Shown here: positions 1-64,000 of the stretch, piece by piece
How positions within the stretch are numbered: the stretch's first letter is position 1
How the letters are laid out: every line of letters starts with the position of its first letter
From: a virus
Reading direction: 5' to 3' (one strand)
IMG/VR virus record: IMGVR_UViG_3300031669_000021
Coordinates: 1 to 64,000 of that record
DNA: 64,000 nt
Translations under genes and position numbers: made by a program
Notes under the pieces: generated by a model
Told to the model about the DNA's origin: nothing
Database searches by the model: none
Seen by the model: the letters and a program-made list of their open reading frames with translations, nothing else

Positions 1-64
1 TCTTAAGACTCGCGCAAGCAAGATCGCACACGAGTAATCTACGCTCGTTCTGAGCAAAATACTT

Positions 65-95
65 AAACCCTGGGTTCCCGGGGTTTTTGTTTGAG
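65..95 (+). terminator. possible rho-independent terminator
   Basis: AAACCC(65-70) / GGGTTT(81-86) stem followed by TTTTGTTTG; upstream gene lies outside window. Confidence 0.3.
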
Positions 96-108
96 TTGAA
101 GAAATCGC

Positions 109-136
109 TTGACATTTCGGTTAAAGACTGTATAAT
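109..136 (+). promoter_or_regulatory. sigma70-type early promoter, cassette copy
   Basis: TTGACA 109-114, 16-nt spacer, TG-TATAAT 129-136; conserved TTTCGG spacer and ATAGCTCTATGCAGTAAACAAACGAGAG leader. Confidence 0.6.
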
Positions 137-170
137 AGCTCTATGCAGTAAACAAACGAGAGAATTAAAA

Positions 171-782
171 GTGTCCACTCCTGATAACATCAGCAATGAA
201 GAATTAATTGATGTACTAAAGACTATTTGTGTCACAGATGGAGATGGCAACAGGCATTGGTATCTAAATAATCAATTACACAGAGTTGATGGACCAGCAA
301 TTGAATATGCAGATGGCAACAGGCATTGGAATCTGAATAGCAAACGACATCGCGTTGATGGACCAGCAATTGAACATGCAGATGGCGCAAAGGAGTGGTT
401 TCTAAATGGTCAACGACATCGCGTTGATGGACCAGCAATTGAGATGGCAGATGGCAACAAGAGTTGGTATCTAAATGGTCAACGACACAGAGTTGATGGA
501 CCAGCAATTGAGATGGCAGATGGCAGCAAATGTTGGTATCTAAATGGTCAACTACACAGGGTTGATGGACCAGCAATTGAGATGGCAGATGGCGCAAAGC
601 ATTGGTATCTAAATGGTCAACGACACAGAGTTGATGGACCAGCAATTGAAGATGCAGATGGCAGCAAATGTTGGTATCTAAATGGTCAACTACACAGGGT
701 TGATGGACCAGCAATTGAGATGGCAGATGGCACAAAAGAATGGTGGTTGAATGGCATATTACATCACAGAGGAAGAATTTAA
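171..782 (+). CDS. MORN-like repeat protein (approx 8 x 23-aa DGPAIEYADGxKxWYLNGQxHRV repeats)
   Basis: Track ORF 87-782 contains the promoter, so start moved to in-frame GTG 171 at the position where ATG sits in other cassette copies; near-perfect 69-nt periodic repeats. Confidence 0.55.
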   Translation: MSTPDNISNEELIDVLKTICVTDGDGNRHWYLNNQLHRVDGPAIEYADGNRHWNLNSKRHRVDGPAIEHADGAKEWFLNGQRHRVDGPAIEMADGNKSWYLNGQRHRVDGPAIEMADGSKCWYLNGQLHRVDGPAIEMADGAKHWYLNGQRHRVDGPAIEDADGSKCWYLNGQLHRVDGPAIEMADGTKEWWLNGILHHRGRI

Positions 783-818
783 CAATAAGTCATTGATTCC
801 ATAGAGAAGAGATTCTTC

Positions 819-846
819 TTGACATTTCGGATAAAGAATGTATAAT
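819..846 (+). promoter_or_regulatory. sigma70-type early promoter, cassette copy
   Basis: TTGACATTTCGG..TG-TATAATAGCG, 16-nt spacer. Confidence 0.6.
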
Positions 847-878
847 AGCGTCATAAAGTTAATAAAGAGACACAGTAA

Positions 879-1076
879 ATGTCAACACAAACAAACAAAA
901 TGCTCGAAGAATATTCCGAGCTGCATAACGGCAGCATGACAGTTGGCGAAAGGTTCACCAACGAGGGTCAGGCAAAACTTGACAGAGAAGTTGAGCTTCT
1001 CGAAAGTCTTGCTGCAAAATACGAAATGTCGGGATTTGATTTCGTTGCAAAATTTGAAAGAGGAGAAATAAAATGA
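879..1076 (+). CDS. hypothetical protein 65 aa
   Basis: ORF placed right after cassette leader; stop overlaps next start (ATGA). Confidence 0.5.
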   Translation: MSTQTNKMLEEYSELHNGSMTVGERFTNEGQAKLDREVELLESLAAKYEMSGFDFVAKFERGEIK

Positions 1077-1201
1077 TCAACTTTATTCTTGGTGCCATTC
1101 TCGGTTTTGTGATTGCAACCGTGGGTTTTGGCAACATCACACACTCACTTGACAGTCAAGTAGCAAGCGCACAGCATTATCTCAAAGCCAACATCAAGTA
1201 A
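1073..1201 (+). CDS. small hydrophobic protein 42 aa (MINFILGAILGFVIATVGF..)
   Basis: ATG 1073 overlapping previous TGA; one TM segment; below the 60-aa track cutoff. Confidence 0.35.
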   Translation: MINFILGAILGFVIATVGFGNITHSLDSQVASAQHYLKANIK

Positions 1202-1240
1202 GTCATTGATTTCACTGTGACGAAATAGTTGAGAAAGTTC

Positions 1241-1268
1241 TTGACTTTTCGGTTAAAAAGCGTATAAT
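1241..1268 (+). promoter_or_regulatory. sigma70-type early promoter, cassette copy
   Basis: TTGACT 1241-1246, 16 nt, TATAAT 1263-1268; same TTTCGGTTAAA..GCGTATAATAGCT context. Confidence 0.6.
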
Positions 1269-1303
1269 AGCTTCATACAGTTAATAAACGGAGAGCAAAA
1301 CAA

Positions 1304-1717
1304 ATGGCAACGATCACAAAATCCAATATCGCGCAACATCGTAAGGAAATTGAATCCACTCTGAAAGCACTTTCTGCCAAAACTGGCATCGACTTCAACA
1401 TCGGGCGCATCACATACAATGCTGACTCGTTGCGTTGCAAACTCGAAGGAACAGTTCGCGGCGCCGCAGGAACTTCCAAGACCACCGTCGCTGATCCGCA
1501 TCTCGTCTCACTGCTGAAAAATGCCAGCTGGGCATTGCCCGCTGGATTCGATCAGACCAAGTCTTACAGCTCGCAGCAACTGGGAACAGTCAAAATCGTT
1601 GGCTACAACAGCCGCGCCCGTTCTTACCCGTTCATCGTTCAAGCCAAAAATGGCAAAAAATACAAAGTTGCAAGTTTCGGCGCCCGCATGATGGTCGAAG
1701 CCGGCGCAGTCGCATAA
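1304..1717 (+). CDS. hypothetical protein 137 aa
   Basis: ORF after cassette leader (..ACGGAGAGCAAAACAA ATG). Confidence 0.55.
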   Translation: MATITKSNIAQHRKEIESTLKALSAKTGIDFNIGRITYNADSLRCKLEGTVRGAAGTSKTTVADPHLVSLLKNASWALPAGFDQTKSYSSQQLGTVKIVGYNSRARSYPFIVQAKNGKKYKVASFGARMMVEAGAVA

Positions 1718-1872
1718 TGGATATAAAAGTTTACTTGGCGCTCGTGCAAAAAGCAATCGCCGACAGAACATTTGACTGGCCTGACGGCACTGTCCAGCAA
1801 ATTGATGACGAAAAGATGGAATTTTTGCTTACACTTGAAGCAGAACTGCTAAAAAAATTATCGGAGAAATGA
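1717..1872 (+). CDS. hypothetical protein 51 aa
   Basis: TAATG overlap with previous gene; TGA 1870-1872 abuts next ATG 1874. Confidence 0.35.
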   Translation: MDIKVYLALVQKAIADRTFDWPDGTVQQIDDEKMEFLLTLEAELLKKLSEK

Positions 1873-1873
1873 A

Positions 1874-2191
1874 ATGTATTCAATGTTAGAGAAACTTGCA
1901 GACATGACGGACAAGATGGCCAACACCGACTTCTCCGCGGCGCCAAACATGAAATGTGCCCAAGCACTGATTGACACACTTGTTGACCAAGAAGGTTTTG
2001 GTCCAGCACTTGCGCGAAAAATCGTTCTCCGTATGAAAATTGACGTATCTGACTTCGACTTGTCAAATGCTCACTGGCAAAGAATCGTCAGCAATTATGC
2101 CACCATAATCAACAAGTTATACACAATTTCTGAAGACAATGACACGATGCTTGCGATTGCATCTACGCTGACACTGAGTTACGAGGAATAA
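1874..2191 (+). CDS. hypothetical protein 105 aa
   Basis: track ORF, tightly packed. Confidence 0.5.
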   Translation: MYSMLEKLADMTDKMANTDFSAAPNMKCAQALIDTLVDQEGFGPALARKIVLRMKIDVSDFDLSNAHWQRIVSNYATIINKLYTISEDNDTMLAIASTLTLSYEE

Positions 2192-2192
2192 G

Positions 2193-2324
2193 ATGAAAGA
2201 AGATAAAGAAGAATCAAAGATGAATTTTTGGGGATGGGCGCATCTACATCCGGTCGCACTTGTCGTAATCGTATATCTCGTTGGAATGACAGTCGCCAGC
2301 GTAATCAGGAGTCTCACTCACTAA
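2193..2324 (+). CDS. small membrane protein 43 aa
   Basis: ATG 2193; C-terminal TM HLHPVALVVIVYLVGMTVASVI. Confidence 0.35.
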   Translation: MKEDKEESKMNFWGWAHLHPVALVVIVYLVGMTVASVIRSLTH

Positions 2325-2325
2325 C

Positions 2326-2481
2326 ATGACATTTTTTCTTGGCTTCGGCATTTTCTTAATCGCATTCAATCTTGTTATGATTTATCTCGATTATCGTCGA
2401 GGTTCATCGACGACCTGGTGGGGATATATCAGTTTATGGTGCGGCATCTTCCTTGTTGTGTCAGAACTCTTCTTCAAATAA
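2326..2481 (+). CDS. small membrane protein 51 aa
   Basis: ATG 2326; two hydrophobic segments (FFLGFGIFLIAFNLVMIYL, YISLWCGIFLVV). Confidence 0.35.
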   Translation: MTFFLGFGIFLIAFNLVMIYLDYRRGSSTTWWGYISLWCGIFLVVSELFFK

Positions 2482-2662
2482 AGGAATAAATCATGCACAT
2501 GTTTTTGCCGGACTTGGCGGAGCGTTAGTTGGTAGCGGCATCACACTGCTAATTCTGGAGCGTATATTCGCACCTAAAACACAATTCACTCTATTTCCGA
2601 TGCCACAATTTGTCATGATATTTGCCGGCATATTCTTCATATTTTTAAGTTACAATGTCTAA
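2453..2662 (+). CDS. small membrane protein 69 aa
   Basis: track ORF; hydrophobic; overlaps previous small ORF by 29 nt. Confidence 0.35.
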   Translation: MLCQNSSSNKGINHAHVFAGLGGALVGSGITLLILERIFAPKTQFTLFPMPQFVMIFAGIFFIFLSYNV

Positions 2663-2834
2663 TGGCGAAATAACGCCAGAGGAACTTATTGAAGTCCTGA
2701 AAAATGGTCGCTGTAGGTGCGGCGCTGTTGGGAGAGAACTGCACGACTGCCCTTTCCAAGTAGATAACTTTGCCTTCCCAGAGCCCTGCAACTGCTGTGA
2801 AAAGTGCCAAAAACACTGTTGGAACGAGGCGTAA
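2655..2834 (+). CDS. Cys-rich small protein 59 aa (CRCG..HDCP..CNCCEKCQKHC)
   Basis: ATG 2655 to TAA 2832-2834; 9 Cys in 59 aa; missed by track. Confidence 0.4.
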   Translation: MSNGEITPEELIEVLKNGRCRCGAVGRELHDCPFQVDNFAFPEPCNCCEKCQKHCWNEA

Positions 2835-2847
2835 GAGCAGATTTCAC

Positions 2848-2875
2848 TTGACATTTCGGCAAAAGAGCGTATAAT
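2848..2875 (+). promoter_or_regulatory. sigma70-type early promoter, cassette copy
   Basis: TTGACA 2848-2853, 16 nt, TATAAT 2870-2875; leader ATAGCTCTATACAGTAAACAAACGGAAC. Confidence 0.6.
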
Positions 2876-2906
2876 AGCTCTATACAGTAAACAAACGGAA
2901 CAAAGA

Positions 2907-3308
2907 ATGTCAATTCAATTTTCCCATCCAAAAGTAGGCAGCAAAGTTAAAGTCACATACAAAGTGAATGATATCTACTTGTATGCCAAAAGCCCAATCG
3001 CACACGAGTGGGTAGAGGGAACTGTTCTCCCAAATCAAAAATTTACTAACCCAAATGCGTTTGTTCTTCGCGTAAATTGCCAATATGCGCCAATTCGAGA
3101 ATTCAACTTGGATGGACTCGTTGATCTTGAGTATCTGGACGGCAGCGTCGCAGCAAAAAACGAAGTCGACAATGAAGTAAAGGTTCTTGAAGTAACTGGC
3201 AGCAAAGGTGAAAAATATACAGTGGTCAAGCAAGGTGCAAAGGCAACATGCACTTGCGTCGGATTTCAGTTTCGCAGAACCTGCAAGCATCTGGAGATGG
3301 TAAAATGA
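2907..3308 (+). CDS. SWIM zinc-finger protein 133 aa
   Basis: C-terminal CTCVGFQFRRTCKH fits the CxCxnCxH SWIM pattern. Confidence 0.5.
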   Translation: MSIQFSHPKVGSKVKVTYKVNDIYLYAKSPIAHEWVEGTVLPNQKFTNPNAFVLRVNCQYAPIREFNLDGLVDLEYLDGSVAAKNEVDNEVKVLEVTGSKGEKYTVVKQGAKATCTCVGFQFRRTCKHLEMVK

Positions 3309-3546
3309 ACGAGAAAATCGCCGCACGATGTGCTCGGCAATCAATTAAAGAACTCTTTGGAGTAAAATAGTGCGCGGCAAAAGAGCAAGTTATAATTGTC
3401 TGTATTGCCACAAGTTATTCTCGGCGCGTATCGCAGATCGCGCGGGGATGGGCACAATTCTGTAACAAACGATGCAAGGCAAAAAAACAAGAACGAGATA
3501 GGAAGTTGATTACAATTTTAAAATCAAACTACACAGGAATAAGATT

Positions 3547-3711
3547 ATGAGCAAAGAATATGACATCACCGTAAAAATTCGAATCACTGTCGATGATGAG
3601 AACTCGTTCGAAGAGGCACAGGCAGTTGCCAATCATTACGCAAGTATGTCGCAGAGTTATAAAAGCGTCAGCGCCGACAAAATTATCCGGGTTGATGTGG
3701 AGGAAGTTTGA
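3547..3711 (+). CDS. hypothetical acidic protein 54 aa
   Basis: ATG 3547, TGA 3709-3711 overlapping next ATG 3711. Confidence 0.35.
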   Translation: MSKEYDITVKIRITVDDENSFEEAQAVANHYASMSQSYKSVSADKIIRVDVEEV

Positions 3712-4007
3712 TGAACAAAAGACTTGCAGATCTTGAGGCAGCGGCGTATGTTGAAGAAATTCAATATGAAGAAGTTTCCTCTCAGCCGCCGCGCGAATAC
3801 CAAGCAAAAGTTTTTAGTCGAGAAAAATTTGCAGAATTGATCGTGAGAGAAACTCTTGATTTGCTACAGAAAGAGTGGTATAGTCTGAACAATGCGCCAA
3901 AATTTGAAGACGGCGAGAGTCCTCGTGATGTTGGGATTCGTGTTGGTAGGAAAAGCGAGATCATTTCTCTTATAGCAGAAATAAACAAACACTTTGGAGT
4001 AGAGTAA
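3711..4007 (+). CDS. hypothetical protein, member of FAELIV(R/Q)E paralog trio
   Basis: EKFAELIVRETLDLLQKEWY resembles KFAELIVQECMNVYE of 4457-4765. Confidence 0.5.
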   Translation: MNKRLADLEAAAYVEEIQYEEVSSQPPREYQAKVFSREKFAELIVRETLDLLQKEWYSLNNAPKFEDGESPRDVGIRVGRKSEIISLIAEINKHFGVE

Positions 4008-4268
4008 GTGATCAGAACATTTAAGACCGGGACGAGTAGAGAAACCACAGGCGAGAAGAGAGTGACGGCCTACTTCGTTACCGACGCACACAATTCAGAC
4101 GAAATTAAGCATCGGCCCGAAGCAGTAACATTCCCCGTGAGTCAAGTGTATGACCAGGATATGCAATTTCGACGAGCAGACGATTACTGCAACTATCTCA
4201 ACAAATTGGCAGAGGCGGCACAAGAAGCATACGAACAAAACCAACTAATCAATGTATTGAAGGCATAA
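4008..4268 (+). CDS. hypothetical protein 86 aa (GTG start)
   Basis: track ORF; GTG directly after previous TAA. Confidence 0.4.
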   Translation: MIRTFKTGTSRETTGEKRVTAYFVTDAHNSDEIKHRPEAVTFPVSQVYDQDMQFRRADDYCNYLNKLAEAAQEAYEQNQLINVLKA

Positions 4269-4269
4269 A

Positions 4270-4455
4270 ATGAACAAGAAAATAAAAAAGATCGCAAAGA
4301 AATGTAATTTTACTGAGCAAGACATTGAAGACATGTCTCCTGGATTTGAGATGTTTGCAAAGATGATTGTTCTTGAATGCGCTAAAGTCGCCGATAAAAA
4401 GATGTATCCGGAACGGGTCGGGGATGAAATCAAAGAACATTTTGGATTAAAATAA
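4270..4455 (+). CDS. hypothetical protein, paralog trio member
   Basis: MNKKIKKIAKKCNF..MIVLECAKV; same N-terminus as next gene. Confidence 0.5.
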   Translation: MNKKIKKIAKKCNFTEQDIEDMSPGFEMFAKMIVLECAKVADKKMYPERVGDEIKEHFGLK

Positions 4456-4456
4456 A

Positions 4457-4765
4457 ATGAACAAGAAAATAAAAGAACTTCTTAAAGAAGCAAAAGCAGA
4501 ATCGTTTTATGCTTTTGCTGACGAACAACTGACACAGAGCATGGAACCAAAAGGTGCATTAGTAGTTGCCGAAAAGGATGGCCCAGGAAAAGGTCCTCAA
4601 CCTAACGGGCATTGCACTGAACTACAAAAAATTGATCTGAGGAAATTCGCAGAACTAATTGTGCAAGAATGTATGAACGTTTATGAAGCAATTGATAATG
4701 GTAATGCAGTAGAGGGAAGCAAGGATTTCCCCATTGCATTACATAGACGATTCATGGAGAAATAA
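4457..4765 (+). CDS. hypothetical protein, paralog trio member
   Basis: MNKKIKELLKEAK.. and FAELIVQECMNVYEAID shared with neighbours. Confidence 0.5.
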   Translation: MNKKIKELLKEAKAESFYAFADEQLTQSMEPKGALVVAEKDGPGKGPQPNGHCTELQKIDLRKFAELIVQECMNVYEAIDNGNAVEGSKDFPIALHRRFMEK

Positions 4766-4766
4766 T

Positions 4767-4991
4767 ATGAAACTGTATTACGACGCAGACAACGGCGGAC
4801 GAGAGGACTGGAGCGTATTCTATTGCACACCTGAAATTTTCTTAGATCCGAAGATCCGAGCAGAAAGAAAGAAGTTTGTGAAGTCAAAATGTCCAGAACT
4901 CAAGTTTCATGAAGTAGACATTAAAACTTCGGATACACACGATTTCGCAGTTGAATATTGCGAAATCGACGAGGAAAACGACGATGCTTAA
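4767..4991 (+). CDS. hypothetical protein 74 aa
   Basis: ATG 4767 two nt after previous TAA; track ORF started earlier at a non-ATG. Confidence 0.45.
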   Translation: MKLYYDADNGGREDWSVFYCTPEIFLDPKIRAERKKFVKSKCPELKFHEVDIKTSDTHDFAVEYCEIDEENDDA

Positions 4992-5352
4992 ATTTTTGCA
5001 GTTTATACAATGGTGTGGTAGGAAAATTTATGGAGGCTTAGTATCAGCGATTCTTAGCATCCCGAAAGGGATAGCCACTGTATTTCATGTGCTTAAACAC
5101 GAAGTAAGACACGCAACATTCCTGTTCAGTTTACTCTGGGCAATGTTTACCGCGTTTCTTTTGCTCGTGTCACTGGGAATTTCTGCCAGCATCGCACTTT
5201 GGTTCTCAATTAAGCATACGCCGTTCGTGACAATTACTGAGGTAGTGATTAGCATAAGCATCGTTTTATATGCAACACTGGTTGTCGGTATGATCTACGA
5301 TATGTTTGAAGAAGAGCAAGAACAGCTAATGGATATTTTGAAGAAAAAATAA
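4984..5352 (+). CDS. membrane protein approx 122 aa
   Basis: ATG 4984 overlapping previous stop; two to three TM segments. Confidence 0.45.
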   Translation: MLKFLQFIQWCGRKIYGGLVSAILSIPKGIATVFHVLKHEVRHATFLFSLLWAMFTAFLLLVSLGISASIALWFSIKHTPFVTITEVVISISIVLYATLVVGMIYDMFEEEQEQLMDILKKK

Positions 5353-5353
5353 T

Positions 5354-5650
5354 ATGTATTTCTATATCTTTAGTCGACCTGAAAAGATTGTGTTTCTGCC
5401 AAAGGCGCCAAGCATTGGCGCGCAGATAACGCAGGTTGCAACAGCAATTATCTCGTATCACCCAAAAGGCGAGCAGTTCAGGATAATAAAGAATCGTTAC
5501 GGAACGCCCATCAACGAAATAGCAGAAAAATACCTCGGAATACGCTTGTTTAATGACGGATTCTTCATTTCTGACCAAGAAAAGATGCTTTTTATCTTGA
5601 AATACAGTGGCTTACAACACGAGAAAGATCTTGACATCCCTATCATATGA
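5354..5650 (+). CDS. hypothetical protein 98 aa
   Basis: track ORF; its 3' end carries the next promoter. Confidence 0.45.
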   Translation: MYFYIFSRPEKIVFLPKAPSIGAQITQVATAIISYHPKGEQFRIIKNRYGTPINEIAEKYLGIRLFNDGFFISDQEKMLFILKYSGLQHEKDLDIPII

Positions 5651-5659
5651 GCGTATAAT
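5631..5659 (+). promoter_or_regulatory. sigma70-type early promoter
   Basis: TTGACA 5631-5636, 17 nt, TATAAT 5654-5659. Confidence 0.55.
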
Positions 5660-5688
5660 GCTTGTATTAACTTAAAGAAAGCAAACAA

Positions 5689-6939
5689 ATGTCCGTATTA
5701 TCTATCCTGAATGAAATCGCCGCAAACTCAAGCACAAAAGCAAAAGAAGCAATCATCTTGCGCGAAAAAGACAATGCTGATTTACGCGCCACATTCGCCG
5801 CGGCGTATGACCCCACAATTTCGTATTACATCCGCAAGATTCCAGAGCCAATAAATCCGGGAATCAAAACAACTCTGGACAAAGCAATTTTAATGTTATC
5901 GGGTCTGTCTTCAAGAAAGCATACAGGCGCCGACGGAATTACATTTTTGGCTACGACACTTGGTGCAGTAAGCAAAGATGATGCAACAGTTATCGAGAGA
6001 ATCATTGACCGCGATTTGCGATGTGGCTGTTCTGATTCAATTGCGAGCAGAGTGTGGCCAGGTTTGGTCCCAACATTTGATGTGATGCTCAGCCACAAAG
6101 ATATTTCCGGCATCAAATTCCCCGCTTACGCACAAATCAAATCAGATGGTGCTCGTTGTCATATGATGTTGCGTGATGGTGTTGCAATGGCTTTTTCTCG
6201 CAACGGAAAACCAATTGAATTGCACAGCACATTCGATGAATTACTGTCAAACATAATCAATGAAGGCGAAACACTGGACGGCGAATTGCTTGCAGTTGGC
6301 AAAGATGGCAAAATTCTCGATCGTCAAACAGGAAACGGCATAGTCAATAAAGCAGTAAAAGGCACAATCAGCAAAGAAGAAGCCGAAATGCTCGTGTTTG
6401 CAACTTGGGACATAGTTGATTTCTCTTCGACAATCCCCTACAGTAAGCGGATTGAGCGTTTGACAAAAGCGGTGCCTGCTGGCCATAAAATTCATGTGTT
6501 GCAAACTCATATAGTCAATAATAAAGATGAAGCACAAGTATTTTTTGAGCAGTGTCTGTCAGATGGGCAAGAAGGAGCGATGATCAAGAATATGAATGCA
6601 GTATGGGTTCCGAAACGCACCAAAGATCTCGGCAAAATGAAAGCAGAAGAAGTTGCAGATTTAGTTATTGTCGGAATCGAAGAAGGTGCTGGCAAATATA
6701 CTGGAATGGTTGGTGCGTATGTTTGTGAGACTTCTGATGGCAAGTTGCGTGTCAATGTTGGCTCTGGTTTTTCTGATGATGAACGAGCAAACGAATTGCC
6801 ACTTGGCACAGTTATCGAAGTGATGTATAATCAAAAAATCCAAGATAAGAATGGTGGCAAAGCATCATTGTTCTTGCCACGGTTCTTGAGTGTGCGCTTT
6901 GATAAAGATATTGCAAATACATTTGAGGAATTAAAATAA
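5689..6939 (+). CDS. ATP-dependent DNA ligase (T4 gp30-like)
   Basis: Motif I IKSDGARC (KxDGxR), EGAMIK motif, 416 aa; nucleotidyltransferase superfamily. Confidence 0.8.
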   Translation: MSVLSILNEIAANSSTKAKEAIILREKDNADLRATFAAAYDPTISYYIRKIPEPINPGIKTTLDKAILMLSGLSSRKHTGADGITFLATTLGAVSKDDATVIERIIDRDLRCGCSDSIASRVWPGLVPTFDVMLSHKDISGIKFPAYAQIKSDGARCHMMLRDGVAMAFSRNGKPIELHSTFDELLSNIINEGETLDGELLAVGKDGKILDRQTGNGIVNKAVKGTISKEEAEMLVFATWDIVDFSSTIPYSKRIERLTKAVPAGHKIHVLQTHIVNNKDEAQVFFEQCLSDGQEGAMIKNMNAVWVPKRTKDLGKMKAEEVADLVIVGIEEGAGKYTGMVGAYVCETSDGKLRVNVGSGFSDDERANELPLGTVIEVMYNQKIQDKNGGKASLFLPRFLSVRFDKDIANTFEELK

Positions 6940-7661
6940 TCAAAGAATTTAGACCAACTTATCTTTATATCAAACGGCATTCAATTACTGGGCTATTATA
7001 TTTTGGTAAGACTATAAGAAAAAATCCTGAGAGATATTGTGGTTCTGGGAACCATTGGAAGAAACATATAAAGAAACACGGAAAAGAATACGTAGAAACT
7101 CTTTGGTATTGTTTGTTTTATGACAAAGAAGAATGCACAGGATTTGCTCTTGCTTTTTCAGAACAACAAGATATCGTTGAATCAGAATTATGGGCAAATC
7201 AGATAACTGAGAATGGACTTGATGAACGAACAGGAACAAAACACTCATTGAAAAATCGACAACGATTTTCTGAACAGAGATTAGAATACTATAAACACAA
7301 TGATCATCCCAGAGGCATGTTAGATAAACAACATTCTACTAAAACCAAGAAACATTATTCGGAGACACGAAAAGGCTCAAATAATGGAATGTTCAATAAA
7401 AATCATTCCGATGAAACTAAACAACATTGGTCGGAGATTCGAAAAGGCAAAAATTGCGGCGAGAATAATCCAAATTACGGAAATCACGTTTCCGAAGAAC
7501 TAAAGTTAGCATCCTCTGCCAGAAATAAAAATATGGTCTCGGCTTTTGATAAGATCGAAAAGAAAAATGCTCAAATATCAAAAGAAGAATTTGAGGGAAA
7601 TAAGAAAATTAGATATGTCGGTATCGCATCAAAAGAAGCAAAGCAATTAAGAATAACATAA
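6939..7661 (+). CDS. GIY-YIG homing endonuclease (Seg-like) with NUMOD3 repeats; no canonical start codon
   Basis: Frame open from 6927: TYLYIKRHSITGLYYFGKT..R..H..HG..E..N GIY-YIG core, then 4 x HSxETKxxxS NUMOD3-like motifs; no ATG/GTG/TTG before the GIY motif. Confidence 0.6.
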   Translation: MKEFRPTYLYIKRHSITGLLYFGKTIRKNPERYCGSGNHWKKHIKKHGKEYVETLWYCLFYDKEECTGFALAFSEQQDIVESELWANQITENGLDERTGTKHSLKNRQRFSEQRLEYYKHNDHPRGMLDKQHSTKTKKHYSETRKGSNNGMFNKNHSDETKQHWSEIRKGKNCGENNPNYGNHVSEELKLASSARNKNMVSAFDKIEKKNAQISKEEFEGNKKIRYVGIASKEAKQLRIT

Positions 7662-7670
7662 GGATATAAT

Positions 7671-7940
7671 ATGACCACACCACAAGATACATTTGATGCA
7701 TTGGCAAGTCAGCTAACAGAAAAAGAAGTAATTGAGTTGCTCGTTGATAACGCAACAATGCTCTTAAATTACGATGACGCAAACCCCGACGTAGGAATGG
7801 GATTATTCATTTTCCAGGCAGTTGATAGGGCAGCCGACGACATTCGTGAAGAGGCTCTTCGATGGCGCAGAACTGTTTATATATCTGACTCAGCAAAAGC
7901 AGAGGCAGAAAAAATAATTGGGAAGAACCGCAGGAGATAA
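7671..7940 (+). CDS. hypothetical protein 89 aa
   Basis: track ORF. Confidence 0.45.
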   Translation: MTTPQDTFDALASQLTEKEVIELLVDNATMLLNYDDANPDVGMGLFIFQAVDRAADDIREEALRWRRTVYISDSAKAEAEKIIGKNRRR

Positions 7941-7941
7941 T

Positions 7942-8151
7942 ATGGAAGCAAAAGAAGCAGACATAGTAATCAACGGCGTAAAACTAACATTTGCTCAGTC
8001 AATGACACTGAGAGTGGCAATGTCCTCGTTTAGGTCAGAGATGTCTGAGGAAGATGCTCTGGGGAACGATGAGCATGGCAAATTTATGGCAGAAGCATAC
8101 GCAAAACGATCTGATGAAATAATTGAATTAATTTTTAGGAATCTAAAATGA
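7942..8151 (+). CDS. hypothetical protein 69 aa
   Basis: ATG 7942 after SD AGGAGA; stop overlaps next start. Confidence 0.45.
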   Translation: MEAKEADIVINGVKLTFAQSMTLRVAMSSFRSEMSEEDALGNDEHGKFMAEAYAKRSDEIIELIFRNLK

Positions 8152-8504
8152 GCACAATCAAGATTAATGGAAGAACAATTTCTGGCGACTTAGTTGCAGG
8201 AGATGTTTGCATATCATGTGGCACACTCGATATAAGAAATGGAAGAATGTTTGTTGATGGAAAAGAAGTTGATCTCGGCAATGAGCGCACGATTAACGTA
8301 GAAGTAATTGGCGATATTAAAAGTTTGCTCGTTGATTCATGTGACCAAGTTACAGTAGGAGGCAACGTTGAGAGGATTGGCACGGTATCAGGTGATGTGC
8401 GAGTTGCTGGAAATGTTGGAGGCTCCATATCAACAGTATCAGGAGATGTTCGTTGCGGCGATATTGCAGGCAGCATTTCAACAGTATCAGGCGATATTAA
8501 CTAA
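8148..8504 (+). CDS. beta-helix-like repeat protein (bactofilin-like GxVxGDV repeats)
   Basis: GTVSGDVRVAGNVGGSISTVSGDVRCGDIAGSISTVSGDIN periodic repeats. Confidence 0.4.
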   Translation: MSTIKINGRTISGDLVAGDVCISCGTLDIRNGRMFVDGKEVDLGNERTINVEVIGDIKSLLVDSCDQVTVGGNVERIGTVSGDVRVAGNVGGSISTVSGDVRCGDIAGSISTVSGDIN

Positions 8505-8515
8505 AAGGAACAGTA

Positions 8516-8698
8516 ATGAAATACATTTTTATGGCATTGGCAATAACAGCACTTTCTGGATGCGGATATGCAGATCGTGTTGCAGCTCACGTCACTGGTT
8601 ATTCAGAAATCTGTGTAAAGAATGTGGAATACATTCAGTTCGCCTCGGGTGCTTCTGTTGAGTATGATACAAACGGAAAAGTAGTAACCTGCAAGTAA
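8516..8698 (+). CDS. small lipoprotein 60 aa
   Basis: Signal peptide MKYIFMALAITALSGC with lipobox LSGC. Confidence 0.5.
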   Translation: MKYIFMALAITALSGCGYADRVAAHVTGYSEICVKNVEYIQFASGASVEYDTNGKVVTCK

Positions 8699-8709
8699 GG
8701 AATTCACAA

Positions 8710-9018
8710 ATGAAAAACTATGTTATACGAAATTCTGACGGTGATGTATATGTTGAGGCACTAACAGATGAAGAGCTCGACAGTCGACTCGCCGAAGAAT
8801 ATTGGGGAGATGTTGGTGTTCTTACACATGCTCCCACAGAAGACACAAACTATTGGGGAGATAGTATTCTCATTATTCGCGGTGAAGTTCTTGACTTGAG
8901 TGCTGAAATGGCACTAAAGGAAGTAGCAAGATTAAATGCCGCTCGACTCGAAAAAGAACAACGTGAATCAGCACTTGCTAAACTTACTCCAGAAGACAGA
9001 AAGGTCTTGGGCCTATAA
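8710..9018 (+). CDS. hypothetical protein 102 aa
   Basis: track ORF. Confidence 0.45.
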   Translation: MKNYVIRNSDGDVYVEALTDEELDSRLAEEYWGDVGVLTHAPTEDTNYWGDSILIIRGEVLDLSAEMALKEVARLNAARLEKEQRESALAKLTPEDRKVLGL

Positions 9019-9668
9019 TGCCAACAGGATACACGGCCAGAATATGTGAGGGTGAGCAGTCAATGAGCGAGTTCATTCTTGGTTGTGCTCGTGCGTTTGG
9101 TGCCTGTGCTGGTCAACGCGATAATCCAATGGACGATCTACCAAAGATTCCAGCGGAAATAGAATTTCAGGGCGGCGCAAGAATAGCAGAAGCAGAAAAA
9201 AAGTTGGCAGATCTTCTTGCTCTCACTCAAGAAGAAAAGATAGCAATGGGTGTTAAAGAACACAAAGAGCAAATCAAATACTACACAAAGGCACTCAAAG
9301 AAAGAAAGATTGTTCGCGCGAGATTAGACAAGATGTATGCCAGGATAGAAGACTGGGTTCCGCCTTCGAAGGACCACGATGAACTTAAAAAGTTTATGCT
9401 TGATCAATTACAAAGCACAATAGAAAACGACGGAGATGTTGGCTATTACGAGCGAACACTGCAAGCAGAAAAAGAAAAAGATATGCTTGACTTCTATGAT
9501 TCGGAGTTGGTTCGAGCAAAGTGGTGCGTTAAACACGCTAAAGAAGAAGCGCATAAAGAAAAAGACCGTTATGTTAATCGCGTACAGTGGATCAAACAAC
9601 TTTACAACTCGCTCGAAGATGACCCTGAACTGACACACCTGCTGTTGAAGAAAGGAATAAAGATATGA
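9018..9668 (+). CDS. hypothetical protein 216 aa, Lys/Glu-rich
   Basis: track ORF; ATG overlaps previous TAA. Confidence 0.5.
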   Translation: MPTGYTARICEGEQSMSEFILGCARAFGACAGQRDNPMDDLPKIPAEIEFQGGARIAEAEKKLADLLALTQEEKIAMGVKEHKEQIKYYTKALKERKIVRARLDKMYARIEDWVPPSKDHDELKKFMLDQLQSTIENDGDVGYYERTLQAEKEKDMLDFYDSELVRAKWCVKHAKEEAHKEKDRYVNRVQWIKQLYNSLEDDPELTHLLLKKGIKI

Positions 9669-9829
9669 TAATTTTTGAAAAAGAATACAGCGACGAAAGT
9701 CTCGTAGACGTCGAGCAAGATGTTTATGACGCGGTAAATGATAATCCTGAATTGCCGGAACAAGACGATGATGGATTTAGGCCAGGAACGTTCAAAGTCA
9801 CAATAGAATGGACCAACGTCGATGAATAA
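9665..9829 (+). CDS. acidic small protein 54 aa
   Basis: ATG 9665 overlapping previous stop; TAA 9827-9829. Confidence 0.35.
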   Translation: MIIFEKEYSDESLVDVEQDVYDAVNDNPELPEQDDDGFRPGTFKVTIEWTNVDE

Positions 9830-9998
9830 TGAATATAGCAAACTCAAAGAAGAGTTGAAGAACAAAAAATGCAAAACTTGCGGCGGTCTTGGGCAGTGCG
9901 ATGATGCAGAACCCGGCGATATCTGGTTCAGAACATGGGAGTGCCCTGTATGCAAAGGCACAGGTATAAACGAAAATCAAACAGAGGCGAAAAAGTAA
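9822..9998 (+). CDS. zinc-ribbon small protein 58 aa (CKTCGG..CPVCKG)
   Basis: Two CxxC pairs; ATG 9822 to TAA 9996-9998; below track cutoff. Confidence 0.4.
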   Translation: MNNEYSKLKEELKNKKCKTCGGLGQCDDAEPGDIWFRTWECPVCKGTGINENQTEAKK

Positions 9999-9999
9999 A

Positions 10000-10281
10000 A
10001 TGGGAATGTCTATTAGCGCAGTTCTTATTGTAGGACTTGAATACGACCAGTTCGACCCCGAGCATATTGATAATGCTCTTGATATGGGCGAACTTGATTC
10101 TGCTTCGCCATACTACGACGCTGCCAGAGAAGATTGTATTTTTGGCATCACCGTTGTAGGTGATTACAGCGGCGCAATTGATTTAGAAGTGCTCAACGAT
10201 GACATCAAAGATGCTCATCGTGAGTTCAAAGAATTGACCGGACTTGACGGCAAAATTTTTGTAGCACCAAACGTAACATGA
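10000..10281 (+). CDS. hypothetical protein 93 aa
   Basis: track ORF. Confidence 0.45.
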   Translation: MGMSISAVLIVGLEYDQFDPEHIDNALDMGELDSASPYYDAAREDCIFGITVVGDYSGAIDLEVLNDDIKDAHREFKELTGLDGKIFVAPNVT

Positions 10282-10616
10282 TCTGCGTTATTATGGAATC
10301 GCCGTATGCTGGCGACGAACGACCAGTCAATCCAAAAACGGTTGAGAAGAATATTGCCTATGCACGTGAATGTATGTTAGACTGTTTACAGCGAGGTGAA
10401 GCTCCGATGGTCTCACATTTGCTCTATACTCAGGTGTTAGCAGACGATGATCAAGAAGATCGTGATCTCGGAATTGCTGCTGGTCTCGCGTGGCGAAAGG
10501 TTGCAGAAAAATCTGTAGTTTATATTGACAACGGAATGTCAAATGGTATGTGGCACGGAATTGATTTAGCCAGAGAACAAGGCATTCCAGTCGAGTTTAG
10601 GACACTGAAGAAATGA
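10278..10616 (+). CDS. Rossmann-like protein, possibly nucleoside 2-deoxyribosyltransferase-like
   Basis: SPYAGD N-terminus and C-terminal IDNGMSNGMWHGIDLAREQGIPV resemble the YLAGP/..G..E.G.A...GKPV pattern; weak. Confidence 0.35.
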   Translation: MICVIMESPYAGDERPVNPKTVEKNIAYARECMLDCLQRGEAPMVSHLLYTQVLADDDQEDRDLGIAAGLAWRKVAEKSVVYIDNGMSNGMWHGIDLAREQGIPVEFRTLKK

Positions 10617-10867
10617 AAAAAATTGACCGTGATAATTGGACAGAAAAGACAAAAAGACTCAACGCTGACCGCGCACTAAAGATAGGTGACCAAGTTGTTG
10701 ATGTTGACGGACACAAAGGCGTCGTCGTTAAGATTGTCCCCGGAATATCTGACGAAGATCATGGTGTAATATTTGTTTGGCAAGCTGACCGTTATGAATA
10801 TGGTTCAGATAACTGCGAACACTATGTTGAATTTGGTTGGCAACCTTGGATAAGAGTTATTGAATGA
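10613..10867 (+). CDS. hypothetical protein 84 aa
   Basis: track ORF. Confidence 0.45.
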   Translation: MKKIDRDNWTEKTKRLNADRALKIGDQVVDVDGHKGVVVKIVPGISDEDHGVIFVWQADRYEYGSDNCEHYVEFGWQPWIRVIE

Positions 10868-10893
10868 ACAGCCGTAGTCTTCTTTTAAACTGC

Positions 10894-10922
10894 TTGACTT
10901 ATATAATATTATGTGCTATATT
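10894..10922 (+). promoter_or_regulatory. candidate sigma70 promoter
   Basis: TTGACT 10894-10899, 17 nt, TATATT 10917-10922; AT-rich. Confidence 0.35.
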
Positions 10923-10967
10923 ATAACATCATTAAGGAGTATTGCTATTAAACAGAAGTGGATTAAA

Positions 10968-11462
10968 ATGTATTTGGATATGGCGAAGAGAGCAGCAGAA
11001 GAGTCTCACGCCGAGCGTCTAAAAGTTGGTTCAATCTTCGTAACTGTTGATGGAGCAATGTCGATGGGAATAAACGGCCTTTCTGAGGGCGGCGATAATG
11101 TATGCGAAGAAAAAGAATGGTGCAGCGCAGGCGGATGGCTAAGTCCAGATGAAATCTTTGAAGCATGGCCATATACTGGATTTTATAAAGACAAAGATGG
11201 AAACGAGATACAAGGGCGGTATCGTCTTAAAACTCGTTCAGATGTTTCTCATGCTGAAGAAAACTGCTACAGCAAAATGCTACAGGCTGGGCTTTCTGCA
11301 AAAGGTGGCACACTATTCATAACTCACGCTCCTTGCATAAATTGCTCAAGGCAGATCAGGAATAGCGGAACAGCAGAAGTATTTTATGCACAAGATTATA
11401 GAGACTTGGACGGCGTGAATTATCTTATTCGACATGGTGTAAAGGTCACGCGAGTAGATTGA
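10968..11462 (+). CDS. cd: dCMP deaminase
   Basis: HAEENC...THAPCINC zinc-binding signature of the CMP/dCMP deaminase family; start set at ATG 10968. Confidence 0.75.
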   Translation: MYLDMAKRAAEESHAERLKVGSIFVTVDGAMSMGINGLSEGGDNVCEEKEWCSAGGWLSPDEIFEAWPYTGFYKDKDGNEIQGRYRLKTRSDVSHAEENCYSKMLQAGLSAKGGTLFITHAPCINCSRQIRNSGTAEVFYAQDYRDLDGVNYLIRHGVKVTRVD

Positions 11463-11767
11463 TGAATTGGATAAATTTATCAGAGGTAGTTGCAGTCGCA
11501 TTGAATCTATCCTCAATGCTGTGGAACATAACCTCTATGCGTAGATCAAGTAAAGCGTATGGAGAAACAATGATAAACTCAATAAACAAGCAGCACGAAA
11601 TGAGAGTTGAATTTATGGACCACATAACTGAACTTCAGGAATTATATGAGGAAGAAATTAAATTACTCAAAACAAATGAAGGTCTGTATGATTTGAGAAA
11701 TGACCCAGAGCAATATGCAATGTATTTGAAATTACTGTCAGATGGTAAAATTAATAGGGGGGAATAA
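11459..11767 (+). CDS. hypothetical protein 102 aa, N-terminal TM
   Basis: track ORF; ATGA overlap. Confidence 0.45.
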   Translation: MMNWINLSEVVAVALNLSSMLWNITSMRRSSKAYGETMINSINKQHEMRVEFMDHITELQELYEEEIKLLKTNEGLYDLRNDPEQYAMYLKLLSDGKINRGE

Positions 11768-11992
11768 ATGATCTATATAGATAAAAGATCAGGCAACTTA
11801 TACCACGGCAACGAAATTGAGGCATTTGAAGACCACAATACTATTGAGGAGGACAGCATATTCGATGATGGCTGGCAAGCGGCAAGTATTGGAGGTAACT
11901 ATGTTCCAGAAGATAACCCCTGGCCAGAAGGAAGTTATGCAGCATATATGTGGGAAGACGGATGGAATAAATATGACGATTGGAGTGATTAA
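11768..11992 (+). CDS. acidic Trp-rich protein 74 aa
   Basis: track ORF. Confidence 0.45.
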   Translation: MIYIDKRSGNLYHGNEIEAFEDHNTIEEDSIFDDGWQAASIGGNYVPEDNPWPEGSYAAYMWEDGWNKYDDWSD

Positions 11993-11994
11993 AA

Positions 11995-13311
11995 ATGGCA
12001 ACAATAATACCTAAGCAGCATTATGTAACAATTCAATATCGTGGAAAAGATGTATTGGCAGAGTCGGGACATCTTGGATTTGCGTCACCCTATACAAAGG
12101 ATGCAGCATTCAGGAAACGCAAAGCAACACAGGATCAATGGGCATATGGATATGGAACCGCGGTCAATATCGACGAAAACGATGACATTACTGTTGTTGG
12201 CGGAGGGAAACAAGGCGGTTATGGTCACATGGATGTTGATGCGAGCACCCTGTTCATGACCAACTGTTACCCAATCATTATCAACAATGATCCCGTAGAA
12301 GGTTTCCAGATCGCAAAGAGCGTGAAGCGCGGTGGAGGATGGGGTCCGGGAAATGTTGTTTGGCGTATATCTGATCCTCGAGGATTTGAACTTGAAATCA
12401 GTTCATCAAACTTTGCCGCAGTGCTGAGTTGCACTACAATGGTTAATGGGGTAATAGAAGGCAAGTGTGTCTGGGGTCGCAATGGTAAGGACAACATTCT
12501 TTTGCCTGAAGCATCAAGCGTATATCAAGAAGCACACAAACTCACAGAGAAAATAGAGAAGAATATCTCGCTCAAAGATGTGCAGATTGGAGATACGGTA
12601 GAATTACTCAACCCGCACATGAAAGGTAGATATCAATATTTCGGAAAGTATTATTTCTTGGTTCCTGACGAAGAGGCAGATAGCGGTGATCGGTATCGTT
12701 ACGGCGGTAATGGGGTATATTTCTTCAATAAAAAACAAGTTGAGCGATACTTGTTGAAAGATATTGACAACAAAAAATATATTACTTTGAGCACACCAAA
12801 AATAGCAGACATTGTCGAAACTGTTGGTGCCCCGTTGGACAAAATGGATATAGCAAAAGAAGTGACTGGGTGGTTAGGAAGACAAACACGATTGTCTGAT
12901 ATAAATACAGCAATCCTGGCATCTCCTACGAAGATTAAATTAGGTGAGGTGGTAACACAGCTGGTTCCGTTGACAGAAAAAATCGAAAGCAAGTGGCCGC
13001 TTGTTGGAGAGTATTACGCAGACACAATTGTTAGTGAGTTTGACGGAAAAATGTGGAAAGCTAATCAAACCAGAAATTTTGATCACTCAACAAGAACGTA
13101 TGATAATAATCCTATGCTTGAGCAAGTTGAAGTAGATACGGCGCAGAATAAGATTAAGGTGGTTTATACTTACACCAAAGAAGGAAGTTGGTATAGTAGT
13201 TACCATAGTAGACAGACGGTTAAGAGCAAAGACTTTACTTTTGATCAACTAAAAATGTATCGTATAGAAGTTACAGCAAACGGCATTACAGGAAAAGTTT
13301 TTAAACTCTAA
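11995..13311 (+). CDS. hypothetical protein 438 aa
   Basis: long uninterrupted ORF, no recognisable motif. Confidence 0.55.
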   Translation: MATIIPKQHYVTIQYRGKDVLAESGHLGFASPYTKDAAFRKRKATQDQWAYGYGTAVNIDENDDITVVGGGKQGGYGHMDVDASTLFMTNCYPIIINNDPVEGFQIAKSVKRGGGWGPGNVVWRISDPRGFELEISSSNFAAVLSCTTMVNGVIEGKCVWGRNGKDNILLPEASSVYQEAHKLTEKIEKNISLKDVQIGDTVELLNPHMKGRYQYFGKYYFLVPDEEADSGDRYRYGGNGVYFFNKKQVERYLLKDIDNKKYITLSTPKIADIVETVGAPLDKMDIAKEVTGWLGRQTRLSDINTAILASPTKIKLGEVVTQLVPLTEKIESKWPLVGEYYADTIVSEFDGKMWKANQTRNFDHSTRTYDNNPMLEQVEVDTAQNKIKVVYTYTKEGSWYSSYHSRQTVKSKDFTFDQLKMYRIEVTANGITGKVFKL

Positions 13312-13312
13312 T

Positions 13313-13738
13313 ATGGTTAATAAGTATAGATATCACGTAGATATGACAGCACCTGCAGAAGATGAGATTTTTGTCTTCGGCTCAAACCAGGCAGGAATAC
13401 ACGGTGCAGGTGCTGCAAGATACGCACTAAATGAGTTAGGAGCAAAATGGGGTTATGGTGTAGGAACAACAGGAAGATGTTATGCCATACCCACAAAGGA
13501 TTACAATATCAATTCTTTATCGTTAGAAGAGATTGTGTTTTATGTTGACATGTTTGTAGGGCACGCAGCATCGACACCAGATAAGAAGTATTTTGTAACA
13601 AGAGTTGGTTGTGGTCTTGCTGGATTCAAGGATTCAGAGATTGCTCCTATGTTTAAGAATGCTCCAGAAAATTGTAATCTGCCACAAGAGTGGCGAGAAT
13701 ATTTAACGAAAGAAGAAATTGATGACACTATGGATTGA
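13313..13738 (+). CDS. Rossmann/SLOG-like domain protein (FVFGSNQAGIHGAGAARYA motif)
   Basis: Gly-rich nucleotide-binding-like motif; family assignment uncertain. Confidence 0.45.
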   Translation: MVNKYRYHVDMTAPAEDEIFVFGSNQAGIHGAGAARYALNELGAKWGYGVGTTGRCYAIPTKDYNINSLSLEEIVFYVDMFVGHAASTPDKKYFVTRVGCGLAGFKDSEIAPMFKNAPENCNLPQEWREYLTKEEIDDTMD

Positions 13739-14189
13739 AAATGTTCCTGCAATAGCCATACCAACAGCAGATCACTTTGCTGCTGGCGAGAATTCTATGC
13801 TGATTCAGATCATGGATACTTGTTCTTCTTGGTGGCCTGAACCAAAACACAAGTTCAAAGAAGTCTACAAGTTTGAATTCTTAGATATTGGTGACGATGC
13901 GGGTGAGCTAGAAGAATTTGGTTGCACTGAAGAACAAGCAGTGGCATTGGTTGAACTTCTCAAACGCGCACAGGAAAATCGTATGCAGGTTGTCGTTCAT
14001 TGTCACGCAGGAATCTGCCGCAGCGGAGCCGTTGTGGAAGTTGCAGAGATGATGGGATTCACTCCTGTGGAGAGATATCGCCTGCCTAACTCTCGAGTAA
14101 AAAGATTGATGATGCGTGAATTAGGTCTTACATACGATTCAACTAACGATATCTATTCTCAAATTGAGAGGCGACTAAATTACTTCTAA
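13719..14189 (+). CDS. dual-specificity (Cys-based) protein phosphatase
   Basis: Catalytic P-loop VVHCHAGICRSG = HCxAGxxRSG. Confidence 0.7.
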   Translation: MMTLWIENVPAIAIPTADHFAAGENSMLIQIMDTCSSWWPEPKHKFKEVYKFEFLDIGDDAGELEEFGCTEEQAVALVELLKRAQENRMQVVVHCHAGICRSGAVVEVAEMMGFTPVERYRLPNSRVKRLMMRELGLTYDSTNDIYSQIERRLNYF

Positions 14190-14190
14190 A

Positions 14191-14394
14191 ATGAACCCAG
14201 ACCAAAAGAAAGTTTGGGACATTCTTGAGGGTGGTAAGATCTGGACCGCCAAAGTTGAAGTAGATCCAAACAATCCTGAAGAATGTATTCTCGTCTTCCC
14301 TCCAGATTTATTAGAACGTGCCGGGTGGGAAGAGGGAGACATAATCATGTGCTCAATACTCCCAGAAGGTCGAATTATATTAAGCAAACAATAA
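14191..14394 (+). CDS. hypothetical protein 67 aa
   Basis: track ORF, followed by terminator hairpin. Confidence 0.45.
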   Translation: MNPDQKKVWDILEGGKIWTAKVEVDPNNPEECILVFPPDLLERAGWEEGDIIMCSILPEGRIILSKQ

Positions 14395-14435
14395 AGAAAC
14401 CAACATCTTTTAAATGTTGGTTTCTTTATTTTGTA
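14391..14435. terminator. bidirectional rho-independent terminator
   Basis: 16-bp perfect hairpin ATAAAGAAACCAACAT / ATGTTGGTTTCTTTAT with 7-nt loop, T-run on both strands; sits between convergent genes. Confidence 0.6.
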
Positions 14436-14566
14436 ACAGCCGTTTACCTAATTCTGGATCCATTGATTTTGCAATGGCAATCCACCTTGCTAATGCTAAT
14501 CGGTCAATTATTTCTGGCGGTAGCGGTGGTTCATTGCTGCCATTCTCTGACCATCTCTTTACCTTC

Positions 14567-14767
14567 TTAAGCTTTAGTCTTTGCTGCGACTGGTGCAGCA
14601 GGTGCTTTCGGTGATGCTTTCGATGCTTTTTTGGCTTTTTTGGAGTGACTTTTAGAATGTTTTGCTGGGGCCTTTACTACTGTCTTTGTTGCAACAGCGG
14701 ATTCAGCTGCAAAAGCGGTTGAAGATAATGCAAAAACGGCAATAAGTGCGAGTGTTAATTTTTTCAT
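14567..14767 (-). CDS. secreted Lys/Ala-rich small protein 66 aa
   Basis: Signal peptide MKKLTLALIAVFALSSTAFAAE, then KHSKSHSKKAKKASKASPKAPAAP; SD AAGGAAA; one of few minus-strand genes. Confidence 0.45.
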   Translation of the reverse strand: MKKLTLALIAVFALSSTAFAAESAVATKTVVKAPAKHSKSHSKKAKKASKASPKAPAAPVAAKTKA

Positions 14768-14916
14768 TTTTGGTTTCCTTTAAGTTATGTAGAACATTTA
14801 ATCTACATACTAATAACGTTTGTGGAGCCCATAATGAGGACAAGATTTTTACTATTTTTTAACCGAATAAATAGTAGTTCAGAAACGCTGGCGCATAAAT
14901 AAGTGTAGGAGAGAAA

Positions 14917-15774
14917 ATGTTCTATTACTTATACGAAATAAAAAATAACATAACCGGTAAAATTTATGTAGGTGTTCATAAAACTAATAACATAGATGAT
15001 GGGTATATGGGATCAGGGACAATTATTAACCGAGCTACCAAGAAATACGGCATTGAAAATTTTACAAAAACTATTCTTGAATGGTTTGAGGATTCAACTA
15101 ACATGTATTTAAGAGAAGCAGAAGTAATAAATTCTGAATTCTTATTGCGTAAAGATGTGTATAATATTAAACTTGGCGGAAAAGGTGGATTTGATTATAT
15201 AAACAAAAATAACCTTGGATGGGGAGAGAACAATAAAAGAAGAGTAGAACAAAGCGAAAGAATGGCCTATCGTCATACTTCATCAGAAAATAAAGAAGTA
15301 TGGAATTTGATTAGACAAAAAAGATGGAATAAGCCCGAAGCTAAAGAAAAACACTCTAGGCAAATAAAAGAAAACTGGAAGAACATTGAATGGGCAGCAA
15401 AAGATATAGCAAAAAAGAAAGAAGTAGGTAACAGACCAGAAATTAGAGAGATGCGACGCAAGAACAGTTTAGAAATGTGGCAACGGCCAGAATATCAAAA
15501 AAAGCATAAAGCTGCAATGGCTAAAGTTACTTCTAATCCAACTTGGTTAGAAAATAATCGACAAAACGGAATCAAAAATTGGAAGGATCAGACCAAGCGC
15601 GAAAATATGATGAAAAATAGACCAGCAATGACTGTTGCACAGAGAGAAGAACAGGCAAAAAGAACAACCGAAATTAACAAAAAATCTTGGTCTGATCCTG
15701 CCTCAAGAGAGAAAAGAATAGAAGCAATCCGAGCAGGACAGTTAGCATATTGGGCTAAGAAGAGAAACGGTTAA
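14917..15774 (+). CDS. GIY-YIG homing endonuclease (Seg-like)
   Basis: YYLYEIKNNITGKIYVGVHKT...R..H GIY-YIG core; AT-rich; Lys-rich C-terminus with NUMOD-like repeats; SD AGGAGAG. Confidence 0.7.
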   Translation: MFYYLYEIKNNITGKIYVGVHKTNNIDDGYMGSGTIINRATKKYGIENFTKTILEWFEDSTNMYLREAEVINSEFLLRKDVYNIKLGGKGGFDYINKNNLGWGENNKRRVEQSERMAYRHTSSENKEVWNLIRQKRWNKPEAKEKHSRQIKENWKNIEWAAKDIAKKKEVGNRPEIREMRRKNSLEMWQRPEYQKKHKAAMAKVTSNPTWLENNRQNGIKNWKDQTKRENMMKNRPAMTVAQREEQAKRTTEINKKSWSDPASREKRIEAIRAGQLAYWAKKRNG

Positions 15775-15852
15775 AATAGATTTGATTTTTCACATAAGAT
15801 TCTGTTATTGTTTTACTATGTGTTTTATTACACAACTATAGGAGAAGTAAAT

Positions 15853-16086
15853 ATGAAAGTAACAAATCAGAATCAATTTTTAGTTGAGTATCTTCGTGGA
15901 ACAGGTCGCGAGTTAACAGTAGCTCAGGCAAGAGCAAGATTTGCAGTGGGAAATCTTCGTGCTCGCATTGCAGAACTTCGCAAGGCAGGATTAAATGTCA
16001 AGAGCCGCAAGAATTACAGAAACGCGGCAGCCTACCAGATCCCAGTTCGTCTTCAAGATGGATCGCGTCGTAAAGTAAGTCTATAA
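15853..16086 (+). CDS. HTH DNA-binding protein (HTH_39-like)
   Basis: ELTVAQARARFAVGNLRARIAELRKAGLNV fits the helix-turn-helix ..RLAARIxELR.. family; ATG 15853 after SD AGGAGA. Confidence 0.5.
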   Translation: MKVTNQNQFLVEYLRGTGRELTVAQARARFAVGNLRARIAELRKAGLNVKSRKNYRNAAAYQIPVRLQDGSRRKVSL

Positions 16087-16107
16087 TATCAGCGCAATAC
16101 TGTGATA

Positions 16108-16134
16108 AAATAGGGGCTGAAGCCCCTATTTTAT
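16108..16134 (+). terminator. rho-independent terminator
   Basis: AAATAGGGGC-TGAA-GCCCCTATTT hairpin plus TAT. Confidence 0.55.
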
Positions 16135-16146
16135 GCGAGAAACAGC

Positions 16147-16174
16147 TTGACTTTCTCGCCAAATAGTGTATAAT
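16147..16174 (+). promoter_or_regulatory. sigma70-type early promoter, cassette variant
   Basis: TTGACT 16147-16152, 16 nt, TG-TATAAT 16167-16174. Confidence 0.55.
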
Positions 16175-16205
16175 ATATGTTATTAAGTAATAGGAGAGAC
16201 AGAGA

Positions 16206-16688
16206 ATGGCAGTCATTGACTATACAGCAATCGCAGAAGACTTGAAGACAAAGATTACAAAAGCAGTCAAGTCGTCAACTGTTTCTTTTACAAGTAATCC
16301 AATATACACAGCACTCGGCAACGAGGAATATATGGTTCAAGTTGAGTGCATGGAACCAACGGCAATATGTGATATCATTGCAAGCGTTATTGAAAAACAT
16401 AACTACGGCTTTGTTATCCGCGAAGAAACACATGAAGGACAATTTGACTGGCAGGCTGATACTTACATCAAAGATTCTGCTACTATTACATTTGGAGTAA
16501 AAACTATGGCAATAACAAAAAATGATTTACCAGGTTATGTTTCAGATATGTTCTCTGACTTCCTTTACTACAATAGAAAAGGGGATGAAGATTTCACCGT
16601 AGACGATGCAAACGACTTGCCCAACATTGTCACGAAAGAAGAATTAATGGCAATGTTTGCAAAAGAGATTGATAACATTTATGATTAA
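16206..16688 (+). CDS. hypothetical protein 160 aa
   Basis: track ORF after promoter. Confidence 0.5.
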   Translation: MAVIDYTAIAEDLKTKITKAVKSSTVSFTSNPIYTALGNEEYMVQVECMEPTAICDIIASVIEKHNYGFVIREETHEGQFDWQADTYIKDSATITFGVKTMAITKNDLPGYVSDMFSDFLYYNRKGDEDFTVDDANDLPNIVTKEELMAMFAKEIDNIYD

Positions 16689-17559
16689 ACTTAGAGAATA
16701 TTCGGATTTACACTTAGATTGGTATTTTAGCGGCGGTGTGCCGTTTAATGCTGAGACGGGACAGATGAAGTGCTGGTTTCCGCCAGATTTACCCGATGAC
16801 AAAGAAACTACGTTGATTTTGGCCGGCGATCTTTGGGTAGGAACTAAATGGATTGAGTTTGCTACCTTCTCGTGGATTGGGAAAGTTGCTCCCAAATTCA
16901 AACAAGTTTTAGTGGTGCTGGGCAACCATTGTTATTGGCCGTGTAACCACGCACTGACTATTCAGGAAGGAGCGACCAAGTGCAACAATCTGCTCAAAGA
17001 TATGGGATTATATAATGTCAAAGTATTAGACATGGATACTTATGCAGACGGAGATTACTTGTTTGTTGGTTGCACACTGTGGACTGATATGAACAAGGGC
17101 GAGCCGCTTGCTATGCACAACATGTCAAATTTCATGGCATATGACGGCAAAATTGCCTACGAAACAGGTCTAAACGGGATGTATAGTCGCTTTACCAGCG
17201 ATAAATGGGTTCAGACTCATATGAAGCACCGTGACTACATTAAACACGTTGCAGCACAAAATCGCGACAAAAAGTTGATTGTTATCACTCATCACTTACC
17301 ACTTATGCATTTGGGTGATCCTGTTTATCAAGGAAATGCCAGCAATGCTTATTACATGAGCGATTTGTCGGATTTGATACTCGATAACGATAATATCAAG
17401 ATGTGGTTCTTTGGCCATACTCATCACCAAAGCGACACGACGTTCCCGCCGTACGCAAAAACAGGTGATGGATGCAGGATGATCAACAACTGTGTCGGGT
17501 ATCAGGGTGAACACATGGAACAATTGGGTTTGGTCAGACACGAGGTGATTGAGATCTAA
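16681..17559 (+). CDS. calcineurin-like metallophosphoesterase
   Basis: SDLHLD, GDLW, GNHC, ITHH, GHTHH metal-ligand motifs in canonical order; ATG 16681 overlaps previous stop. Confidence 0.7.
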   Translation: MIKLREYSDLHLDWYFSGGVPFNAETGQMKCWFPPDLPDDKETTLILAGDLWVGTKWIEFATFSWIGKVAPKFKQVLVVLGNHCYWPCNHALTIQEGATKCNNLLKDMGLYNVKVLDMDTYADGDYLFVGCTLWTDMNKGEPLAMHNMSNFMAYDGKIAYETGLNGMYSRFTSDKWVQTHMKHRDYIKHVAAQNRDKKLIVITHHLPLMHLGDPVYQGNASNAYYMSDLSDLILDNDNIKMWFFGHTHHQSDTTFPPYAKTGDGCRMINNCVGYQGEHMEQLGLVRHEVIEI

Positions 17560-17571
17560 GAATATCTCATT

Positions 17572-17603
17572 GAAGGGCTGGGTAAAACCAGCCCTTCTTC
17601 TTT
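17572..17603 (+). terminator. rho-independent terminator
   Basis: GAAGGGCTGG-GTAAAA-CCAGCCCTTC hairpin plus TTCTTTG. Confidence 0.6.
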
Positions 17604-17671
17604 GACTAAAATATCTTCTGTCTCTTTTCTGTAGGAGCACAAATACAATATTAGCATAATGAGGAACAACA

Positions 17672-17860
17672 ATGGCCACAAACTCTACAGAATTTCTCAG
17701 ATATTTGATTGATTTTATCGATTCTAAGAAAGCAGAAGAATCAGCAGAAGAGCAATCTTCTCCGACAATTATTATCAACATTGAGAAAAACGACGATAAT
17801 GAAGACATAGATCTCGAGGATGACAACTGCAAAAATAGAAAAACACAACGATATAAATAG
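17672..17860 (+). CDS. acidic small protein 62 aa
   Basis: track ORF. Confidence 0.4.
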   Translation: MATNSTEFLRYLIDFIDSKKAEESAEEQSSPTIIINIEKNDDNEDIDLEDDNCKNRKTQRYK

Positions 17861-18176
17861 TTTACGCTCAATTAAATTGACTAGCGGTTATACTGATTCT
17901 AACGGAATAGTTTGGTCCACTGATTCGCAAAGCGTAACGGATCTTAATATTACTGTTGGCCTAATTGCTACTGGTGCGATATCGGGAAATCTTACATGGA
18001 GAGACGACTTAAACATTAATCATACTATGACATCACAAAACATAGTTCAACTTGCCGGTGGAATGGCTCTAACTGGTCAACAGATTTACGCTGCAAGTTG
18101 GTCTCACAAAGCAAATGTTGATGTATTAACATCGGTTTCGTCAATATCGTCATACGACATAACTACCGGTTGGTAA
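17820..18176 (+). CDS. hypothetical protein 118 aa
   Basis: track ORF. Confidence 0.45.
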   Translation: MTTAKIEKHNDINSLRSIKLTSGYTDSNGIVWSTDSQSVTDLNITVGLIATGAISGNLTWRDDLNINHTMTSQNIVQLAGGMALTGQQIYAASWSHKANVDVLTSVSSISSYDITTGW

Positions 18177-18241
18177 ATTAACCAAAATAGTTGATTCTTG
18201 TTGACTATATCTGTTATTCTTAATAATCATAAGGATAAACA

Positions 18242-18631
18242 ATGTCAATAAATGACCCAAACGACTGTAAACCATACGGAACCAATACGATACCAAGTTA
18301 CACAACCGCTACCAATGCCACAATTGTTTCTGGAACCTCGTATACTATACCGACAAGTACATATGGTGTCGCAGGTGTGGGGATGGCAGGCACTGCTACT
18401 ACCGCGTGGTATAATGGGAATCTTGGCCATGTTGTGATGACTCAACCGGTAAAGGCACCTGATGTAATAATCGACGGTGTAAGCATGAAAGATTCTATTG
18501 CGAAGATACAAGAACGGTTAGCAATCCTCGTCCCAGACCCAGATCTACTTGAAAAATATGAATCACTAAAAGAACTCTATTCTCAATACAAAATGATGGA
18601 AGCACTTCTTAAAGAAGAAACAAAGAAATGA
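18242..18631 (+). CDS. hypothetical protein 129 aa
   Basis: track ORF; SD AAGGAT. Confidence 0.5.
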   Translation: MSINDPNDCKPYGTNTIPSYTTATNATIVSGTSYTIPTSTYGVAGVGMAGTATTAWYNGNLGHVVMTQPVKAPDVIIDGVSMKDSIAKIQERLAILVPDPDLLEKYESLKELYSQYKMMEALLKEETKK

Positions 18632-19026
18632 GTAGAGAAGAAAAAATTAAATCTTTTTGCGATAAGTATTTTGTTAGCATCATTGACAAGTCACGGCGTT
18701 TTCTAAGACATCGTCCATCAGAGTATTTCTCTTACGCTCACGACAAAGATTTATGTCAAAATCCATTAGAAGTCGAATCAGAACCATTACTCACTGTTAC
18801 CATCCCTCTTAGCAAATTAGAAGCAATCGCTGAGATAGAAGGATTGTTCTTCAATAATATCGAAGATGTTTATAGCCGCCGAATATTTGAAACCTGGATG
18901 GACTCACAGGCAGAAGAAAAACATCTTCGACAAAAATATCCCACCGTTCAAGCCGCATATGAACAATACAGCATGACCCTTCATCTCTGCCGAGAAAAAC
19001 CTAATAAATTCAAGACATTAGACTAA
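18628..19026 (+). CDS. hypothetical protein 132 aa
   Basis: track ORF; ATGA overlap. Confidence 0.5.
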   Translation: MSREEKIKSFCDKYFVSIIDKSRRFLRHRPSEYFSYAHDKDLCQNPLEVESEPLLTVTIPLSKLEAIAEIEGLFFNNIEDVYSRRIFETWMDSQAEEKHLRQKYPTVQAAYEQYSMTLHLCREKPNKFKTLD

Positions 19027-19036
19027 CATATTTCGC

Positions 19037-19064
19037 TTGACTTTCTCCTCATTTAGTGTATAAT
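19037..19064 (+). promoter_or_regulatory. sigma70-type early promoter, cassette variant
   Basis: TTGACT 19037-19042, 16 nt, TG-TATAAT 19057-19064. Confidence 0.55.
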
Positions 19065-19087
19065 AGTCCTATAATGTAAGGAAGTTT

Positions 19088-19366
19088 ATGGAAAATCACA
19101 AGAGATATTTTATCCACAGGACCAACAGTGATGGTTCTCTTGAATATCGATATCAGACCGGAGAGTGGCGCGATGATTTTAAGGACGCGCAGTTATGGGC
19201 CAGCAAAGAATTTGCAATTAAGAAAGCAAAAGAGTTGAAGAAAAGCGACCTTAACTGGCAGAAAGATTCAGAATTCTGCGGACCATACACTGGGCCTAAA
19301 TTGACCGGCATGTATGTCGGTGAAGTAACAGTAACATATAACGATCAAGATTGGGAAGAAGTATGA
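19088..19366 (+). CDS. hypothetical protein 92 aa
   Basis: track ORF; stop overlaps pnk start. Confidence 0.5.
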   Translation: MENHKRYFIHRTNSDGSLEYRYQTGEWRDDFKDAQLWASKEFAIKKAKELKKSDLNWQKDSEFCGPYTGPKLTGMYVGEVTVTYNDQDWEEV

Positions 19367-20265
19367 ACAAAGCAATAATCACAGTAGGAATTTCAGCATC
19401 AGGCAAGTCAACCTTTGCGGATGAGTGGCTTAACGCAGGGCCTAATCGCGTCCGCATCGAGCGAGATCTTGTGCGTAAGGCACTGGTCGAAGCCGACGGG
19501 AAAGAATGGTCTTGGGACAAATGGAACTGGAAAAGAGAAAGCGAAGTTACTGCCATCATCAATCGCAGAATCGAAGCATGTGCAGGATCACATGACATCA
19601 TCCTGTCAGATACCAATCTGCACACTGGTCGTCGTAATACTCTTGTCAAGTGGCTTGAGTCTCTTGGCTACGAAGTCGAAGTGAAAATGTTTCCCGTATC
19701 AATCGAGGAAGCATGGAAGCGTGATGCAAAACGCGCAAATGGCGTAGGACATTCTGTCATTGCAAAACAATACGAGCAAAATCTCGAAAACAGCACACGA
19801 CGTCGTTATGTAGCTGACCCAAATAAACCAGCCTGCATCTTGGTTGATATCGACGGAACACTTGCTCATATGAACGGTAAGCGCGGTGCATTTGAATGGG
19901 AGAAGGTTGGTCTTGATGTCGTCGACGAGGCAGTTCGAGCTATTGTCAATCGCTTTGCATTCCGTGATGATGGTAGCACAGAAACAGACACCGTAGTTAT
20001 TGCACTCTCTGGGCGTGACGGTATTTGCGAGCCAGAAACACGGCAGTGGTTAAAGGACAACGATGTTGGATTCCACAAACTTTTTATGCGAGCACCAAAC
20101 GATATGCGAAAAGATACAATCGTCAAGGAAGAAATCTTCTGGCGAGATATTGCAGACAACTACAGTGTTCTGTTCGCTATCGACGACCGCCCAAGTGTTG
20201 CAAGAATGTGGCGTGAATTGGGAGTAAAAGTATTTCAAGTTGGCAATCCTCACATTGAATTTTAA
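19363..20265 (+). CDS. pseT: polynucleotide 5'-kinase / 3'-phosphatase (T4 Pnkp)
   Basis: N-terminal P-loop GISASGKST and ISDTNL; C-terminal HAD phosphatase VDIDGTLAHMNGKRG, RKDTIVKEEIFW, AIDDRPSV..MWRELGV; co-linear with T4 PseT. Confidence 0.85.
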   Translation: MNKAIITVGISASGKSTFADEWLNAGPNRVRIERDLVRKALVEADGKEWSWDKWNWKRESEVTAIINRRIEACAGSHDIILSDTNLHTGRRNTLVKWLESLGYEVEVKMFPVSIEEAWKRDAKRANGVGHSVIAKQYEQNLENSTRRRYVADPNKPACILVDIDGTLAHMNGKRGAFEWEKVGLDVVDEAVRAIVNRFAFRDDGSTETDTVVIALSGRDGICEPETRQWLKDNDVGFHKLFMRAPNDMRKDTIVKEEIFWRDIADNYSVLFAIDDRPSVARMWRELGVKVFQVGNPHIEF

Positions 20266-20272
20266 GGATATC

Positions 20273-20728
20273 ATGAGCAAAATAGCAGAAATAAAAACAG
20301 CACAACTGACAGCAAGAAAGGCACGTGATTCGATCACTGCTACATTGCTAACAACTATTATCGGCGAAGCAGAAATGGTCGGCAAGTCCGCCGGTAATCG
20401 CGAATCAACTGACGAAGAAGTTCTGGTCGTGCTGAAAAAGTTCGAGAAGAACATGCTGGAAAATCTACGCATTTACAATGCTCGAAGCATTGAGTATCAC
20501 AATGCAGCAGCGGCAGTCGAAACAGAACTTGAGATTGTCCGCAGGTTCTTGCCAGAGAAATTGACCAACTTGCAGGTCGAGAAAGATATTGGCACAGTTA
20601 TGCAAAAGTTGAATCTGGCCAAAGAACAACAGTCTCTTGGGATTATTGTCAAAGAGCTGAGAGCAAAATATGGCGATCAGTTTGATGGACAGCAAGTCTC
20701 GGGAACGTTTAAGCAAATGTTAGTTTAA
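20273..20728 (+). CDS. YqeY/GatB-C-terminal-domain-like protein
   Basis: Pattern similarity to YqeY (..SDEE..VLKKFEK..LPEKLT..); weak. Confidence 0.4.
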   Translation: MSKIAEIKTAQLTARKARDSITATLLTTIIGEAEMVGKSAGNRESTDEEVLVVLKKFEKNMLENLRIYNARSIEYHNAAAAVETELEIVRRFLPEKLTNLQVEKDIGTVMQKLNLAKEQQSLGIIVKELRAKYGDQFDGQQVSGTFKQMLV

Positions 20729-20738
20729 GGAGAGAAGA

Positions 20739-20933
20739 ATGTTTGGTTTTCTAAATCCGTTACGCACTCGTTATCGCGTGAAAAAAGTGTTTGATGGTTA
20801 TAAGGTTGAATACAGCGGTCTAACTACTGGTTATTCTTGGGCAAGGCAAGCAACAACTGCAACCCTTGATGAGGCAAAGCAAGTCATTGCTCAAATGAAA
20901 AACCCAGTTTCTGATATTGTTCATAAGGAGTAA
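20739..20933 (+). CDS. hypothetical protein 64 aa
   Basis: track ORF; SD AAGGAGAG. Confidence 0.45.
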   Translation: MFGFLNPLRTRYRVKKVFDGYKVEYSGLTTGYSWARQATTATLDEAKQVIAQMKNPVSDIVHKE

Positions 20934-20938
20934 CAAGC

Positions 20939-21115
20939 ATGGCAAAAGGTTTTATTTTTATGTTGGGGTTTTGGGCGTTTGTGTCGTTCGGAATCTTTTT
21001 GTTTTCGCACTTGAGCAAAGATGAAAAAGTCTCACTCTTCAAGTGTGGTATGTATGGTCTCGTTACGGCAGTTATTACGGGATTGATTGTTCTTGGAATT
21101 GTTTTTGCATTTTAA
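20939..21115 (+). CDS. small membrane protein 58 aa
   Basis: Two TM segments (FIFMLGFWAFVSFGIFLF, LVTAVITGLIVLGIVFAF); below track cutoff. Confidence 0.4.
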   Translation: MAKGFIFMLGFWAFVSFGIFLFSHLSKDEKVSLFKCGMYGLVTAVITGLIVLGIVFAF

Positions 21116-21140
21116 TCGTAAGTAAACAGGAGAAATAAAG

Positions 21141-21938
21141 ATGAATAAGAAATTAGTTGTGTTGGTAGTATTGGCATTTACCGTGTTGGCATCAGGTTGC
21201 CAGCGTATTGAAACAGGCGAAGTAGGATTGCGGCGCGGCTTTGACAAGCAGATCGAAAAAGTCGAACTTGAGCCCGGCTCGTTCAATCAAGAAATCGTCG
21301 GCGACGTGCTGGTATTCCCAGTCAAGCAGATCGCACTGAACGAAGACAAATTGCAGCCAATGACAGCGGACCACTCGGTCTTGCGCGAACTGGACTTTAC
21401 GGCAATTTACAATATCAACCCAGCGGCTGTTGGCGAACTATACACGACTCGTTCACATGCGCTCAATGCAATTGATAGCAACGGCGATACATTGCTGATG
21501 TATAACTACATGCGAACAATTGCCAACTCGGCGGCATTCAAAGCAGTTAACAAAGTCAATGCGCTTGATGTACCAAACTCGCGTTCACAAATTGAACACG
21601 ACACACTCATGATTATGCGTCAGGCACTTGTTGACGACGGCTTGTCCAATAGCATTACTATTGATCAGGTACAAATCAAGAATGTTACACTGAATCAGTC
21701 GATCATTGACTCAGCACAAAGCGTTATTAATGCTCAAAACGCGCTGAAGGCAAAACAAATCGAAGTCGAGATCGCAAGCAAAGAAGCAGAACGTTTGGCA
21801 ATGTTGAGCAAGAATACTGCAAATATTAGTTACATGCACGCCAAAGCACTGTCGGATATCGCAGAAGGTGTTCGAGAAGGTAAAGTACGTTCCATCATTA
21901 TTCCGATGGACTTCAAAGGAATTATCAACGCAAACTAA
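21141..21938 (+). CDS. SPFH/band-7-like lipoprotein
   Basis: Lipobox LASGC signal; GEVGLRRGFDK..LEPG..VFPV SPFH-like N-terminus; C-terminal coiled coil. Confidence 0.45.
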   Translation: MNKKLVVLVVLAFTVLASGCQRIETGEVGLRRGFDKQIEKVELEPGSFNQEIVGDVLVFPVKQIALNEDKLQPMTADHSVLRELDFTAIYNINPAAVGELYTTRSHALNAIDSNGDTLLMYNYMRTIANSAAFKAVNKVNALDVPNSRSQIEHDTLMIMRQALVDDGLSNSITIDQVQIKNVTLNQSIIDSAQSVINAQNALKAKQIEVEIASKEAERLAMLSKNTANISYMHAKALSDIAEGVREGKVRSIIIPMDFKGIINAN

Positions 21939-21948
21939 GTAATTCCCT

Positions 21949-21990
21949 GTAGCATATTCGTAAGAGTATGCTACGATGGTTTTATTTATT
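21949..21990 (+). terminator. rho-independent terminator
   Basis: GTAGCATA-10nt-TATGCTAC hairpin plus GATGGTTTTATTTATT. Confidence 0.5.
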
Positions 21991-22188
21991 GGAGAGCAAA
22001 TGATTCGTTACCCGCAAGACATGGTTGAGCTTCGATATCTTAAAGTTAAGAAAAACAATCCCTGGCACAAACCAGAACCCAAACTTCAATACCGAATCAA
22101 GAACGTTAGCATTGTTGATTATACAGAAACTTGGTCAGAGTGGAGAGATGTGCCTACAGTGGATTTGGCAGACGAAGATGATGACTAA
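21976..22188 (+). CDS. hypothetical protein 70 aa
   Basis: track ORF. Confidence 0.45.
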   Translation: MVLFIGEQMIRYPQDMVELRYLKVKKNNPWHKPEPKLQYRIKNVSIVDYTETWSEWRDVPTVDLADEDDD

Positions 22189-22384
22189 AGAATTTACTGT
22201 TAGAATTCCAGCATCAAATTTGAGCAAAGTATATAATAGCTTGGGTTTTGTGGCCTATTCGTGGTGCAAGACAAACTGTACAGGGAAGTTTGATTTCGGC
22301 CAAAACATTCCTGAAATAGATATATTTGTGGCTAATTTTGAAAACGAAGAAGATGCCACGCTATTCGCGTTGGTGTGGGCATAA
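22181..22384 (+). CDS. paralog array member A1 (..WCKTNCTGKFDF..FENEEDATLFALVWA)
   Basis: ATG 22181 overlapping previous stop; shared C-terminal module. Confidence 0.5.
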   Translation: MTKEFTVRIPASNLSKVYNSLGFVAYSWCKTNCTGKFDFGQNIPEIDIFVANFENEEDATLFALVWA

Positions 22385-22596
22385 TGCAAACAATCGTACG
22401 GGTTAGTGATCCGTCAATGGACAAAATAAAAGAGATGGATGAGTTTATTGCATCATCCGAGTTAAAACTCATTAAAAAAGAATATACAGATGTAAGTGAT
22501 TTCAGTATATCTGTTGACGAAATATTTTCTTTTACCTTTGGCAACGAAGAAGATGCAACGTTATTTCAACTAAGATTTGTAGGAAGCAATGGCTGA
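22384..22596 (+). CDS. paralog array member A2 (..FGNEEDATLFQLRF)
   Basis: ATG 22384 (TAATG overlap); shared C-terminal module. Confidence 0.5.
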   Translation: MQTIVRVSDPSMDKIKEMDEFIASSELKLIKKEYTDVSDFSISVDEIFSFTFGNEEDATLFQLRFVGSNG

Positions 22597-22942
22597 CCTA
22601 AAATATGTTGCTGGATCTATTTGGCGTAGTCTATTTAATAGAAAATTTTCTCTTGCTGACAATAAGAACGTAAATACTAATGCCACCACAGTCAAAACAT
22701 TTTATAAGGGATTTACTCACATCATTGCCTGGGACGATACTCAATGGTATATGAATAAATTGCCTAAAGCAAGCGATTGGTGCGACAAAAATTGTAAAGG
22801 AACTTACTTCTCGCAGATTCACTGTGTCTACTTTGAAGATAGAATAAACGATTGGGTAATCGACGAGTTAAAAGGCAAGGATTTTTGTTTTTGGGTATTT
22901 GAAAATGAAGAAGATGCAATTATGTTTTCATTAAAGTGGTAA
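22589..22942 (+). CDS. paralog array member A3 (..WCDKNCKGTYF..FENEEDAIMFSLKW)
   Basis: track ORF; SD AGGAAG. Confidence 0.55.
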   Translation: MADLKYVAGSIWRSLFNRKFSLADNKNVNTNATTVKTFYKGFTHIIAWDDTQWYMNKLPKASDWCDKNCKGTYFSQIHCVYFEDRINDWVIDELKGKDFCFWVFENEEDAIMFSLKW

Positions 22943-22943
22943 T

Positions 22944-23120
22944 ATGAATTACACAATTAAAGTATTTAACGTAGACTACGAAGAAGTACAAAAATGGTGC
23001 TCTGATCAATTGGGAGAGCGTGACGTTATTTGGGATGTTCGTGGTCTTTCTTTTATGCCATGGTTTACATTTAAAAACGAGTCTGACGCAGTGATTTTTT
23101 CTTTGCGGTGGGTCAAATGA
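22944..23120 (+). CDS. paralog array member A4, 58 aa (..WCSDQLG..FKNESDAVIFSLRWVK)
   Basis: ATG 22944 to TGA 23118-23120; below track cutoff. Confidence 0.5.
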   Translation: MNYTIKVFNVDYEEVQKWCSDQLGERDVIWDVRGLSFMPWFTFKNESDAVIFSLRWVK

Positions 23121-23524
23121 CATTTATAGAAAAAATTAAAGATAAATGGCTTACCTGGAGAACAGGGTATAATAAAAGTGAACGAGAATATCGAGCCTGG
23201 CGGGATCAGAATATTGCGTCAAATGCAAGCGACGTGACAAATTACTTTCACGGTTATAAGTATGTGATTGCATTAGATTTCAATAAAGTATGCACTGATT
23301 TTGAACCAATGTATGGTAAAATAGAGTCGACAGAATTTTTAAGTTATATGTATCCGCATCGTCCTTTGGGTAAGAACTGTTCATATGGTTGGTTCCGCGG
23401 ATACTGGGATAAATGGGATGGCCGATTCCATTTGAATGATATTGACGACGGAGGGACAGACCACATGTTCATTGCAACTAATAGCGGCAAGGATGCTATA
23501 ATGATAGCATTGAAGTGGTCATGA
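23117..23524 (+). CDS. paralog array member A5 (..NSGKDAIMIALKWS)
   Basis: ATG 23117 overlapping A4 stop (ATGA). Confidence 0.5.
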   Translation: MTFIEKIKDKWLTWRTGYNKSEREYRAWRDQNIASNASDVTNYFHGYKYVIALDFNKVCTDFEPMYGKIESTEFLSYMYPHRPLGKNCSYGWFRGYWDKWDGRFHLNDIDDGGTDHMFIATNSGKDAIMIALKWS

Positions 23525-23820
23525 ATATAGTTAATATAGAGTCTGATAAGATCCTAAACTTAGTCAGTGCCTGTGCGCCGCTAAGAGTAATCGTTACAGT
23601 TCATAGTATCGACGATAGATATTATATTCACTTTGATGGCCGATCAACATATAAAGATGCAAAAAAGTGGCATGTTCTGTGGGAAGGATTTGAAAAATAC
23701 GTATCAGGCATGTTACGCCATTATAATATAAAAGTAAAAAACATCGATATCAAAGACGAATATACTGCAGACTGTTTTATAGGAACACTATTTGATATAC
23801 TGAGCACAAATAATGAATGA
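23521..23820 (+). CDS. array-embedded gene A6 lacking the C-terminal module
   Basis: ATG 23521 overlaps A5 stop; ends ..LFDILSTNNE. Confidence 0.45.
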   Translation: MNIVNIESDKILNLVSACAPLRVIVTVHSIDDRYYIHFDGRSTYKDAKKWHVLWEGFEKYVSGMLRHYNIKVKNIDIKDEYTADCFIGTLFDILSTNNE

Positions 23821-24121
23821 ATTTATAAATTATGACTTTGAGTCAATGTATCCAAACGTCATACACATGTCGACGAAAGGTAAAATTCACATTAGAGAGG
23901 GTTATCGCGGCGAGTGGGTTATAAATCTTCCAGCCAGCAAAAATGATGAGATACTTGCGTGGTGCTACGAGGTATTTGGGGAGCCGGGAAGAAGTAGGAA
24001 ATATAATTGGCGCGTGAGTTGGAGCGATCAAGCAAACGGATATAGCAGTGGCATAGGAGGTCCAAGAATTTTTCTTCGGAGCGAACGAGATGTCACCTTA
24101 TTTAGGTTGAAGTGGGAATAG
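23813..24121 (+). CDS. paralog array member A7 (..AWCYEVFGEPG..ERDVTLFRLKWE)
   Basis: track ORF; ATGAATGA overlap. Confidence 0.55.
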   Translation: MNEFINYDFESMYPNVIHMSTKGKIHIREGYRGEWVINLPASKNDEILAWCYEVFGEPGRSRKYNWRVSWSDQANGYSSGIGGPRIFLRSERDVTLFRLKWE

Positions 24122-24411
24122 TGGATTTTAAGATAATAAAAACAAGAGTAAATATTCCTATGAGACAAATTCAATGGCCTCGGGCAGCAACGGAAAACGG
24201 CATTGTTATGCAACAATATAAAATATTAGAACACGAAAAACAACCAAACGGAGAAGTTTGGTATTCTGTTCGAGTCAATGATGATATTTTACTGTGGCTA
24301 AACGAAACGTTTGAATATGAAACTGACTTTAGAGTAGTTCATCATCTTAAAGGAGTATGGGTTGGTATGAACGAAAAAACACTTGCTCTTCTCCAATTGA
24401 AGTGGTCATAA
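24112..24411 (+). CDS. paralog array member A8 (GEVWYSV..EKTLALLQLKWS)
   Basis: track ORF with GTG start; alternative in-frame ATG 24160. Confidence 0.5.
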   Translation: MGIVDFKIIKTRVNIPMRQIQWPRAATENGIVMQQYKILEHEKQPNGEVWYSVRVNDDILLWLNETFEYETDFRVVHHLKGVWVGMNEKTLALLQLKWS

Positions 24412-24412
24412 T

Positions 24413-24811
24413 ATGTCAGACGAAATTGATAAGAAAATGGAAATGACCAACGCAGTTCTTGAAAAACATCGAGAAGATCTAAAGAAGATGTTTGCTGATA
24501 ACAAAACTAACATACCAGAAGAAAATACGAAAATACTCCTCCCAATGATAAGAAACGTAATGCCATCAATTATCGCCTCCAGTATCGTTAATGTCCAGCC
24601 TATGACCTGGCCAGGAGAAAAATTTGCTATTGGGAAAGAAGAAGAAATCAACGGAGAAGTTTGGTATAACGTAACTTGCGACGACGAAATTTGGCAGTGG
24701 GTCATTGATACTATTGATGACAGTCAATACCAAGACGGAACAAACGAATTTCAGAACAGATTAACACTATCGCCAGAGGCGATGATGATGTTTAAGTTAA
24801 AGTGGTCATAG
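24413..24811 (+). CDS. paralog array member A9 (GEVWYNV..PEAMMMFKLKWS)
   Basis: track ORF; ATG 2 nt after previous stop. Confidence 0.55.
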   Translation: MSDEIDKKMEMTNAVLEKHREDLKKMFADNKTNIPEENTKILLPMIRNVMPSIIASSIVNVQPMTWPGEKFAIGKEEEINGEVWYNVTCDDEIWQWVIDTIDDSQYQDGTNEFQNRLTLSPEAMMMFKLKWS

Positions 24812-24833
24812 TAATCAATAACTTAGAAAGTCC

Positions 24834-24861
24834 TTGACTTTTCGGTAGAAGAGCGTATAAT
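24834..24861 (+). promoter_or_regulatory. sigma70-type early promoter, cassette copy
   Basis: TTGACT 24834-24839, 16 nt, TATAAT 24856-24861, TTTCGG spacer. Confidence 0.6.
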
Positions 24862-24888
24862 AGTTACATTACTTAAAGAGAGACTCAG

Positions 24889-25296
24889 ATGATCGAATAT
24901 GAAGATTTGTCACCTCTTATCCGCGAAAGTCTTGTGCAGTCAAGCGTTCAGCTTATGCGAGATGTCACAGAGGCTTGGGGAAAAGATAAGGGGTTTGAGC
25001 TGTGGGAGAAAATCTCCGAGACACTTGGAGACGGCGTCAAGGGTGATATTTTCTTTGGCATGATTAGCGGGAAACACCTCGAAGTCAGGGTTCGAATCAG
25101 ATCTGCAAGAAATGTTGACAGCCGCGTAAACATGATCAAGGCAGTGAGAACTGCTACGGGAATGGGTCTAAAAGATGCAAAAGATTTTTGTGATGCTGTT
25201 TGGGCCGGAAAACCAGATTCTGTTGTATGCGAAACTTCCGAGGCCGCGAGAACGCTTCTCGCAACGTTGCGAGAACTTGGGTGCGACGCAGTATGA
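24889..25296 (+). CDS. protein with ribosomal L7/L12 C-terminal-domain-like module
   Basis: VNMIKAVRTATGMGLKDAKDFCDAV..SEAARTLLATLRELGCDAV aligns to bL12 CTD [43 protein letters not shown]. Confidence 0.6.
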   Translation: MIEYEDLSPLIRESLVQSSVQLMRDVTEAWGKDKGFELWEKISETLGDGVKGDIFFGMISGKHLEVRVRIRSARNVDSRVNMIKAVRTATGMGLKDAKDFCDAVWAGKPDSVVCETSEAARTLLATLRELGCDAV

Positions 25297-25350
25297 TTAC
25301 GATAAAAGACATAATCGCGATGGAACGCCGCTATAAGATCGGAGATAAAA

Positions 25351-26538
25351 ATGTATAATTTTGAAGTACAAAAATTACATGCAGAATGCAATACTCAAGA
25401 GTCGTTTCTTGAAAATCTGAAACTAATTGGCGTAGATGCGCGAGACTATCCAGAACACAAAATGTGGTTGCTGGACTACAACATGATTGAGTGTGAGAAA
25501 AATCATCCAGTCGTGCTTGAGTGTCGTGGTCTGGTAATGGGATATGACGGTTCAATCATCCGTAAGGGCTTCGATCGTTTCTTCAATTTGGGAGAGAACG
25601 GCGTAGATACATTTGACTTCGAGAATTCTGTTGTCTTTGAAAAGGCAGACGGTTCTTTGATGTTTGTTTACTGGTGCCCTCCAACAAATCAGTGGGAAAT
25701 AGGAACTCGCGGAACAGCATTTGCTGAAGGACCAAACGAGTGGCATGGCACATTCCGTGGTTTCATGCTTAAAGCAATGGGACGCACTGAGAAAGAATTT
25801 CAGCTGTCTGCAGGTCGAAATCTGCATAAGGGAACAACATATCTGTTTGAGGCAGTTGGACCTGACAACCGAATTGTCACTGCATATGAAGAGAATCACC
25901 TGGTATTCTTATCCTCGTTCTTTAAGGGAGTCGAGGAAGATGCAGGCGCATTGCGGGTTATGACAGATTTCTTTGTGAATGACAGCGGATGGAACGTTCG
26001 TGAAATTCGCAAGTATTCCTTCAAGACGCAAGAAGATTGCATGATTGCATTGCACGAGCTTACTGGTCTGCAAGAGGGATATGTGGCGTACAATAAGTTG
26101 ACAGGTGATCGAGTAAAAATAAAGTCGCCTGTCTACTTAGCAGCACATCGTCTGCGTGGTAACGGTCTGACATTGAACTCTATTTGTGAACTCGTTGTAA
26201 TGAACGAGGTGGACGAGTATTTGGCTACTTTTCCAGAGGATGCACACAAGTTTGATTCTGCTAAGGAAATGTTGGCAATAATGATACGGGAGTTAATTAC
26301 AAACTATTGCTCACACCAGTTTATGGAAACACAAAAAGAGTTTGCACTTGCGGTGAAGGACTTACCATTGTCGGGAGTTATGTTTCAGGCTCGAAAGAAG
26401 AACACAGATGTCGTGCATGAATTCAATCAGGTTGCAACTAACAAGAAGGCTGATTGGCTGAAAGAACGTTTGCTCCAAACTGATCAGTATCGAGCAGTTT
26501 TGATATCTGAGGGTCGACTCGGAGCTCAGTGTCTTTAA
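25351..26538 (+). CDS. rnlA: RNA ligase 1 (T4 RnlA-like)
   Basis: Motif I FEKADGSLMF (KxDGSL) as in T4 Rnl1; approx 395 aa; tRNA-repair partner of Pnkp. Confidence 0.65.
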   Translation: MYNFEVQKLHAECNTQESFLENLKLIGVDARDYPEHKMWLLDYNMIECEKNHPVVLECRGLVMGYDGSIIRKGFDRFFNLGENGVDTFDFENSVVFEKADGSLMFVYWCPPTNQWEIGTRGTAFAEGPNEWHGTFRGFMLKAMGRTEKEFQLSAGRNLHKGTTYLFEAVGPDNRIVTAYEENHLVFLSSFFKGVEEDAGALRVMTDFFVNDSGWNVREIRKYSFKTQEDCMIALHELTGLQEGYVAYNKLTGDRVKIKSPVYLAAHRLRGNGLTLNSICELVVMNEVDEYLATFPEDAHKFDSAKEMLAIMIRELITNYCSHQFMETQKEFALAVKDLPLSGVMFQARKKNTDVVHEFNQVATNKKADWLKERLLQTDQYRAVLISEGRLGAQCL

Positions 26539-26640
26539 TGGCAGGAACTATTTTTATGGTCCTGCTTGGCTTGTTTGCCGCAATAAATGTCATTATTGGC
26601 CTATCGTGGCTAGTAGCTGTTTGTTTTGGGTGGGTATGAT

Positions 26641-26820
26641 ATGCAAGCATGTGAAATAGAGAAAGCAAAACCAGGTTCGCTGTTTGTTATTAACGGCGAA
26701 CTATGGATGAGGATGTCAGATAATGTTTCTCTGCATATCGAAGGCAACGTTATAAATATGAAAACCGGGAAGTGGTGCCACTGGCAACGACTGGTTGATT
26801 GGGATAAGGAAATAGCATGA
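26641..26820 (+). CDS. hypothetical protein 59 aa
   Basis: first ATG of track ORF 26626-26820. Confidence 0.4.
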   Translation: MQACEIEKAKPGSLFVINGELWMRMSDNVSLHIEGNVINMKTGKWCHWQRLVDWDKEIA

Positions 26821-27050
26821 GTGAATCATCTATCGAAGAACGACTAAAACGAATCGAGGATGAACTTGGTCTGACCGCATTGGATAACAAGAAACACACA
26901 CGAGATGCACTGATTAAAGTATATCGCGATTACGGATTCACAAGTGTGCTCGCTAAGAGTTATGCACACTCGAACCTGAATGACGGAATCACACCTGAAG
27001 AAGCAGAGAAGAAGCTTCTAAAGCGTGGCGCCGTCAAGTGGGAACATTAG
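26817..27050 (+). CDS. hypothetical protein 77 aa
   Basis: track ORF; ATGA overlap. Confidence 0.45.
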   Translation: MSESSIEERLKRIEDELGLTALDNKKHTRDALIKVYRDYGFTSVLAKSYAHSNLNDGITPEEAEKKLLKRGAVKWEH

Positions 27051-27053
27051 CCC

Positions 27054-27082
27054 TTGACATTAACCGAACAGTGTGTTATATT
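27054..27082 (+). promoter_or_regulatory. sigma70-type early promoter
   Basis: CCCTTGACA 27054-27059, 17 nt, TATATT 27077-27082 with TGTG upstream. Confidence 0.5.
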
Positions 27083-27254
27083 ATATGAGAACTATTGAAG
27101 ACATTAAAAAAAGATATCGAGATCGTGACTGAAAAAGCATCTTCGTTAGGGATGTTCGACTCTGTCTTCGATTATAGAATGGAAGAGCTTAATGAGCAAA
27201 TGCAAGACCTGCTCGACGAGTTAGATGATGCATGGGTTCATCGAAAGTAATAAG

Positions 27255-27593
27255 ATGATGATTTACACAAACCAGACACCTAAAAAGACACGCAAACAAA
27301 AGGCAAAAGAAGAAGCTGCCTGGCTTGCACAGTGTCAGCGTGATGGTGTGATGCCCAACGGACATAAGTTCGAGGCGATCAAGCCATTCGCTCCTTCATC
27401 TATTCGAGATGGTGCTGATGCATTTAAGAAGTGCGGATCACTTAAAACAAACGAGAGTTATTGCTCCAAGCCGCCCGATAAGGTTTATACGGGAACAGCA
27501 ATGATTGGTATTGCGACGATGCACAAGTCGAACATGGTGCCGGTGTTCAATACCGAGAGCGCAAAAGATATTTCAAAGATGCGGAGAGGATAA
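27255..27593 (+). CDS. basic protein approx 113 aa
   Basis: ATG 27255 just after upstream mini-ORF stop; track offered 27225. Confidence 0.4.
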   Translation: MMIYTNQTPKKTRKQKAKEEAAWLAQCQRDGVMPNGHKFEAIKPFAPSSIRDGADAFKKCGSLKTNESYCSKPPDKVYTGTAMIGIATMHKSNMVPVFNTESAKDISKMRRG

Positions 27594-27595
27594 AA

Positions 27596-27781
27596 ATGAT
27601 TAAGGAAGAACTGATTCAGGCATCGAAGACAATAAATCGTATTCAGATGGAACTATATTACTTGGAGAAGAAATTCAAGAAGGGTGAACTCGCACAGCTA
27701 AAGTTGTTCGTTGCTCGCTCTGATCTGGGTACGGTGGACGGTATCGTTAAGAGTCAACTAAAAGATTCTTACGGCGAATAA
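27596..27781 (+). CDS. hypothetical protein 61 aa
   Basis: track ORF. Confidence 0.45.
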   Translation: MIKEELIQASKTINRIQMELYYLEKKFKKGELAQLKLFVARSDLGTVDGIVKSQLKDSYGE

Positions 27782-27787
27782 AAAGCA

Positions 27788-28036
27788 ATGAGAATAATGC
27801 TGACACGACAAGATTGGGACTTATCAGCCAAGCTTGCATTGGAGTTACTAGATTATCTACAAAAAAATGTAGAGTCAGAATATAGCGCCTGGTCTAGTGC
27901 GGCAGGAAAAGCATTTGCAAGCAAGGATGAATCCTGGCAGCTTTGGCAAGGAATGGAATCTATTTCAATTGAAACAAAAGATGAGCAACACGAAACATAT
28001 TTAACTCTTATATACGGTGATACATATGGACATTGA
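27788..28036 (+). CDS. hypothetical protein 82 aa
   Basis: track ORF. Confidence 0.45.
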   Translation: MRIMLTRQDWDLSAKLALELLDYLQKNVESEYSAWSSAAGKAFASKDESWQLWQGMESISIETKDEQHETYLTLIYGDTYGH

Positions 28037-28373
28037 AGGTAAAATAATTGTAATGGCAAATACATATACCATTGACGAATATGATGACATAGCTCGTGAA
28101 TTTCTCGAGGAGATTTTTGGCATCGACTTCAACTCTTGCTTTATAAGCGACGAATCTTCTCTTTGGGATTTTTCTGGTTGTTGCATACCAGAAAACCACG
28201 AAAGAGATTTTAGCCTACCTAAGGAAGAATCACTTAAGGCATGTTATGATGCAGGTCGTGATAACATGGTGCGTCTCATCAAAGAAAAATACAATATTAA
28301 CATCGATGCAAATGATTATCTAATCACTGTATTCGAAAAGATTCGTCAAAGCAGAAACATCACACTAAACTAA
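28026..28373 (+). CDS. hypothetical protein approx 115 aa ending ..ITVFEKIRQSRNITLN
   Basis: ATG 28026; C-terminus duplicated in 28520-28684. Confidence 0.45.
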   Translation: MDIEGKIIVMANTYTIDEYDDIAREFLEEIFGIDFNSCFISDESSLWDFSGCCIPENHERDFSLPKEESLKACYDAGRDNMVRLIKEKYNINIDANDYLITVFEKIRQSRNITLN

Positions 28374-28382
28374 GGAAAGAAA

Positions 28383-28523
28383 ATGATAGTCAAGGTACCA
28401 GCTGAATCGCGAGACGAATTTAATGAAATGCTTGATATTTTAACGAGCTACGGAGTTAAACATGCTGACGATGAACTTCTCAGCATGTTAGAAAATATGG
28501 AAATAATCGAGGAAGAAGTATGA
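28383..28523 (+). CDS. acidic small protein 46 aa
   Basis: ATG 28383 to TGA 28521-28523 (ATGA overlap with next). Confidence 0.3.
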   Translation: MIVKVPAESRDEFNEMLDILTSYGVKHADDELLSMLENMEIIEEEV

Positions 28524-28684
28524 CAGATACCAGCGACGGCGCACCACGACAAACACCAGACGAAGTAGATTTTGAAAAAATGGTGGAACTCTTTGATATT
28601 GCATTATCGAGTGATAACCCGGATGATTCGTTAATAACGGTGTTTGAGAAGATTCAACAAACAAGAAACATTACGTTGAACTGA
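28520..28684 (+). CDS. small protein 54 aa ending ..FDIALSSDNPDDSLITVFEKIQQTRNITLN
   Basis: ATG 28520; shares segments with both neighbours. Confidence 0.35.
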   Translation: MTDTSDGAPRQTPDEVDFEKMVELFDIALSSDNPDDSLITVFEKIQQTRNITLN

Positions 28685-28694
28685 GGAGAAATAC

Positions 28695-28844
28695 ATGTTT
28701 CATATATTTAATAGTCATGGCTCATCGTTTAGCCCCACAGAAGTATGGACTATGATTGCAATGTTTTTGATTCTGATTGGTGCTATTGTTGTATTAGGCA
28801 TTTATGGATCAGACATTGATAACGACGATAACGAGGAAGAATAA
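28695..28844 (+). CDS. small membrane protein 49 aa
   Basis: SD GAGGAG then ATG 28695; TM WTMIAMFLILIGAIVVLGIY; acidic tail. Confidence 0.4.
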   Translation: MFHIFNSHGSSFSPTEVWTMIAMFLILIGAIVVLGIYGSDIDNDDNEEE

Positions 28845-29253
28845 CGTGTCGACCGCAGACTCACAGGACAAAGAAGAAAGACCATCAAACACCGACATTG
28901 ATCTCGAACATCTGATTACAGTATTAGACATCGCACTATCAAGCGATAATCCCGCAGTGAAGGATCAACTACAAAAATTGTTGATGATATCTGTATTGGT
29001 ATCGTCGAATAACCCAGCAGCAAGAGCAGCAGGGCCACTTAAACAATTACTGTCAGAGATTAACGGATTGCGTAATCGAGTAAGAGCAATTGAAAGCACT
29101 TTAGCACAAGTGCGCGCCGAAAGATATACAGAGTTCGATAGATATAAATCTACCATGGCAAAAAAATGGGAAAATCTTCCAGAAACAAAGCCGACAACAG
29201 AAGATAAGAATAATAGCGTTGAAAGAATTAAGAGGATACTTGGAGGAATATGA
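28804..29253 (+). CDS. coiled-coil protein approx 149 aa
   Basis: track ORF; alternative GTG 28846 right after previous stop; contains ITVLDIALSSDNPAVKDQ related to 28520 gene. Confidence 0.4.
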   Translation: MDQTLITTITRKNNVSTADSQDKEERPSNTDIDLEHLITVLDIALSSDNPAVKDQLQKLLMISVLVSSNNPAARAAGPLKQLLSEINGLRNRVRAIESTLAQVRAERYTEFDRYKSTMAKKWENLPETKPTTEDKNNSVERIKRILGGI

Positions 29254-30089
29254 GTAATCGTTACTACAGCAATTCTAAACCAGTCAGATGGATAAGAGAG
29301 AAAATCTTTAAGATTGAGAAACCTACTTCATTGGGATGGGGACAATGGGGAGTCTGGGAAGAGGAAGTAAAGAAAAGGATGCCAGTTAGATACTTCTTCA
29401 CTGAGGCATTGCCTGATCTATTAGAGAAGATACCCGAGTACACCATTGACCATATTAAAAATGTAGGATATTACATAACTAACCGTCGACACTTTTCTCA
29501 CGGAATGAGGTCCGATCTTAAAAAAGGTGAATATCACAGTTTCAACAACGTCTTACTTCACAGCATGTTTTGTTCATTTATTGACTTTATTGAAATAGAA
29601 GAAGCGTACTCGCATATTGCCTGGAGCAAAGAGGAAGATATTAAAAAATATAATCTGAAGTGGTATCACCGTTCTCGAATTGTGAATTGGGTCAAGCACT
29701 GGAGATGTCCGCAAGCAGGAATAGATCACCTACTATGGGAGATGAAATTGGATGTTCCTGATCCTACAGATCCATCGTGGTATGCTTCTCCTGCTCAGGC
29801 GGCGGCAGCAAGAGAAAAGATGGCACTGTACACCTGGTGGAAAGATATTAGATCAGCGCGTGGCGATTCGTGGGATGCTTCTGGATTCTCAGCATTTTGG
29901 AAACAAATGGATGAGAAATATGGAGATAGCTGGCTTGTGCTGGGCGGCAAAGGTAAGCTGACTGCCGCAGAAAAAAGAACCTATGCTGAATTAAGCGAAG
30001 TACAAGCTAAACTTGATGAGCAATGGGATGCTGAAGACGAGCAGATGATGATCAGACTAATCAAATTACGCAATAATTTGTGGACATAA
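29250..30089 (+). CDS. hypothetical Trp-rich protein 279 aa
   Basis: track ORF. Confidence 0.55.
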   Translation: MSNRYYSNSKPVRWIREKIFKIEKPTSLGWGQWGVWEEEVKKRMPVRYFFTEALPDLLEKIPEYTIDHIKNVGYYITNRRHFSHGMRSDLKKGEYHSFNNVLLHSMFCSFIDFIEIEEAYSHIAWSKEEDIKKYNLKWYHRSRIVNWVKHWRCPQAGIDHLLWEMKLDVPDPTDPSWYASPAQAAAAREKMALYTWWKDIRSARGDSWDASGFSAFWKQMDEKYGDSWLVLGGKGKLTAAEKRTYAELSEVQAKLDEQWDAEDEQMMIRLIKLRNNLWT

Positions 30090-30091
30090 CC

Positions 30092-30120
30092 CTTGACATT
30101 TCGGTAAAGGTGTGTTATAA
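30092..30120 (+). promoter_or_regulatory. sigma70-type early promoter, cassette copy
   Basis: CCCTTGACATTTCGG, 17 nt, TATAAT 30115-30120. Confidence 0.6.
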
Positions 30121-30153
30121 TAGGTTGTCTAAAATTAAATAAAGGTGGATTAA

Positions 30154-30525
30154 ATGATTTTGTGGCTTGGAGCAATTATTTTAGCGGGTTATAATTTCGG
30201 CATCGGCGGAGTTTTCATCGCAATGGGAATTTTAATCATTGCTGATGCGATGACAGTCATTAAGAGAGCAAAGGCGCAAGAAGAAAGACAATACATTAGA
30301 GACAACAACGTTATTGTTCGCATTGACATTGCAGAACATAACGGAGAAAACATTTTCCTTGCTTACGCGCCGGCCAACAACAAATTCATAGTTCAAAGCA
30401 TGACTTATGACGACCTTAAATCCGAACTTATTAAAAAGTTTGAGGGCAAGAGCATTTTCGTAAAAACCGAAAACGATATCACACCAATTTATCTTTCACC
30501 TGCATCGAACTACAAAGACGTATAA
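30154..30525 (+). CDS. membrane-anchored protein 123 aa
   Basis: Two N-terminal TM segments; SD AAAGGTGG. Confidence 0.5.
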   Translation: MILWLGAIILAGYNFGIGGVFIAMGILIIADAMTVIKRAKAQEERQYIRDNNVIVRIDIAEHNGENIFLAYAPANNKFIVQSMTYDDLKSELIKKFEGKSIFVKTENDITPIYLSPASNYKDV

Positions 30526-30764
30526 TGCAAAAATCAACACACAGAGTTTACTGGACCGAGGACAATGTTTCTTGTTCGAAAGACTTTACTTCTGACGAAT
30601 TAGATGCTAGTCTTAAACACTGCGAAAGCCTGAGGAAGTCTCGAATTGCGGGGAAAAATATCGGTTTTATTGCTATTTCTTCGGAAATACAAGATTGCGT
30701 AAGTTTGGACGGGGTTGATGCAGTTGACATCAACAACTATGAATGGAAAAAGAGAAGGAAATAA
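30525..30764 (+). CDS. hypothetical protein 79 aa
   Basis: track ORF; TAATG overlap. Confidence 0.45.
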   Translation: MQKSTHRVYWTEDNVSCSKDFTSDELDASLKHCESLRKSRIAGKNIGFIAISSEIQDCVSLDGVDAVDINNYEWKKRRK

Positions 30765-30765
30765 A

Positions 30766-30981
30766 ATGAAATTTTTTATACAGTTGGCTGTTCTTTGGTG
30801 TTTTGCGTATTTTCTCGGTGATCTTTGGGAAAGTATGTTCCCAACATTTATTCATACGGGGACAGGATTGGCAATTGAACTAACAGTTTCCCTTGCCATT
30901 GGATGGTACTGGGTCAGAATGTGGAATTACGTTGAGTCCCGTCTGACGAAGAAAGACACAGAAGAAACTAAAGAATTATGA
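30766..30981 (+). CDS. membrane protein 72 aa
   Basis: ATG 30766 after SD GAGAAGGAAA; two TM segments. Confidence 0.45.
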   Translation: MKFFIQLAVLWCFAYFLGDLWESMFPTFIHTGTGLAIELTVSLAIGWYWVRMWNYVESRLTKKDTEETKEL

Positions 30982-31127
30982 TAGAAACCTATACAGTAGT
31001 TATTTGCAAAAATCCTGATCCAGATTCGTTAGATTTTTCAACCATGCAGAAAACTATCACCATTGCAGAATCAAACGATCAGGCTAGAAGAGAATTACAA
31101 AAGCGTTTCCTGAACATATTATTCTGA
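30978..31127 (+). CDS. hypothetical protein 49 aa
   Basis: ATG 30978 (ATGA overlap) to TGA 31125-31127. Confidence 0.3.
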   Translation: MIETYTVVICKNPDPDSLDFSTMQKTITIAESNDQARRELQKRFLNILF

Positions 31128-31267
31128 GTTGCGATTTAGACTTATCTATACCAGAATTAGAGGAATTTTCTCTTCACGAGACAAAATCAATTGGGCAGCG
31201 AATGCCAGCAAAGACAAAAGAATTTACAGTAATTAAGCCAAAAATTAACTGGTAATACGAGGAAATT

Positions 31268-31708
31268 ATGGATTATAAAGCGCAAGAGCCAGCAGAGGGT
31301 GTCGTAAAGATGAAGGAATGGCCTGACATGAAATATTACAAAGTGCCTTGCGAATGTGGGTGCGATAATTCAGTAGATTTTTCTGTCGAAATAGACGAGT
31401 TTAATATCACTGCCAATATGAGTATGAACACAAAAACAAAGTATTGGCGCAACCGTTTGTATATTGATTACAATGAAAACTGGCTTGTTCTCAATCTCAA
31501 GCAAACATTCAATGATTGGTATAACCGCTTGGATATTTGCTGGAAGGCATTAACAAAGGGTTATATCGAAACATCAGCAGACGTTATACTTTCGCCGCAG
31601 CAAGCATATAACTTTTCTGAAACATTAAAGACCGCCATTTCAGAGTATGAAGTTACCGTAGAAGCAAGGATGGCAGCACGTCGTGAGTCAACAAAAGATG
31701 TCAAGTAA
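31268..31708 (+). CDS. hypothetical protein 146 aa (CECGCDNS)
   Basis: track ORF. Confidence 0.5.
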   Translation: MDYKAQEPAEGVVKMKEWPDMKYYKVPCECGCDNSVDFSVEIDEFNITANMSMNTKTKYWRNRLYIDYNENWLVLNLKQTFNDWYNRLDICWKALTKGYIETSADVILSPQQAYNFSETLKTAISEYEVTVEARMAARRESTKDVK

Positions 31709-31979
31709 ACGATTTTGTCCTCAAAACTTCTTGGTCGATAGACCAGTTGGGAATTCTTTATACGGACAGAAGCCATGCAGTTTAACTCTACGCGGCAATG
31801 GATATAACTGGCAAACCAGAACAAACAACAATTATGATTGCGTGACGCGCATACACGGCGAGATTCATTATCTGACGGAACATGCTCCGGCAAAAGTTCA
31901 ACGTCGATGGAAACAGGCTGAGGTTCGTTGGAAAAAACGCATGGCGTGGTGGCGCGGAGGAATCAATGAGCGACTATAG
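31698..31979 (+). CDS. hypothetical basic protein approx 93 aa
   Basis: ATG 31698 overlapping previous 3' end; track ORF 31683-31979. Confidence 0.35.
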   Translation: MSSKRFCPQNFLVDRPVGNSLYGQKPCSLTLRGNGYNWQTRTNNNYDCVTRIHGEIHYLTEHAPAKVQRRWKQAEVRWKKRMAWWRGGINERL

Positions 31980-32439
31980 TCACCCAAAAATACAGCCTTC
32001 CTCAATGACAATAAAAGAATTGGCACATTGGGGAGAGGATCACCCAGACCCATGGGTAAAAGCAATGGCCATATTGATTGGCGATGTTCATGCCTTACAA
32101 CCATTGGATGGATTTAGCGCAGAAGAGTTTCAGAACTGGGAAGACAGAGTAAGAGACGCAGAACGAGAAGCAGAGTGGGCAGAAGAAGAGGCATCGATTG
32201 CTCGAGCAAACCAAGCCCGCGCAGAAGTAGATCGCGATGCAGCAAAATACGATCTATTAAAAACTGAACAAGACTATCAGATTAAATCTCTTAAAGAGAG
32301 GCTGCTTTATAAAGAAAGTGTAATAAATTCTCTATCATCTGAATTAACAGTGACTCGCAGCAACTTCAATGAACTACAGAAGAGTCACAAAGAACTGCAA
32401 GAGAGATATAATACTTTCAGGATACTTGCGACACCATAA
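31966..32439 (+). CDS. coiled-coil protein approx 158 aa
   Basis: ATG 31966 after SD GGAGGA; track ORF started at TTG 31882. Confidence 0.45.
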
Positions 32440-32471
32440 ATAACAATACACATACGGAGAACAACACCACC

Positions 32472-32690
32472 TTGGCAAAAGAAGAAGTTTTAGAGTTTAC
32501 AGGCACAGTAATAGAATTACTGCCATCAGCAACATTTCGCATTGAACTTGATACAAACAAGCATATTATATTAGCATATTTGGGCGGCAGATTGCGTAAG
32601 AATACAATCAATATCCTACTCGGCGATAAAGTAAAGGTTGAGATGTCGCCATACGATCTGAATAGAGGTCGAGTCGTTTATAGGAACTAA
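32472..32690 (+). CDS. infA: translation initiation factor IF-1 homologue
   Basis: [71 protein letters not shown] aligns along full length with bacterial IF1. Confidence 0.8.
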
Positions 32691-32705
32691 TCACATCACA
32701 TTCCA

Positions 32706-32735
32706 AAAAACCAGTCTTCGGACTGGTTTTTCTTT
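32706..32735 (+). terminator. rho-independent terminator
   Basis: AAAAACCAGTC-TTCG-GACTGGTTTTT hairpin plus CTTTATC. Confidence 0.65.
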
Positions 32736-32748
32736 ATCTGCTCGATAA

Positions 32749-32763
32749 GCATAAATACTAAAT
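32749..32763 (+). promoter_or_regulatory. T4-type late promoter box
   Basis: GCATAAATACTAAAT vs consensus TATAAATACTATT; 22 nt upstream of ATG 32780. Confidence 0.45.
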
Positions 32764-32779
32764 AAAAGGAAACAACATA

Positions 32780-33016
32780 ATGACGCAACAAGTTATTAAC
32801 ATTGGCACACAGCCAGGTGATGGTTCAGGTGATCCACTCAGAGTATCATTCAATAAGATAAATCAGAACTTTGCTGAAATATATGCAACTCTTGGAACAT
32901 TTTTGGTTGATGTAAGTAGCGGCAACGATTATGGTTCAATAGTAGGAATTTATGGCGTAGACTACGGGTTTATTACTGACCTAGCAACAATATTTTTAGA
33001 TTATGGGAGCATTTAA
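32780..33016 (+). CDS. virion/tail-fibre associated protein 78 aa
   Basis: GDGSGDPLRVSFNKINQNF motif repeated at N-terminus of 33995 gene. Confidence 0.5.
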   Translation: MTQQVINIGTQPGDGSGDPLRVSFNKINQNFAEIYATLGTFLVDVSSGNDYGSIVGIYGVDYGFITDLATIFLDYGSI

Positions 33017-33018
33017 TT

Positions 33019-33993
33019 ATGTCTGAACAAGTACAGTTGAGAAGAGGCACTGCGGCACAAACCGCAACATTTACCGGAGCTCAAGGTGAAGTTACGGTTA
33101 TTACGGACAATTATACTCTCACCGTCCATGATGGAATAACTGCCGGCGGTCACGAGGTTGCTTCAAAAGCTTACGTTGATAGCGTAAGCATTGCTGATTT
33201 AACATCAGCAAACGTAACAACTGCTCTTGGATATACACCCCTCAATTCTGCAACCTTCACTGGCGCAAATGTTGTTGTTCAGTTAGGTTACACACCATAT
33301 GATGCTACCATTAATGCCAATGCATTTACTACGCTTTCGGCAGTAGCCAATGTTGGTTATCTAACCGCAATTACCTCAGGAAACATAACAACTGCACTGG
33401 GATATACTCCATATGATGCAAATGTAAATGCGAATGCTTATACAACATTGTCAGCAGTTTCTAGCGTTGGTTATCTAACCGCAATTACCTCAGGAAACGT
33501 AACAACTGCGCTGGGATATACTCCGCTAGATGCAGCTTCATTCACTGGAGCTAATATTGTTTCTAACATTGGTGCAACTCAGGTTCAATCAGCAAATAGC
33601 GCAGCCTACTTGGGCGGACTAATCGCAACAGATTATACTCTGAAGACAGACGTTATTGCAGAAGCAAATAACTCGGCTTACTTAGGTGGGATTCCTGCTG
33701 CTAGTTATGCTACAACAGCAAGTCAGGTTACTGTTTACAATGCAGGCGCAGATCAGATAATTTACACTGGTAATGTTCAATTAAATGGGACTACTCCTGT
33801 AATAGTATCTTTGCCGGCACCATATTCTAATGCTTATTATAGAGTTCAGGTTACACATAACGGACCATTCATCTCTACTCCAGGTCTTATTGCAGCAAAC
33901 GTAATTTCTTCATCGCAGTTTACGGTTGAGTCCGTGGCAGTGTCGGATACAAATTATGTTTTCTGGACAACTTTTGGAAGCGTAACAGCATAA
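33019..33993 (+). CDS. tail-fibre-like structural protein with TALGYTP repeats
   Basis: Ser/Thr/Asn/Ala-rich; 3-4 repeats of NxTTALGYTP(Y/L)DA..A..T. Confidence 0.6.
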   Translation: MSEQVQLRRGTAAQTATFTGAQGEVTVITDNYTLTVHDGITAGGHEVASKAYVDSVSIADLTSANVTTALGYTPLNSATFTGANVVVQLGYTPYDATINANAFTTLSAVANVGYLTAITSGNITTALGYTPYDANVNANAYTTLSAVSSVGYLTAITSGNVTTALGYTPLDAASFTGANIVSNIGATQVQSANSAAYLGGLIATDYTLKTDVIAEANNSAYLGGIPAASYATTASQVTVYNAGADQIIYTGNVQLNGTTPVIVSLPAPYSNAYYRVQVTHNGPFISTPGLIAANVISSSQFTVESVAVSDTNYVFWTTFGSVTA

Positions 33994-33994
33994 T

Positions 33995-35197
33995 ATGAAT
34001 TCAACATCCTTATCATCTGAACTATTCGTTCACTATGGCGCGGTACCAAATGACGGTACCGGCGATCCATTGCGTGATGCATTTATTAAGACTCAGACCA
34101 ATATTAATTATTTGTTTAATTTCTTAAATAATAATCCGTATTTCCCTAACGCAACAATCGGAAACGCATTTATAACTGCGGCAAACATTAGCACGTTAAC
34201 CACTAATACTTCTACAATTACTAATCTAGTAGTAGGAAGCGAAATAGTAGGGAACCTAACAGCAAGCAATCTGACAGGTACGTCTATATACGGCACAATA
34301 ATGACGCCGTCACAACCAAATATTACCACACTTAATGATATCTTTATTACTGGTAATTTAAGTGTGGGCGGTAACACAACGACATTAAATGCAAGTGAAA
34401 TAGTTGGTAACCTGACAGCAAGCAATCTGACAGGTACGTCTATATACGGCACAATAATGACGCCCTCACAACCAAATATTACCACACTTAATAATATCTT
34501 TATTACTGGTAATTTAAGTGTGGTCGGGAACACAACGACGTTAAATGCAAGCAATTTAGTTATTTCTGACAGCATAATTTACTTGGCAGATAGTAACCCA
34601 TCTGATTTATTAACCATTGGTATGGTGGCTGATTATAACACCAATGGCATTGGTGGTAACGTCCACACAGGTCTAGTCAGAAGCAGTGTTACTAAAGAGT
34701 GGTACTTATTTGACAATTACGGACCAAATGATCCTCAGTCACTTGTCAATTTTGACCTAATATCGTCAAATATTAATTTATCAACACTAAATGCAAACAC
34801 AGTGACACAGGCTCCAAACGATAATTCTAATAAATTAGCGTCAACTGCTTATGTTGACAAGCTATCATACTATGATATTGCTGGTGGTTCTACTGGTTCG
34901 CCAACTGCAAGTGCAAAGTTACTAACGTTTGTCGCAGTTAGGAATATGTCTCTTCCTACAAACCTGACAGGTAGTTACTGTGTTGCTGGTACTGCTGCAA
35001 CAGCGACCACAACAATCACTCTAAACAAAAACGGTTCTTCCTTTGGGAATATATCTTTTGCTGCCGCTGCTACTATCGCTACATTCACTGTGGCGGCAAC
35101 GTCGTTTATCGCAGGTGATATCATCACCGTAGTTGCATCTGCCACTCCTGATACAACGTTGGCAGATATTGGGTTTACATTAACAGGAACCTTGTAA
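33995..35197 (+). CDS. tail-fibre-like structural protein with 52-aa tandem duplication
   Basis: GTGDPLRDAFIKTQTNINYLF N-terminus; perfect 156-nt tandem repeat 34241-34552; Thr/Asn-rich. Confidence 0.6.
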   Translation: MNSTSLSSELFVHYGAVPNDGTGDPLRDAFIKTQTNINYLFNFLNNNPYFPNATIGNAFITAANISTLTTNTSTITNLVVGSEIVGNLTASNLTGTSIYGTIMTPSQPNITTLNDIFITGNLSVGGNTTTLNASEIVGNLTASNLTGTSIYGTIMTPSQPNITTLNNIFITGNLSVVGNTTTLNASNLVISDSIIYLADSNPSDLLTIGMVADYNTNGIGGNVHTGLVRSSVTKEWYLFDNYGPNDPQSLVNFDLISSNINLSTLNANTVTQAPNDNSNKLASTAYVDKLSYYDIAGGSTGSPTASAKLLTFVAVRNMSLPTNLTGSYCVAGTAATATTTITLNKNGSSFGNISFAAAATIATFTVAATSFIAGDIITVVASATPDTTLADIGFTLTGTL

Positions 35198-35198
35198 C

Positions 35199-35726
35199 GT
35201 GCCAACAATTAGCGGCCACTTTTGGGAAACCGGCACCATTGCTGGTCCAGTCACGCTAGGTGCTGCTGAGCCAGACCAGTTTGTTGTTTGCTCGACCTAT
35301 GTTTATCTAACAGCAAGAGTAAACGGTGCTGCAATTGATCTACCAAACCACACATACCAATGGGAACAAATAAGTCCAACAGGCGCTGGGAATTGGGTCC
35401 AGTGGGTTCCATCAGCTGGAAATACAACACCAAATATTGCCTCGTCGATTACGCAAACAGTCGAAACAATACCTGATCCTAGCAGCATTGCTCTTGGATC
35501 ACCAATGGCAGCAAGCAGCTCATTGAATGGCGGTACGACGATATATGCAAAAGTTGTAGCATTAGATGCAAGTGGTGGTCATACTCTTCCATCTGCTGAG
35601 GCATCATACACTGTTAATAGCGTATTATCTGGTGGTGCTCCTCTTTCAGCTGGCACAACTACTCTTTATGTAACGTATTCTGCTCCATCAAACTCAATAT
35701 GGGTTACTAATTATGGGACAAATTAA
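35199..35726 (+). CDS. structural protein 175 aa (GTG start)
   Basis: track ORF; GTG 1 nt after previous TAA. Confidence 0.5.
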   Translation: MPTISGHFWETGTIAGPVTLGAAEPDQFVVCSTYVYLTARVNGAAIDLPNHTYQWEQISPTGAGNWVQWVPSAGNTTPNIASSITQTVETIPDPSSIALGSPMAASSSLNGGTTIYAKVVALDASGGHTLPSAEASYTVNSVLSGGAPLSAGTTTLYVTYSAPSNSIWVTNYGTN

Positions 35727-38700
35727 TTGGCTTACATCGGCCGGTTCATTAGGCACAATAACTGAAAATGAATATTTCGAATTTCAGTTAGATGCCTATG
35801 ACACTGATGCTAATATATCAGAGCCGATAGTTTTTTCAATTATTGCTGGAACACTGGCGCCAGGATTAGAATTATCTAGTGGCGGACTATTATATGGTAT
35901 TCCAAGCATTGTTCTAAGTCCTCTTGTTCAACAGAGTTTTACTCAAGAATTTGCTATTAGAGCAAAGGTAGCACACTCAGGCGTATCGTATCTCACTGAC
36001 AGAACATTTAGCATTACGTTGAATCCGGTTGCATTACCGCAAATCTACCCGTCAGATGTGACATTAGGATACTATCAAGACGGTAGATTCTTAGATATTC
36101 CATTGTTACAGTACGACAAAGACCCATTAATTCCTATTACGTGGGAACTGGTGTCAGGAGAGATACCTCTTGGTACACAATTAACTGCCGACGGCAGATT
36201 ATATGGTTACATACTGCCAACAGTAGTCACTCCTGCAGGATCATTGATAGGTTGGGACGCAACATCTTGGGACAATAATCCATGGGAATTACTAACGTCG
36301 GTTGCCACTGTTAAAACATATACCTTTACTGTCCAAGTATATGACGGGTCAAGAATTGACAAAACTACTTATTCAATTAATGTCACATCTTCTGCATCTA
36401 TTACAGTAGATAGCACTATTATATCAATTGACAATACCTATATTCGCATTGACACAGAAGGATTACATACTCCATACATTATTACTCCTCCACAATACTT
36501 GCCGGATCAACGCCAATTTACGAATTTTGACTTTCAAGTTGTGGGTGTAGACATAGATCACGCTAAAATTAATTATCAATTAATACCACCGACAAATTTA
36601 CAACTGAGTAAATCACCACCAGTTCATGCTACATTTATAGGCAATATTTCGGGATCAACACTTAACGTGAGCTCATTGACTGGCGACATAGTATTAGGGA
36701 GTCACTTGAATGGGACAGGCATTGATCCAGACACTAAGATTGTTGGACAGAGCTTAGGGCTGGCAGGTAAAGCAGGAACATACCAGATATCGATACCACA
36801 AAACATATCAACTCAGTTGATGACTATTCCTCCGCAAAAAGGTGACCAGTGGTGGGATACGGTTAATAACCAGATACTAATCTATAGTAAGGTTGATATT
36901 CCAATTGACCCTGCACAGGTAACAGCCGGACTAACTTATACAATATCAAGTCTCGGGAATGCATACGAAACTTTATATTTTAATCGAGGAACACTAGTGA
37001 CTCCGGACACTATTGTCGGTTTAACCGGATCATATACCTTTTCATTGGGTGTAGACGGTTCATCGCCTGTTACATATACTATTAGTACTCTACACACCGA
37101 TACTCTAAGTAATATTGCAAGCAAAATGCAATCAGCTGTGGGGTCTGGGGTAGCAAGTATTCATCCTGTATATAATTCAATTATTATAAGCAGTCATACA
37201 TTGGGATTAAATTCTGCTGTAGATTTAATTATACCTGCACTAAGCGGCAATGACCTAATAGGCAACATTAATTCAACTTTATCCAGCACTACAACACTAA
37301 CATCTGTTATGCCAACTGATTTTACTCAGATTGGTGCAGCAAGCAATACTATCAATGAATCATTTGTGGCTACTAAAAGATTAGATACACTAGCAGGCCA
37401 CTTCATTGTTGGTCAAAGTTATACTATCACCTATGTAGGAAATACTAATTTTATTGCATTAGGTGCGACAACGAATTCAAACGGTGCTAGGTTTATCGCT
37501 TTAGGAACAGGTACATTAGGAGAAAGCGGCAGAGCCCTTCAAGATTCGGGATCAGGATCAGCTACGTTAACAAATACAGCATGGGAGGTAATGATTCCAT
37601 CTACTGTATTGCAGAGTGTTAATCTCGCTGAATCCCCAATATTCGGTGCGCCATTGGGGATCGATATTAATCCAGGAACAGGCTGGATTTCAGGAAACCT
37701 ACTAGTAGATTCAACAGGAAACACCTTCCCTATTTCAGTTCAAGAACAGACTTATATATTTCAAGCGCAAGTATGGAAGACCCTGTATCCAATATACGAA
37801 AGCACACCTATTACTTTTGTTTTAACTGTACTAGGAAGTGAAGCAGATACTATTACCTGGATTACCCCATCTGTAGTTGGAACATTAAATGAGGGTACCA
37901 TAAGCGACTTGGCTATTCAGGCTACTTCTTCAATGGGTTATCAATTAGTATATGAGATACAGAGCGGCGCATTGCCGTCAGGATTATCTATGCTATCGGA
38001 CGGATTAATCATTGGTCAGGTACCGTTTACTCCATCTCAGAGTTCTTTACCACTGTCTAATATACCAATGACATTTGATATCTCATCAACTACTCCTGGT
38101 CCCACAACGTTTGACAAACAGACGACTAATTTCGATAGTCGATATACATTTACAGTACAGGTTAGAGATATTAATAGCACCATATTTAACTATAAAACGT
38201 TTACTATTGACATAAGCACATTTAATATATTGCCTTATGAAAACCTATACCTAAAAGCATTGACCACAAGAGACTTGAGATTAGAATTCTTGTCAATAAT
38301 GAATAACACAGAAATCTTCCCAGATAATCTAATATATAGAAGAGATGATCCGTGGTTCGGTAAAGCAATTGATATCAAGTTTCTATTTGCTGCCGGTCTC
38401 AATGTAGAATCAGCGGCCACATATATATCGCACATGCAAAATAATACCTACAATAAGGTTATTAACTTAGGTAATGTTAAGACTGCCGTAGCCTTAGATG
38501 CTAACTTTAATGTCAAGTATGAGGTTGTTTATGTAGAGGTTACTGACAGTATAACAGCGAATGGTAAATCACCAGCAGCGGTCATTAACTTGCCAGCACC
38601 TCCAGCAGGTATGATTCCAGAAACACCAGACGTCTATTATCCAAACAGTTTTGCGAATATGAAGAGCGAAGTAACTGCTGTTGGGTATGTTAATCAGGGT

Positions 38701-38958
38701 GCAATACCTGAGTGGATGTTAGCAACTCAACCTAACGGAACAGTTCTTGGATTTACTTACGGGGTAGTTTTAGCATATACTGTTCCCGGGGCAAGCAACC
38801 TGATAGCATATAGATTATTACAGTCTGGTATCTCGTTCAACAATCTCGACTTTGTTGTTGATAGATATCAGTTAAACACAGCAATCGGATTAGGAAGTCA
38901 GCCAGAAATCGGCGATATCTACCTAAAATTCCCTAAAGTTAACTCTTTTGGGGCATAA
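35713..38958 (+). CDS. large tail-fibre/baseplate-type structural protein 1081 aa
   Basis: Long uninterrupted ORF, Ser/Thr/Gly/Asn-rich. Confidence 0.65.
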   Translation: MGQINWLTSAGSLGTITENEYFEFQLDAYDTDANISEPIVFSIIAGTLAPGLELSSGGLLYGIPSIVLSPLVQQSFTQEFAIRAKVAHSGVSYLTDRTFSITLNPVALPQIYPSDVTLGYYQDGRFLDIPLLQYDKDPLIPITWELVSGEIPLGTQLTADGRLYGYILPTVVTPAGSLIGWDATSWDNNPWELLTSVATVKTYTFTVQVYDGSRIDKTTYSINVTSSASITVDSTIISIDNTYIRIDTEGLHTPYIITPPQYLPDQRQFTNFDFQVVGVDIDHAKINYQLIPPTNLQLSKSPPVHATFIGNISGSTLNVSSLTGDIVLGSHLNGTGIDPDTKIVGQSLGLAGKAGTYQISIPQNISTQLMTIPPQKGDQWWDTVNNQILIYSKVDIPIDPAQVTAGLTYTISSLGNAYETLYFNRGTLVTPDTIVGLTGSYTFSLGVDGSSPVTYTISTLHTDTLSNIASKMQSAVGSGVASIHPVYNSIIISSHTLGLNSAVDLIIPALSGNDLIGNINSTLSSTTTLTSVMPTDFTQIGAASNTINESFVATKRLDTLAGHFIVGQSYTITYVGNTNFIALGATTNSNGARFIALGTGTLGESGRALQDSGSGSATLTNTAWEVMIPSTVLQSVNLAESPIFGAPLGIDINPGTGWISGNLLVDSTGNTFPISVQEQTYIFQAQVWKTLYPIYESTPITFVLTVLGSEADTITWITPSVVGTLNEGTISDLAIQATSSMGYQLVYEIQSGALPSGLSMLSDGLIIGQVPFTPSQSSLPLSNIPMTFDISSTTPGPTTFDKQTTNFDSRYTFTVQVRDINSTIFNYKTFTIDISTFNILPYENLYLKALTTRDLRLEFLSIMNNTEIFPDNLIYRRDDPWFGKAIDIKFLFAAGLNVESAATYISHMQNNTYNKVINLGNVKTAVALDANFNVKYEVVYVEVTDSITANGKSPAAVINLPAPPAGMIPETPDVYYPNSFANMKSEVTAVGYVNQGAIPEWMLATQPNGTVLGFTYGVVLAYTVPGASNLIAYRLLQSGISFNNLDFVVDRYQLNTAIGLGSQPEIGDIYLKFPKVNSFGA

Positions 38959-38979
38959 AATTAACAAGTCGATAAAGTA

Positions 38980-38992
38980 GCATAAATAATAA
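38980..38992 (+). promoter_or_regulatory. T4-type late promoter box
   Basis: GCATAAATAATAA, 22 nt upstream of ATG 39011. Confidence 0.4.
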
Positions 38993-39010
38993 AACAATAG
39001 GAAATAAAAA

Positions 39011-39775
39011 ATGTCATCAACAATTAATACTACACCTTCTGGTGCTTTCATTGACACTGCTTACCCAGTCCAGGGTCAAGATAATCCAAGTCAAGGTTTT
39101 CGAGATAACTTTACTAACATCGTTCAGAACTTCACCTATGCCGCAAACGATATCGGTAACTTACAGGTATCCATTGGCAGTATCTTAGGTAATACTGCAA
39201 ACCTGGCATTATATGGTCAGACTGTTATTAGTAACTCGGCTAACATCGCAATGCTACAAAGCAACGTCTCAACCATTGATAGTGAAATTACAGTTCTTCA
39301 AGGCAATGTTGCTGTAATACAGGGAAACATCAATACATTCCAGGCTAATGCAGTTTTAACGTCTAATGCATTAAACCAGATGGGTGGAAACGTAATTGCC
39401 GGTGCAACAGGATCAGTTGTTAGTAACATAACTACAGGATCAAATACACTAACTCTTGACTATGCGGCAGGCGATTTTCAAGTTGCCAATGTAACTGTTA
39501 GTCCAGCAACGGTTGTATTTTCTCAATGGCCAGCAGGCGTTTATGCCAAAATAAACGCATTGATTACAATGACTGCTGGTAATGTTGTTATATTCCCAGC
39601 GCAAGTCGCATTAGGAAGTGCAGATCACGGCATTGGAACAGTAGGGAACATCGCCAGCGTACAATCAAGAATTACTGACGAGCTAACTGCTATTGCAACC
39701 GGAAACTATTGGTTTGAATTTGCCACAATTGATGGCGGCGTAACCGTTTTAGTCACTGAAAAATCTCATCCGTAA
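39011..39775 (+). CDS. fibrous structural protein 254 aa
   Basis: Asn/Ala/Val-rich heptad-like NxxxLQxNV repeats. Confidence 0.55.
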   Translation: MSSTINTTPSGAFIDTAYPVQGQDNPSQGFRDNFTNIVQNFTYAANDIGNLQVSIGSILGNTANLALYGQTVISNSANIAMLQSNVSTIDSEITVLQGNVAVIQGNINTFQANAVLTSNALNQMGGNVIAGATGSVVSNITTGSNTLTLDYAAGDFQVANVTVSPATVVFSQWPAGVYAKINALITMTAGNVVIFPAQVALGSADHGIGTVGNIASVQSRITDELTAIATGNYWFEFATIDGGVTVLVTEKSHP

Positions 39776-39823
39776 TAGTTGATTTATTGGTTCTAATCTG
39801 TTATAGTAAAGGAGAATACAAAA

Positions 39824-40060
39824 ATGCATCCACTTGTAGGCGACTTAACCGGTTTAACAGACGACGAACTGTTTCTTAAGATAAATGAATTAACCACAAA
39901 GTTGCACCGTGCTTACCGTATGGGATATGGTGATGCGGTGCAGCAACTCCAAATGATCTTAGAAGATTATCGATATGAATACCAGCGTCGCCAACAAAAA
40001 ATTATGGAAGAAATAGCAGGAAAAAATGGCGACTTCAAAGATTACATCAACATCGGGTAG
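39824..40060 (+). CDS. hypothetical protein 78 aa
   Basis: track ORF; SD AAGGAGAA. Confidence 0.45.
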   Translation: MHPLVGDLTGLTDDELFLKINELTTKLHRAYRMGYGDAVQQLQMILEDYRYEYQRRQQKIMEEIAGKNGDFKDYINIG

Positions 40061-40241
40061 AGAAACAAACGAACCAGCATTCTGGGCTGTGTTGAAAACT
40101 CCTGTTCCTGCAAAACAATTACCAGAAATACAATACAGTCTCAATGCAGATGGCTCACTTATGCGATATGATTCTGCAACAGGTGAGACACTTAATTTTT
40201 TTAAAGACGAAGAATCTGGTGCATATAAATTAAAAAAATGA
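40026..40241 (+). CDS. small protein, EPxFWxxLKTP paralog 1
   Basis: NEPAFWAVLKTPVP. Confidence 0.4.
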   Translation: MATSKITSTSGRETNEPAFWAVLKTPVPAKQLPEIQYSLNADGSLMRYDSATGETLNFFKDEESGAYKLKK

Positions 40242-40399
40242 GTTCAGAAGAAGACAATAATGTCAATGATGATCCTCTTTTCTGGAAGATCTTAAAGAGT
40301 CCTCCTAAAAAAGAATACTGTTGGGCAATTGAAAAGATGATTACATTAGACAGAATGAGACAAATAGCAGAAGAGAAGAATAAGAATGAAAAACAATAA
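40238..40399 (+). CDS. small protein, paralog 2 (DDPLFWKILKSPP)
   Basis: ATG 40238 (ATGA overlap) to TAA 40397-40399. Confidence 0.4.
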   Translation: MSSEEDNNVNDDPLFWKILKSPPKKEYCWAIEKMITLDRMRQIAEEKNKNEKQ

Positions 40400-40544
40400 A
40401 GAACCAGAATTCTGGACAATACTAAAGACTCCACTAAAGACTCAGAAAGAGCTAGATTATGAGTTTTGGGTAAAGATTCTTGCTGATTGCGAAGATGTTC
40501 ATCGGGGACACGTATTTCAGGATTATTTAACAATATGCAAGTAG
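40386..40544 (+). CDS. small protein, paralog 3 (KEPEFWTILKTPL)
   Basis: ATG 40386 to TAG 40542-40544. Confidence 0.4.
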   Translation: MKNNKEPEFWTILKTPLKTQKELDYEFWVKILADCEDVHRGHVFQDYLTICK

Positions 40545-41047
40545 ACAAATTCGGCATTGCACATAGAACTACAGATGAGATATGCGATCTATTATACATT
40601 GATCCTGCATTAGATCTGAATCAGGTTCAAGTTGACGACCCAGAGATATTTAATAAAAGCATTAAGGATCTTTATTCCGATTTAATTCCTTTGCAGAAAT
40701 ACACATTATCTGACGAAGATGTTTCGGCTTTCGACGAACGTAACCAGAACAATTGGTATATGCCACAAAAATATAAAGAATTCGATATTGCAAAGTGGCT
40801 ACTAGAGCAATGCCGAACAGAAGAAGAAGTGCAGCGCGTCGGCACAGAACTATTGATGTTCAATGAGCGTAATCTATTAGATCTTCTTAGATATATGAGA
40901 TATTTTGTTGAGACGCTTAGAGAGAACAATGTGGTTTGGGGAGTAGGTAGGGGTAGTTCTGTTGCTTCTTTTTGTTTATTCCTTATCGGAGTACATAGGA
41001 TCAATTCTATTTATTATGATCTTTCGATAGAGGAATTTCTAAAGTGA
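40535..41047 (+). CDS. hypothetical protein approx 170 aa
   Basis: ATG 40535; C-terminal WGVGRGSSVASFCLFLIGV..IEEFLK resembles a short DnaE segment. Confidence 0.45.
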   Translation: MQVDKFGIAHRTTDEICDLLYIDPALDLNQVQVDDPEIFNKSIKDLYSDLIPLQKYTLSDEDVSAFDERNQNNWYMPQKYKEFDIAKWLLEQCRTEEEVQRVGTELLMFNERNLLDLLRYMRYFVETLRENNVVWGVGRGSSVASFCLFLIGVHRINSIYYDLSIEEFLK

Positions 41048-41056
41048 CCAAAACGC

Positions 41057-41069
41057 TGATAAATACTTA
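41057..41069 (+). promoter_or_regulatory. T4-type late promoter box
   Basis: TGATAAATACTTA vs TATAAATACTATT; 29 nt before ATG 41095. Confidence 0.4.
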
Positions 41070-41094
41070 TACACGCATATAAGGAAATAACAAT

Positions 41095-41322
41095 ATGGCA
41101 AAAGTAATCAGAACAGCAATGGGAAATAAAATAGACGTAGAGAACTTAATGGCTAAGAATGATAGAGTTATTGCCGTCGGAAACCGTAAGGTGAATGCAA
41201 GAGGTGACCTATTAGGTCCAGGTGGTCAAATTATTAAGACACGTGATCAGATAATGAAAGAATATTACGCTGTAAATACACCGGTTGCAGCAGAACCAAA
41301 GTCAGACGACAAACCAAAATAA
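41095..41322 (+). CDS. hypothetical protein 75 aa
   Basis: track ORF; stop lies inside a decamer tandem repeat. Confidence 0.45.
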   Translation: MAKVIRTAMGNKIDVENLMAKNDRVIAVGNRKVNARGDLLGPGGQIIKTRDQIMKEYYAVNTPVAAEPKSDDKPK

Positions 41323-41344
41323 ACCAAAATAAACCAAAATAAAA
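41311..41344 (+). repeat. 3 x AAACCAAAAT tandem decamer spanning a stop codon
   Basis: 41311-41340 plus AAAA; TAA 41320-41322 sits in repeat unit 1. Confidence 0.7.
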
Positions 41345-41353
41345 GGAATCAAA

Positions 41354-41644
41354 TTGAATTATAAACCACTACAGAACAGAGTTATTATTAAGCGTCTCGT
41401 CGAGAAAAATACCACAGACGGTGGAATTTATATTCCTGGCACAGTATTAGAAAAGCCTGATTCAGGAACAGTTATGGCAGTTGGACCAGGCAAGCGCACC
41501 GATAAAGGTGTATTAATTCCAATGGAAGTAGAAGTATTTAATATCGTGTTATTCGCAAAAGGAGCCGGGTCAGAAGTTAAACTCGACGGAGAAGATTATC
41601 TTGTTATGCGCGAAGACGACATTATAGGAATAGTTGAACTATGA
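41354..41644 (+). CDS. GroES/Cpn10-like co-chaperonin (TTG start)
   Basis: MNYKPLQNRVIIKR..GGIYIPG..AVGPG..DYLVMREDDIIGIV aligns with GroES along full length; SD AAGGAA 5 nt before TTG. Confidence 0.7.
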   Translation: MNYKPLQNRVIIKRLVEKNTTDGGIYIPGTVLEKPDSGTVMAVGPGKRTDKGVLIPMEVEVFNIVLFAKGAGSEVKLDGEDYLVMREDDIIGIVEL

Positions 41645-41886
41645 TTACCATATACAGTAAAGAACATTGTCCGTTTTGTGTTAAGGCTAAGACCTTACTT
41701 GACATTAAGGGAATCGCTTACACTGAAGTTAGGGTTGATCAGCTTGAAGAAGCAAAACAATTCCTGATGACAGAGGGGCATCGCACAGTGCCGCAGATAT
41801 ACAAAGACGGCAAACTATTAGTAGAAGGCGGCTATACAGGATTAGCCAAACAGTCAGAAGAATTCTTCAATAACTTAAAGGCATAA
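41641..41886 (+). CDS. glutaredoxin (NrdH/Grx-like)
   Basis: YSKEHCPFCVKAK CPxC active site, ..TVPQIY..GG; 81 aa. Confidence 0.75.
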   Translation: MITIYSKEHCPFCVKAKTLLDIKGIAYTEVRVDQLEEAKQFLMTEGHRTVPQIYKDGKLLVEGGYTGLAKQSEEFFNNLKA

Positions 41887-41890
41887 TAAT

Positions 41891-42280
41891 ATGGATAGCG
41901 CATTAAAATCAGTAGAAATAAAAGAATTAAAACCAATCCGTGATCGCGTTATCGTAACAGAGATGAAGTTCACCGACAGATTCACCAAGGGCGGAATTTA
42001 TATCCCAAGCGACGACAAACAAATACACGGTGTTCGTCCACGTTGGGGCAAAGTCTTTGCTGTTGGTCCAGAACAGAAGGATATTCGTGTAGGCCAGTGG
42101 ATTTTAGTGGCTCACGGGCGTTGGACACGCGGAGTGAAAATTGAGGACGAAACGGGCACTCATACTCTCCGAATGGTCGATAATAACGACATTTTGTTGT
42201 CATCTGAGACAGAAGTTGTAGACGAAGTCCTTGGTGTGCCATTAACACAAGCTCAGATGAATGGCGCTCCTCGATACTAA
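41891..42280 (+). CDS. second GroES/gp31-like co-chaperonin, divergent
   Basis: ELKPIRDRVIV..GGIYIP..GKVFAVGP..GQWILV; 129 aa like T4 gp31 extended GroES. Confidence 0.55.
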   Translation: MDSALKSVEIKELKPIRDRVIVTEMKFTDRFTKGGIYIPSDDKQIHGVRPRWGKVFAVGPEQKDIRVGQWILVAHGRWTRGVKIEDETGTHTLRMVDNNDILLSSETEVVDEVLGVPLTQAQMNGAPRY

Positions 42281-42615
42281 TGTGGAAATCAATGACAAAG
42301 TTACTGAATAAAGTTTGGTGGGAATCAGACAACGAAAAAGAAAAGAAGGAATTGTTCGAACGCCTTCAAGTAGAAGACACGCCCGAAGAGAAGGCGGAAA
42401 AGGATAAGATACGTGCGCAAATTGAATTCGAAATGGCAAATCCTGCACCGCTTGTCCCTCCCACCGAAGAAGAGATAGCCGCCGACAAAGCAATGGTTGA
42501 AAAAATCTGGGAAGAATTCAATGAAGCAACCGAAAAGTTATCTGTCCTTCTATCCGAATTTAACGCTGAATTCCCTGAGCATCAGATGCATATTGACGAT
42601 TACCGAAAACATTGA
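42280..42615 (+). CDS. hypothetical acidic protein 111 aa
   Basis: track ORF. Confidence 0.45.
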   Translation: MWKSMTKLLNKVWWESDNEKEKKELFERLQVEDTPEEKAEKDKIRAQIEFEMANPAPLVPPTEEEIAADKAMVEKIWEEFNEATEKLSVLLSEFNAEFPEHQMHIDDYRKH

Positions 42616-42705
42616 CTTATCTAGCCGACTCCTGTATTATAAGTTATCATTCAAAAAGGACAGGAATAATGTCTCCGTGCATGAATACCTAATAGGAGAA
42701 ACATT

Positions 42706-43558
42706 ATGTGGCCAAATACACCATGGAATAAGGGGAAAAAATTAGAAGGCGAAAAATATAAAGGTGGTAGGAAGAACAAAGGGAAGAAAAGATCAGCCCA
42801 GTTTAAGGAAAACGCTAAAAATATATCTTCACTAAGAAAGCACACAGAGGCCGAGAAACAAAAACTTAGAGACAGACCTAAAGAAATATATAAGAAACCC
42901 AAGGCTACTCCCATCGCAACAACTGAACTATGTCAGTATAATTGTGGCCAGATAGCAAAATATTCATTTGCTAATGGCAAATTGTGCTGCTCAACGAGTC
43001 ATAACTCTTGTCCCGGTAAGAAAAAACAGTTTTCAGATATGGATCACACTGAGAGAACCGCAAAATCATTGGCGACCCGTCTTGAAAAGGGAATTACTAA
43101 AAGTTGTCAGATAAAAGGCGCAGCGACTAGAAAAGCAGCTGGGTTTTACGAAAAACACGCCGATATTATGAGGCAACATTGGATAGATCATCCTTGGGAC
43201 AATAATACACAATGTCCTATATTACCGTATAAAAATATAGATCTCGTGTATCAAGGAACATATGAATTCGAATTCTTAGAAGGATTAGAAGAAAAGCACG
43301 GAATCGAGTGGATTAAACAAAATGTTCTCCGCGGCCCGTCGGTTTGGTATTTTGATTCAGAAGATAATACCAAAAGACTTTACATCAGTGACTTTATAAT
43401 ATACAATACTATATGAAATAAAATCTGGCTGGACGTGGAATAGACACGGCAAAGACCTAAAATTGGAAGCCAAGAATAAAGCAAAATTAAATCAATGCAT
43501 ATCTGAAGGATATAAAGTAATGTTGGTATTAGATAAGAAAGAAATAACATATGAGTAA
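42706..43558 (+). pseudogene. Vsr/DUF559-like PD-(D/E)xK homing-endonuclease-like gene interrupted by a +1 frameshift at 43411-43416
   Basis: Frame 1 ends ..RLYISDFIIYNTI-TGA; frame +1 continues YEIKSGWTWNRHGKDLKLEAKNKAKLNQCISEGYKVMLV, completing PDF-x-IEIKG-x-WH...D..K...L...G..V; N-terminal Cys cluster and PWNKGKK motifs match HNH gene 44516. Confidence 0.5.
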
Positions 43559-44480
43559 TATTAAGACTCTTTGGGTGGAAAAGTATAGACCAAATACATT
43601 AGATGGTTACGTTTTCAAAGACGTGTCACAAAAGCAGCAAATAGAATCCTGGATTAAAGACAAATCAATTCCTCACTTACTGTTCAGTGGTGCAGCAGGC
43701 ATTGGTAAAACTACACTTGCAAAGATATTAATTAATTCTCTTGACGTTGACGAGTATGATGTCAAGGAGATTAACGCGTCGCGCGAAAATAGCGTAGATC
43801 ACATGCGTGACGTTATTATCGGCTTTGTAAGCACAATGCCGTTCGGCAGCTTTAAAATTGTATTACTCGACGAAGCTGATTATCTATCTCCAAACGCGCA
43901 GGCTATCTTGCGTGGTGTTATGGAAACGTATGCAGAAACGGCTCGATTTATTCTAACGTGCAACTATCCAAACAAGATTATTCCAGCATTGCACAGTAGA
44001 TGTCAGGGATTCCACTTCGAAAAGATTGATCACACTGAATTTACTGCCCGAGCAGCGACTGTATTGCTAACAGAGAACATAGAGTTTGATATGGATGTAT
44101 TGGATGACTTTGTTCGTGTCACCTATCCAGACTTGCGTAAATGCCTTAATACATTGCAAATGCACAGCACAACAGGTAAATTAATTGCATCTGCAGCCAA
44201 TAGTTCTACATCTGATTACAAGTTAGAAATGGTTGATCTCTTTAAGAAGGGTAAGATACGCGAGGGTAGACAATTAGTTTGTGCTCAGGCTCGACCGGAA
44301 GAGATGGAAGACTTATTCAGGTTCTGTTACGATAACTTGGACTTATGGAGCAAGGACGTAGAGGGACAAGATCAGGCAATTATTATCATTCGCCAGGGGT
44401 TAGTTAATCATTCTTTATGCGCTGACAGTGAGGTGAATCTGAGTGCAACTCTATGTGAGTTGGCAATGATCGGCAAATAG
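43551..44480 (+). CDS. 44: clamp-loader ATPase subunit (T4 gp44 / RFC small-subunit-like)
   Basis: WVEKYRP RFC box, Walker A SGAAGIGKTT, Walker B LLDEAD, SRC motif. Confidence 0.85.
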   Translation: MSNIKTLWVEKYRPNTLDGYVFKDVSQKQQIESWIKDKSIPHLLFSGAAGIGKTTLAKILINSLDVDEYDVKEINASRENSVDHMRDVIIGFVSTMPFGSFKIVLLDEADYLSPNAQAILRGVMETYAETARFILTCNYPNKIIPALHSRCQGFHFEKIDHTEFTARAATVLLTENIEFDMDVLDDFVRVTYPDLRKCLNTLQMHSTTGKLIASAANSSTSDYKLEMVDLFKKGKIREGRQLVCAQARPEEMEDLFRFCYDNLDLWSKDVEGQDQAIIIIRQGLVNHSLCADSEVNLSATLCELAMIGK

Positions 44481-44515
44481 AGTAAGTTTAACTAAATAAC
44501 ATAAAGGAGAATATT

Positions 44516-45304
44516 ATGTTATGTAGATATGGATGTGGAAAAGAAGGAATTAGACAATTTAAAGATAAAACCTGGTGTTGCTCTCAAAATATAGGTCAAT
44601 GTTCTGAGATTGCACGACGAAGAGTTGCAACAAGAAAAGCAAAAGATGAACCTTGGCATTCTAAGAAAACCTGCGATAAAATAGGGAACGCAACGCGTGG
44701 TCGTGAATTATCTGAGGAATGGTGTCAAAATATTAGTAAAGCAACTAAAGGAAAAAGTAAAGGGCCGCAATCAGAAGAACACCGTCAAAATCTTGCTGCG
44801 GTAAGAAAAGGGAAAACCCCGTGGAATAAAGGATTGACTGTAGAAGATCCAAGAGTTGCATCTTATGTAGATAAGCAAACTGGACAGATACGGCAAGGAA
44901 ATTATATGTCGCCGACAAAATGGCAAGGTTCAGGAAATCCGTGGTATGGTAAAAACAGAAGTAAAGATAATAGTCCAAGATATAATGGAGAGCAGTATAA
45001 TAGAGAATTATCAGACTATCGACACAGGGTCATTTGGTTGTCAGAAATAACATATGAAAAATATAAAAATCAAATCAACCCAATGAATTATCCAAGAACA
45101 CTTGCTGGAGTTGATGGTGGGTTTCACTTAGATCATATCTATCCGATAGCAGAGGGATTTGATAACAATATACCACCCGAAATGTTGGCAGAATTAGAAA
45201 ATTTAAGATTGTTACCTTGGAGAGAGAATGTCGCTAAAAGTAAAAATCTGCTTGAAGAAATAATATCAGAATCAATTAAAACTTATTTAAAGGAAAATAA
45301 ATGA
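44516..45304 (+). CDS. HNH homing endonuclease with NUMOD3 motifs
   Basis: N-terminal CRYGCGKEG..CCSQNIGQC zinc cluster, PWNKG / HSEEHRQNL NUMOD3 motifs, C-terminal HLDHIYPIA..N HNH core. Confidence 0.65.
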   Translation: MLCRYGCGKEGIRQFKDKTWCCSQNIGQCSEIARRRVATRKAKDEPWHSKKTCDKIGNATRGRELSEEWCQNISKATKGKSKGPQSEEHRQNLAAVRKGKTPWNKGLTVEDPRVASYVDKQTGQIRQGNYMSPTKWQGSGNPWYGKNRSKDNSPRYNGEQYNRELSDYRHRVIWLSEITYEKYKNQINPMNYPRTLAGVDGGFHLDHIYPIAEGFDNNIPPEMLAELENLRLLPWRENVAKSKNLLEEIISESIKTYLKENK

Positions 45305-45831
45305 TACCAAAAAAAGTTTATATCGTAGCAAAATATTCAATGAAGCCTCGTCGCCCTGATCAGACTTTTAGGCCCGGTTACGTCAAAGGTGAAGGAAACA
45401 TGCAGTGGGATGAGCATGTTGACGTTACTGTTGGATTGAAGAACAGAGATTTAAGCATGGCGCAAATCATCATAAATATTAGTGAGCAGAAAGTAGTTAA
45501 AAACAGTTATGGCGGCGATAAGTCGTTCATGGAATTATTCCAATACTTTTACACTTCTTCTCCGCACGAGTTAAGTCAAGCTCTTAGAAACTGTGGAATT
45601 ACAGTGAGCGAACCAGAGGAACCAACAGATGAGCAATCAGTACAAGAAGATGTACCTAGCGAAGCCGAAGCGAGTGAGAGATCCGAATCTACCGCCGCCA
45701 CCGACGTTGCTGTCTCAAGTAAAACAACTACGGACAGTGGAGGAGAAGAGCCAGTTTGCGTTGTCGCAGACACAGCAACAGCAGGAACAGATCAACCAGC
45801 TGAAACGAGAACTACAGCAAGCCAACTATAG
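45301..45831 (+). CDS. hypothetical protein 176 aa with acidic Ser/Thr-rich tail
   Basis: track ORF; 3' third overlaps an alternative-frame coiled-coil ORF 45629-45871. Confidence 0.45.
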   Translation: MIPKKVYIVAKYSMKPRRPDQTFRPGYVKGEGNMQWDEHVDVTVGLKNRDLSMAQIIINISEQKVVKNSYGGDKSFMELFQYFYTSSPHELSQALRNCGITVSEPEEPTDEQSVQEDVPSEAEASERSESTAATDVAVSSKTTTDSGGEEPVCVVADTATAGTDQPAETRTTASQL

Positions 45832-45853
45832 AATTGATTTACTTACTAGTCAT

Positions 45854-46447
45854 TTAAGAAAGAGCAGGTAGTCTTTTGAGATGCTTGGAGTAATTAGCAG
45901 GATCGTAGGACTTTTGACAATGTAAGCAAGATATTTTGCCTGGTATTACGCCAGCACGATTCTTGCTTATTTTTTGACGACTTTCATCCGAGTGTGTTCT
46001 TAGTGCGCTCTTAGCGCCAATTTTGATTTTTGTTTCTTCTGATATTACAATGATCTGTTTTGCTCGCTTTTCTCGGATAATTTGCTTTGTTTCTTCCGTA
46101 TGAGAATGTCTTTTTCCCTTCATTGAAGCTGATCGCTTTGCATTTGATTCAGCTGATTGTGTTGCGCCAGACTGCCCGTCTCCGCCGTCTGTTTTATTTC
46201 GAAGTATTCCTGTGCCTACATCAATTCTACCATACCAACGGATCATTCTACGCTCTAATGCTAATGCACCGAGATTAGTCAGGCGTAATTCCAGGAATAC
46301 AATACCTGACTTATCCTTAGGCACAGGAACAGAGTGAACGTTGTATGCACGATTTCCCTTTCCTTTGCCGATATAATACGGTGTTCCTGCTTTTGCTGTT
46401 GCTGAGTCTTTACTTCTTAGATATGCATAGACGTAATAAATATTCAT
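45854..46447 (-). CDS. GIY-YIG homing endonuclease (minus strand) with NUMOD3 repeats
   Basis: [33 protein letters not shown] core; [38 protein letters not shown]3; SD GGAG. Confidence 0.7.
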
Positions 46448-46626
46448 GCTGACATTGCTCCATAATGTTAGGGCAGTTGGGACTTCCGATCCGCGAGCTG
46501 CACTATTATTTATCCAAATTCTATCGCATCGATTTGCTTACTAATTACCTTAGAAAGAATAAGTAGTCTCGTTACAGCCCACGTAAGTCATTGATTTATT
46601 GTGGGCTATTCTTTGACATAAAGTTC

Positions 46627-46654
46627 TTGACATTTCGGTTAAAGAGTGTATAAT
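46627..46654 (+). promoter_or_regulatory. sigma70-type early promoter, cassette copy
   Basis: TTGACATTTCGGTTAAAGAGTG-TATAATAGCATCATACAGTTAATAAAGAGAGC; second TTGACA at 46613. Confidence 0.6.
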
Positions 46655-46686
46655 AGCATCATACAGTTAATAAAGAGAGCGCACAA

Positions 46687-46926
46687 ATGAAAGCATACGG
46701 TAATCTAAAAAGGAATAAAGAAATGACTACTAACTGGTTCGGACTTGATCGTCACCAAACTGACGAATATATCGACTGGCGCGATTTTGATCGAGTAGCG
46801 AAAGCAGCTAAACTTCGTGCAGCATACGACAAAATCATTGCTTCTGGTCTTGAAGCCGAACTGAAGGTTATTTCAGAGGCAGCATATTATCAAGGCAAAT
46901 TCGACGCGTCGCGCAAACAATCCTGA
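46687..46926 (+). CDS. hypothetical protein 79 aa
   Basis: ORF right after cassette leader. Confidence 0.5.
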   Translation: MKAYGNLKRNKEMTTNWFGLDRHQTDEYIDWRDFDRVAKAAKLRAAYDKIIASGLEAELKVISEAAYYQGKFDASRKQS

Positions 46927-46965
46927 TATATAAATTAATTTCTAAGATCACTGTTTAGGATATAA

Positions 46966-47628
46966 GTGACACAAGATATGATAAAAATACCAGCCCCTGA
47001 TAACGTCAGCAATGAAGAATTAATTGAGGTACTAAAGACCATCTGTATCAGTAAGGCAGATGGCAACAAGAGTTGGTATCTAAATGATCAACGACACAGA
47101 GTTGATGGACCAGCAATTGAATATGCAGATGGCGCAAAGCATTGGTATCTAAATAATCAATTACACAGAATTGATGGACCAGCAATTGAATATGCAGATG
47201 GCACAAAGAGTTGGTATCTAAATAATCAACGACACAGAGTTGATGGACCAGCAATTGAAGATGCAGATGGCGCAAAGCATTGGTATCTAAATAATCAATT
47301 ACACAGAATTGATGGACCAGCAATTGAAGATGCAGATGGCAGCAAACATTGGTTTCTAAATGATCAACGACACAGAGTTGATGGGCCAGCAATTGAATAT
47401 TCAAATGGCACAAAGAGTTGGTATCTAAATGGTCAACGACACAGAGTTGATGGACCAGCAATTGAATATGCAGATGGCAGCAAATGTTGGTATCTAAATA
47501 ATCAATTACACAGAGTTGATGGACCAGCAATTGAATATGCAGATGGCAGCAAATGTTGGTATCTAAATGGTCATGAGATCACCGAAGAAGAATTCAATAG
47601 AAGAACAAAACCATATTCGCGACGATGA
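46966..47628 (+). CDS. MORN-like repeat protein, second paralog (approx 8 repeats)
   Basis: Same DGPAIEYADGxKxWYLNxQxHRV 23-aa repeats as 171-782; shared N-terminus PDNVSNEELIEVLKTIC. Confidence 0.6.
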   Translation: MTQDMIKIPAPDNVSNEELIEVLKTICISKADGNKSWYLNDQRHRVDGPAIEYADGAKHWYLNNQLHRIDGPAIEYADGTKSWYLNNQRHRVDGPAIEDADGAKHWYLNNQLHRIDGPAIEDADGSKHWFLNDQRHRVDGPAIEYSNGTKSWYLNGQRHRVDGPAIEYADGSKCWYLNNQLHRVDGPAIEYADGSKCWYLNGHEITEEEFNRRTKPYSRR

Positions 47629-47924
47629 ATAACATAAAAACATTTCTACTTATTCTGATACAACGAAAAAGAATCCTCGAAATTGAAGGAGTATTTGTTC
47701 CTCAATATTTAAGTTTTCCTTCTTGGCGGGGAATTGATAAACATGATTTGGATGAGAGCTGGGCAGCCTTCGAGTTTCAAGCAACACACTGTGGCTTGCC
47801 GACGATACAAGCAGCACAAGAACGAATGTATGAGTATCTCACACATAAGAAAAAACCTAAAAAAATAGTTCATGCCATTGATCCAGAAGCATGGGTCGCA
47901 CTTAAAAAGAAAAATCATGAATGA
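47625..47924 (+). CDS. hypothetical protein 99 aa
   Basis: track ORF; ATGA overlap. Confidence 0.45.
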   Translation: MNNIKTFLLILIQRKRILEIEGVFVPQYLSFPSWRGIDKHDLDESWAAFEFQATHCGLPTIQAAQERMYEYLTHKKKPKKIVHAIDPEAWVALKKKNHE

Positions 47925-48543
47925 ACCAAAAACAATAGACGAGATTGGCCCATACTTTATTGAGGCAATGAATAAAGTAGGCCCAAAAGTGACTGGGCTT
48001 GCTTGGGATGTTGTTTGGTCTAACAAAGTAAGCAATTCGCATTCTGCACCGCGCGGCTATAAAACTAACTTTATGCGAGATGAGAATAAGCCAACAAGTT
48101 ATCCGGGTTGGGTAGGCAGAGTATGGATTCGCTTTAAAGACCGCCCAGATTTTATGCGTCTAAGCACTAAGATGGGAATAAATGGCGTTCATCCAGGAAC
48201 TGGTGGTAGCGGAGGATATGATGGCCCATGGAACCAAATTTCTCACATCTCCTACTTAGCGGGAGTTCACTATTACGACGGCCCACATTGCTTCAGCTGG
48301 GACGTTAAAATATTTGACTTTGATTGGCCTACTGTAGATGAGGGGAAAATTGCTAAAGAAGAATACGACAAACAGCTCAAAGAATACGAAGAAGCAACAA
48401 CTTGGGCAATACTAAAACGTACATATCTTGAGCCGTTCTCGTTTAAATCGCCTGCTCATAAATTTTCTTGGACTGACCCAAACGTTCTTCTCGACGATAC
48501 TAAGTTTATTGACGATTATCTTGCGTCGGTAAAAACTACTTAG
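47917..48543 (+). CDS. hypothetical protein approx 208 aa
   Basis: ATG 47917 overlapping previous stop (ATGAATGA). Confidence 0.5.
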   Translation: MNEPKTIDEIGPYFIEAMNKVGPKVTGLAWDVVWSNKVSNSHSAPRGYKTNFMRDENKPTSYPGWVGRVWIRFKDRPDFMRLSTKMGINGVHPGTGGSGGYDGPWNQISHISYLAGVHYYDGPHCFSWDVKIFDFDWPTVDEGKIAKEEYDKQLKEYEEATTWAILKRTYLEPFSFKSPAHKFSWTDPNVLLDDTKFIDDYLASVKTT

Positions 48544-48545
48544 TT

Positions 48546-49010
48546 CTAATGTGAAGCAGAGTCTCTTGGTTTTTTTCTTTGTTCTACAATACTTTCTAGA
48601 TGGCTAACGTGCGATGATAACCGAGCATTCTCAACTGCAACCCTGTTCATCTCATTGCGGGATTGTTCTAAGCTTGTGCCTAATCTTTCAACCAATACTT
48701 TTAATTCGGTAACTTGAACAGATAAGAACTGAACTTCAGCTCCCAACTTTCCGACTAAGCTGACTGCTTCGTTTCTTTCTGCTTCAATTGCAATAATTCT
48801 TGCTACAGTCCTGTCTCGATCTTCTCTAATTTCATCTCGTTCTTTCTTATATGTTTCTAACATATTAGAATACTCTTTATCTTCTTTGGCCGACTTAATA
48901 TCTGTTGCCATACGACGACGAATAATCGAGATGCCATAGGCGATAACGACACCAACTGCTGGTGCGCCAACTGCCCAAGAAACTATGTTATTTGCTAGAT
49001 CTGATTGCAT
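48546..49010 (-). CDS. membrane-anchored coiled-coil protein (minus strand)
   Basis: N-terminal TM IVSWAVGAPAVGVVIAYGISII then long coiled coil; 154 aa. Confidence 0.45.
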   Translation of the reverse strand: MQSDLANNIVSWAVGAPAVGVVIAYGISIIRRRMATDIKSAKEDKEYSNMLETYKKERDEIREDRDRTVARIIAIEAERNEAVSLVGKLGAEVQFLSVQVTELKVLVERLGTSLEQSRNEMNRVAVENARLSSHVSHLESIVEQRKKPRDSASH

Positions 49011-49232
49011 ATAGATATTTATCCTGACTAATACTTAATACTTATCTTACACAATGTCTTAGAATACTCGCATTATTACTATAAAATTATCATTTACGGG
49101 CTAAAACCGTATCTGGTCAGTGAAAGTTGGGAAAACCCAAGCGTATGTATGTGGCCTCGTATTAGGAGCAAAGAGTACAGCTATTCTTTTCATTCTTTGC
49201 TCCCCTGATAATTAAATGTACTAATTTAAGTC

Positions 49233-49973
49233 CTAAATCTCTCCGTAAAGCTTGAGTACTTCTTCTACAACTGGATGACGTTGTATATCTTTCCCTGAGA
49301 ATGTTACCATGCAAATTGCATCGCTGCTACTACGCGATAACCGCTCAGTGAAATCCTTAAGTCCGTTATCCTTAGCAAATAACTTATCGTGCTGGTTAAT
49401 GTCACCAGTGATAATCATTTTGGATTCGTCCCCTAATCTTGTTAACACCATCTTCATTGAATTAACACTTGTATTTTGTGCTTCATCAACAATAATAACT
49501 GCTTTCTTAAATGTTCTACCACGCAACATCGAGAGCGCAGCTAATTCAAGTGTCTCATCTTCCAACATACGCTTTAAATCTATAGGAGAATAATGCTCCT
49601 TAAAGATATCCATAACCGGAATTGCCCAAGGTAATAGTTTCTCAAGTAATGTTCCCGGTAAGAAGCCATGCTTTTCGTCGTCTACTCCTACTGCCGGACG
49701 AGTAATAATGATCTTATTGATTTGTCCGTTTTTTAGAGCCTTTATTGCAGATAAGACAGCTAACATAGTCTTGCCTGTTCCTGCTGGGCCAGTTGCAAAG
49801 ACTACCTTCTTCTCTGGATCTGTCAGCATATCAATATATTCTCTTTGCTTCTCACTCTTAGGGTGCAACGATACCGTTTTTCTTTGTTCAACAAAAGTCT
49901 TAAAGCTAAACACGTTGTCTAGCTCTGGGTGTTTCCGTCCTCCTCTATTTGGCTTTTGACTCTGTACTAACAT
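49233..49973 (-). CDS. phoH: PhoH-family ATPase
   Basis: Walker A GPAGTGKTMLAV, RPAV, FLPG, Walker B IIVDEAQN; start set at ATG 49971-49973 behind GGAG; track extends to TTG 50024. Confidence 0.75.
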   Translation of the reverse strand: MLVQSQKPNRGGRKHPELDNVFSFKTFVEQRKTVSLHPKSEKQREYIDMLTDPEKKVVFATGPAGTGKTMLAVLSAIKALKNGQINKIIITRPAVGVDDEKHGFLPGTLLEKLLPWAIPVMDIFKEHYSPIDLKRMLEDETLELAALSMLRGRTFKKAVIIVDEAQNTSVNSMKMVLTRLGDESKMIITGDINQHDKLFAKDNGLKDFTERLSRSSSDAICMVTFSGKDIQRHPVVEEVLKLYGEI

Positions 49974-50179
49974 CTCATACTCCTGACCCTGCATTTTGTG
50001 TGTACTTCTACGGTTTCTGGACAATGAACTACTCCTTTAAGTTATGTGTGGTTTTGTATTCCACTAAAATATTTAAGGCATTAAGAGGTAAAGCAATAAC
50101 ACAGCATATAAGTTTGGATAAAACCACTAAATAGTAGACTACCCCAACCAATTATTTTACTTCTGAATCTCACTTTCAA

Positions 50180-50192
50180 CTAAATACATATA
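50180..50192 (+). promoter_or_regulatory. T4-type late promoter box
   Basis: CTAAATACATATA, 22 nt before ATG 50209. Confidence 0.4.
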
Positions 50193-50208
50193 TTACTTTG
50201 GAGCAACA

Positions 50209-50787
50209 ATGAGTCAATCCATAAAAGATGCATTAGAAAACGTTAAAGAAATCTTTATGAGTGATAGCGCACTTGCTACCTTACTCGATTATGAGCGCGT
50301 CATTGACGAGCTAGATGTTTATGCCTTTGCAAATTGGAAGAAGGGCGAGTTAGTCAAAGGGCCAGACTACGAGAAATACTTCGTAACCTGCACTTGGATG
50401 TTCCCATATAGCTTAATGCCTGACCCAAGAGGTGGAGAACAGTTACTCAATTATAACTGTCAAGTTACCTACAAGAAAGACATGCTAGAATATCCAGTCA
50501 AGCCAAAATCTCCTAAAGATTTTAAGCCTGGTACCAAAATAGCTAAGACAACAAAAGTGCCAATTTGGCTTGTAACAATCACAATGCCTAAGAGTTTGAT
50601 GGATGATATTGAGAAAGGATCTGTCGAGATTGAAGATGAAAACATTGATCTAGAAGACGTAAATCAAGCATACGAAACCGGGGCAGACGAAACAGAGAAT
50701 ACTAACCAAGAACCAGGAATGGGACAAGGCTTAGGTCAAGAACAAGGAATGGGCGGAGAAGAATATGCACAGCAACCACCACAGTAA
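50209..50787 (+). CDS. hypothetical protein 192 aa with Gly/Gln-rich acidic tail
   Basis: track ORF. Confidence 0.5.
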   Translation: MSQSIKDALENVKEIFMSDSALATLLDYERVIDELDVYAFANWKKGELVKGPDYEKYFVTCTWMFPYSLMPDPRGGEQLLNYNCQVTYKKDMLEYPVKPKSPKDFKPGTKIAKTTKVPIWLVTITMPKSLMDDIEKGSVEIEDENIDLEDVNQAYETGADETENTNQEPGMGQGLGQEQGMGGEEYAQQPPQ

Positions 50788-50806
50788 TTTAGCTGAAGGT
50801 ATAGAG

Positions 50807-51340
50807 ATGGGCGACTTAGCTCGTCTTGTTCAACCTTTAATGTCAATCGACGAATTCCGTAGCAAGATGGGCGAGGATAAGGACATCGTCGTCGTTGGCA
50901 TGACCGTACTAGGCAAAGAACCTGCAGATGATATCGTAAGCTTTGTTGAGAAGAGCTATGATTGGGTATTAGATGCTGACGTTTCTAGTGGTGAGACATC
51001 AGACGGTAACTATATGGTATTCATTGAATTGCAACGCAAACCAGAAGCACCAAAACACATTTACGAAATGCTTGAAGATTTAATGAATCTAACTGATCAA
51101 AAAACAGAAGACTGGACATTTAGCTATTATAACAAAGATGATAAGCTGCCTGTTACAATAAAGAACTTAGAAGACAAAGTTATTACCTCTCCTGAAGAAT
51201 ATGAAGCAAAAACAAGCAACGATTTAGAAGAAAGCATAGCCCTTAATAATCTTCGCGCAGCGGCCGGAGTTCGCATTCAACCGAAAAAAACCACTGATAT
51301 GGAAATCTTGAATATTCAAATCCAAGCTGGTATCAGATAA
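50807..51340 (+). CDS. hypothetical acidic protein approx 177 aa
   Basis: first ATG in frame after previous stop. Confidence 0.45.
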   Translation: MGDLARLVQPLMSIDEFRSKMGEDKDIVVVGMTVLGKEPADDIVSFVEKSYDWVLDADVSSGETSDGNYMVFIELQRKPEAPKHIYEMLEDLMNLTDQKTEDWTFSYYNKDDKLPVTIKNLEDKVITSPEEYEAKTSNDLEESIALNNLRAAAGVRIQPKKTTDMEILNIQIQAGIR

Positions 51341-51366
51341 TTTTTAATTCAGTCCTATCGTCGATA

Positions 51367-51379
51367 TATAAATACTTTA
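51367..51379 (+). promoter_or_regulatory. T4-type late promoter box
   Basis: TATAAATACTTTA, near-perfect TATAAATACTATT; 61 nt upstream of endolysin ATG. Confidence 0.45.
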
Positions 51380-51435
51380 ATAAGAGTACTCAAGTAACGC
51401 CTGTCGTTCCAGAGGAAAATACTAAGGATAAACAT

Positions 51436-52071
51436 ATGACACTTAATTTCACCTTCACGGTTGACCAACTACAGAAGATAATTCCTACAGACACTAACGT
51501 AGATGCTTGGTTTACAGCACTAAACAACAATCTCGCAGCTTATAACATTGATACAGAATTAAGAGTAGCTGGATTCTTATCTCAGTGTGCTCATGAATCA
51601 GGTGATTTTAACCATTTACATGAGAATCTTAACTACAGTGCTTCAGCATTACTTGCTGTTTGGCCAAGTCATTTTAGCTCTAACACAGTTGACCAATATG
51701 CTCGTAATCCAGAAAAGATTGCTAACTGTGCTTATGCAAATCGTATGGGGAACGGAGACGAAGCGAGCGGTGATGGATGGAAATTCCATGGTCGTGGCCC
51801 TATTCAAATTACAGGCAAGGCTAATTATGCGGCATTTAGCACGTTTGTCTACAATGACTTGCGTATATTAGATACGCCCGAGCTATTAGAAACCGATTTA
51901 GATATAGCTGTTCAAAGTGCATGTTGGTTTTGGGAATCACACTCCATAAATCAGTTTGCAGATGCAGGTGATGTTCTAAACATGACGAAGAGAATTAATG
52001 GCGGCACAATTGGATTGCCAGATAGAACAGCTCGTTATAATAACGCTATTGCAGTCCTACAAGGAGCATAA
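51436..52071 (+). CDS. endolysin, glycoside hydrolase family 19
   Basis: FLSQCAHESGDF and FHGRGPIQITGKANY GH19 catalytic signatures. Confidence 0.8.
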   Translation: MTLNFTFTVDQLQKIIPTDTNVDAWFTALNNNLAAYNIDTELRVAGFLSQCAHESGDFNHLHENLNYSASALLAVWPSHFSSNTVDQYARNPEKIANCAYANRMGNGDEASGDGWKFHGRGPIQITGKANYAAFSTFVYNDLRILDTPELLETDLDIAVQSACWFWESHSINQFADAGDVLNMTKRINGGTIGLPDRTARYNNAIAVLQGA

Positions 52072-52072
52072 T

Positions 52073-52447
52073 ATGTTCAATCTACAAAAACTCGAAGTTG
52101 ACGCTATCATTGCCGGCGTAATCATATTAATAATAATTGGCTTAGGTTTTGGTACCTATTACTATCATGGAAAATATGTCGACTCATTAGTAACAAACGG
52201 CCAGCTAAAAGCTCAGAATACTAGTTACTTGGCAACTATTAATGCCGATTCGGCTGCTAATGCCAAGCTTGCTGCTGATTCATTAGCAAGAGAGAAAGCC
52301 GCTGCAATTGCCCTCAAAGCTGCAAAAGAACAGGCAAGAGCATTCCAGAAGAAAGCGTCTGATATTCTAGCTTCTCAGGCAGCTTATCCAACAGATATGT
52401 GCAAGTCTGCAGATGCATTGTACGATGATTATCTCGGAGGTAAATGA
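52073..52447 (+). CDS. i-spanin (Rz-like)
   Basis: ATG 52073 right after endolysin stop; N-terminal TM, Ala/Lys-rich periplasmic coiled coil. Confidence 0.55.
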   Translation: MFNLQKLEVDAIIAGVIILIIIGLGFGTYYYHGKYVDSLVTNGQLKAQNTSYLATINADSAANAKLAADSLAREKAAAIALKAAKEQARAFQKKASDILASQAAYPTDMCKSADALYDDYLGGK

Positions 52448-52448
52448 T

Positions 52449-52715
52449 ATGAATAAGCTATATCTTTTAATTGCTGTTCTACCACTTTGCGGATGTTTAG
52501 CCACAGTTGGCCCTACAGTCGTTGATCATAACGTTATTGTTCAGGTGCCATGCATTGTGACGTTGCCAGAAAAGCCGATTTTTCCGTTAACAGATACTGG
52601 TTCAGTTAAAGATAATATATTTGTTAAGAGTAAAAAAGCATTATCTGAGATTGAGGCACGAAAAGCGTACGAGAAAGAACTAGAAGCTGCCGCAGAAAGT
52701 TGCACACAGAAATAA
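52449..52715 (+). CDS. o-spanin lipoprotein (Rz1-like)
   Basis: ATG 52449 2 nt after i-spanin stop; signal MNKLYLLIAVLPLCGC with lipobox. Confidence 0.55.
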   Translation: MNKLYLLIAVLPLCGCLATVGPTVVDHNVIVQVPCIVTLPEKPIFPLTDTGSVKDNIFVKSKKALSEIEARKAYEKELEAAAESCTQK

Positions 52716-52768
52716 TCTAAGCATATTTTTCTCTTCTTCCGATAAATATTGTTATTACGGAGAAGAAA

Positions 52769-53104
52769 ATGGCAAACCCAAAAACAACTGCTGGCGATCC
52801 TAGAGAATCGTGGGTCTATAATCAATGGCGTCCTTTTATGGCATGGAGTTACGGCATAGTTTGCCTATGGGATTTCATGATTGCTCCGATATTCTTTGCA
52901 TGGTTTTCTCACTTTGAGCATCTGACTACTCCGATAGTTTGGGTTCCACTAACAACAAGTGGTGGAGGTTTATATCACGTAGCAATGGGGACCATCATTG
53001 GCGTAACCTCTTATGGTAGAACTAAGGAAAAGGTTTTAAATAATGGACTCAGTGCTTTACCACAAATGCCGCCTGCAGATCCGCCGTCAGACGCAACACA
53101 ATAA
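52769..53104 (+). CDS. candidate holin / membrane protein
   Basis: 2-3 TM segments, Pro-rich C-terminal tail, follows spanins. Confidence 0.4.
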   Translation: MANPKTTAGDPRESWVYNQWRPFMAWSYGIVCLWDFMIAPIFFAWFSHFEHLTTPIVWVPLTTSGGGLYHVAMGTIIGVTSYGRTKEKVLNNGLSALPQMPPADPPSDATQ

Positions 53105-53121
53105 TTTCGGTTTAACAAAAT

Positions 53122-53150
53122 TTGACTTTCTGATGCAAATAGTGCATAAT
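53122..53150 (+). promoter_or_regulatory. sigma70-type early promoter
   Basis: TTGACT 53122-53127, 17 nt, TG-CATAAT 53143-53150. Confidence 0.55.
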
Positions 53151-53155
53151 AGCCT

Positions 53156-54013
53156 ATGAACTATTATGAACTCCTTGGTGTTACAAAAGACACCCCACAA
53201 GACGAAATTAAAAAGAAATATCGAGCCCTTGCGTCAAAACATCATCCTGACAAAGAAGGCGGCAATACTCAAAAGTTTCAGGAAATTCAGATAGCATATG
53301 ATACCCTAAGCGATGCACAGAAAAGACATCAGTATGATATGGAATTAGCTGGTGGCGGTAGACAGCAGTTTAGCTTTAATAGCAGTCATGCTAATGACAT
53401 GCATGAAGATATGCTTGATCTTCTTCGCAGGCAGTTTGGATTCAATGTAGGCGGCTTTCAATCACATTTCCAGCAATCTCATCGACCAGCAAGAAATCAA
53501 GATGTGAGAATTGCAGTTCAATTAGACTTATATGATACATTAGCGGAGCAAGATAAGACGTTAAATCTTAAGATTCCGGGTGCAGAAAGTAATGCAATTA
53601 GTATAAAAATTCCGCGAGGAGTACAGCACGGAACAATGATTCGTTATCCTGGATTAGGAAGTCACGAAATAACAACAGCGCCAAGAAGTGACTTATATGT
53701 CCAATTCCATATTAAACCACATCCGGTTTTTGAACAAGACGGAATTGATTTAACAATGCCCTTGACTATTAATTGCTTTGATGCTATACTGGGATGTGAG
53801 AAATCAATTACTGGTCTTGATGGGAGAATATTCAGGCTCAACATTCCGCCAGGCTCACAACATGGTAAGAAGTTAGGTATTCCTGATGCTGGTTTATACA
53901 CAACCGAGCATAACAATCGAGGAAAATTAATCATTGATCTTAATATCGTAATACCAGAAACTTTAACAGAATCACAAAAAGAAACAATCCGTTCTATTCG
54001 AGCGGCACTGTAA
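53156..54013 (+). CDS. DnaJ-family co-chaperone (J domain plus DnaJ C-terminal domains, no Zn finger; CbpA-like)
   Basis: YYELLGV..KKKYRALASKHHPDK J domain with HPD; C-terminal ..DLYV..H..F.R.G.DL beta-sandwich repeats. Confidence 0.75.
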   Translation: MNYYELLGVTKDTPQDEIKKKYRALASKHHPDKEGGNTQKFQEIQIAYDTLSDAQKRHQYDMELAGGGRQQFSFNSSHANDMHEDMLDLLRRQFGFNVGGFQSHFQQSHRPARNQDVRIAVQLDLYDTLAEQDKTLNLKIPGAESNAISIKIPRGVQHGTMIRYPGLGSHEITTAPRSDLYVQFHIKPHPVFEQDGIDLTMPLTINCFDAILGCEKSITGLDGRIFRLNIPPGSQHGKKLGIPDAGLYTTEHNNRGKLIIDLNIVIPETLTESQKETIRSIRAAL

Positions 54014-54047
54014 GCCGAAACAATAAATATTTTATATAGGGAACAAC

Positions 54048-56348
54048 ATGATACAGTCCAATCCAGAAATTGATATTATCGTTAACAATGCAACCGTAAA
54101 TGCAAAACAGCTTCATCATGAATATGTGACTCTGGATCATTTGGCATTGTCTCTCGTAACATATCAGCCATTTTATCAACTGCTAAGTGATTATGGCATT
54201 GCAGTCAATGAACTTGTAGCAGAACTAGTTGCTTATATCAATAGTCAAACTTCACTAGTAAGTAAAAAAGCAGAATACGATGCTCCTCGCCGAACACATG
54301 CTCTTGAACGAGTATTTAATCGTGCCTTCACACAAGTGTTGTTTAGTGGCAGAACAAACATGCAGGTCATTGATGTGTTTCTTAGCATCATCGCCGAAGA
54401 TAAAAGCACCGCTGTTTATTTCTACAACAAATACGGCCTTGATCGTCAAAGCCTGCTAACATATTACCAAAAAAACTATAACGAGAAGAAAGGGACTAAG
54501 TCGGCCATGTCACAAAAAGCAGATTCAATTCTTGAAGAGTATTGCACTGATCTAAATGCAAAAGCAACAGCTGGCAAAATCGATCCCGTCATTGGTCGAG
54601 AAATAGAACTGGAAGAAATATCTGAGGTTCTGGCCAAGAGAAACAAAAGCAATGTGCTCTTGGTTGGCGACCCAGGTGTTGGTAAAACAGCAATTGCGGA
54701 AGGACTTGCATTGCACATCGTCAATGGTCTGGTGCCGGAATATTTGAAGGACTACACCGTTTATAACCTTGATATTGGCTCCTTGTTGGCTGGTAGCAAA
54801 TATCGCGGCGAGTTTGAAGAAAAGCTTAAAGATGTTTTGAAGGCTCTTGACCTTAAAGGAAAAACAATCCTGTTCATCGACGAAGCGCACCAAATGCGTG
54901 GTGCTGGTCAAGGAAGCGGATCGAGCGTTGACTTCGCAAACATGATCAAGCCAGCATTGAGCAAAGGTAACATCAAAGTTATCGCAAGTACAACCTGGGA
55001 AGAATATACTCAATCATTTGAAAAGGATCGTGCGCTGATGCGTCGTTTCTATCGCATGACAGTCACTGAGCCTACTCCAGAAGTGGCAAAGGACATCTTA
55101 CGTGGTTTGAAAACGCATTTTGAAACGTTCCACAAAGGAACAATCGACGAAACAGCAATTGAAGCCGCGGTTGATTTAAGCGTTCGTTATCAAACAGACA
55201 AAAAACTTCCAGACAAAGCAATCGACCTAATTGACTCAGCGTGTGCGAGATTGCGTATTAAGAATGAGCCATTCGTTCTTAGTCGTCGTAACATCATTGA
55301 CGCAATCAGTAAGTTTACCAAAATCCCAGCAGATCAGATTGGATCAGAGCATGTTACTTCCTCATTAGAAGGACTTGAGGATAATATCCGCGTACATTTG
55401 TACGGTCAGGACAAAGCAATCGACGAAGTAATTGAGAAGATTTATGTTGCTCGCGCTGGTCTTAAGGCGATCAACAAACCAATCGGCAGCTTCTTGTTTA
55501 TGGGTCCAACAGGATCCGGCAAAACAGAACTTGCAAAATTATTGTCAACTAACTTGAATATGAAGTTATTGCGTTATGACATGGGCGAATATCAAGAAAA
55601 GCACAGCGTGGCTAAGTTTATTGGGGCGCCGCCTGGATATGTTGGCTATGACGACAGCAACATGGGTGGCGGATTGTTGATTAGTGAGATTGAAAAGAAT
55701 CCTAATGCAATTATCTTGTTGGATGAAATTGAAAAAGCTCACCCAGATGTTACAAATATTCTGCTTTCATTGATGGATGAAGGTGTGGTTACTTCGAGCA
55801 ACGGCAAAAAGGTTGATGCAAGAAATACAATCATAATCATGACATCGAACCTCGGCGCAGCAGAAAACGATAAGAACTCAATTGGTTTTGGTCGTGACCA
55901 CAAGCGCAGCGGCGAAGACGACAAAGCAGTTAAAGAATTCTTTAAACCAGAATTCCGAAATCGTCTTGATGGCATTTGCAAATTTAACAGCCTTGAGCAT
56001 GATAGTATTGTGAAGGTCGTACACAAGTTTGTCGGCGAGCTGAATGAATTATTAAGCGACAAGCATCTTAAGGTTCAACTAACTGATGCAGCACTTGAGT
56101 ACCTGGTATCAACGGGTTTTGATAGCAAGATGGGTGCTCGTCCAATGGCTCGCAAGATTAATAGCTTCATCAAGGTTCCGTTGAGTAAGAAGATATTGTT
56201 CACGTCGATCCCTCTTGGTTCTACTATTACAGTGGATGAAGTTAACGGAGAAGCAGAGTTCACTGTTGTGCCCCCAGAATTACCCCTAATAGGAAATACA
56301 GCACCGCTGGTGGATGAGAATGGCTATATCAATGTCCCAACAGAATAA
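54048..56348 (+). CDS. ClpA/ClpB-family AAA+ unfoldase, two nucleotide-binding domains
   Basis: NBD1 GDPGVGKTAIAEGLA / ILFIDEAH; NBD2 GPTGSGKTELAKLL / ILLDEIEKAHPDV; sensor GARP; 766 aa. Confidence 0.85.
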   Translation: MIQSNPEIDIIVNNATVNAKQLHHEYVTLDHLALSLVTYQPFYQLLSDYGIAVNELVAELVAYINSQTSLVSKKAEYDAPRRTHALERVFNRAFTQVLFSGRTNMQVIDVFLSIIAEDKSTAVYFYNKYGLDRQSLLTYYQKNYNEKKGTKSAMSQKADSILEEYCTDLNAKATAGKIDPVIGREIELEEISEVLAKRNKSNVLLVGDPGVGKTAIAEGLALHIVNGLVPEYLKDYTVYNLDIGSLLAGSKYRGEFEEKLKDVLKALDLKGKTILFIDEAHQMRGAGQGSGSSVDFANMIKPALSKGNIKVIASTTWEEYTQSFEKDRALMRRFYRMTVTEPTPEVAKDILRGLKTHFETFHKGTIDETAIEAAVDLSVRYQTDKKLPDKAIDLIDSACARLRIKNEPFVLSRRNIIDAISKFTKIPADQIGSEHVTSSLEGLEDNIRVHLYGQDKAIDEVIEKIYVARAGLKAINKPIGSFLFMGPTGSGKTELAKLLSTNLNMKLLRYDMGEYQEKHSVAKFIGAPPGYVGYDDSNMGGGLLISEIEKNPNAIILLDEIEKAHPDVTNILLSLMDEGVVTSSNGKKVDARNTIIIMTSNLGAAENDKNSIGFGRDHKRSGEDDKAVKEFFKPEFRNRLDGICKFNSLEHDSIVKVVHKFVGELNELLSDKHLKVQLTDAALEYLVSTGFDSKMGARPMARKINSFIKVPLSKKILFTSIPLGSTITVDEVNGEAEFTVVPPELPLIGNTAPLVDENGYINVPTE

Positions 56349-57078
56349 TCCCTGGGCCAAGTTTGACATTACCGAGAAACAAATAAAGAACACAAGTAAG
56401 ATGTTCTATGGTAAATATTTCTATCAGGCGGTATTGAAAATACCTGGAATCTATACCTATAGAGAAGTAAACAGGTATCAATCACTGAATCTCTTTACTG
56501 AGTATTTAGATAATAAAAAGAGCTATATTTCTAAGCACAATAGTTGGGGCTATGGAAGTCTCATTGAAGCTGACCCAAAACAAATCTACACTGTCCACCA
56601 GACACTACAAAAATTTAAGGGTGATGTTCGTGTTAGAACAGAAAAAAATAAGATATCTATTTGCACAGTTACAGAGGAAAAACTACTAGAGGTGCTAACC
56701 ACCCTTAAAGCTAAAGGTCTAGTAATTAATATATTTCAACCGGCAAGCGAAGAAGCAGCAGAGAAAATTAAGGACGGTATTCTTTTTGTTGGTAGCGACC
56801 CCAAACTAAAATTTAGGGCAATGATTAGAAGTAAAAGATATAACTCTACTGTCAGAACACAAATTGCTAACTATGTAGATAATTACGAGGGAACAATTTT
56901 GATGTCAGAGTACCTGAAACAAAAATTGCGTAAACCGGCGACGGTCATAGATGGCGACGAGCAGTATATATCTGGCTATTTCTATGTTGACAATATGGAA
57001 TCTCTTATGTTCTTACAACTTATTTCCCCCACTTTTGTCGGAAAAATATTTCCGCTCGAGACTCACGTAGATAAATAA
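56332..57078 (+). CDS. hypothetical protein approx 248 aa
   Basis: ATG 56332 overlapping clpA-like 3' end. Confidence 0.5.
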   Translation: MSQQNNPWAKFDITEKQIKNTSKMFYGKYFYQAVLKIPGIYTYREVNRYQSLNLFTEYLDNKKSYISKHNSWGYGSLIEADPKQIYTVHQTLQKFKGDVRVRTEKNKISICTVTEEKLLEVLTTLKAKGLVINIFQPASEEAAEKIKDGILFVGSDPKLKFRAMIRSKRYNSTVRTQIANYVDNYEGTILMSEYLKQKLRKPATVIDGDEQYISGYFYVDNMESLMFLQLISPTFVGKIFPLETHVDK

Positions 57079-57095
57079 TTAAAAGGGGATTTAAT

Positions 57096-57266
57096 ATGGC
57101 CGCAATTAATGTTGAGACAATCACAATAAGTATTAGTCGAATTCAGCGAATAAACGAAGAACTTAGTCCTATCGCAACAGAGGAATTAACGAGCACAGTT
57201 GAATCTATCGTTCAGGAATTAGTCGGAGAAAACGCTATCGTTGAAGTAGAAGTAAATAATGGCTAA
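57096..57266 (+). CDS. acidic small protein 56 aa
   Basis: late box GATAAATAAT 18 nt upstream; ATG 57096 to TAA 57264-57266. Confidence 0.35.
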   Translation: MAAINVETITISISRIQRINEELSPIATEELTSTVESIVQELVGENAIVEVEVNNG

Positions 57267-57678
57267 TCAATCGGTTGTTTTATTTCAGTCTTTGTCAACA
57301 AGTTCGACAGCACCGTATGCTCAATGGGATGCTGGTCCGAATTCTACAGACGCAAATAACAAACTATTGGCCTTTCCGTTCTATAGCGACAAAACAACAG
57401 GATGCGGGTATTATGGTCAGACAGATCCGTTTCATACTGTGTCTTATGCGACAACATCAAGCTTTATTGGCATTATTAGGTTGCAGGGAAGTCTGGCATC
57501 AGATCCGGCATCAACAGATTGGTATGATATTCCCGAGACCACTTACGGCGATGGCATTACATCAATGCCGAATGTCCCAAAATTAATAAATTTTAATGGA
57601 AATCATATATGGATTAGAGCAGTAATTGTAAAATTTATTGCAGGACAAATTAATAATGTTCTGTTCTCACATAACTAA
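57259..57678 (+). CDS. hypothetical protein 139 aa
   Basis: track ORF. Confidence 0.5.
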   Translation: MANQSVVLFQSLSTSSTAPYAQWDAGPNSTDANNKLLAFPFYSDKTTGCGYYGQTDPFHTVSYATTSSFIGIIRLQGSLASDPASTDWYDIPETTYGDGITSMPNVPKLINFNGNHIWIRAVIVKFIAGQINNVLFSHN

Positions 57679-57689
57679 AAGAGGAAAGC

Positions 57690-58580
57690 ATGGCTAAGAA
57701 GAAAGCAGCAACACAAAAGAAAGAAACAAAAGCAGCAATTGCACCGCCAAACTTTAATATCGACGGAAATGCAAAGACTCACACTGATGTGGTCCAGCAA
57801 ATTCGAGAAATTCAAAAGAAGTATGCAGAAGATAATCCTAATCAAGCACCAGGAACACCATACGACTTTAGTAAATCACATCTTCATATTGGATTGCCTT
57901 GCTACGGCGGTCAACTTCTTGAATCAACAATGACGAGCATTATTAAGTTCATCTTGCTTGCTAGTCGAGCAGGGTTAAACTGGTCACTTGATACGATGGT
58001 TAATGAGTCATTGATTACTCGTGGTCGAAATAACTTGATGGCAAAGATGCTGTCAAACAAAGCAGCAACACATTTTATGTTCATTGATGCAGATATTCGC
58101 TTTGAGGCAGAATCAATTCTACAAATGATGGCAGCAAACAAAGATATTATTGCCGGCATGTATCCAAAGAAAGCATACCCAATCGCATATAACATCAACT
58201 TAAAGCCGCAAACTAAAATCCAAGGGCCGCTGTTTACTGTTGACACAGCAGCAACTGGCTTCTTAATGTATAAGCGAGAAGTATATGAGAAACTGATCGC
58301 GGCTCACCCTAACACAAAATACGTGGACGATGTGGGATTGGGCAAACAATACGAACCAAATATGTATGCCATCTTTGATTGTGTGATTGATGAGAAGGGC
58401 CACTACTTGTCAGAGGACTGGACATTCTGCCGTCGTGCTTCTGCACTTGGATACGATATATGGGCGGACTCACGTGTATTGCTTAACCACAGCGGAACGC
58501 ACGAATTCCAAGGAGATTTGAGCAAGCTTGGCGGACCTGTAGCGGCGGCCGTGGCAGCACCTCAAAATAATGCAAAATAA
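57690..58580 (+). CDS. putative GT-A fold glycosyltransferase
   Basis: FMFIDADIRFE DxD-type motif; family unclear. Confidence 0.4.
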   Translation: MAKKKAATQKKETKAAIAPPNFNIDGNAKTHTDVVQQIREIQKKYAEDNPNQAPGTPYDFSKSHLHIGLPCYGGQLLESTMTSIIKFILLASRAGLNWSLDTMVNESLITRGRNNLMAKMLSNKAATHFMFIDADIRFEAESILQMMAANKDIIAGMYPKKAYPIAYNINLKPQTKIQGPLFTVDTAATGFLMYKREVYEKLIAAHPNTKYVDDVGLGKQYEPNMYAIFDCVIDEKGHYLSEDWTFCRRASALGYDIWADSRVLLNHSGTHEFQGDLSKLGGPVAAAVAAPQNNAK

Positions 58581-58583
58581 CCC

Positions 58584-58612
58584 TTGACAAGAGGGTCATT
58601 TGAGTGTATAGT
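58584..58612 (+). promoter_or_regulatory. sigma70 promoter driving the tRNA
   Basis: CCCTTGACA 58584-58589, 17 nt, TG-TATAGT 58605-58612; tRNA 5' end 12 nt downstream. Confidence 0.6.
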
Positions 58613-58623
58613 ATATACATAAT

Positions 58624-58701
58624 GCGATTGTAGCTTAGTTTGGCCAAAAGCAGCGGCTTCTAACCCCGTGATCGTCGGTTCGAATCCGACCAAGCGCACC
58701 A
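58624..58701 (+). tRNA. tRNA, anticodon loop TTCTAAC giving anticodon CUA (amber-suppressor type); amino-acid identity undetermined
   Basis: Acceptor GCGATTG/CAAGCGC (one A-G mismatch), D-arm GCTT..AAGC, T-arm GTCGG-TTCGAAT-CCGAC, 4-nt variable loop, discriminator A, encoded CCA; U33 and A37 flank CTA; anticodon stem has one C-C mismatch. Confidence 0.55.
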
Positions 58702-58939
58702 AATGAAGAAAATATGAAAGCATACATGAGTAAAGAATTGAAAAAGATCCTGGTGCAACCAAATGCCAGAGCAATTCTTAAAAAGTGTATGAAAAAAGTT
58801 AGCGTACCAATTAATAAAACTAATAAAACTAATAAATAATATTATGTTGTAGATTAACCAAAATTTTTGTATCACTAACCACCCAAGCATGGATTCTCTA
58901 TGTTTGGGTTTTCTTTTGACCTTAGAAAGGAGCATCACC

Positions 58940-59317
58940 ATGTTGTAGATTAATGAAGATAAGAATTACGTTTATAGTTTTATTAGAACCGATCTGCCAA
59001 TCGAGCAGCAAATGGTTCAACTCGCACATTCTGCCTTAGAAGCAGGGCGAGAGTTCAACTCACCCACAACACCATCCCACCTAATTTTGCTTGAAGCGAA
59101 ATCTGAAGACGCACTCTTGCGTATTGCAGACGACCTCAAGAAGCAAGATATCCGTTTTCGGTTATTTTTCGAACCAGACGACGAGCGCGGTTACACAAGC
59201 TTGACAACTGAGTTTCTGACCGATAATGAAAAACGGAGATATTTCTCAAAGCATTCTTTATATAGATTCAATGCTAAGAGATCTTACAGCACCAAAGATG
59301 AAGTTCAATTTAACTAA
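58940..59317 (+). CDS. PTH2-like peptidyl-tRNA hydrolase candidate with in-frame TAG at codon 3 (ATG-TTG-TAG-ATT..)
   Basis: Frame open from 58949: INEDKNYVYSFIRTDLPIEQQMVQLAHSALEAG.. matches PTH2 N-terminal vvRtDL..GK.aAQ..HAa; first clean ATG is 59012 (track ORF) and would truncate the fold; SD AAGGAG 8 nt before ATG 58940. Confidence 0.4.
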
Positions 59318-59330
59318 AAGGAGAATCAAA

Positions 59331-59615
59331 ATGACACACACATCAAACGTATTAACATTTAACAGCCGCGCAACTTACCTCGAATTCCGTGCAGAGTGGA
59401 AGGCAGAATATAAGCAAGTATCGGCTAATATTCGAGAATGCAAGAACGCAATCAAAAACTCGCAACGTGAATCTGGTAACACACCGTTTCAGGTTTACCA
59501 TAAATTGCGTAGCTCACAGCGCCGTGCAAACGAAATGCTTGAGCTGTTGATTGAGGCTAAAAAGAAGGCGCAGAAGCAGTATTTGGAAGAACATATGGAG
59601 GTAGCACATGCTTAA
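59331..59615 (+). CDS. hypothetical protein 94 aa
   Basis: ATG 59331 after SD AAAGGAGAA. Confidence 0.5.
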   Translation: MTHTSNVLTFNSRATYLEFRAEWKAEYKQVSANIRECKNAIKNSQRESGNTPFQVYHKLRSSQRRANEMLELLIEAKKKAQKQYLEEHMEVAHA

Positions 59616-60183
59616 TTATAGTTGTTCAGACGTGGTGTTTCACTTCAACAAGAAACACCTGGAAGATCCCACTGTTCCTATGTGGGTTCTTAAAAGCCAC
59701 GGAGTCACGTTCTACGTTAATCACGTTGACGCGGAGGTTCCGTGGTCTACGAAAGAAACTCCAGATAACAGCCATACTAAAGGGAGTCTCAAATTTAAGA
59801 AGTGTAAATTGACAATTGACGAGGATAATTGTGCAGTAATATCAAAATTGTCAATAATGGACCGCCTTTTGCCGCACCCTAAGGTGGTTCATGCCCGTGT
59901 CATTGCCGACTTTGAGGGGGAGTTTCATCGCTCCCTCAAAGTAAGCGAATTTCAGCACAGCAAGATAAAGGAGATAGGTGGTGATTGCGGCTCATCGTTT
60001 ATTATCTGCGATTTATTAGATAAGAACGAGTCTTTGCTTGCAGCGATCAAATACGCCGGAAAATTTCGCATTTTAACACCAAATGAGAAATATTATCAGC
60101 AATATGAGCTAAAATGTGACTATATCAATGAGTATTTTGAGGAAGAGGAGGAAGATGATATAGTAGAACACGAAAACATATAA
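59608..60183 (+). CDS. hypothetical protein 191 aa, acidic C-terminus
   Basis: track ORF. Confidence 0.5.
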   Translation: MLNYSCSDVVFHFNKKHLEDPTVPMWVLKSHGVTFYVNHVDAEVPWSTKETPDNSHTKGSLKFKKCKLTIDEDNCAVISKLSIMDRLLPHPKVVHARVIADFEGEFHRSLKVSEFQHSKIKEIGGDCGSSFIICDLLDKNESLLAAIKYAGKFRILTPNEKYYQQYELKCDYINEYFEEEEEDDIVEHENI

Positions 60184-60191
60184 ATATAACA
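60179..60191 (+). promoter_or_regulatory. T4-type late promoter box
   Basis: Perfect TATAAATA 60179-60186, 20 nt before ATG 60207. Confidence 0.5.
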
Positions 60192-60206
60192 TATCAAGGA
60201 ATTTAT

Positions 60207-61529
60207 ATGTTCGTGTCAGAATTATTCGAGGGTGATAATCGTCAAGTCTTAGTAGTTTATCCGGGGAGATTTCAGCCCTTTCACAAGGGGCATGCCGCTG
60301 TTTATAATCACCTATGCAAGAAATATGGCGCCGATAATGTCTATATTGTGACCAGCAATAAGGTAGAACCGCCAAGATCGCCTTTCTCGTTTGACGATAA
60401 GAAGAAAATGATGGAGCTTACTGGCGTAAATTCAGCACATATTGTATATGATGCACAACCGTATCGTGCTATGTCATTGGTAGATAAATTTGATGCTGCC
60501 AATACAACATTACTCTTTGCCATCAGTGAAAAAGACATGGCAGAAGATCCTCGATTCCAATTCAAGCCAAAGAAAGATGGCTCACCAAGCTATTTCCAGG
60601 CTCTAACCAATCTAAGCAACACAGAACCATTGACACAACATGCCTATATCACGACAGTCCCGACATTTAACTTTGAGGTTTTGGGTCAACCAGCGAATAG
60701 CGCAACACAAATTAGAGCACAGTTTGCTTCATCAGACGAAGCCACACAGAAGAGAATCGTGACAGACCTGTTTGGCAAGTTTGACCCCACTGTATATAAG
60801 ATAATGAAGACTAAGCTAACTGGTGTCAATGAAGGAGTGGACGATCTTCTTGGAGGATACACTACAAGAGATGAAAACGGCGAGGAAATACTAACATCTA
60901 AGGGCGAAGAGCGTCAGAGAAAACACAGAGAACAACAGAAGAAGAACGCTGTTGCAGCAGAACGCTCCAAACATACACATTGGGAGAAAAGAAGCCAACT
61001 TGTTCCACGCGGAGAAACATCTCAGTCGATACTTGTCCCTGATGAAGATTTTCCTTGGAATCTTAGAGAAGCCAAATTAAGAGAAGACCCAGAAGTAGAT
61101 AACCAAATCTTCAAAATACAACAAAAATACGATGTGCCAAGACAAGAAGCCCTTGAGATGTATCACGTTGATGGTGTCAGAGTAGAAGAGCCAAAGAAAC
61201 CATTGGAAATAAAAGAAGAAATTATACATACAACACGATACAAAAACTTTACAATAAAAGTAGACGATCACTACTTAATAAGAGCAAAACAGCGTAAAAT
61301 CGGACACTCAGAAGTGGGTCGAGTTATTGAGAAATTCCCAAGGATAGAAGAAGAGTTAAGCGAGGTGAATCCAAATCAGCAATTTTGGGCATTTGATGTA
61401 AAGCAAAATGTTGCCTTAGGAATGCGTAAATTGTCGGATATTAATGGATCAATGCAACTTATCTTAAAGACCGTTATTCGCGGTTCCCCGCCAGAACAGG
61501 GAAGAACTCCCATAATCACGATACAATAA
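60207..61529 (+). CDS. HxGH nucleotidyltransferase (NMN adenylyltransferase-like) with long C-terminal extension
   Basis: VVYPGRFQPFHKGH matches the NadM/NadR GRFQPFHxGH signature; 440 aa. Confidence 0.55.
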   Translation: MFVSELFEGDNRQVLVVYPGRFQPFHKGHAAVYNHLCKKYGADNVYIVTSNKVEPPRSPFSFDDKKKMMELTGVNSAHIVYDAQPYRAMSLVDKFDAANTTLLFAISEKDMAEDPRFQFKPKKDGSPSYFQALTNLSNTEPLTQHAYITTVPTFNFEVLGQPANSATQIRAQFASSDEATQKRIVTDLFGKFDPTVYKIMKTKLTGVNEGVDDLLGGYTTRDENGEEILTSKGEERQRKHREQQKKNAVAAERSKHTHWEKRSQLVPRGETSQSILVPDEDFPWNLREAKLREDPEVDNQIFKIQQKYDVPRQEALEMYHVDGVRVEEPKKPLEIKEEIIHTTRYKNFTIKVDDHYLIRAKQRKIGHSEVGRVIEKFPRIEEELSEVNPNQQFWAFDVKQNVALGMRKLSDINGSMQLILKTVIRGSPPEQGRTPIITIQ

Positions 61530-61535
61530 AATGCG

Positions 61536-61548
61536 CTAAATACACATA
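61536..61548 (+). promoter_or_regulatory. T4-type late promoter box
   Basis: CTAAATACACATA, 22 nt before ATG 61565. Confidence 0.4.
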
Positions 61549-61564
61549 TATTAGGACACAAAAA

Positions 61565-63589
61565 ATGACTAAGAAAACACTTAACGAAGCAAAAACTGTA
61601 GGCGATATAACTATTGATGATGGAACTATCTTAGACAAAGGTCAAAAAATTGGATCAGTGATGCACGAACTAAAAAACGGATATCATCCTGTAGTTCGAC
61701 TAAGAATCGGCAAGTTTGTCAAAGAGTATGAAGTAGATACTAAGAATCTAATAGATACTATATTTTCTGATATCCAATCACATCTTGGCGGAGTCACTGA
61801 AGGACAAATCAATGAGATGTCTCCAGCAGAGCAAGCAAGGATGGCCGAAATTAGAGAAATTGGCCAAAAAATGAGAGATGTTAATAATATATTTACAACT
61901 GGTCAGAAGATGAATGACAAGGTTCTGGTTGCTGGTGCTCGTCAAAAACTGGCTCAGTTAGCAAAACAAAAACACGATCTTGAAACTCAACCTGTTGCAG
62001 AAGGCAAAAAAGATAAAAAAAACAAAGAAGAAGGAACCTATACATTAGTATTCTCTTCGGATCAGAAGCCTTACTCTTGGGGTAAATTTTGGGCCAAAAG
62101 TAAGGAAGAGGCTAAACAAAGAGCAAAAGATATATTTAAGAAGCACGGATTTACTAATGTCAATATTAGAGAACTCGCAATAAAAGAATCAATTGAAGAA
62201 GATAATATTGGCGGAATTCAGACTAAAAGAGTGTCAGGACCTGGTGCTACTGTTGGTCAAGTCGATGAAATGTTTGCCGATCAGGGTGCAGGGCATTCTC
62301 CAGAAAACTCAAGTGCTGCATACCATCGAGTAGGTGTAACTGTTGTTGACCCAACCGCATCAGATATAACCAAACGAAAAGAAAAAATACAAAAAACTAT
62401 TCGTATGAAGGGCGATGCCGATACTGCTGTCAAAAGAGCCACAAAATACTATGAGAATAAGGGATATAGAGTGCTCGATGCATGGTATATTGAAGGATAT
62501 AATAAAGTATCTGTTACAGAGGGGAATGAAGGCGTAGATACTATCGAGATGGACGTTGAGTTGTTTATTCGTTGTTTAGAGTGGGCTAAAGAGAATGCAC
62601 CAGATGACATTGCATTGCACAAATTTACTGAAAATGTCGTAGCTAAAAATGGTATCTTAACCATGTCTGATTATGAAAGTTTGGTTCCTCAAGGTGCGCC
62701 CGTTGAAGAAGACAAGTATGAAGACGAAGAGGCAAAATATGCCAATATAGAAAAAATCGCTACAAAAAGATCAAATGAAATTGAAAAGACAGGTGATCGG
62801 GTTTATATGATAAACAGTTACACAGATCCTGAAACAAAAAGGATGGCTGCTGAATTGCTTATCAAAAGAAAAGATGGAACGAAAGATAAAGAAATTGTTA
62901 GAGAAGATGCCTCAGCGGGCGGAACAAGTTCAGCATCAGTTGCGACAGTGGTTTCTGGAACACCGGGAATTATTAGACGAGTAGGTAAGGGCAAAAAGAA
63001 GGGATTATACGGCAACTCCGTAAATCCTCAAACATTTACGAGTGCATTAGGTAAAGGAATTTACGAAGCAGAAGAAAAGAAGAAGGGCGAAGAAAAGTTT
63101 GACTATGATGCATGGAAGAAGTCAGGCGATAAGTCCAAAAAGCCGCGCGGTAAGCACAGCGAAAAGACATTGCTCGGTAAAGGTAAGAACGGCTGGAACA
63201 AGGTAAGCGAAGCAGCAATGCAGCCTGGTTCTAAGTTTGTTACTATCCCACACGAAGTATGGTCTGCTAAATCGCCAGAAGATCAAGCAAGATTAAAAGC
63301 AAAACACCCTAACTTAAAAGTAACGGGTGTGCCTAAGGCACCAAGAGTGCCCAAGCCTAAGAAAAATTACGAGGGTGTACAACAGGCAATTGATGCTGCA
63401 ATCGGTGATGCATTTCCTGACGGTGATCCAATTGACTTACTATTTGACAGATATAGCATGGAAGAATTAGATAAAGCAGTTCGTTCCACTAAGAGCGGTA
63501 AAAACTATAATGATTATATTAAGCAAGCATGGCAACAAAATATAGACGATAGCCCAGAACGATGGGGTGATATGGAGAACCCTTGGTAA
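61565..63589 (+). CDS. hypothetical Lys-rich protein 674 aa
   Basis: long uninterrupted ORF. Confidence 0.6.
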   Translation: MTKKTLNEAKTVGDITIDDGTILDKGQKIGSVMHELKNGYHPVVRLRIGKFVKEYEVDTKNLIDTIFSDIQSHLGGVTEGQINEMSPAEQARMAEIREIGQKMRDVNNIFTTGQKMNDKVLVAGARQKLAQLAKQKHDLETQPVAEGKKDKKNKEEGTYTLVFSSDQKPYSWGKFWAKSKEEAKQRAKDIFKKHGFTNVNIRELAIKESIEEDNIGGIQTKRVSGPGATVGQVDEMFADQGAGHSPENSSAAYHRVGVTVVDPTASDITKRKEKIQKTIRMKGDADTAVKRATKYYENKGYRVLDAWYIEGYNKVSVTEGNEGVDTIEMDVELFIRCLEWAKENAPDDIALHKFTENVVAKNGILTMSDYESLVPQGAPVEEDKYEDEEAKYANIEKIATKRSNEIEKTGDRVYMINSYTDPETKRMAAELLIKRKDGTKDKEIVREDASAGGTSSASVATVVSGTPGIIRRVGKGKKKGLYGNSVNPQTFTSALGKGIYEAEEKKKGEEKFDYDAWKKSGDKSKKPRGKHSEKTLLGKGKNGWNKVSEAAMQPGSKFVTIPHEVWSAKSPEDQARLKAKHPNLKVTGVPKAPRVPKPKKNYEGVQQAIDAAIGDAFPDGDPIDLLFDRYSMEELDKAVRSTKSGKNYNDYIKQAWQQNIDDSPERWGDMENPW

Positions 63590-64000
63590 TGAAACCACAA
63601 GACTTTTTAAACGAAGATGCAGACGATGATATGTATAAAAGTAATTCTCGTATCAAGCGTCAAGTTATTCCTACATCACACAAAGCATCTAAACTGCAAG
63701 ATATCTGCACAAGCAAAAATATCAAGCGCGGTGATAAGGTGTTCGTAAAAGAAGGTAATGATTACCAACATTGCGTATTTCTTCGTGCAGGCGAAAAGAT
63801 GATTCATGTTCACAATTATGTAAATAACTATAACGAAGCAGTAGATCCAAAAGAAGTATATACTCAAGAAAACTTTAAGTATGTTCCACTTATTGAACCC
63901 AAGAAAAAAGGTGCAAAAGTTAAAGAGGCGTTAGAGGATGCAGACGATGACCGTTACCCTGAATTTATGGGTGGATATGTCACTCCATTTACTGCTAACG
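63589..64000 (+). CDS. hypothetical protein, 3'-truncated by window end
   Basis: ATG 63589 overlapping previous TAA; frame open to position 64000. Confidence 0.45.
   Translation, partial: MKPQDFLNEDADDDMYKSNSRIKRQVIPTSHKASKLQDICTSKNIKRGDKVFVKEGNDYQHCVFLRAGEKMIHVHNYVNNYNEAVDPKEVYTQENFKYVPLIEPKKKGAKVKEALEDADDDRYPEFMGGYVTPFTAN

What the first reader, a model, noticed from the sequence alone, without database searches (positions are those of the whole stretch)
53122..56348. Phage-borne DnaJ(CbpA-like) plus ClpA-like unfoldase operon behind an early promoter
A sigma70 promoter (53122-53150) is followed by a 285-aa J-domain protein (HPD motif; DnaJ C-terminal beta-sandwich domains; no Zn-finger region) and 35 nt later a 766-aa two-ring AAA+ protein with both Walker A/B sets and Clp N-domain-like start. 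Tailed phages rarely encode a Clp ATPase. The pair could remodel or degrade host proteins, or assist capsid assembly alongside the GroES paralogs at 41354-42280. No ClpP/ClpS partner is visible in this window.
Basis: partly seen in the sequence, partly recalled or inferred. Interest (0 to 1): 0.6.

Follow-up and report, generated by a model that had tools for sequence, protein, structure and literature searches.

The report
Jumbo-phage DnaJ plus ClpA chaperone operon
A giant bacteriophage carries its own DnaJ-type co-chaperone and an intact ClpA protein-unfolding motor as one operon; the pair is real and is inherited across hundreds of related uncultured phages, but it is already annotated in cultured jumbo phages and its role in infection has not been tested.

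Summary
ORF 53156-54013 is a 285-aa class-B J-protein: it has the HPD motif and the DnaJ C-terminal domains, and no zinc finger. ORF 54048-56348 is a 766-aa ClpA-type double-ring AAA+ unfoldase. It is collinear with E. coli ClpA at 44% identity. Both Walker A/B sets, the KYR and GYVG pore loops, the arginine fingers and an IGF ClpP-docking tripeptide are intact.

The pair is not a recent host insertion. DnaJ sits directly upstream of ClpA in all 82 related loci that hold enough upstream sequence, on contigs up to 355-400 kb. It is also adjacent in Pseudomonas phage PA5oct and Agrobacterium phage Atu_ph07, and one gene apart in Sinorhizobium phage Phosso.

The promoter is real. Its hexamers and position are conserved, with the -10 ending 5-9 nt before the dnaJ ATG in 41 of 61 distinct relatives, against 0.2% of shuffles. 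That geometry predicts a leaderless dnaJ mRNA.

No ClpP or ClpS lies in the window or within 10 kb of ClpA in relatives. Cultured ClpA-bearing jumbo phages encode an unlinked ClpP.

My best reading is a phage proteostasis module: the J-protein drives host DnaK, and ClpA docks on ClpP. It probably serves virion protein folding, assembly and quality control. This is a new member of a known kind, of moderate interest.

The parts
53122..53150 (+). Sigma-70-type promoter. -35 TTGACT at 53122-53127, 17-nt spacer, -10 CATAAT at 53145-53150. Only 5 nt separate the -10 from the dnaJ ATG, so the predicted transcript starts at or next to the A of the ATG (leaderless).
   Evidence: In relatives, 41 of 61 distinct upstream sequences carry a promoter matching at least 10 of 12 positions whose -10 ends 5-9 nt before the ATG (30 of them at exactly 6 nt). 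The shuffle expectation is 0.18%, and the same scan upstream of clpA gives 0 of 61. TTGAC is 93-100% conserved and TAnAAT positions 98-100%, while the spacer is only 30-60% conserved.
53156..54013 (+). dnaJ-like gene: a 285-aa class-B J-protein. J domain at residues 2-61 with HPD at 30-32 (nt 53243-53251). Short, moderately G/F-rich linker at residues 66-105. DnaJ C-terminal domains at residues 118-267. No zinc finger.
   Evidence: An in-frame TAG two codons upstream fixes the start codon. HPD is invariant in 82 of 82 relatives, and none of the 82 has a zinc-finger motif.
54048..56348 (+). clpA-like gene: a 766-aa two-ring AAA+ unfoldase. Residue positions: N-domain about 1-145; D1 Walker A 207-214; KYR pore loop 251-253; D1 Walker B 274-281; RR fingers 332-333; D2 Walker A 486-493; GYVG pore loop 530-533; D2 Walker B 555-563; IGF ClpP-docking tripeptide 612-614 (nt 55881-55889); sensor-2 GAR 696-698.
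56314..57078 (+). Conserved 254-aa ORF whose start overlaps the last 35 nt of clpA. Probably a third gene of the operon; function unknown.
   Evidence: An ORF of about 240-250 aa is called in the same position, overlapping the end of clpA, in all four sets of relatives looked up. tblastn finds it directly downstream of clpA in 58 fetched loci. The family has 546 representatives at 50% clustering. No Pfam, PHROG or PADLOC hit. The AlphaFold model has pLDDT 72.6 and no meaningful PDB fold match.
57096..58580 (+). Three downstream co-oriented genes that may belong to the same transcription unit: a 56-aa ORF, a 139-aa ORF (PHROG 'virion structural protein' family) and a 296-aa glycosyltransferase-like protein (phrog_1574). 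No terminator-like site on the + strand separates them from clpA.
   Evidence: Conserved downstream of clpA in relatives.
51436..53104 (+). Upstream lysis cassette: GH19 endolysin, i-spanin-like (DUF2570) ORF, lipobox o-spanin-like ORF and holin-like 3-TM protein. It is context, not part of the operon. It is absent from the equivalent position in phage PA5oct.

Best explanation
This is a vertically inherited proteostasis operon of a lineage of uncultured jumbo phages with genomes of about 355-400 kb, related to PA5oct, Atu_ph07 and RaK2-like phages.

Shown:
- Host-type sigma-70 promoter hexamers are conserved in sequence and position immediately upstream of dnaJ, in a geometry that puts the transcription start on the ATG.
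- The first gene encodes a class-B J-protein with an invariant HPD motif.
- The second gene encodes a full-length ClpA-type hexameric unfoldase with every catalytic, pore-loop and ClpP-docking (IGF) motif conserved.
- The two genes are always adjacent, and their divergences track each other.

Inferred:
- Host RNA polymerase transcribes dnaJ-clpA, and probably the four genes downstream, starting with a leaderless dnaJ message.
- The J-protein stimulates the host's DnaK. No Hsp70 gene was found in the window.
- The ClpA hexamer threads substrates through its KYR and GYVG pores and docks through IGF onto a ClpP peptidase. That peptidase is either encoded elsewhere in the phage genome, as in every cultured relative checked, or is the host's. 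The result would be a phage-specified ClpAP protease and unfoldase.
- Together with the two GroES paralogs 11 kb upstream, the phage supplies regulatory partners for the GroEL, DnaK and ClpP machines.

The most likely biological role is folding, assembly and quality control of the very large virion proteome. I base this on the gene's constant placement among virion-protein genes in at least five jumbo-phage lineages.
For: Identity of the two proteins.

Motif conservation across 85 clade sequences:
- IGF in 82 of 85; the other three have IGI, IGM or IGL.
- The KYRG core, the GY[VI]G core, the Walker A GxxGxGK and Walker B DE cores, the RR fingers and GAR never vary; flanking residues vary conservatively.
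- IGF is also present in Phosso and PA5oct; PBECO4 has IGM.

Architecture: no M-domain. The largest insertion relative to E. coli ClpA is 4 aa.

Linkage and co-inheritance:
- DnaJ lies immediately upstream of ClpA in 82 of 82 related loci with enough upstream sequence.
- It is adjacent in PA5oct and Atu_ph07, and separated only by a peptide deformylase gene in Phosso.
- The DnaJ and ClpA distance matrices correlate: Mantel r=0.78, with 0 of 999 permutations reaching it.
- The dnaJ-clpA gap is often only 8 nt, and the two genes overlap in a few loci.

Not host-derived recently:
- All sampled relatives at 67-92% identity lie on syntenic phage contigs.
- The best cellular ClpA found was about 40-49% identical.

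Promoter footprint and leaderless geometry.

Structural-gene neighbourhood:
- Window 50209-51340 and 57259-57678 match PHROG 'virion structural protein' families.
- PA5oct gp295, gp299 and gp300 were detected in virions by mass spectrometry.
- PBECO4, XaC1 and CBB have tail-sheath and virion genes on both sides of ClpA.
- The order PhoH(-), two structural genes, DnaJ, ClpA is shared with PA5oct.

ClpP and GroES:
- Cultured ClpA-bearing jumbo phages encode ClpP.
- The GroES paralogs are confirmed.
Against: - There is no experimental evidence for any phage ClpA. Literature searches found only annotations and speculation.
- A sigma-70 promoter of the type that precedes the window's many small, presumably early genes fits host takeover at least as well as late morphogenesis.
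- Gene neighbourhood is weak evidence in mosaic jumbo genomes.
- No ClpP, ClpS or DnaK lies in the 64-kb window or within 10 kb of ClpA in 84 relatives. Two ClpP-seeded scans of viral contigs did not return any known contig of this clade, but both lists were truncated. The peptidase partner is therefore unidentified.
- The ClpA score is below NCBIfam's equivalog cut-off: 817 bits against 993.
- The N-domain, which binds substrates and adaptors, is only 27% identical to E. coli's, so specificity cannot be predicted.
- About half of the window's genes lack a recognisable Shine-Dalgarno sequence. The leaderless claim therefore rests on promoter geometry alone, not on a mapped 5' end.
Confidence: 0.55

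Rival explanations
1. Host takeover or anti-defence protease. Expressed early from the host-type promoter, the phage ClpA captures host ClpP and competes with host ClpX and ClpA. It redirects proteolysis towards host proteins such as defence proteins, regulators or N-degron substrates, or it changes antitoxin turnover. The J-protein hijacks or titrates DnaK, as the RB43 J-domain protein Rki does when it stabilises sigma-32.
For: - The promoter type is the same as the near-consensus sigma-70 promoters in front of the window's many small, early-looking ORFs.
- The IGF loop is under strong conservation.
- No linked phage ClpP.
- The operon is insulated from the upstream late-type lysis genes by terminator-like hairpins in many relatives.
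- Literature precedents: Rki, DnaJ-dependent phage sensing by bNACHT25, and phage ClpS predicted to feed the host ClpAP, all as cited in PMC12619734 and PMC7824862.
Against: - No substrate or target is known.
- Cultured relatives carry their own ClpP, so capture of host ClpP is not required.
- The gene sits among structural genes in all lineages examined.
- PADLOC shows only generic partial AAA+ matches.
Confidence: 0.25
2. ClpP-independent remodeller. The ClpA-like hexamer works only as an unfoldase or disassembly chaperone, in the way E. coli ClpA activates P1 RepA. Possible targets are scaffolds, replication complexes or aggregates, in parallel with the DnaK/J system, and no proteolysis is involved.
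For: - No ClpP in the window or near ClpA in 84 relatives.
- ClpA alone is known to have chaperone activity (established knowledge, recalled from memory: Wickner et al. 1994).
- The constant pairing with a J-protein suggests a chaperone context.
Against: - The ClpP-docking tripeptide is kept as IG[FILM] in 85 of 85 clade sequences and in three distant phage lineages, although overall identity falls to 35-45%. That is hard to explain without a ClpP partner.
- Every cultured relative checked encodes ClpP.
- There is no ClpB-type M-domain for direct DnaK coupling.
Confidence: 0.1
3. A recently captured host gene pair (a moron) with no phage-specific role, or a decaying copy.
For: The proteins look like ordinary bacterial DnaJ/CbpA and ClpA. 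Identity of each phage lineage's ClpA to E. coli ClpA (42-45%) is as high as identity between phage lineages (35-44%).
Against: - No cellular homologue above about 49% was found.
- Hundreds of phage contigs carry the pair in the same synteny at 63-92% identity.
- All functional motifs are intact.
- The two genes co-diverge.
- The flanking genes are phage genes.
Confidence: 0.02

Closest known systems
ClpA and DnaJ of cultured jumbo phages: Agrobacterium phage Atu_ph07 gp292/gp293, Pseudomonas phage PA5oct gp298/gp297, Sinorhizobium phage Phosso (PHROG 4871)
   Same: - Same two-gene order, DnaJ then ClpA.
- Same ClpA architecture, with an IGF loop.
- Same placement among virion-protein genes.
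- With PA5oct, the wider order PhoH(-), two structural genes, DnaJ, ClpA, structural gene is shared, with a GroES-like chaperonin nearby.
- The window ClpA matches PHROG 4871 end to end at E=1e-240.
   Different: - Only 40-44% ClpA identity and 30-38% DnaJ identity.
- A lysis cassette is inserted upstream.
- The leaderless promoter geometry is specific to this clade. In PA5oct the best promoter-like match lies 37 nt upstream of the ATG, and Phosso has no good match.
- A conserved 250-aa ORF overlaps the end of clpA only in this clade.
- Those phages have an identified ClpP of their own. None has been identified for this clade.
E. coli ClpA, the ClpAP protease ATPase subunit (PDB 1KSF, 6W1Z)
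   Same: - Collinear over residues 5-730 at 44% identity.
- N-domain, D1 and D2 rings, KYR and GYVG pore loops, and an IGL-equivalent loop (IGF) are all present.
- There is no middle domain.
- ClpA N-domain residues that I recall as contacting ClpS are conserved or conservatively replaced: E23 stays E, E28 becomes D (E in most relatives), and T81 stays T. The residue list is from memory.
   Different: - Below NCBIfam's equivalog cut-off (817 against 993 bits).
- N-domain only 27% identical.
- No clpS gene upstream; a J-protein gene sits there instead.
- A 4-aa insertion (SNMG) lies just after the D2 pore loop.
Class-B (type II) bacterial J-proteins: CbpA (PDB 3LZ8) and Thermus thermophilus DnaJ2 (PDB 4J80, 6PSI)
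   Same: J domain with HPD, a linker, two C-terminal beta-sandwich domains, and no zinc finger. The full-length match to 3LZ8 has E=1e-34.
   Different: - Scores are far below the CbpA equivalog cut-off (140 against 403 bits) and the DnaJ equivalog cut-off (203 against 377 bits).
- No cbpM-like modulator gene is evident.
- DNA binding is untested.
- The linker is only moderately rich in G and F (22%).
Other phage-encoded co-chaperones: T4 gp31 (a GroES analogue) and RB43 Rki (a J-domain protein)
   Same: The logic is the same: the phage supplies the co-chaperone and uses the host's ATP-driven machine. This window also holds two GroES paralogs.
   Different: As I recall, Rki has a J-domain but lacks the DnaJ C-terminal substrate-binding domains; here the full class-B protein is present. 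Neither T4 nor RB43 pairs its co-chaperone with a Clp ATPase.

Membership tests
ClpA (Clp/Hsp100 class I AAA+ ATPase that partners with ClpP) | Two AAA+ modules, each with Walker A and Walker B motifs, plus arginine fingers and sensor-2 | tested here: met
   The window protein has GDPGVGKT and ILFIDEAH in D1, GPTGSGKT and IILLDEIEK in D2, RRF and GARP. The motif cores (GxxGxGK, DE, RR, GAR) do not vary in 85 clade sequences.
ClpA (Clp/Hsp100 class I AAA+ ATPase that partners with ClpP) | Substrate-translocating pore loops: KYR in D1 and GYVG in D2 | tested here: met
   AGSKYRGEFEE and GAPPGYVGYDD align with the E. coli loops. The KYRG and GY[VI]G cores are conserved across the clade.
ClpA (Clp/Hsp100 class I AAA+ ATPase that partners with ClpP) | ClpP-docking IG[FL] loop in D2 | tested here: met
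   IGF at residues 612-614 aligns with E. coli IGL 617-619. It is IGF in 82 of 85 clade sequences (IGI, IGM or IGL in the rest), IGF in Phosso and PA5oct, and IGM in PBECO4.
ClpA (Clp/Hsp100 class I AAA+ ATPase that partners with ClpP) | No coiled-coil middle domain, which separates ClpA from ClpB, Hsp104 and ClpC | tested here: met
   Collinear with E. coli ClpA. The largest insertion is 4 aa. ClpB and ClpC structures and models match only as two separate stretches.
ClpA (Clp/Hsp100 class I AAA+ ATPase that partners with ClpP) | Clp N-terminal double-repeat domain | tested here: inconclusive
   Pfam Clp_N detects one repeat (residues 19-64, E=2.7e-7). The alignment with the ClpA N-domain is collinear but only 27% identical.
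ClpA (Clp/Hsp100 class I AAA+ ATPase that partners with ClpP) | Score above the curated equivalog threshold (TIGR02639) | tested here: not met
   816.9 bits against a cut-off of 993.15. It is still the top-scoring family, ahead of ClpB at 650 bits. The protein is therefore ClpA-type, not a certified orthologue.
ClpA (Clp/Hsp100 class I AAA+ ATPase that partners with ClpP) | Physical complex with ClpP, and ATP-dependent degradation | not testable with these tools
   Needs biochemistry. No ClpP gene was found in the window or near ClpA in relatives.
Class-B J-protein (Hsp40 type II; CbpA-like) | J domain with the HPD tripeptide | tested here: met
   PF00226 E=7e-22. HPD at residues 30-32, invariant in 82 of 82 relatives.
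Class-B J-protein (Hsp40 type II; CbpA-like) | C-terminal substrate-binding domains (DnaJ_C) without the CxxCxGxG zinc-finger insertion | tested here: met
   PF01556 E=6e-30 covers the whole profile. None of 82 sequences has a CxxCxG motif.
Class-B J-protein (Hsp40 type II; CbpA-like) | Orthology with CbpA proper (NF007618), and curved-DNA binding | tested here: not met
   140 bits against a cut-off of 403. DNA binding cannot be tested here. 'CbpA-like' describes the architecture only.
ClpB/Hsp104 disaggregase (considered and rejected) | M-domain coiled coil, and no IGF loop | tested here: not met
   No M-domain, and the IGF loop is present. The ClpB model matches as two split stretches with a lower score.
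Leaderless mRNA | Transcription start at or within a few nt of the start codon | tested here: inconclusive
   The geometry fits. The -10 ends 5 nt before the ATG in the window and 6 nt before it in 30 of 61 distinct relatives, and the hexamers are conserved. There are no 5'-end data.
Anti-phage defence system components (PADLOC) | Full-length match to a defence-system model | tested here: not met
   Only partial generic AAA+ matches for ClpA, and no match for the other five proteins.

The most novel reading that the evidence does not exclude
The phage carries only the specificity or regulatory partners of the three host machines: GroES for GroEL, a J-protein for DnaK, and ClpA for ClpP. It expresses the J-protein and ClpA operon from a leaderless message that can be translated whatever the state of host initiation. 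A virus-specified ClpA would then reprogramme host ClpP early in infection for host takeover or anti-defence. This would be the first viral AAA+ protease specificity subunit with a defined role.
Probability: 0.15. Interest if true: 0.6.

Novelty: new member of a known kind. Interest (0 to 1): 0.35.

Why it matters
Phage-encoded ClpA is widespread: hundreds of uncultured jumbo-phage contigs in two public collections and several cultured genera. It is strongly conserved, yet I found no experimental study of any of them in the literature held here. This analysis shows three things.

1. The motor is fully equipped to feed a ClpP peptidase.
2. It has been inherited together with a J-protein.
3. In one large clade the operon has a conserved promoter geometry that predicts a leaderless message.

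The question 'what does a virus do with its own ClpAP and Hsp40?' can be tested directly in cultivable relatives such as PA5oct and Atu_ph07. For this window, however, the finding adds a new member to an already annotated class rather than a new kind of system.

Tried and rejected
1. Recent host origin. A scan of one genome per GTDB species found only two close hits (66-67%). Both are on short MAG contigs (14.6 and 18.5 kb, binned as Lishizhenia and Fischerella) and are probably mis-binned phage. Cellular ClpA was about 49% identical at best. Rejected.

2. Looking for the clade's own ClpP.
- tblastn and a ClpP HMM over the window plus 84 related loci (1.63 Mb) found nothing.
- Two ClpP-seeded scans of IMG/VR returned 160 contigs, none of them a known ClpA-clade contig. 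Both lists were cut at the best 80 of more than 560, so this is inconclusive.
- A third scan was seeded with window ORF 13722-14189, whose homologue sits next to ClpP in two contigs. It found no ClpP nearby.

3. Function of the overlapping 254-aa ORF.
- No family hits.
- The word-indexed homology search found only 4 relatives.
- The AlphaFold model is moderately confident, with pLDDT 72.6.
- Foldseek against the PDB gave no real match. The best hits were HemQ/chlorite-dismutase-like with TM 0.17.
- Function unresolved.

4. A T4-type late promoter (TATAAATA) in front of clpA. Only near-matches are present, and many relatives have just 8 nt between the genes. Dropped.

5. Expression timing from the PA5oct omics paper. 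The main text does not mention these genes, and no supplements are held.

6. Defence-system membership. PADLOC gave only generic AAA+ hits.

7. Monophyly of phage ClpA from identities alone. The pattern is star-like, 35-45% between phage lineages and to E. coli. Shared ancestry is argued from synteny instead.

8. Whether this clade is the published 'moraphage' lineage. Moraphages are 200-307 kb and are predicted to infect Bacteroidota. This clade is about 355-400 kb and uses canonical TTGACA/TATAAT promoters. Not established.

Full report
**What is there**

The two ORFs exist exactly as described.

The first, 53156-54013, encodes a 285-aa protein.
- It has a J domain (PF00226, E=7e-22, residues 2-61) and the complete DnaJ C-terminal domain (PF01556, E=6e-30).
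- The HPD tripeptide is at residues 30-32.
- There is no CxxCxG zinc-finger motif.
- The linker is moderately rich in G and F.
- Its best solved relative is a full-length class-B DnaJ, the CbpA-type protein in PDB 3LZ8 (E=1e-34).
- It scores far below the curated cut-offs for both DnaJ and CbpA. 'CbpA-like' therefore describes its architecture, not orthology.

The second ORF, 54048-56348, encodes a 766-aa protein.
- Its best NCBIfam family is ClpA (817 bits over residues 7-730). That is ahead of ClpB (650) and ClpV (543), but below the equivalog cut-off of 993.
- It aligns collinearly with E. coli ClpA structures (E=3e-185) at 44% identity.
- The largest insertion is 4 aa, so there is no ClpB/ClpC-type middle domain.

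**Is the ClpA degenerate?**

No. All of the following align with the E. coli motifs:
- Walker A and B of both rings.
- The D1 KYR and D2 GYVG pore loops.
- The RR arginine fingers.
- The sensor-2 GAR.
- An IGF tripeptide at residues 612-614 that aligns with the E. coli IGL ClpP-docking motif.

Across 85 sequences of the phage clade these motif cores do not vary. The docking tripeptide is IGF in 82 and IGI, IGM or IGL in the other three. Phosso and PA5oct also have IGF, and PBECO4 has IGM.

The N-domain is the most divergent folded part. It is 27% identical to E. coli's and 55% identical within the clade, against 77-79% for the large ATPase subdomains of the two rings.

**Is it a host insertion?**

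No. The window is from a jumbo phage. Directly upstream lie the following:
- Two PHROG 'virion structural protein' genes.
- A lysis cassette made of a GH19 endolysin, spanin-like ORFs and a holin-like protein.

Elsewhere the window holds:
- A T4 gp44-type clamp loader.
- A polynucleotide kinase and an RNA ligase.
- A DNA ligase.
- PhoH.
- Two GroES paralogs.

Evidence from relatives:
- The large protein database returned 120 listed relatives at 67-100% identity.
- The four I looked up lie on contigs of 149-400 kb at their longest. All show the same gene order: two conserved ~190-aa ORFs (homologues of the window's structural genes), usually a lysis cassette, DnaJ, ClpA, an overlapping ORF of about 250 aa, a 54-aa ORF and a ~300-aa ORF homologous to the window's glycosyltransferase-like gene.
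- IMG/VR holds at least 259-381 relatives.
- Across the 84 fetched clade loci (80 from IMG/VR, 4 lookups) plus the window, DnaJ lies directly upstream of ClpA in every locus that has enough upstream sequence, 82 of 82.
- DnaJ diverges faster than ClpA (mean pairwise identity 49% against 68%), but the two distance matrices correlate: Mantel r=0.78, with 0 of 999 permutations reaching it. The pair is therefore co-inherited.
- In one genome per GTDB species, only two close hits appeared, on short and probably mis-binned MAG contigs. Cellular ClpA reached about 49% at best.

**The promoter**

Taken alone, the 10-of-12 match at 53122-53150 is not significant: the scan found 29 sites in 9 kb against 26 expected. 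Two things make it credible.

1. The window contains a series of perfect or near-perfect TTGACA-16/17-TATAAT sites in intergenic regions, 23-35 nt upstream of ORF starts. This phage therefore clearly uses host sigma-70 promoters.
2. The site is a phylogenetic footprint.
   - Among 61 distinct upstream sequences, 41 carry a promoter matching at least 10 of 12 positions whose -10 ends 5-9 nt before the dnaJ ATG. Thirty of them end at exactly 6 nt.
   - The same geometry appears in 0.18% of shuffled sequences and in 0 of 61 clpA upstream regions.
   - TTGAC is 93-100% conserved and the A, A and T of the -10 are 98-100% conserved, while the spacer is only 30-60% conserved.

A 6-nt gap places the A of the ATG at the canonical +1 position. 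An in-frame TAG two codons upstream rules out a longer ORF. The prediction is that dnaJ is translated from a leaderless mRNA.

A minority of relatives have the promoter 20-37 nt upstream instead, and several of these carry a Shine-Dalgarno-like sequence. In many relatives a hairpin sits just before the -35 or overlaps it, sometimes followed by a T-run. That suggests the operon is insulated from the upstream lysis genes.

'Early' expression is inferred only from promoter type. About half of the window's genes lack a clear Shine-Dalgarno sequence, so the absence of one here is not informative by itself.

**The missing partners**

- No ClpP or ClpS is in the window or within 10 kb of ClpA in 84 relatives. 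This covered 1.63 Mb with a ClpP HMM that scores positive controls at 292-375 bits.
- No Hsp70 or Cpn60 domain turned up in any window ORF submitted to Pfam. The 674-aa ORF at 61565-63589 was checked only against PHROGs.
- Every cultured ClpA-bearing jumbo phage I checked has a bona fide, unlinked ClpP: PA5oct (gp272, detected by mass spectrometry), Atu_ph07, Phosso, XaC1, RaK2, K64-1, CBB and GAP32.
- Whether this clade also has one elsewhere in its roughly 355-kb genome could not be settled. Two ClpP-seeded scans of IMG/VR returned none of the clade's known contigs, but both lists were truncated.

**Comparison with what is known**

The DnaJ-ClpA pairing is already present in annotated genomes:
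- Atu_ph07 gp293 and gp292. PMC6102473 notes that ClpA is conserved in most RaK2-like phages.
- PA5oct gp297 and gp298.
- Phosso, with a peptide deformylase gene between the two.

RaK2-like phages (PBECO4, XaC1, CBB) have ClpA alone, wedged between virion-protein genes. Other points:
- Iyer et al. (PMC7824862) list ClpA, ClpX, ClpP, ClpS and DnaJ in jumbo-phage groups and predict chaperone or translocase roles.
- ClpA is a core gene of the 'moraphages' (PMC12619734).
- The window ClpA matches PHROG 4871 end to end (E=1e-240).
- With PA5oct the wider synteny is shared: a GroES-like chaperonin nearby, then PhoH on the opposite strand, two structural genes, DnaJ, ClpA and another structural gene.
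- Pairwise ClpA identities between phage lineages and to E. coli are star-like at 35-45%. Common ancestry of the module is therefore argued from synteny, not from sequence distance.
- I found no experimental study of a phage ClpA.

**Mechanism and rivals**

The best-supported reading is a phage proteostasis operon.
- The J-protein works with host DnaK.
- ClpA works with a ClpP peptidase, encoded by the phage elsewhere or by the host.
- Together with the two GroES paralogs, the phage then supplies partners for all three main chaperone and protease machines.

The constant placement among virion genes in at least five lineages favours a role in folding, assembly and quality control of the large virion proteome. 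The host-type promoter keeps the rival alive: early host takeover or anti-defence proteolysis. A ClpP-independent remodeller is made unlikely by the strict conservation of the docking tripeptide. A recent host-derived passenger is effectively excluded.

**The third gene**

A 254-aa ORF (56314-57078) overlaps the last 35 nt of clpA. An ORF of about 240-250 aa overlaps the end of clpA in the relatives inspected. The family has 546 representatives at 50% clustering. It has no family match. Its AlphaFold model (pLDDT 72.6) has no convincing structural neighbour. It may be an operon-specific partner, but nothing can be said about what it does.

**Verdict**

The features I believe are not yet described are:
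- The conserved leaderless promoter geometry.
- The strict co-inheritance of the pair across a very large uncultured clade.
- The overlapping third gene.

The system itself is a new member of a known, already annotated kind. Interest is moderate, at 0.35.

Noticed in passing
window 58584-58701: A tRNA with anticodon CUA, which would read the UAG amber stop, lies at 58624-58701 (ARAGORN; Rfam tRNA, 53 bits). It has its own near-consensus promoter, TTGACA-17-TATAGT at 58584-58612, whose -10 ends 11 nt before the tRNA. TAG is the rarest stop codon in the window: 9 of 111 ORFs, against TAA 70 and TGA 32. No in-frame TAG recoding is evident in the window's ORFs.
   Followed up: partly
window 109-136, 819-846, 2848-2875, 5631-5659, 30093-30121, 46627-46654 (and 11-of-12 sites at 1241, 16147, 19037, 24834): A series of perfect 12-of-12 sigma-70 consensus promoters (TTGACA-16/17-TATAAT) lies in intergenic regions. 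Most sit 23-35 nt upstream of small ORFs. They look like an early-gene promoter set and imply a host with canonical sigma-70 recognition.
   Followed up: partly
window 41354-42280: Two GroES (Cpn10) paralogs lie at 41354-41644 (E=1e-28) and 41891-42280 (E=9e-9, longer and more divergent). A glutaredoxin gene (41641-41886) sits between them. PA5oct also has a GroES-like 'chaperonin' a few kb upstream of its DnaJ-ClpA pair.
   Followed up: partly
window 56314-57078: A 254-aa ORF overlaps the 3' end of clpA by 35 nt. An ORF of similar size sits in the same place across the clade, but the sequence evolves fast (about 20-27% identity at 63-69% ClpA identity). The family has 546 representatives, no known domain and no structural match.
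   Followed up: yes
L013, L014, L020, L006 and other related loci, 30-60 nt upstream of dnaJ: In many relatives a GC-rich hairpin lies just upstream of the dnaJ promoter's -35 hexamer or encloses it. In some it is followed by a T-run between the -35 and the -10. This looks like an intrinsic terminator for the upstream lysis genes overlapping the promoter. The window itself lacks a strong hairpin there (-5.5 kcal/mol).
   Followed up: partly
window 19363-20265 and 25351-26538 (also 5689-6939): A T4-type RNA repair pair is present: polynucleotide kinase-phosphatase and RNA ligase 1. There is also an ATP-dependent DNA ligase. Together they suggest a counter-measure against host anticodon nucleases.
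   Followed up: no
window 33019-33993: A 324-aa protein carries an N-terminal 'major tropism determinant' domain (Mtd_N, E=1e-13). It is followed by a 400-aa ORF and a 1081-aa ORF with no family hits. It may be a receptor-binding or tail-fibre module. I did not look for a diversity-generating retroelement.
   Followed up: no
window 14917-15774 and 44516-45304: Two putative homing endonuclease genes: one with a weak GIY-YIG match and one with a NUMOD3 motif. The second sits directly after the gp44-type clamp-loader gene (43551-44480).
   Followed up: no
window 55647-55670 (ClpA residues 534-541): A 4-aa insertion (SNMG) relative to E. coli ClpA lies immediately after the D2 GYVG pore loop. I did not check whether it is conserved in the clade.
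   Followed up: no
related contigs (for example L004 375-1823): Relatives carry tripartite tricarboxylate transporter genes (TctA, TctC) a few kb upstream of the DnaJ-ClpA operon. This is an unusual auxiliary metabolic gene for a phage and a possible clue to the host.
   Followed up: no

What the first reader, a model, noticed from the sequence alone, without database searches (positions are those of the whole stretch)
58584..59317. Promoter-driven CUA-anticodon tRNA next to twin ATG-TTG-TAG minigene motifs on the start of a PTH2-like peptidyl-tRNA hydrolase gene
A consensus sigma70 promoter (58584-58612) fires straight into a 78-nt tRNA (58624-58701) with a canonical T-arm (GTCGG-TTCGAAT-CCGAC), D-arm and encoded CCA. 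Its 7-nt anticodon loop TTCTAAC places CTA at positions 34-36 with U33 and A37, so it would decode UAG. About 240 bp downstream the 14-mer ATGTTGTAGATTAA occurs twice (58844-58857 and 58940-58953), exactly 96 nt (32 codons) apart and in the same frame with no stop in between. The second copy has AAGGAG 8 nt upstream. The frame then runs from TAG 58946 through INEDKNYVYSFIRTDLPIEQQMVQLAHSALEAG..., matching the N-terminal core of PTH2-type peptidyl-tRNA hydrolases (vvRtDL..GK.aAQ..HAa). The only canonical ATG in that frame (59012) lies inside the conserved core. Two readings are possible. (a) The gene starts at ATG 58940 and its third codon is an amber read by the co-located suppressor tRNA, i.e. 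suppressor-dependent expression. (b) ATG-TTG-TAG is a two-codon minigene analogous to lambda bar (Met-Ile-stop), which causes peptidyl-tRNA drop-off and is toxic when Pth is limiting; here it would sit on top of a phage Pth-like gene as a translation-shutoff or self-regulating module. In either case the tRNA, the minigenes and the hydrolase are adjacent. No other gene in this window is visibly TAG-interrupted, so genome-wide recoding is not indicated.
Basis: partly seen in the sequence, partly recalled or inferred. Interest (0 to 1): 0.88.

Follow-up and report, generated by a model that had tools for sequence, protein, structure and literature searches.

The report
Suppressor tRNA gates its neighbouring operon
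A phage carries an amber-suppressor tRNA directly upstream of an operon whose first gene has a stop codon (TAG) as its third codon, so the operon should be made only when that tRNA works. The same wiring recurs in about 95 other phage loci, which gives a concrete, testable job to suppressor tRNAs in standard-code phages.

Summary
The window has a sigma70-like promoter (58584-58612), a tRNA with anticodon CUA (58624-58701), and two exact copies of ATGTTGTAGATTAA (58844, 58940). The PTH2-like reading frame can only start at ATG 58940 and has TAG as codon 3.

Comparison with relatives supports reading (a) and argues against the bar-minigene reading (b):
- SD-ATG, then 1-4 more sense codons, then TAG, then a purine heads this gene in 31 distinct phage loci, including seven named cultured phages (GAP32, ME3, Arash, RsoM2USA among them).
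- The same motif heads an unrelated, much larger family, "gene X". That is the window's own ORF 59608-60183. It is gated in 64 of 64 distinct loci examined.
- A CUA tRNA usually lies just upstream on the same strand.
- Only this gene is TAG-interrupted in the window, and only its homologue in the whole ME3 genome.

The upstream 14-mer is not a relic. In 12 loci it opens a leader ORF that sits before an intrinsic terminator. After its own TAG the leader frame stays open across the hairpin and T-run in 12 of 12 loci and ends at the gene's start.

I infer a natural feed-forward gate with a readthrough-dependent attenuator. The amino acid inserted and the functions of the proteins are unknown. I found no prior description.

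The parts
58584..58612 (+). Sigma70-type promoter (TTGACA-17-TATAGT) for the tRNA transcription unit.
   Evidence: 11 of 12 consensus positions. No terminator-like site is predicted between it and 58881.
58624..58701 (+). Amber-suppressor-type tRNA: anticodon CUA, short variable loop, G1-C72/C2-G71/G3-C70, A73, CCA encoded.
   Evidence: Homologous CUA tRNAs lie upstream of the gated gene in most related loci.
58714..58839 (+). Small ORF of 41 codons. Its TAA stop lies 4 nt before the leader ATG, so it may deliver ribosomes to the leader, which has no SD (inferred).
   Evidence: It is conserved as an ORF, with an SD, in the closest relative L016. It is absent in L012 and L017.
58831..58843 (+). 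Conserved A/T box (AATAAATAATATT) that aligns with -10-like TATAAT/TATAAA boxes lying 6-8 nt before the leader ATG in relatives.
   Evidence: In L014 and L020 a full TTGCAT-17-TA(C/T)AAT promoter puts the predicted transcription start on the leader ATG. In the window the match is weak (one search scores 9/12 for a neighbouring register).
58844..58857 (+). 14-mer copy 1. It is the start of a leader ORF: ATG TTG TAG ATT AA.
   Evidence: ATG-NNN-TAG-AT is invariant in the 12 aligned leaders.
58853..58939 (+). Continuation of the leader ORF past its amber codon. These 29 sense codons cross the hairpin, T-run and SD and run in frame into ATG 58940.
   Evidence: the leader frame clears the T-run in 12 of 12 loci. 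The other two frames do so in 2 and 1 of 12.
58881..58919 (+). Intrinsic-terminator-like element: a 13-pair hairpin (58881-58909) followed by TTTCTTTTGA.
   Evidence: Every leader-bearing locus has its own hairpin of different sequence followed by the same type of T-run.
58912..58931 (+). Possible weak helix between the T-run (UCUUUU, 58912-58917) and the SD (AAAGGA, 58926-58931).
   Evidence: It is predicted in most loci but has no compensatory changes, so it is unproven.
58926..58932 (+). Shine-Dalgarno AAAGGAG, 7 nt before ATG 58940.
   Evidence: Sequence. All 27 tabulated homologous starts show a purine-rich SD-like stretch shortly before the ATG that precedes TAG (spacing read by eye).
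58940..59317 (+). Amber-gated CDS: ATG TTG TAG (58946-58948), then a 122-codon body with a PTH2 fold. The stop is at 59315-59317. The 14-mer copy 2 is 58940-58953.
59331..59615 (+). Second operon gene, 94 aa, no known family.
   Evidence: Follows the gated gene in 18 loci. No significant Pfam match.
59608..60183 (+). Third operon gene, 'gene X', 191 aa. Here it has an ordinary start. Where it heads the operon in other phages it carries the amber gate itself.
   Evidence: The fold is unknown.

Best explanation
The region is a single regulatory module in a phage that otherwise uses the standard genetic code. A sigma70-type promoter transcribes an amber-suppressor tRNA (anticodon CUA) together with the RNA downstream of it.

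The operon that follows has three genes: a PTH2-fold protein, a 94-aa protein and 'gene X'. It begins SD-AUG-UUG-UAG-AUU, so its first protein is made only if the phage tRNA outcompetes RF1 at codon 3. The tRNA and its target lie on one strand with no predicted terminator between the tRNA promoter and the leader. I therefore infer that they share a transcript. That makes a coherent feed-forward AND gate, which should suppress leaky expression and delay onset until mature, charged suppressor tRNA has built up.

In the window's lineage a second gate lies upstream. A leader ORF with the same AUG-UUG-UAG-AUU start precedes an intrinsic terminator.
- If RF1 ends translation at the leader UAG, which is 28 nt before the hairpin, the hairpin forms and transcription stops.
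- If the UAG is read through, the ribosome runs across the hairpin and T-run and reaches the gene's start. This would prevent termination and couple translation into the gene.

Shown: all the sequence elements, their conservation, the tRNA linkage, the open leader frame, and the absence of other TAG-interrupted genes.

Inferred: actual readthrough, co-transcription, antitermination, and the kinetic purpose of the circuit.

Unknown: the amino acid inserted and what the proteins do.
For: 1. **The gate is conserved.** 27 distinct metagenomic or viral loci of the PTH2-like family start with an SD-like stretch shortly before ATG, then 1-4 more sense codons, then TAG. The base after TAG is A in 22 and G in 5, never a pyrimidine. 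TAG is codon 3 in 21 of 27. Four further records show the same start: GAP32, Arash, RsoM2USA and the 595-kb LR756511.

2. **The same cassette heads an unrelated family.** Gene X has 1590 database homologues. All 64 distinct starts examined have an in-frame TAG followed by A. The next codon is ATT in 51, ATC in 10, ATA in 2 and AAC in 1. An SD-like motif is present in 64 of 64.

3. **The tRNA is linked.** A CUA tRNA lies on the same strand upstream of the gated gene in the window and about 19 further PTH2-family loci. It is present in 41 of 53 gene-X loci that have at least 1.5 kb of upstream sequence, upstream in 40 of them and often 100-400 nt away. GAP32, Arash and RHph_I1_18 have it within 3 kb on the downstream side.

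4. **There is no general recoding.** The window is densely coding under code 11. TAG ends about 8 of 90 ORFs, and no other convincing TAG-interrupted gene exists. In the whole 234.9-kb ME3 genome the homologue is the only convincing gated gene.

5. **The leader looks functional.** In 12 loci an upstream ATG-NNN-TAG-AT lies 92-129 nt before the gene ATG. It is followed, 20-31 nt later, by a hairpin whose sequence is specific to each locus, and then by a T-run.
   - After the TAG the leader frame clears the T-run in 12 of 12 loci, against 2 and 1 of 12 for the other frames. The per-locus shuffle probability is 0.17-0.29.
   - The leader ORF ends between -18 and +6 relative to the gene ATG, in three different relative frames.
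   - A -10-like box lies 6-8 nt before the leader ATG in most of them.

6. **A synthetic precedent exists.** The same wiring was built as a 'leak dampener' in E. coli (PMC7969014).
Against: - There are no expression data. Readthrough, co-transcription and antitermination are all inferred.
- The window's tRNA has two stem mismatches (A4.G69 and C31.C39, read from the sequence), so its efficiency is unknown.
- The leader ATG in the window has no SD and only a weak promoter match. Its translation depends on coupling to the small upstream ORF or on a leaderless start, both inferred.
- Most gene-X loci and several PTH2-family loci (ME3, GAP32, L006, L019) have no leader or terminator, so the attenuator is a feature of one lineage.
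- A few family members have no early stop: L010, L011, L013, L043 and RaK2. In XacN1 and RAS14 the domain is fused into a larger ORF. One locus (L045) has TAA instead of TAG.
- 12 of 53 gene-X loci show no CUA tRNA within about 4 kb.
- MAFFT plus RNAalifold did not recover the terminator as a consensus structure. The evidence for it is per-sequence folding.
- The loci are evolutionarily related, so the 12-of-12 count overstates independence.
Confidence: 0.7

Rival explanations
1. Lambda-bar-like minigenes. AUG-UUG-UAG would be a two-codon ORF whose role is peptidyl-tRNA drop-off, either for translation shut-off or for self-regulation of a phage peptidyl-tRNA hydrolase. The suppressor tRNA would be incidental.
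For: A strong SD lies 7 nt before a 2-codon ORF. The TAG is always within 2-6 codons of the ATG, with one case at codon 10. From my own knowledge, short nascent chains are prone to drop-off. The first protein in the window has a PTH2 fold.
Against: - The stop is TAG in 94 of 95 distinct starts, whereas bar elements use UAA or UGA (my knowledge).
- The frame always continues into a conserved protein that has no other start.
- The second codon and the ORF length vary.
- The same cassette heads gene X, which is not a hydrolase.
- A CUA tRNA co-occurs.
- The leader frame is kept open after its TAG. That has no purpose if translation always ends there.
Confidence: 0.07
2. Termination followed by reinitiation. 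The ribosome would end at UAG and restart on the adjacent AUU, AUC or AUA near-cognate codon, so the protein would be made without suppression. The mini-ORF would only tune initiation.
For: The codon after TAG is ATT, ATC or ATA in 63 of 64 gene-X starts and in most PTH2-family starts. From my own knowledge, AUU is a known rare start codon (infC).
Against: - In several loci TAG is followed by AAC or AAT (L006, L021, L025, L029, GAP32, Arash, RHph_I1_18) or by GTT or GTA (L005, L007, L038, L040, L044). None of these is a start codon.
- It does not explain why the stop is always TAG, or why a CUA tRNA is linked.
- It does not explain the open leader frame.
Confidence: 0.06
3. Product-specific feedback. 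The PTH2-like enzyme would act on the suppressor tRNA itself, by deacylating it or releasing peptidyl-tRNA(CUA). The amber codon in its own gene would close a homeostatic loop, as the UGA frameshift site does for RF2 and the AUU start does for IF3.
For: The sensor sits in the gene's own mRNA, next to the tRNA. The fold is that of a tRNA-ester hydrolase. In other lineages the domain is adjacent to, or fused with, an HD-like domain, and tRNA genes surround the homologue in several phage genomes.
Against: - The gate is carried far more often by gene X, which has no PTH2 domain nearby. It therefore follows operon position, not this protein.
- The canonical catalytic Lys is absent in the alignment.
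- GAP32 also encodes a canonical PTH2 that carries no gate.
Confidence: 0.12
4. Evolutionary intermediate without a regulatory role. The TAG would be a tolerated first step towards code-15 recoding, in the N-terminal tail of dispensable genes. The twin 14-mer would be a duplication relic.
For: A path from acquisition of a suppressor tRNA to the appearance of in-frame stops has been proposed for phages (bioRxiv 10.1101/2021.08.26.457843). The TAG lies in a weakly modelled N-terminal tail: mean pLDDT is 73 for the first 10 residues of the model, which starts just after the TAG.
Against: - The position, the 3' purine and the SD spacing are conserved across about 95 distinct starts in two unrelated families while adjacent codons drift.
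- No other TAG-containing genes have accumulated in the window or in ME3.
- The leader copy keeps ATG-NNN-TAG-AT and an open frame in diverged loci where the two copies are no longer identical.
Confidence: 0.05

Closest known systems
Stop-codon recoding in phages (code 15, TAG read as Gln) as a post-transcriptional regulator of late and lysis genes. Sources: Borges et al., bioRxiv 10.1101/2021.08.26.457843; Peters et al., PMC9523058.
   Same: A phage-encoded CUA suppressor tRNA makes translation of TAG-containing phage genes conditional in a host that uses the standard code.
   Different: There, many genes, mostly structural and lysis genes, carry many in-frame TAGs. Here a single TAG at about codon 3 sits on one operon head next to the tRNA, in genomes otherwise read with the standard code. 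No release-factor gene or other recoding accessory was seen in the window.
Synthetic 'leak dampener': a type-1 coherent feed-forward loop in which one promoter drives a suppressor tRNA and a target gene carrying amber codons (Ho et al., NAR 2021, PMC7969014).
   Same: The wiring is the same. The tRNA and its amber-containing target respond to the same transcriptional input. The output needs both, which lowers leak.
   Different: That circuit is engineered, uses supP and places several TAGs at Leu codons. The natural version uses one TAG at codon 3 in a fixed context. In one lineage it adds an amber-containing leader ORF over a terminator.
Leader-peptide attenuation in which the translating ribosome blocks a terminator hairpin (E. 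coli pyrBI type; my own knowledge).
   Same: A short leader ORF runs through an intrinsic terminator just upstream of the regulated gene. A ribosome following RNA polymerase would prevent the hairpin from forming.
   Different: The sensing codon here is a stop codon at leader position 3. Whether the ribosome reaches the hairpin would depend on suppressor tRNA against RF1, not on UTP-dependent pausing or on amino-acid supply. This has not been tested experimentally.
Autoregulatory recoding sites in translation-factor genes: the prfB UGA frameshift and the infC AUU start (my own knowledge).
   Same: An early non-standard decoding event in the mRNA sets the output according to the activity of a translation component.
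   Different: In those cases the gene product is the factor being sensed. Here the sensed component is a separate tRNA. The gated proteins belong to at least two unrelated families.
Lambda bar minigenes (AUG AUA UAA/UGA; my own knowledge).
   Same: A two-codon ORF with an SD in a phage genome, and a link to peptidyl-tRNA hydrolase.
   Different: The stop is TAG only. The frame continues into a conserved protein. The second codon varies. A cognate suppressor tRNA is linked.
PTH2 (PF01981), the archaeal and eukaryotic peptidyl-tRNA hydrolase 2 (PDB 1xty, 1q7s, 3erj, 2zv3).
   Same: The fold is the same: TM-score 0.55-0.70 with the top 12 hits, all PTH2. The R-x-D-L ... Q..H.A N-terminal motif is shared.
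   Different: Identity is 13-18%. The Pfam score is below the gathering threshold. A profile search of PDB sequences finds no PTH2. There is a two-residue deletion where the catalytic Lys18 lies. GAP32 has a separate canonical PTH2.

Membership tests
Amber suppressor tRNA | Canonical cloverleaf tRNA | tested here: met
   ARAGORN. Rfam RF00005 scores 53 bits against a gathering score of 29. Two stem mismatches were read from the sequence.
Amber suppressor tRNA | Anticodon CUA in a 7-nt loop with U33 and a purine at position 37 | tested here: met
   The loop is TTCTAAC. 23 distinct related CUA tRNAs share the loop (C/T)TCTAA(A/C/T), except ME3, which has C33.
Amber suppressor tRNA | Charged by a synthetase and active at UAG in vivo; identity of the inserted amino acid | not testable with these tools
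   Similarity to E. coli and phage tRNAs gives no clear isotype: the best matches are 0.61-0.79 identical and spread over Lys, Met, Phe, Arg and others. A73 and C2-G71 do not fit E. coli Gln identity (my own knowledge). The 'Q' in database proteins is a code-15 translation, not evidence.
PTH2 peptidyl-tRNA hydrolase (PF01981) | Sequence match above Pfam's gathering score | tested here: not met
   15.3 bits against 23, E = 0.023. 3 of 64 homologues carry a precomputed PF01981 hit. A profile search against PDB sequences finds no PTH2.
PTH2 peptidyl-tRNA hydrolase (PF01981) | PTH2 alpha/beta fold | tested here: met
   The AF2 model has pLDDT 85.5. The top 14 Foldseek PDB hits are all PTH2/Bit1.
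PTH2 peptidyl-tRNA hydrolase (PF01981) | Catalytic Lys18 and Asp86 (S. solfataricus numbering; my own knowledge of the literature) | tested here: not met
   The hhalign match is marginal (E = 2.6e-4, probability 42.5%). In it Lys18 falls in a two-residue gap and Asp86 aligns with a variable column. The family has its own invariant set instead: E19, Q21, Q24, H27, E75, G81, T87.
PTH2 peptidyl-tRNA hydrolase (PF01981) | Hydrolysis of peptidyl-tRNA | not testable with these tools
   This needs an enzyme assay.
Code-15 recoded phage genome | In-frame TAG in many genes, with fragmented ORFs under code 11 | tested here: not met
   The window has 90 ORFs covering 83% of its length under code 11, and only one gated gene. 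The whole ME3 genome has one.
Lambda bar-type minigene | A free-standing 2-3-codon ORF with an SD, whose effect is peptidyl-tRNA drop-off | tested here: not met
   An SD and a 2-codon ORF are present. However, the frame continues into a conserved protein, the stop is TAG only, and a cognate tRNA is linked. Toxicity cannot be tested here.
Leader-peptide transcription attenuator | A leader ORF upstream of, and overlapping, an intrinsic terminator that precedes the regulated gene | tested here: met
   Hairpin plus T-run at 58881-58919. The leader ORF spans it only if the UAG is read through, and its frame is open in 12 of 12 loci.
Leader-peptide transcription attenuator | Translation of the leader changes terminator readthrough | not testable with these tools
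   This needs Term-seq or a coupled in vitro transcription-translation assay.
Suppressor-tRNA coherent feed-forward loop | The tRNA and its stop-codon-bearing target are under the same transcriptional input | tested here: inconclusive
   In the window the promoter at 58584 is followed by no predicted terminator until 58881. In many gene-X loci the tRNA ends roughly 20-400 nt before the target's SD on the same strand. Co-transcription is inferred, not measured.

The most novel reading that the evidence does not exclude
Suppressor tRNAs in standard-code phages have a dedicated target: the operon next to them, gated by a TAG at about codon 3. In the window's lineage the twin ATG-TTG-TAG would form a new class of attenuator. 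It would be a leader ORF whose stop codon is the sensor, so that transcription past the terminator and translation of the first gene both require amber readthrough. The result would be a natural two-stage AND gate, or timer, built from a tRNA.
Probability: 0.45. Interest if true: 0.92.

Novelty: new variant of a known kind. Interest (0 to 1): 0.88.

Why it matters
- **An open question becomes testable.** Authors of jumbo-phage genome papers state that they could not find what their CUA suppressor tRNAs act on (XacN1, PMC5852040; RsoM2USA, PMC8504454). This analysis gives a specific target in culturable systems: GAP32, CBB, BF, ME3, Arash, RsoM2USA and RHph_I1_18.
- **Annotation errors are systematic.**
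  - The gated genes are truncated or missing in GenBank records.
  - They are truncated in PHROGs, where phrog_34073 has 77 positions.
  - 54 of the top 120 gene-X database proteins start at an internal codon.
  - Others carry a 'Q' that is really a TAG.
- **It would be a natural counterpart of an engineered circuit.** If confirmed, it is also a possible new attenuation mechanism and a minimal state on the path to stop-codon recoding.
- **It flags a large uncharacterised family.** Gene X has about 1590 database members and 390 IMG/VR loci. Its fold is unknown, and its expression appears to be deliberately kept off unless the tRNA is active.

Tried and rejected
- **The 14-mer as a general promoter or operator motif.** There is no other copy with 2 or fewer mismatches in 64 kb.
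- **A known RNA family.** An Rfam E-value scan of 58400-59400 finds only the tRNA, with no T-box or riboswitch. A T-box-like direct tRNA sensor was therefore dropped. The leader is also only about 65 nt long, and the same motif sits on an SD-led start codon.
- **Consensus structure of the leader.** MAFFT plus RNAalifold misaligned the hairpins and returned only a weak T-run:SD helix with no compensatory pairs. I relied on per-sequence folds instead.
- **Isotype of the tRNA.** Pairwise identity to E. coli tRNA sequences entered from memory and to co-resident phage tRNAs gave no clear answer.
- **'Q' at position 3 of database homologues as evidence for Gln.** Rejected. P0039 (MSQIAEDKN...) is the locus L004 sequence MS*IAEDKN..., so the Q is a code-15 translation.
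- **A PTH2 relationship at the sequence level.** It fails. It is marginal by hhalign, E = 2.6e-4.
- **Function of gene X.**
  - Pfam finds nothing.
  - Foldseek against PDB finds nothing better than E = 0.04.
- **The HD-like partner protein seen in other lineages.** It is not in the window (tblastn).
- **Genome-contig scan.** No relative was found in bacterial or archaeal genomes.
- **Other gated genes in the window.** ATG CAG TAG at 4704 and ATG AAG TAG at 4909 have no SD and lie inside upstream ORFs, so they are not convincing.
- **Literature.** Seven full-text searches found no description of this arrangement.
Full report
**1. The observation**

ARAGORN finds one tRNA in the window, at 58624-58701 on the + strand, with anticodon CTA. 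Rfam's tRNA model scores it 53 bits. A TTGACA-17-TATAGT promoter ends 11 nt upstream of it.

ATGTTGTAGATTAA occurs exactly twice, at 58844 and 58940. There is no near-copy elsewhere. Apart from tandem repeats that lie inside ORFs and one unexamined 14-nt pair at 8430, it is the only local exact repeat of that length. Markov shuffles give 0.07 such pairs per window.

The frame after TAG 58946 is open for 122 codons. Its first canonical start is 21 codons in, at ATG 59012. The SD AAAGGAG lies 7 nt before ATG 58940.

It lies between the two copies.

**2. The gene starts at ATG 58940 and carries an amber codon**

The first related record found was Acinetobacter phage ME3. It has a CTA tRNA, then a small ORF, then a homologue whose frame begins ATG ACT TAG ATT. 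Its annotated CDS starts later.

I collected 64 database homologues, 9 IMG/VR loci, 31 metagenome loci, three long contigs and 35 phage records. Nearly every member starts the same way:
- There are 27 distinct starts from metagenomic and viral contigs.
- All 27 show an SD-like stretch shortly before the ATG, followed by 1-4 more sense codons and then TAG.
- TAG is codon 3 in 21 of the 27.
- The next base is A in 22 and G in 5, never a pyrimidine.
- The neighbouring codons differ between loci.

Four phage records inspected directly have the same start: GAP32 (MAQ*NEKTW), Arash (ML*NKHW), RsoM2USA (ATG TTG TAG ATT, unannotated) and the 595-kb LR756511. These genes are annotated as truncated or not at all.

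The exceptions are as follows:
- L010, L011, L013, L043 and RaK2 have no early stop.
- In XacN1, RAS14 and Xoo-sp13 the domain is fused into a longer ORF.
- L045 has TAA instead of TAG.

Database proteins that read 'MxQI...' are code-15 translations of this TAG. P0039 is the L004 sequence. They say nothing about which amino acid is inserted.

**3. The upstream copy opens a leader ORF across a terminator**

In 12 distinct loci an ATG-NNN-TAG-AT motif lies 92-129 nt upstream of the gene ATG. These loci are the window, L012, L014, L005, L017, L020, L021, L022, L038, L039, L040 and L044.

In each, a hairpin begins 20-31 nt after the TAG. The stems are 8-13 pairs or more. Their sequences differ from locus to locus. 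A GGGTTTTCTTTTGAC-type T-run follows and abuts the SD.

After the leader TAG, the leader frame stays open past the end of the T-run in 12 of 12 loci. The other two frames do so in 2 and 1 of 12. Shuffles give 0.17-0.29 per locus. The loci are related, so they are not fully independent.

The leader ORF then ends between -18 and +6 relative to the gene ATG. In L040 and L044 it ends in an ATGA overlap. In the window, L005, L014, L020 and L039 it runs in frame into the gene's own ATG-NNN-TAG. These cases fall in three different relative frames.

A TATAAT- or TATAAA-like box lies 6-8 nt before the leader ATG in most of the 12. L014 and L020 have a full TTGCAT-17-TA(C/T)AAT promoter there. That would place the transcription start on the ATG and make the leader a leaderless ORF.

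In the window that box is degenerate. The leader more probably lies on the tRNA transcript. A conserved 41-codon ORF (58714-58839) stops 4 nt before the leader ATG.

In diverged loci the two copies are not identical, for example ATGTTATAGATC against ATGAAGTAGGTT in L005. The exact identity in the window is therefore not the essential feature.

**4. The gate belongs to the operon head, not to the hydrolase**

A pattern search for T-run, SD and ATG-NNN-TAG in IMG/VR returned two loci. Both carry the full cassette of leader, hairpin, T-run, SD and ATG TCA TAG ATT. In both it precedes a homologue of the window's third gene, ORF 59608-60183 or 'gene X', with a CTA tRNA upstream.

Gene X has 1590 database homologues and 390 IMG/VR loci. 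Of the top 120 proteins, 54 start at an internal (M/V)FHFNK and about 45 read MxQIEY. DNA from three of the internally started ones shows MK*IEY, MTQS*IQY and MA*IEY.

All 64 distinct gene-X starts examined have these features:
- an in-frame TAG followed by A;
- ATT (51), ATC (10), ATA (2) or AAC (1) as the next codon;
- an SD-like motif (64 of 64);
- TAG as codon 3 in 38 of them.

A CTA tRNA is present in 41 of 53 loci that have at least 1.5 kb of upstream sequence. It is upstream in 40 of these, often 100-400 nt away. Most of these loci have no leader or terminator.

The cultured Rhizobium phage RHph_I1_18 has an unannotated gated copy with the CTA tRNA directly downstream.

In the window, gene X has an ordinary start because it lies third, behind the PTH2-like gene and a 94-aa gene. 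These neighbours are conserved in 14 and 18 loci.

**5. No general recoding**

Under code 11 the window yields 90 ORFs covering 83% of the sequence. TAG ends 8 of them. The only convincing 'ATG, few codons, TAG, long frame with no nearby start' is the one at 58946.

In the complete ME3 genome only seven sites fit a loose version of that pattern. Only the homologue is convincing, and no gene is split by a TAG.

**6. The tRNA**

The 23 distinct CTA tRNAs from these loci mostly share GCGC...GCGC-A-CCA acceptor ends and a (C/T)TCTAAA loop. Similarity to other tRNAs gives no clear isotype.

From my own knowledge of E. coli identity rules, A73 and C2-G71 argue against GlnRS. CUA-anticodon tRNAs with A73 have often been charged with Lys. 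This is a lead, not a result.

**7. The proteins**

- **PTH2-like protein.** The model has pLDDT 85.5. It matches only PTH2/Bit1 structures, with TM-scores of 0.55-0.70 for the top 12. Pfam is below threshold. A profile search of PDB sequences finds no PTH2. A marginal hhalign match puts the catalytic Lys18 in a two-residue gap. GAP32 also has a canonical PTH2 with no gate. I call this protein PTH2-fold with unknown activity.
- **HD-like partner.** In other lineages the PTH2-like domain sits beside, or is fused to, an HD-like domain. That domain is absent from the window.
- **Gene X.** The model has pLDDT 86, but there is no significant structural match.

**8. Mechanism**

Shown: the elements, their order, their conservation and the tRNA linkage.

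Inferred:
- (i) The phage tRNA reads UAG at codon 3 of the first gene. From my own knowledge, the 3' purine is the context known to favour amber suppression in E. coli.
- (ii) The tRNA and its target share a transcript. That makes a coherent feed-forward AND gate of the kind built synthetically to remove leak (PMC7969014).
- (iii) In the window's lineage, termination at the leader UAG, 28 nt before the hairpin, lets the terminator form. Readthrough sends the ribosome across the terminator to the gene's start. This gives antitermination plus translational coupling.

I put about 0.85 on (i), about 0.6 on (ii) as the purpose of the arrangement, and about 0.5 on (iii).

**9. Rivals**

I considered four rival explanations:
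- a bar-type minigene;
- reinitiation at AUU;
- product-specific feedback;
- a neutral intermediate on the way to recoding.

Each fails on one or more of five observations: TAG specificity, the non-start codons after TAG in several loci, the transfer of the gate to an unrelated family, the open leader frame, and the absence of other TAG-containing genes. Details are in the rival entries.

**10. Novelty**

Stop-codon recoding with suppressor tRNAs as a regulator of phage late genes is known. A single, position-fixed amber gate on the operon beside the tRNA in standard-code phages was not found in seven full-text searches. Nor was an amber-containing leader ORF over a terminator.

Two jumbo-phage papers state that the targets of their suppressor tRNAs are unknown. 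RsoM2USA has the gated gene. XacN1 has only the ungated fusion.

**11. Caveats**

There are no expression data of any kind. The window's tRNA has two stem mismatches. The leader's initiation signal in the window is weak. The related loci share ancestry. The literature library does not cover most subscription journals.

Noticed in passing
window 59608-60183: This 191-aa ORF ('gene X') belongs to a very large phage family: 1590 database homologues and 390 IMG/VR loci. It has no Pfam domain and no significant structural match. Elsewhere it is nearly always amber-gated at about codon 3 and linked to a CTA tRNA.
   Followed up: yes
window 242-650 and 47068-47500: Tandem repeats with a 69-nt period (23 codons) lie inside two ORFs, 87-782 and 46966-47628. 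The two ORFs look like paralogous repeat proteins.
   Followed up: no
window about 1240-1270, 19035-19066, 46625-46656, 53120-53152: Near-identical strong promoters recur: TTGAC(T/A)-17-TATAAT, directly followed by TAG. They look like the phage's early promoter set.
   Followed up: no
window 4704-4712 and 4909-4917: Two more ATG-NNN-TAG-purine motifs (ATG CAG TAG A; ATG AAG TAG A) lie in frame with ORFs that otherwise start at TTG (4734-4991 and 4951-5352). They have no SD and lie inside the upstream ORFs, so they are probably chance.
   Followed up: partly
L008/ME3 gp267, L049/Arash gp83c, L051/RsoM2USA_91, L046/GAP32_399, L006, L042; fused in L047/XacN1 ORF364, L052/RAS14, L054/Xoo-sp13: In other lineages the PTH2-like gene is followed by an HD-like protein of about 180 aa (YHxYHDCGKP...; Pfam HD E about 0.02, below threshold). 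In Xanthomonas and Stenotrophomonas jumbo phages the two are fused into one ungated ORF. This suggests a shared role at an RNA or tRNA end.
   Followed up: partly
L050 (GAP32) 13355-13783 versus 20126-20465: GAP32 encodes a canonical PTH2 (PF01981, ungated) as well as the amber-gated PTH2-like paralogue. Its annotated Sup-tRNA lies 3 kb downstream of the gated gene.
   Followed up: partly
L045 about 626-650: One distant homologue has TAA, not TAG, as codon 3 (ATG TTG TAA GTA). No tRNA is present on the 5-kb contig. It could be an ochre-gated variant or a pseudogene.
   Followed up: no
L013 2704-4369: A 75%-identical relative keeps the CTA tRNA but has lost the TAG (ATG TTA ACA AAT...). It has a NUMOD3 homing-endonuclease gene inserted, on the opposite strand, where the leader and terminator would be.
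   Followed up: partly
L012 3792-3826: Directly after the CTA tRNA there is a tRNA-like T-arm and acceptor fragment (...GCGGGTTTGATTCCCGCCGGACCCACCA). It occupies the place of the window's 41-codon ORF.
   Followed up: no
L039 1322-1397 and 1533-1608: Two different CTA tRNA genes lie in tandem upstream of one gated gene.
   Followed up: no
public records and libraries: Mis-annotation is systematic. The CTA tRNA is labelled tRNA-Phe in Arash, tRNA-Pyl in RHph_I1_18 and tRNA-OTHER in ME3 and GAP32. ARAGORN calls L029's CTA tRNA Phe(aaa). phrog_34073 (77 positions) matches only residues 37-110 of the 122-aa PTH2-like protein. Gated genes are missing or shortened in GAP32, ME3, Arash, RsoM2USA and RHph_I1_18.
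   Followed up: partly
ME3 record 220312-220314 and 184852-184854 (- strand): gp159|gp160 and gp224|gp225 are same-frame neighbours separated only by a TAG and 2-3 codons. Amber readthrough would produce fusion proteins.
   Followed up: no
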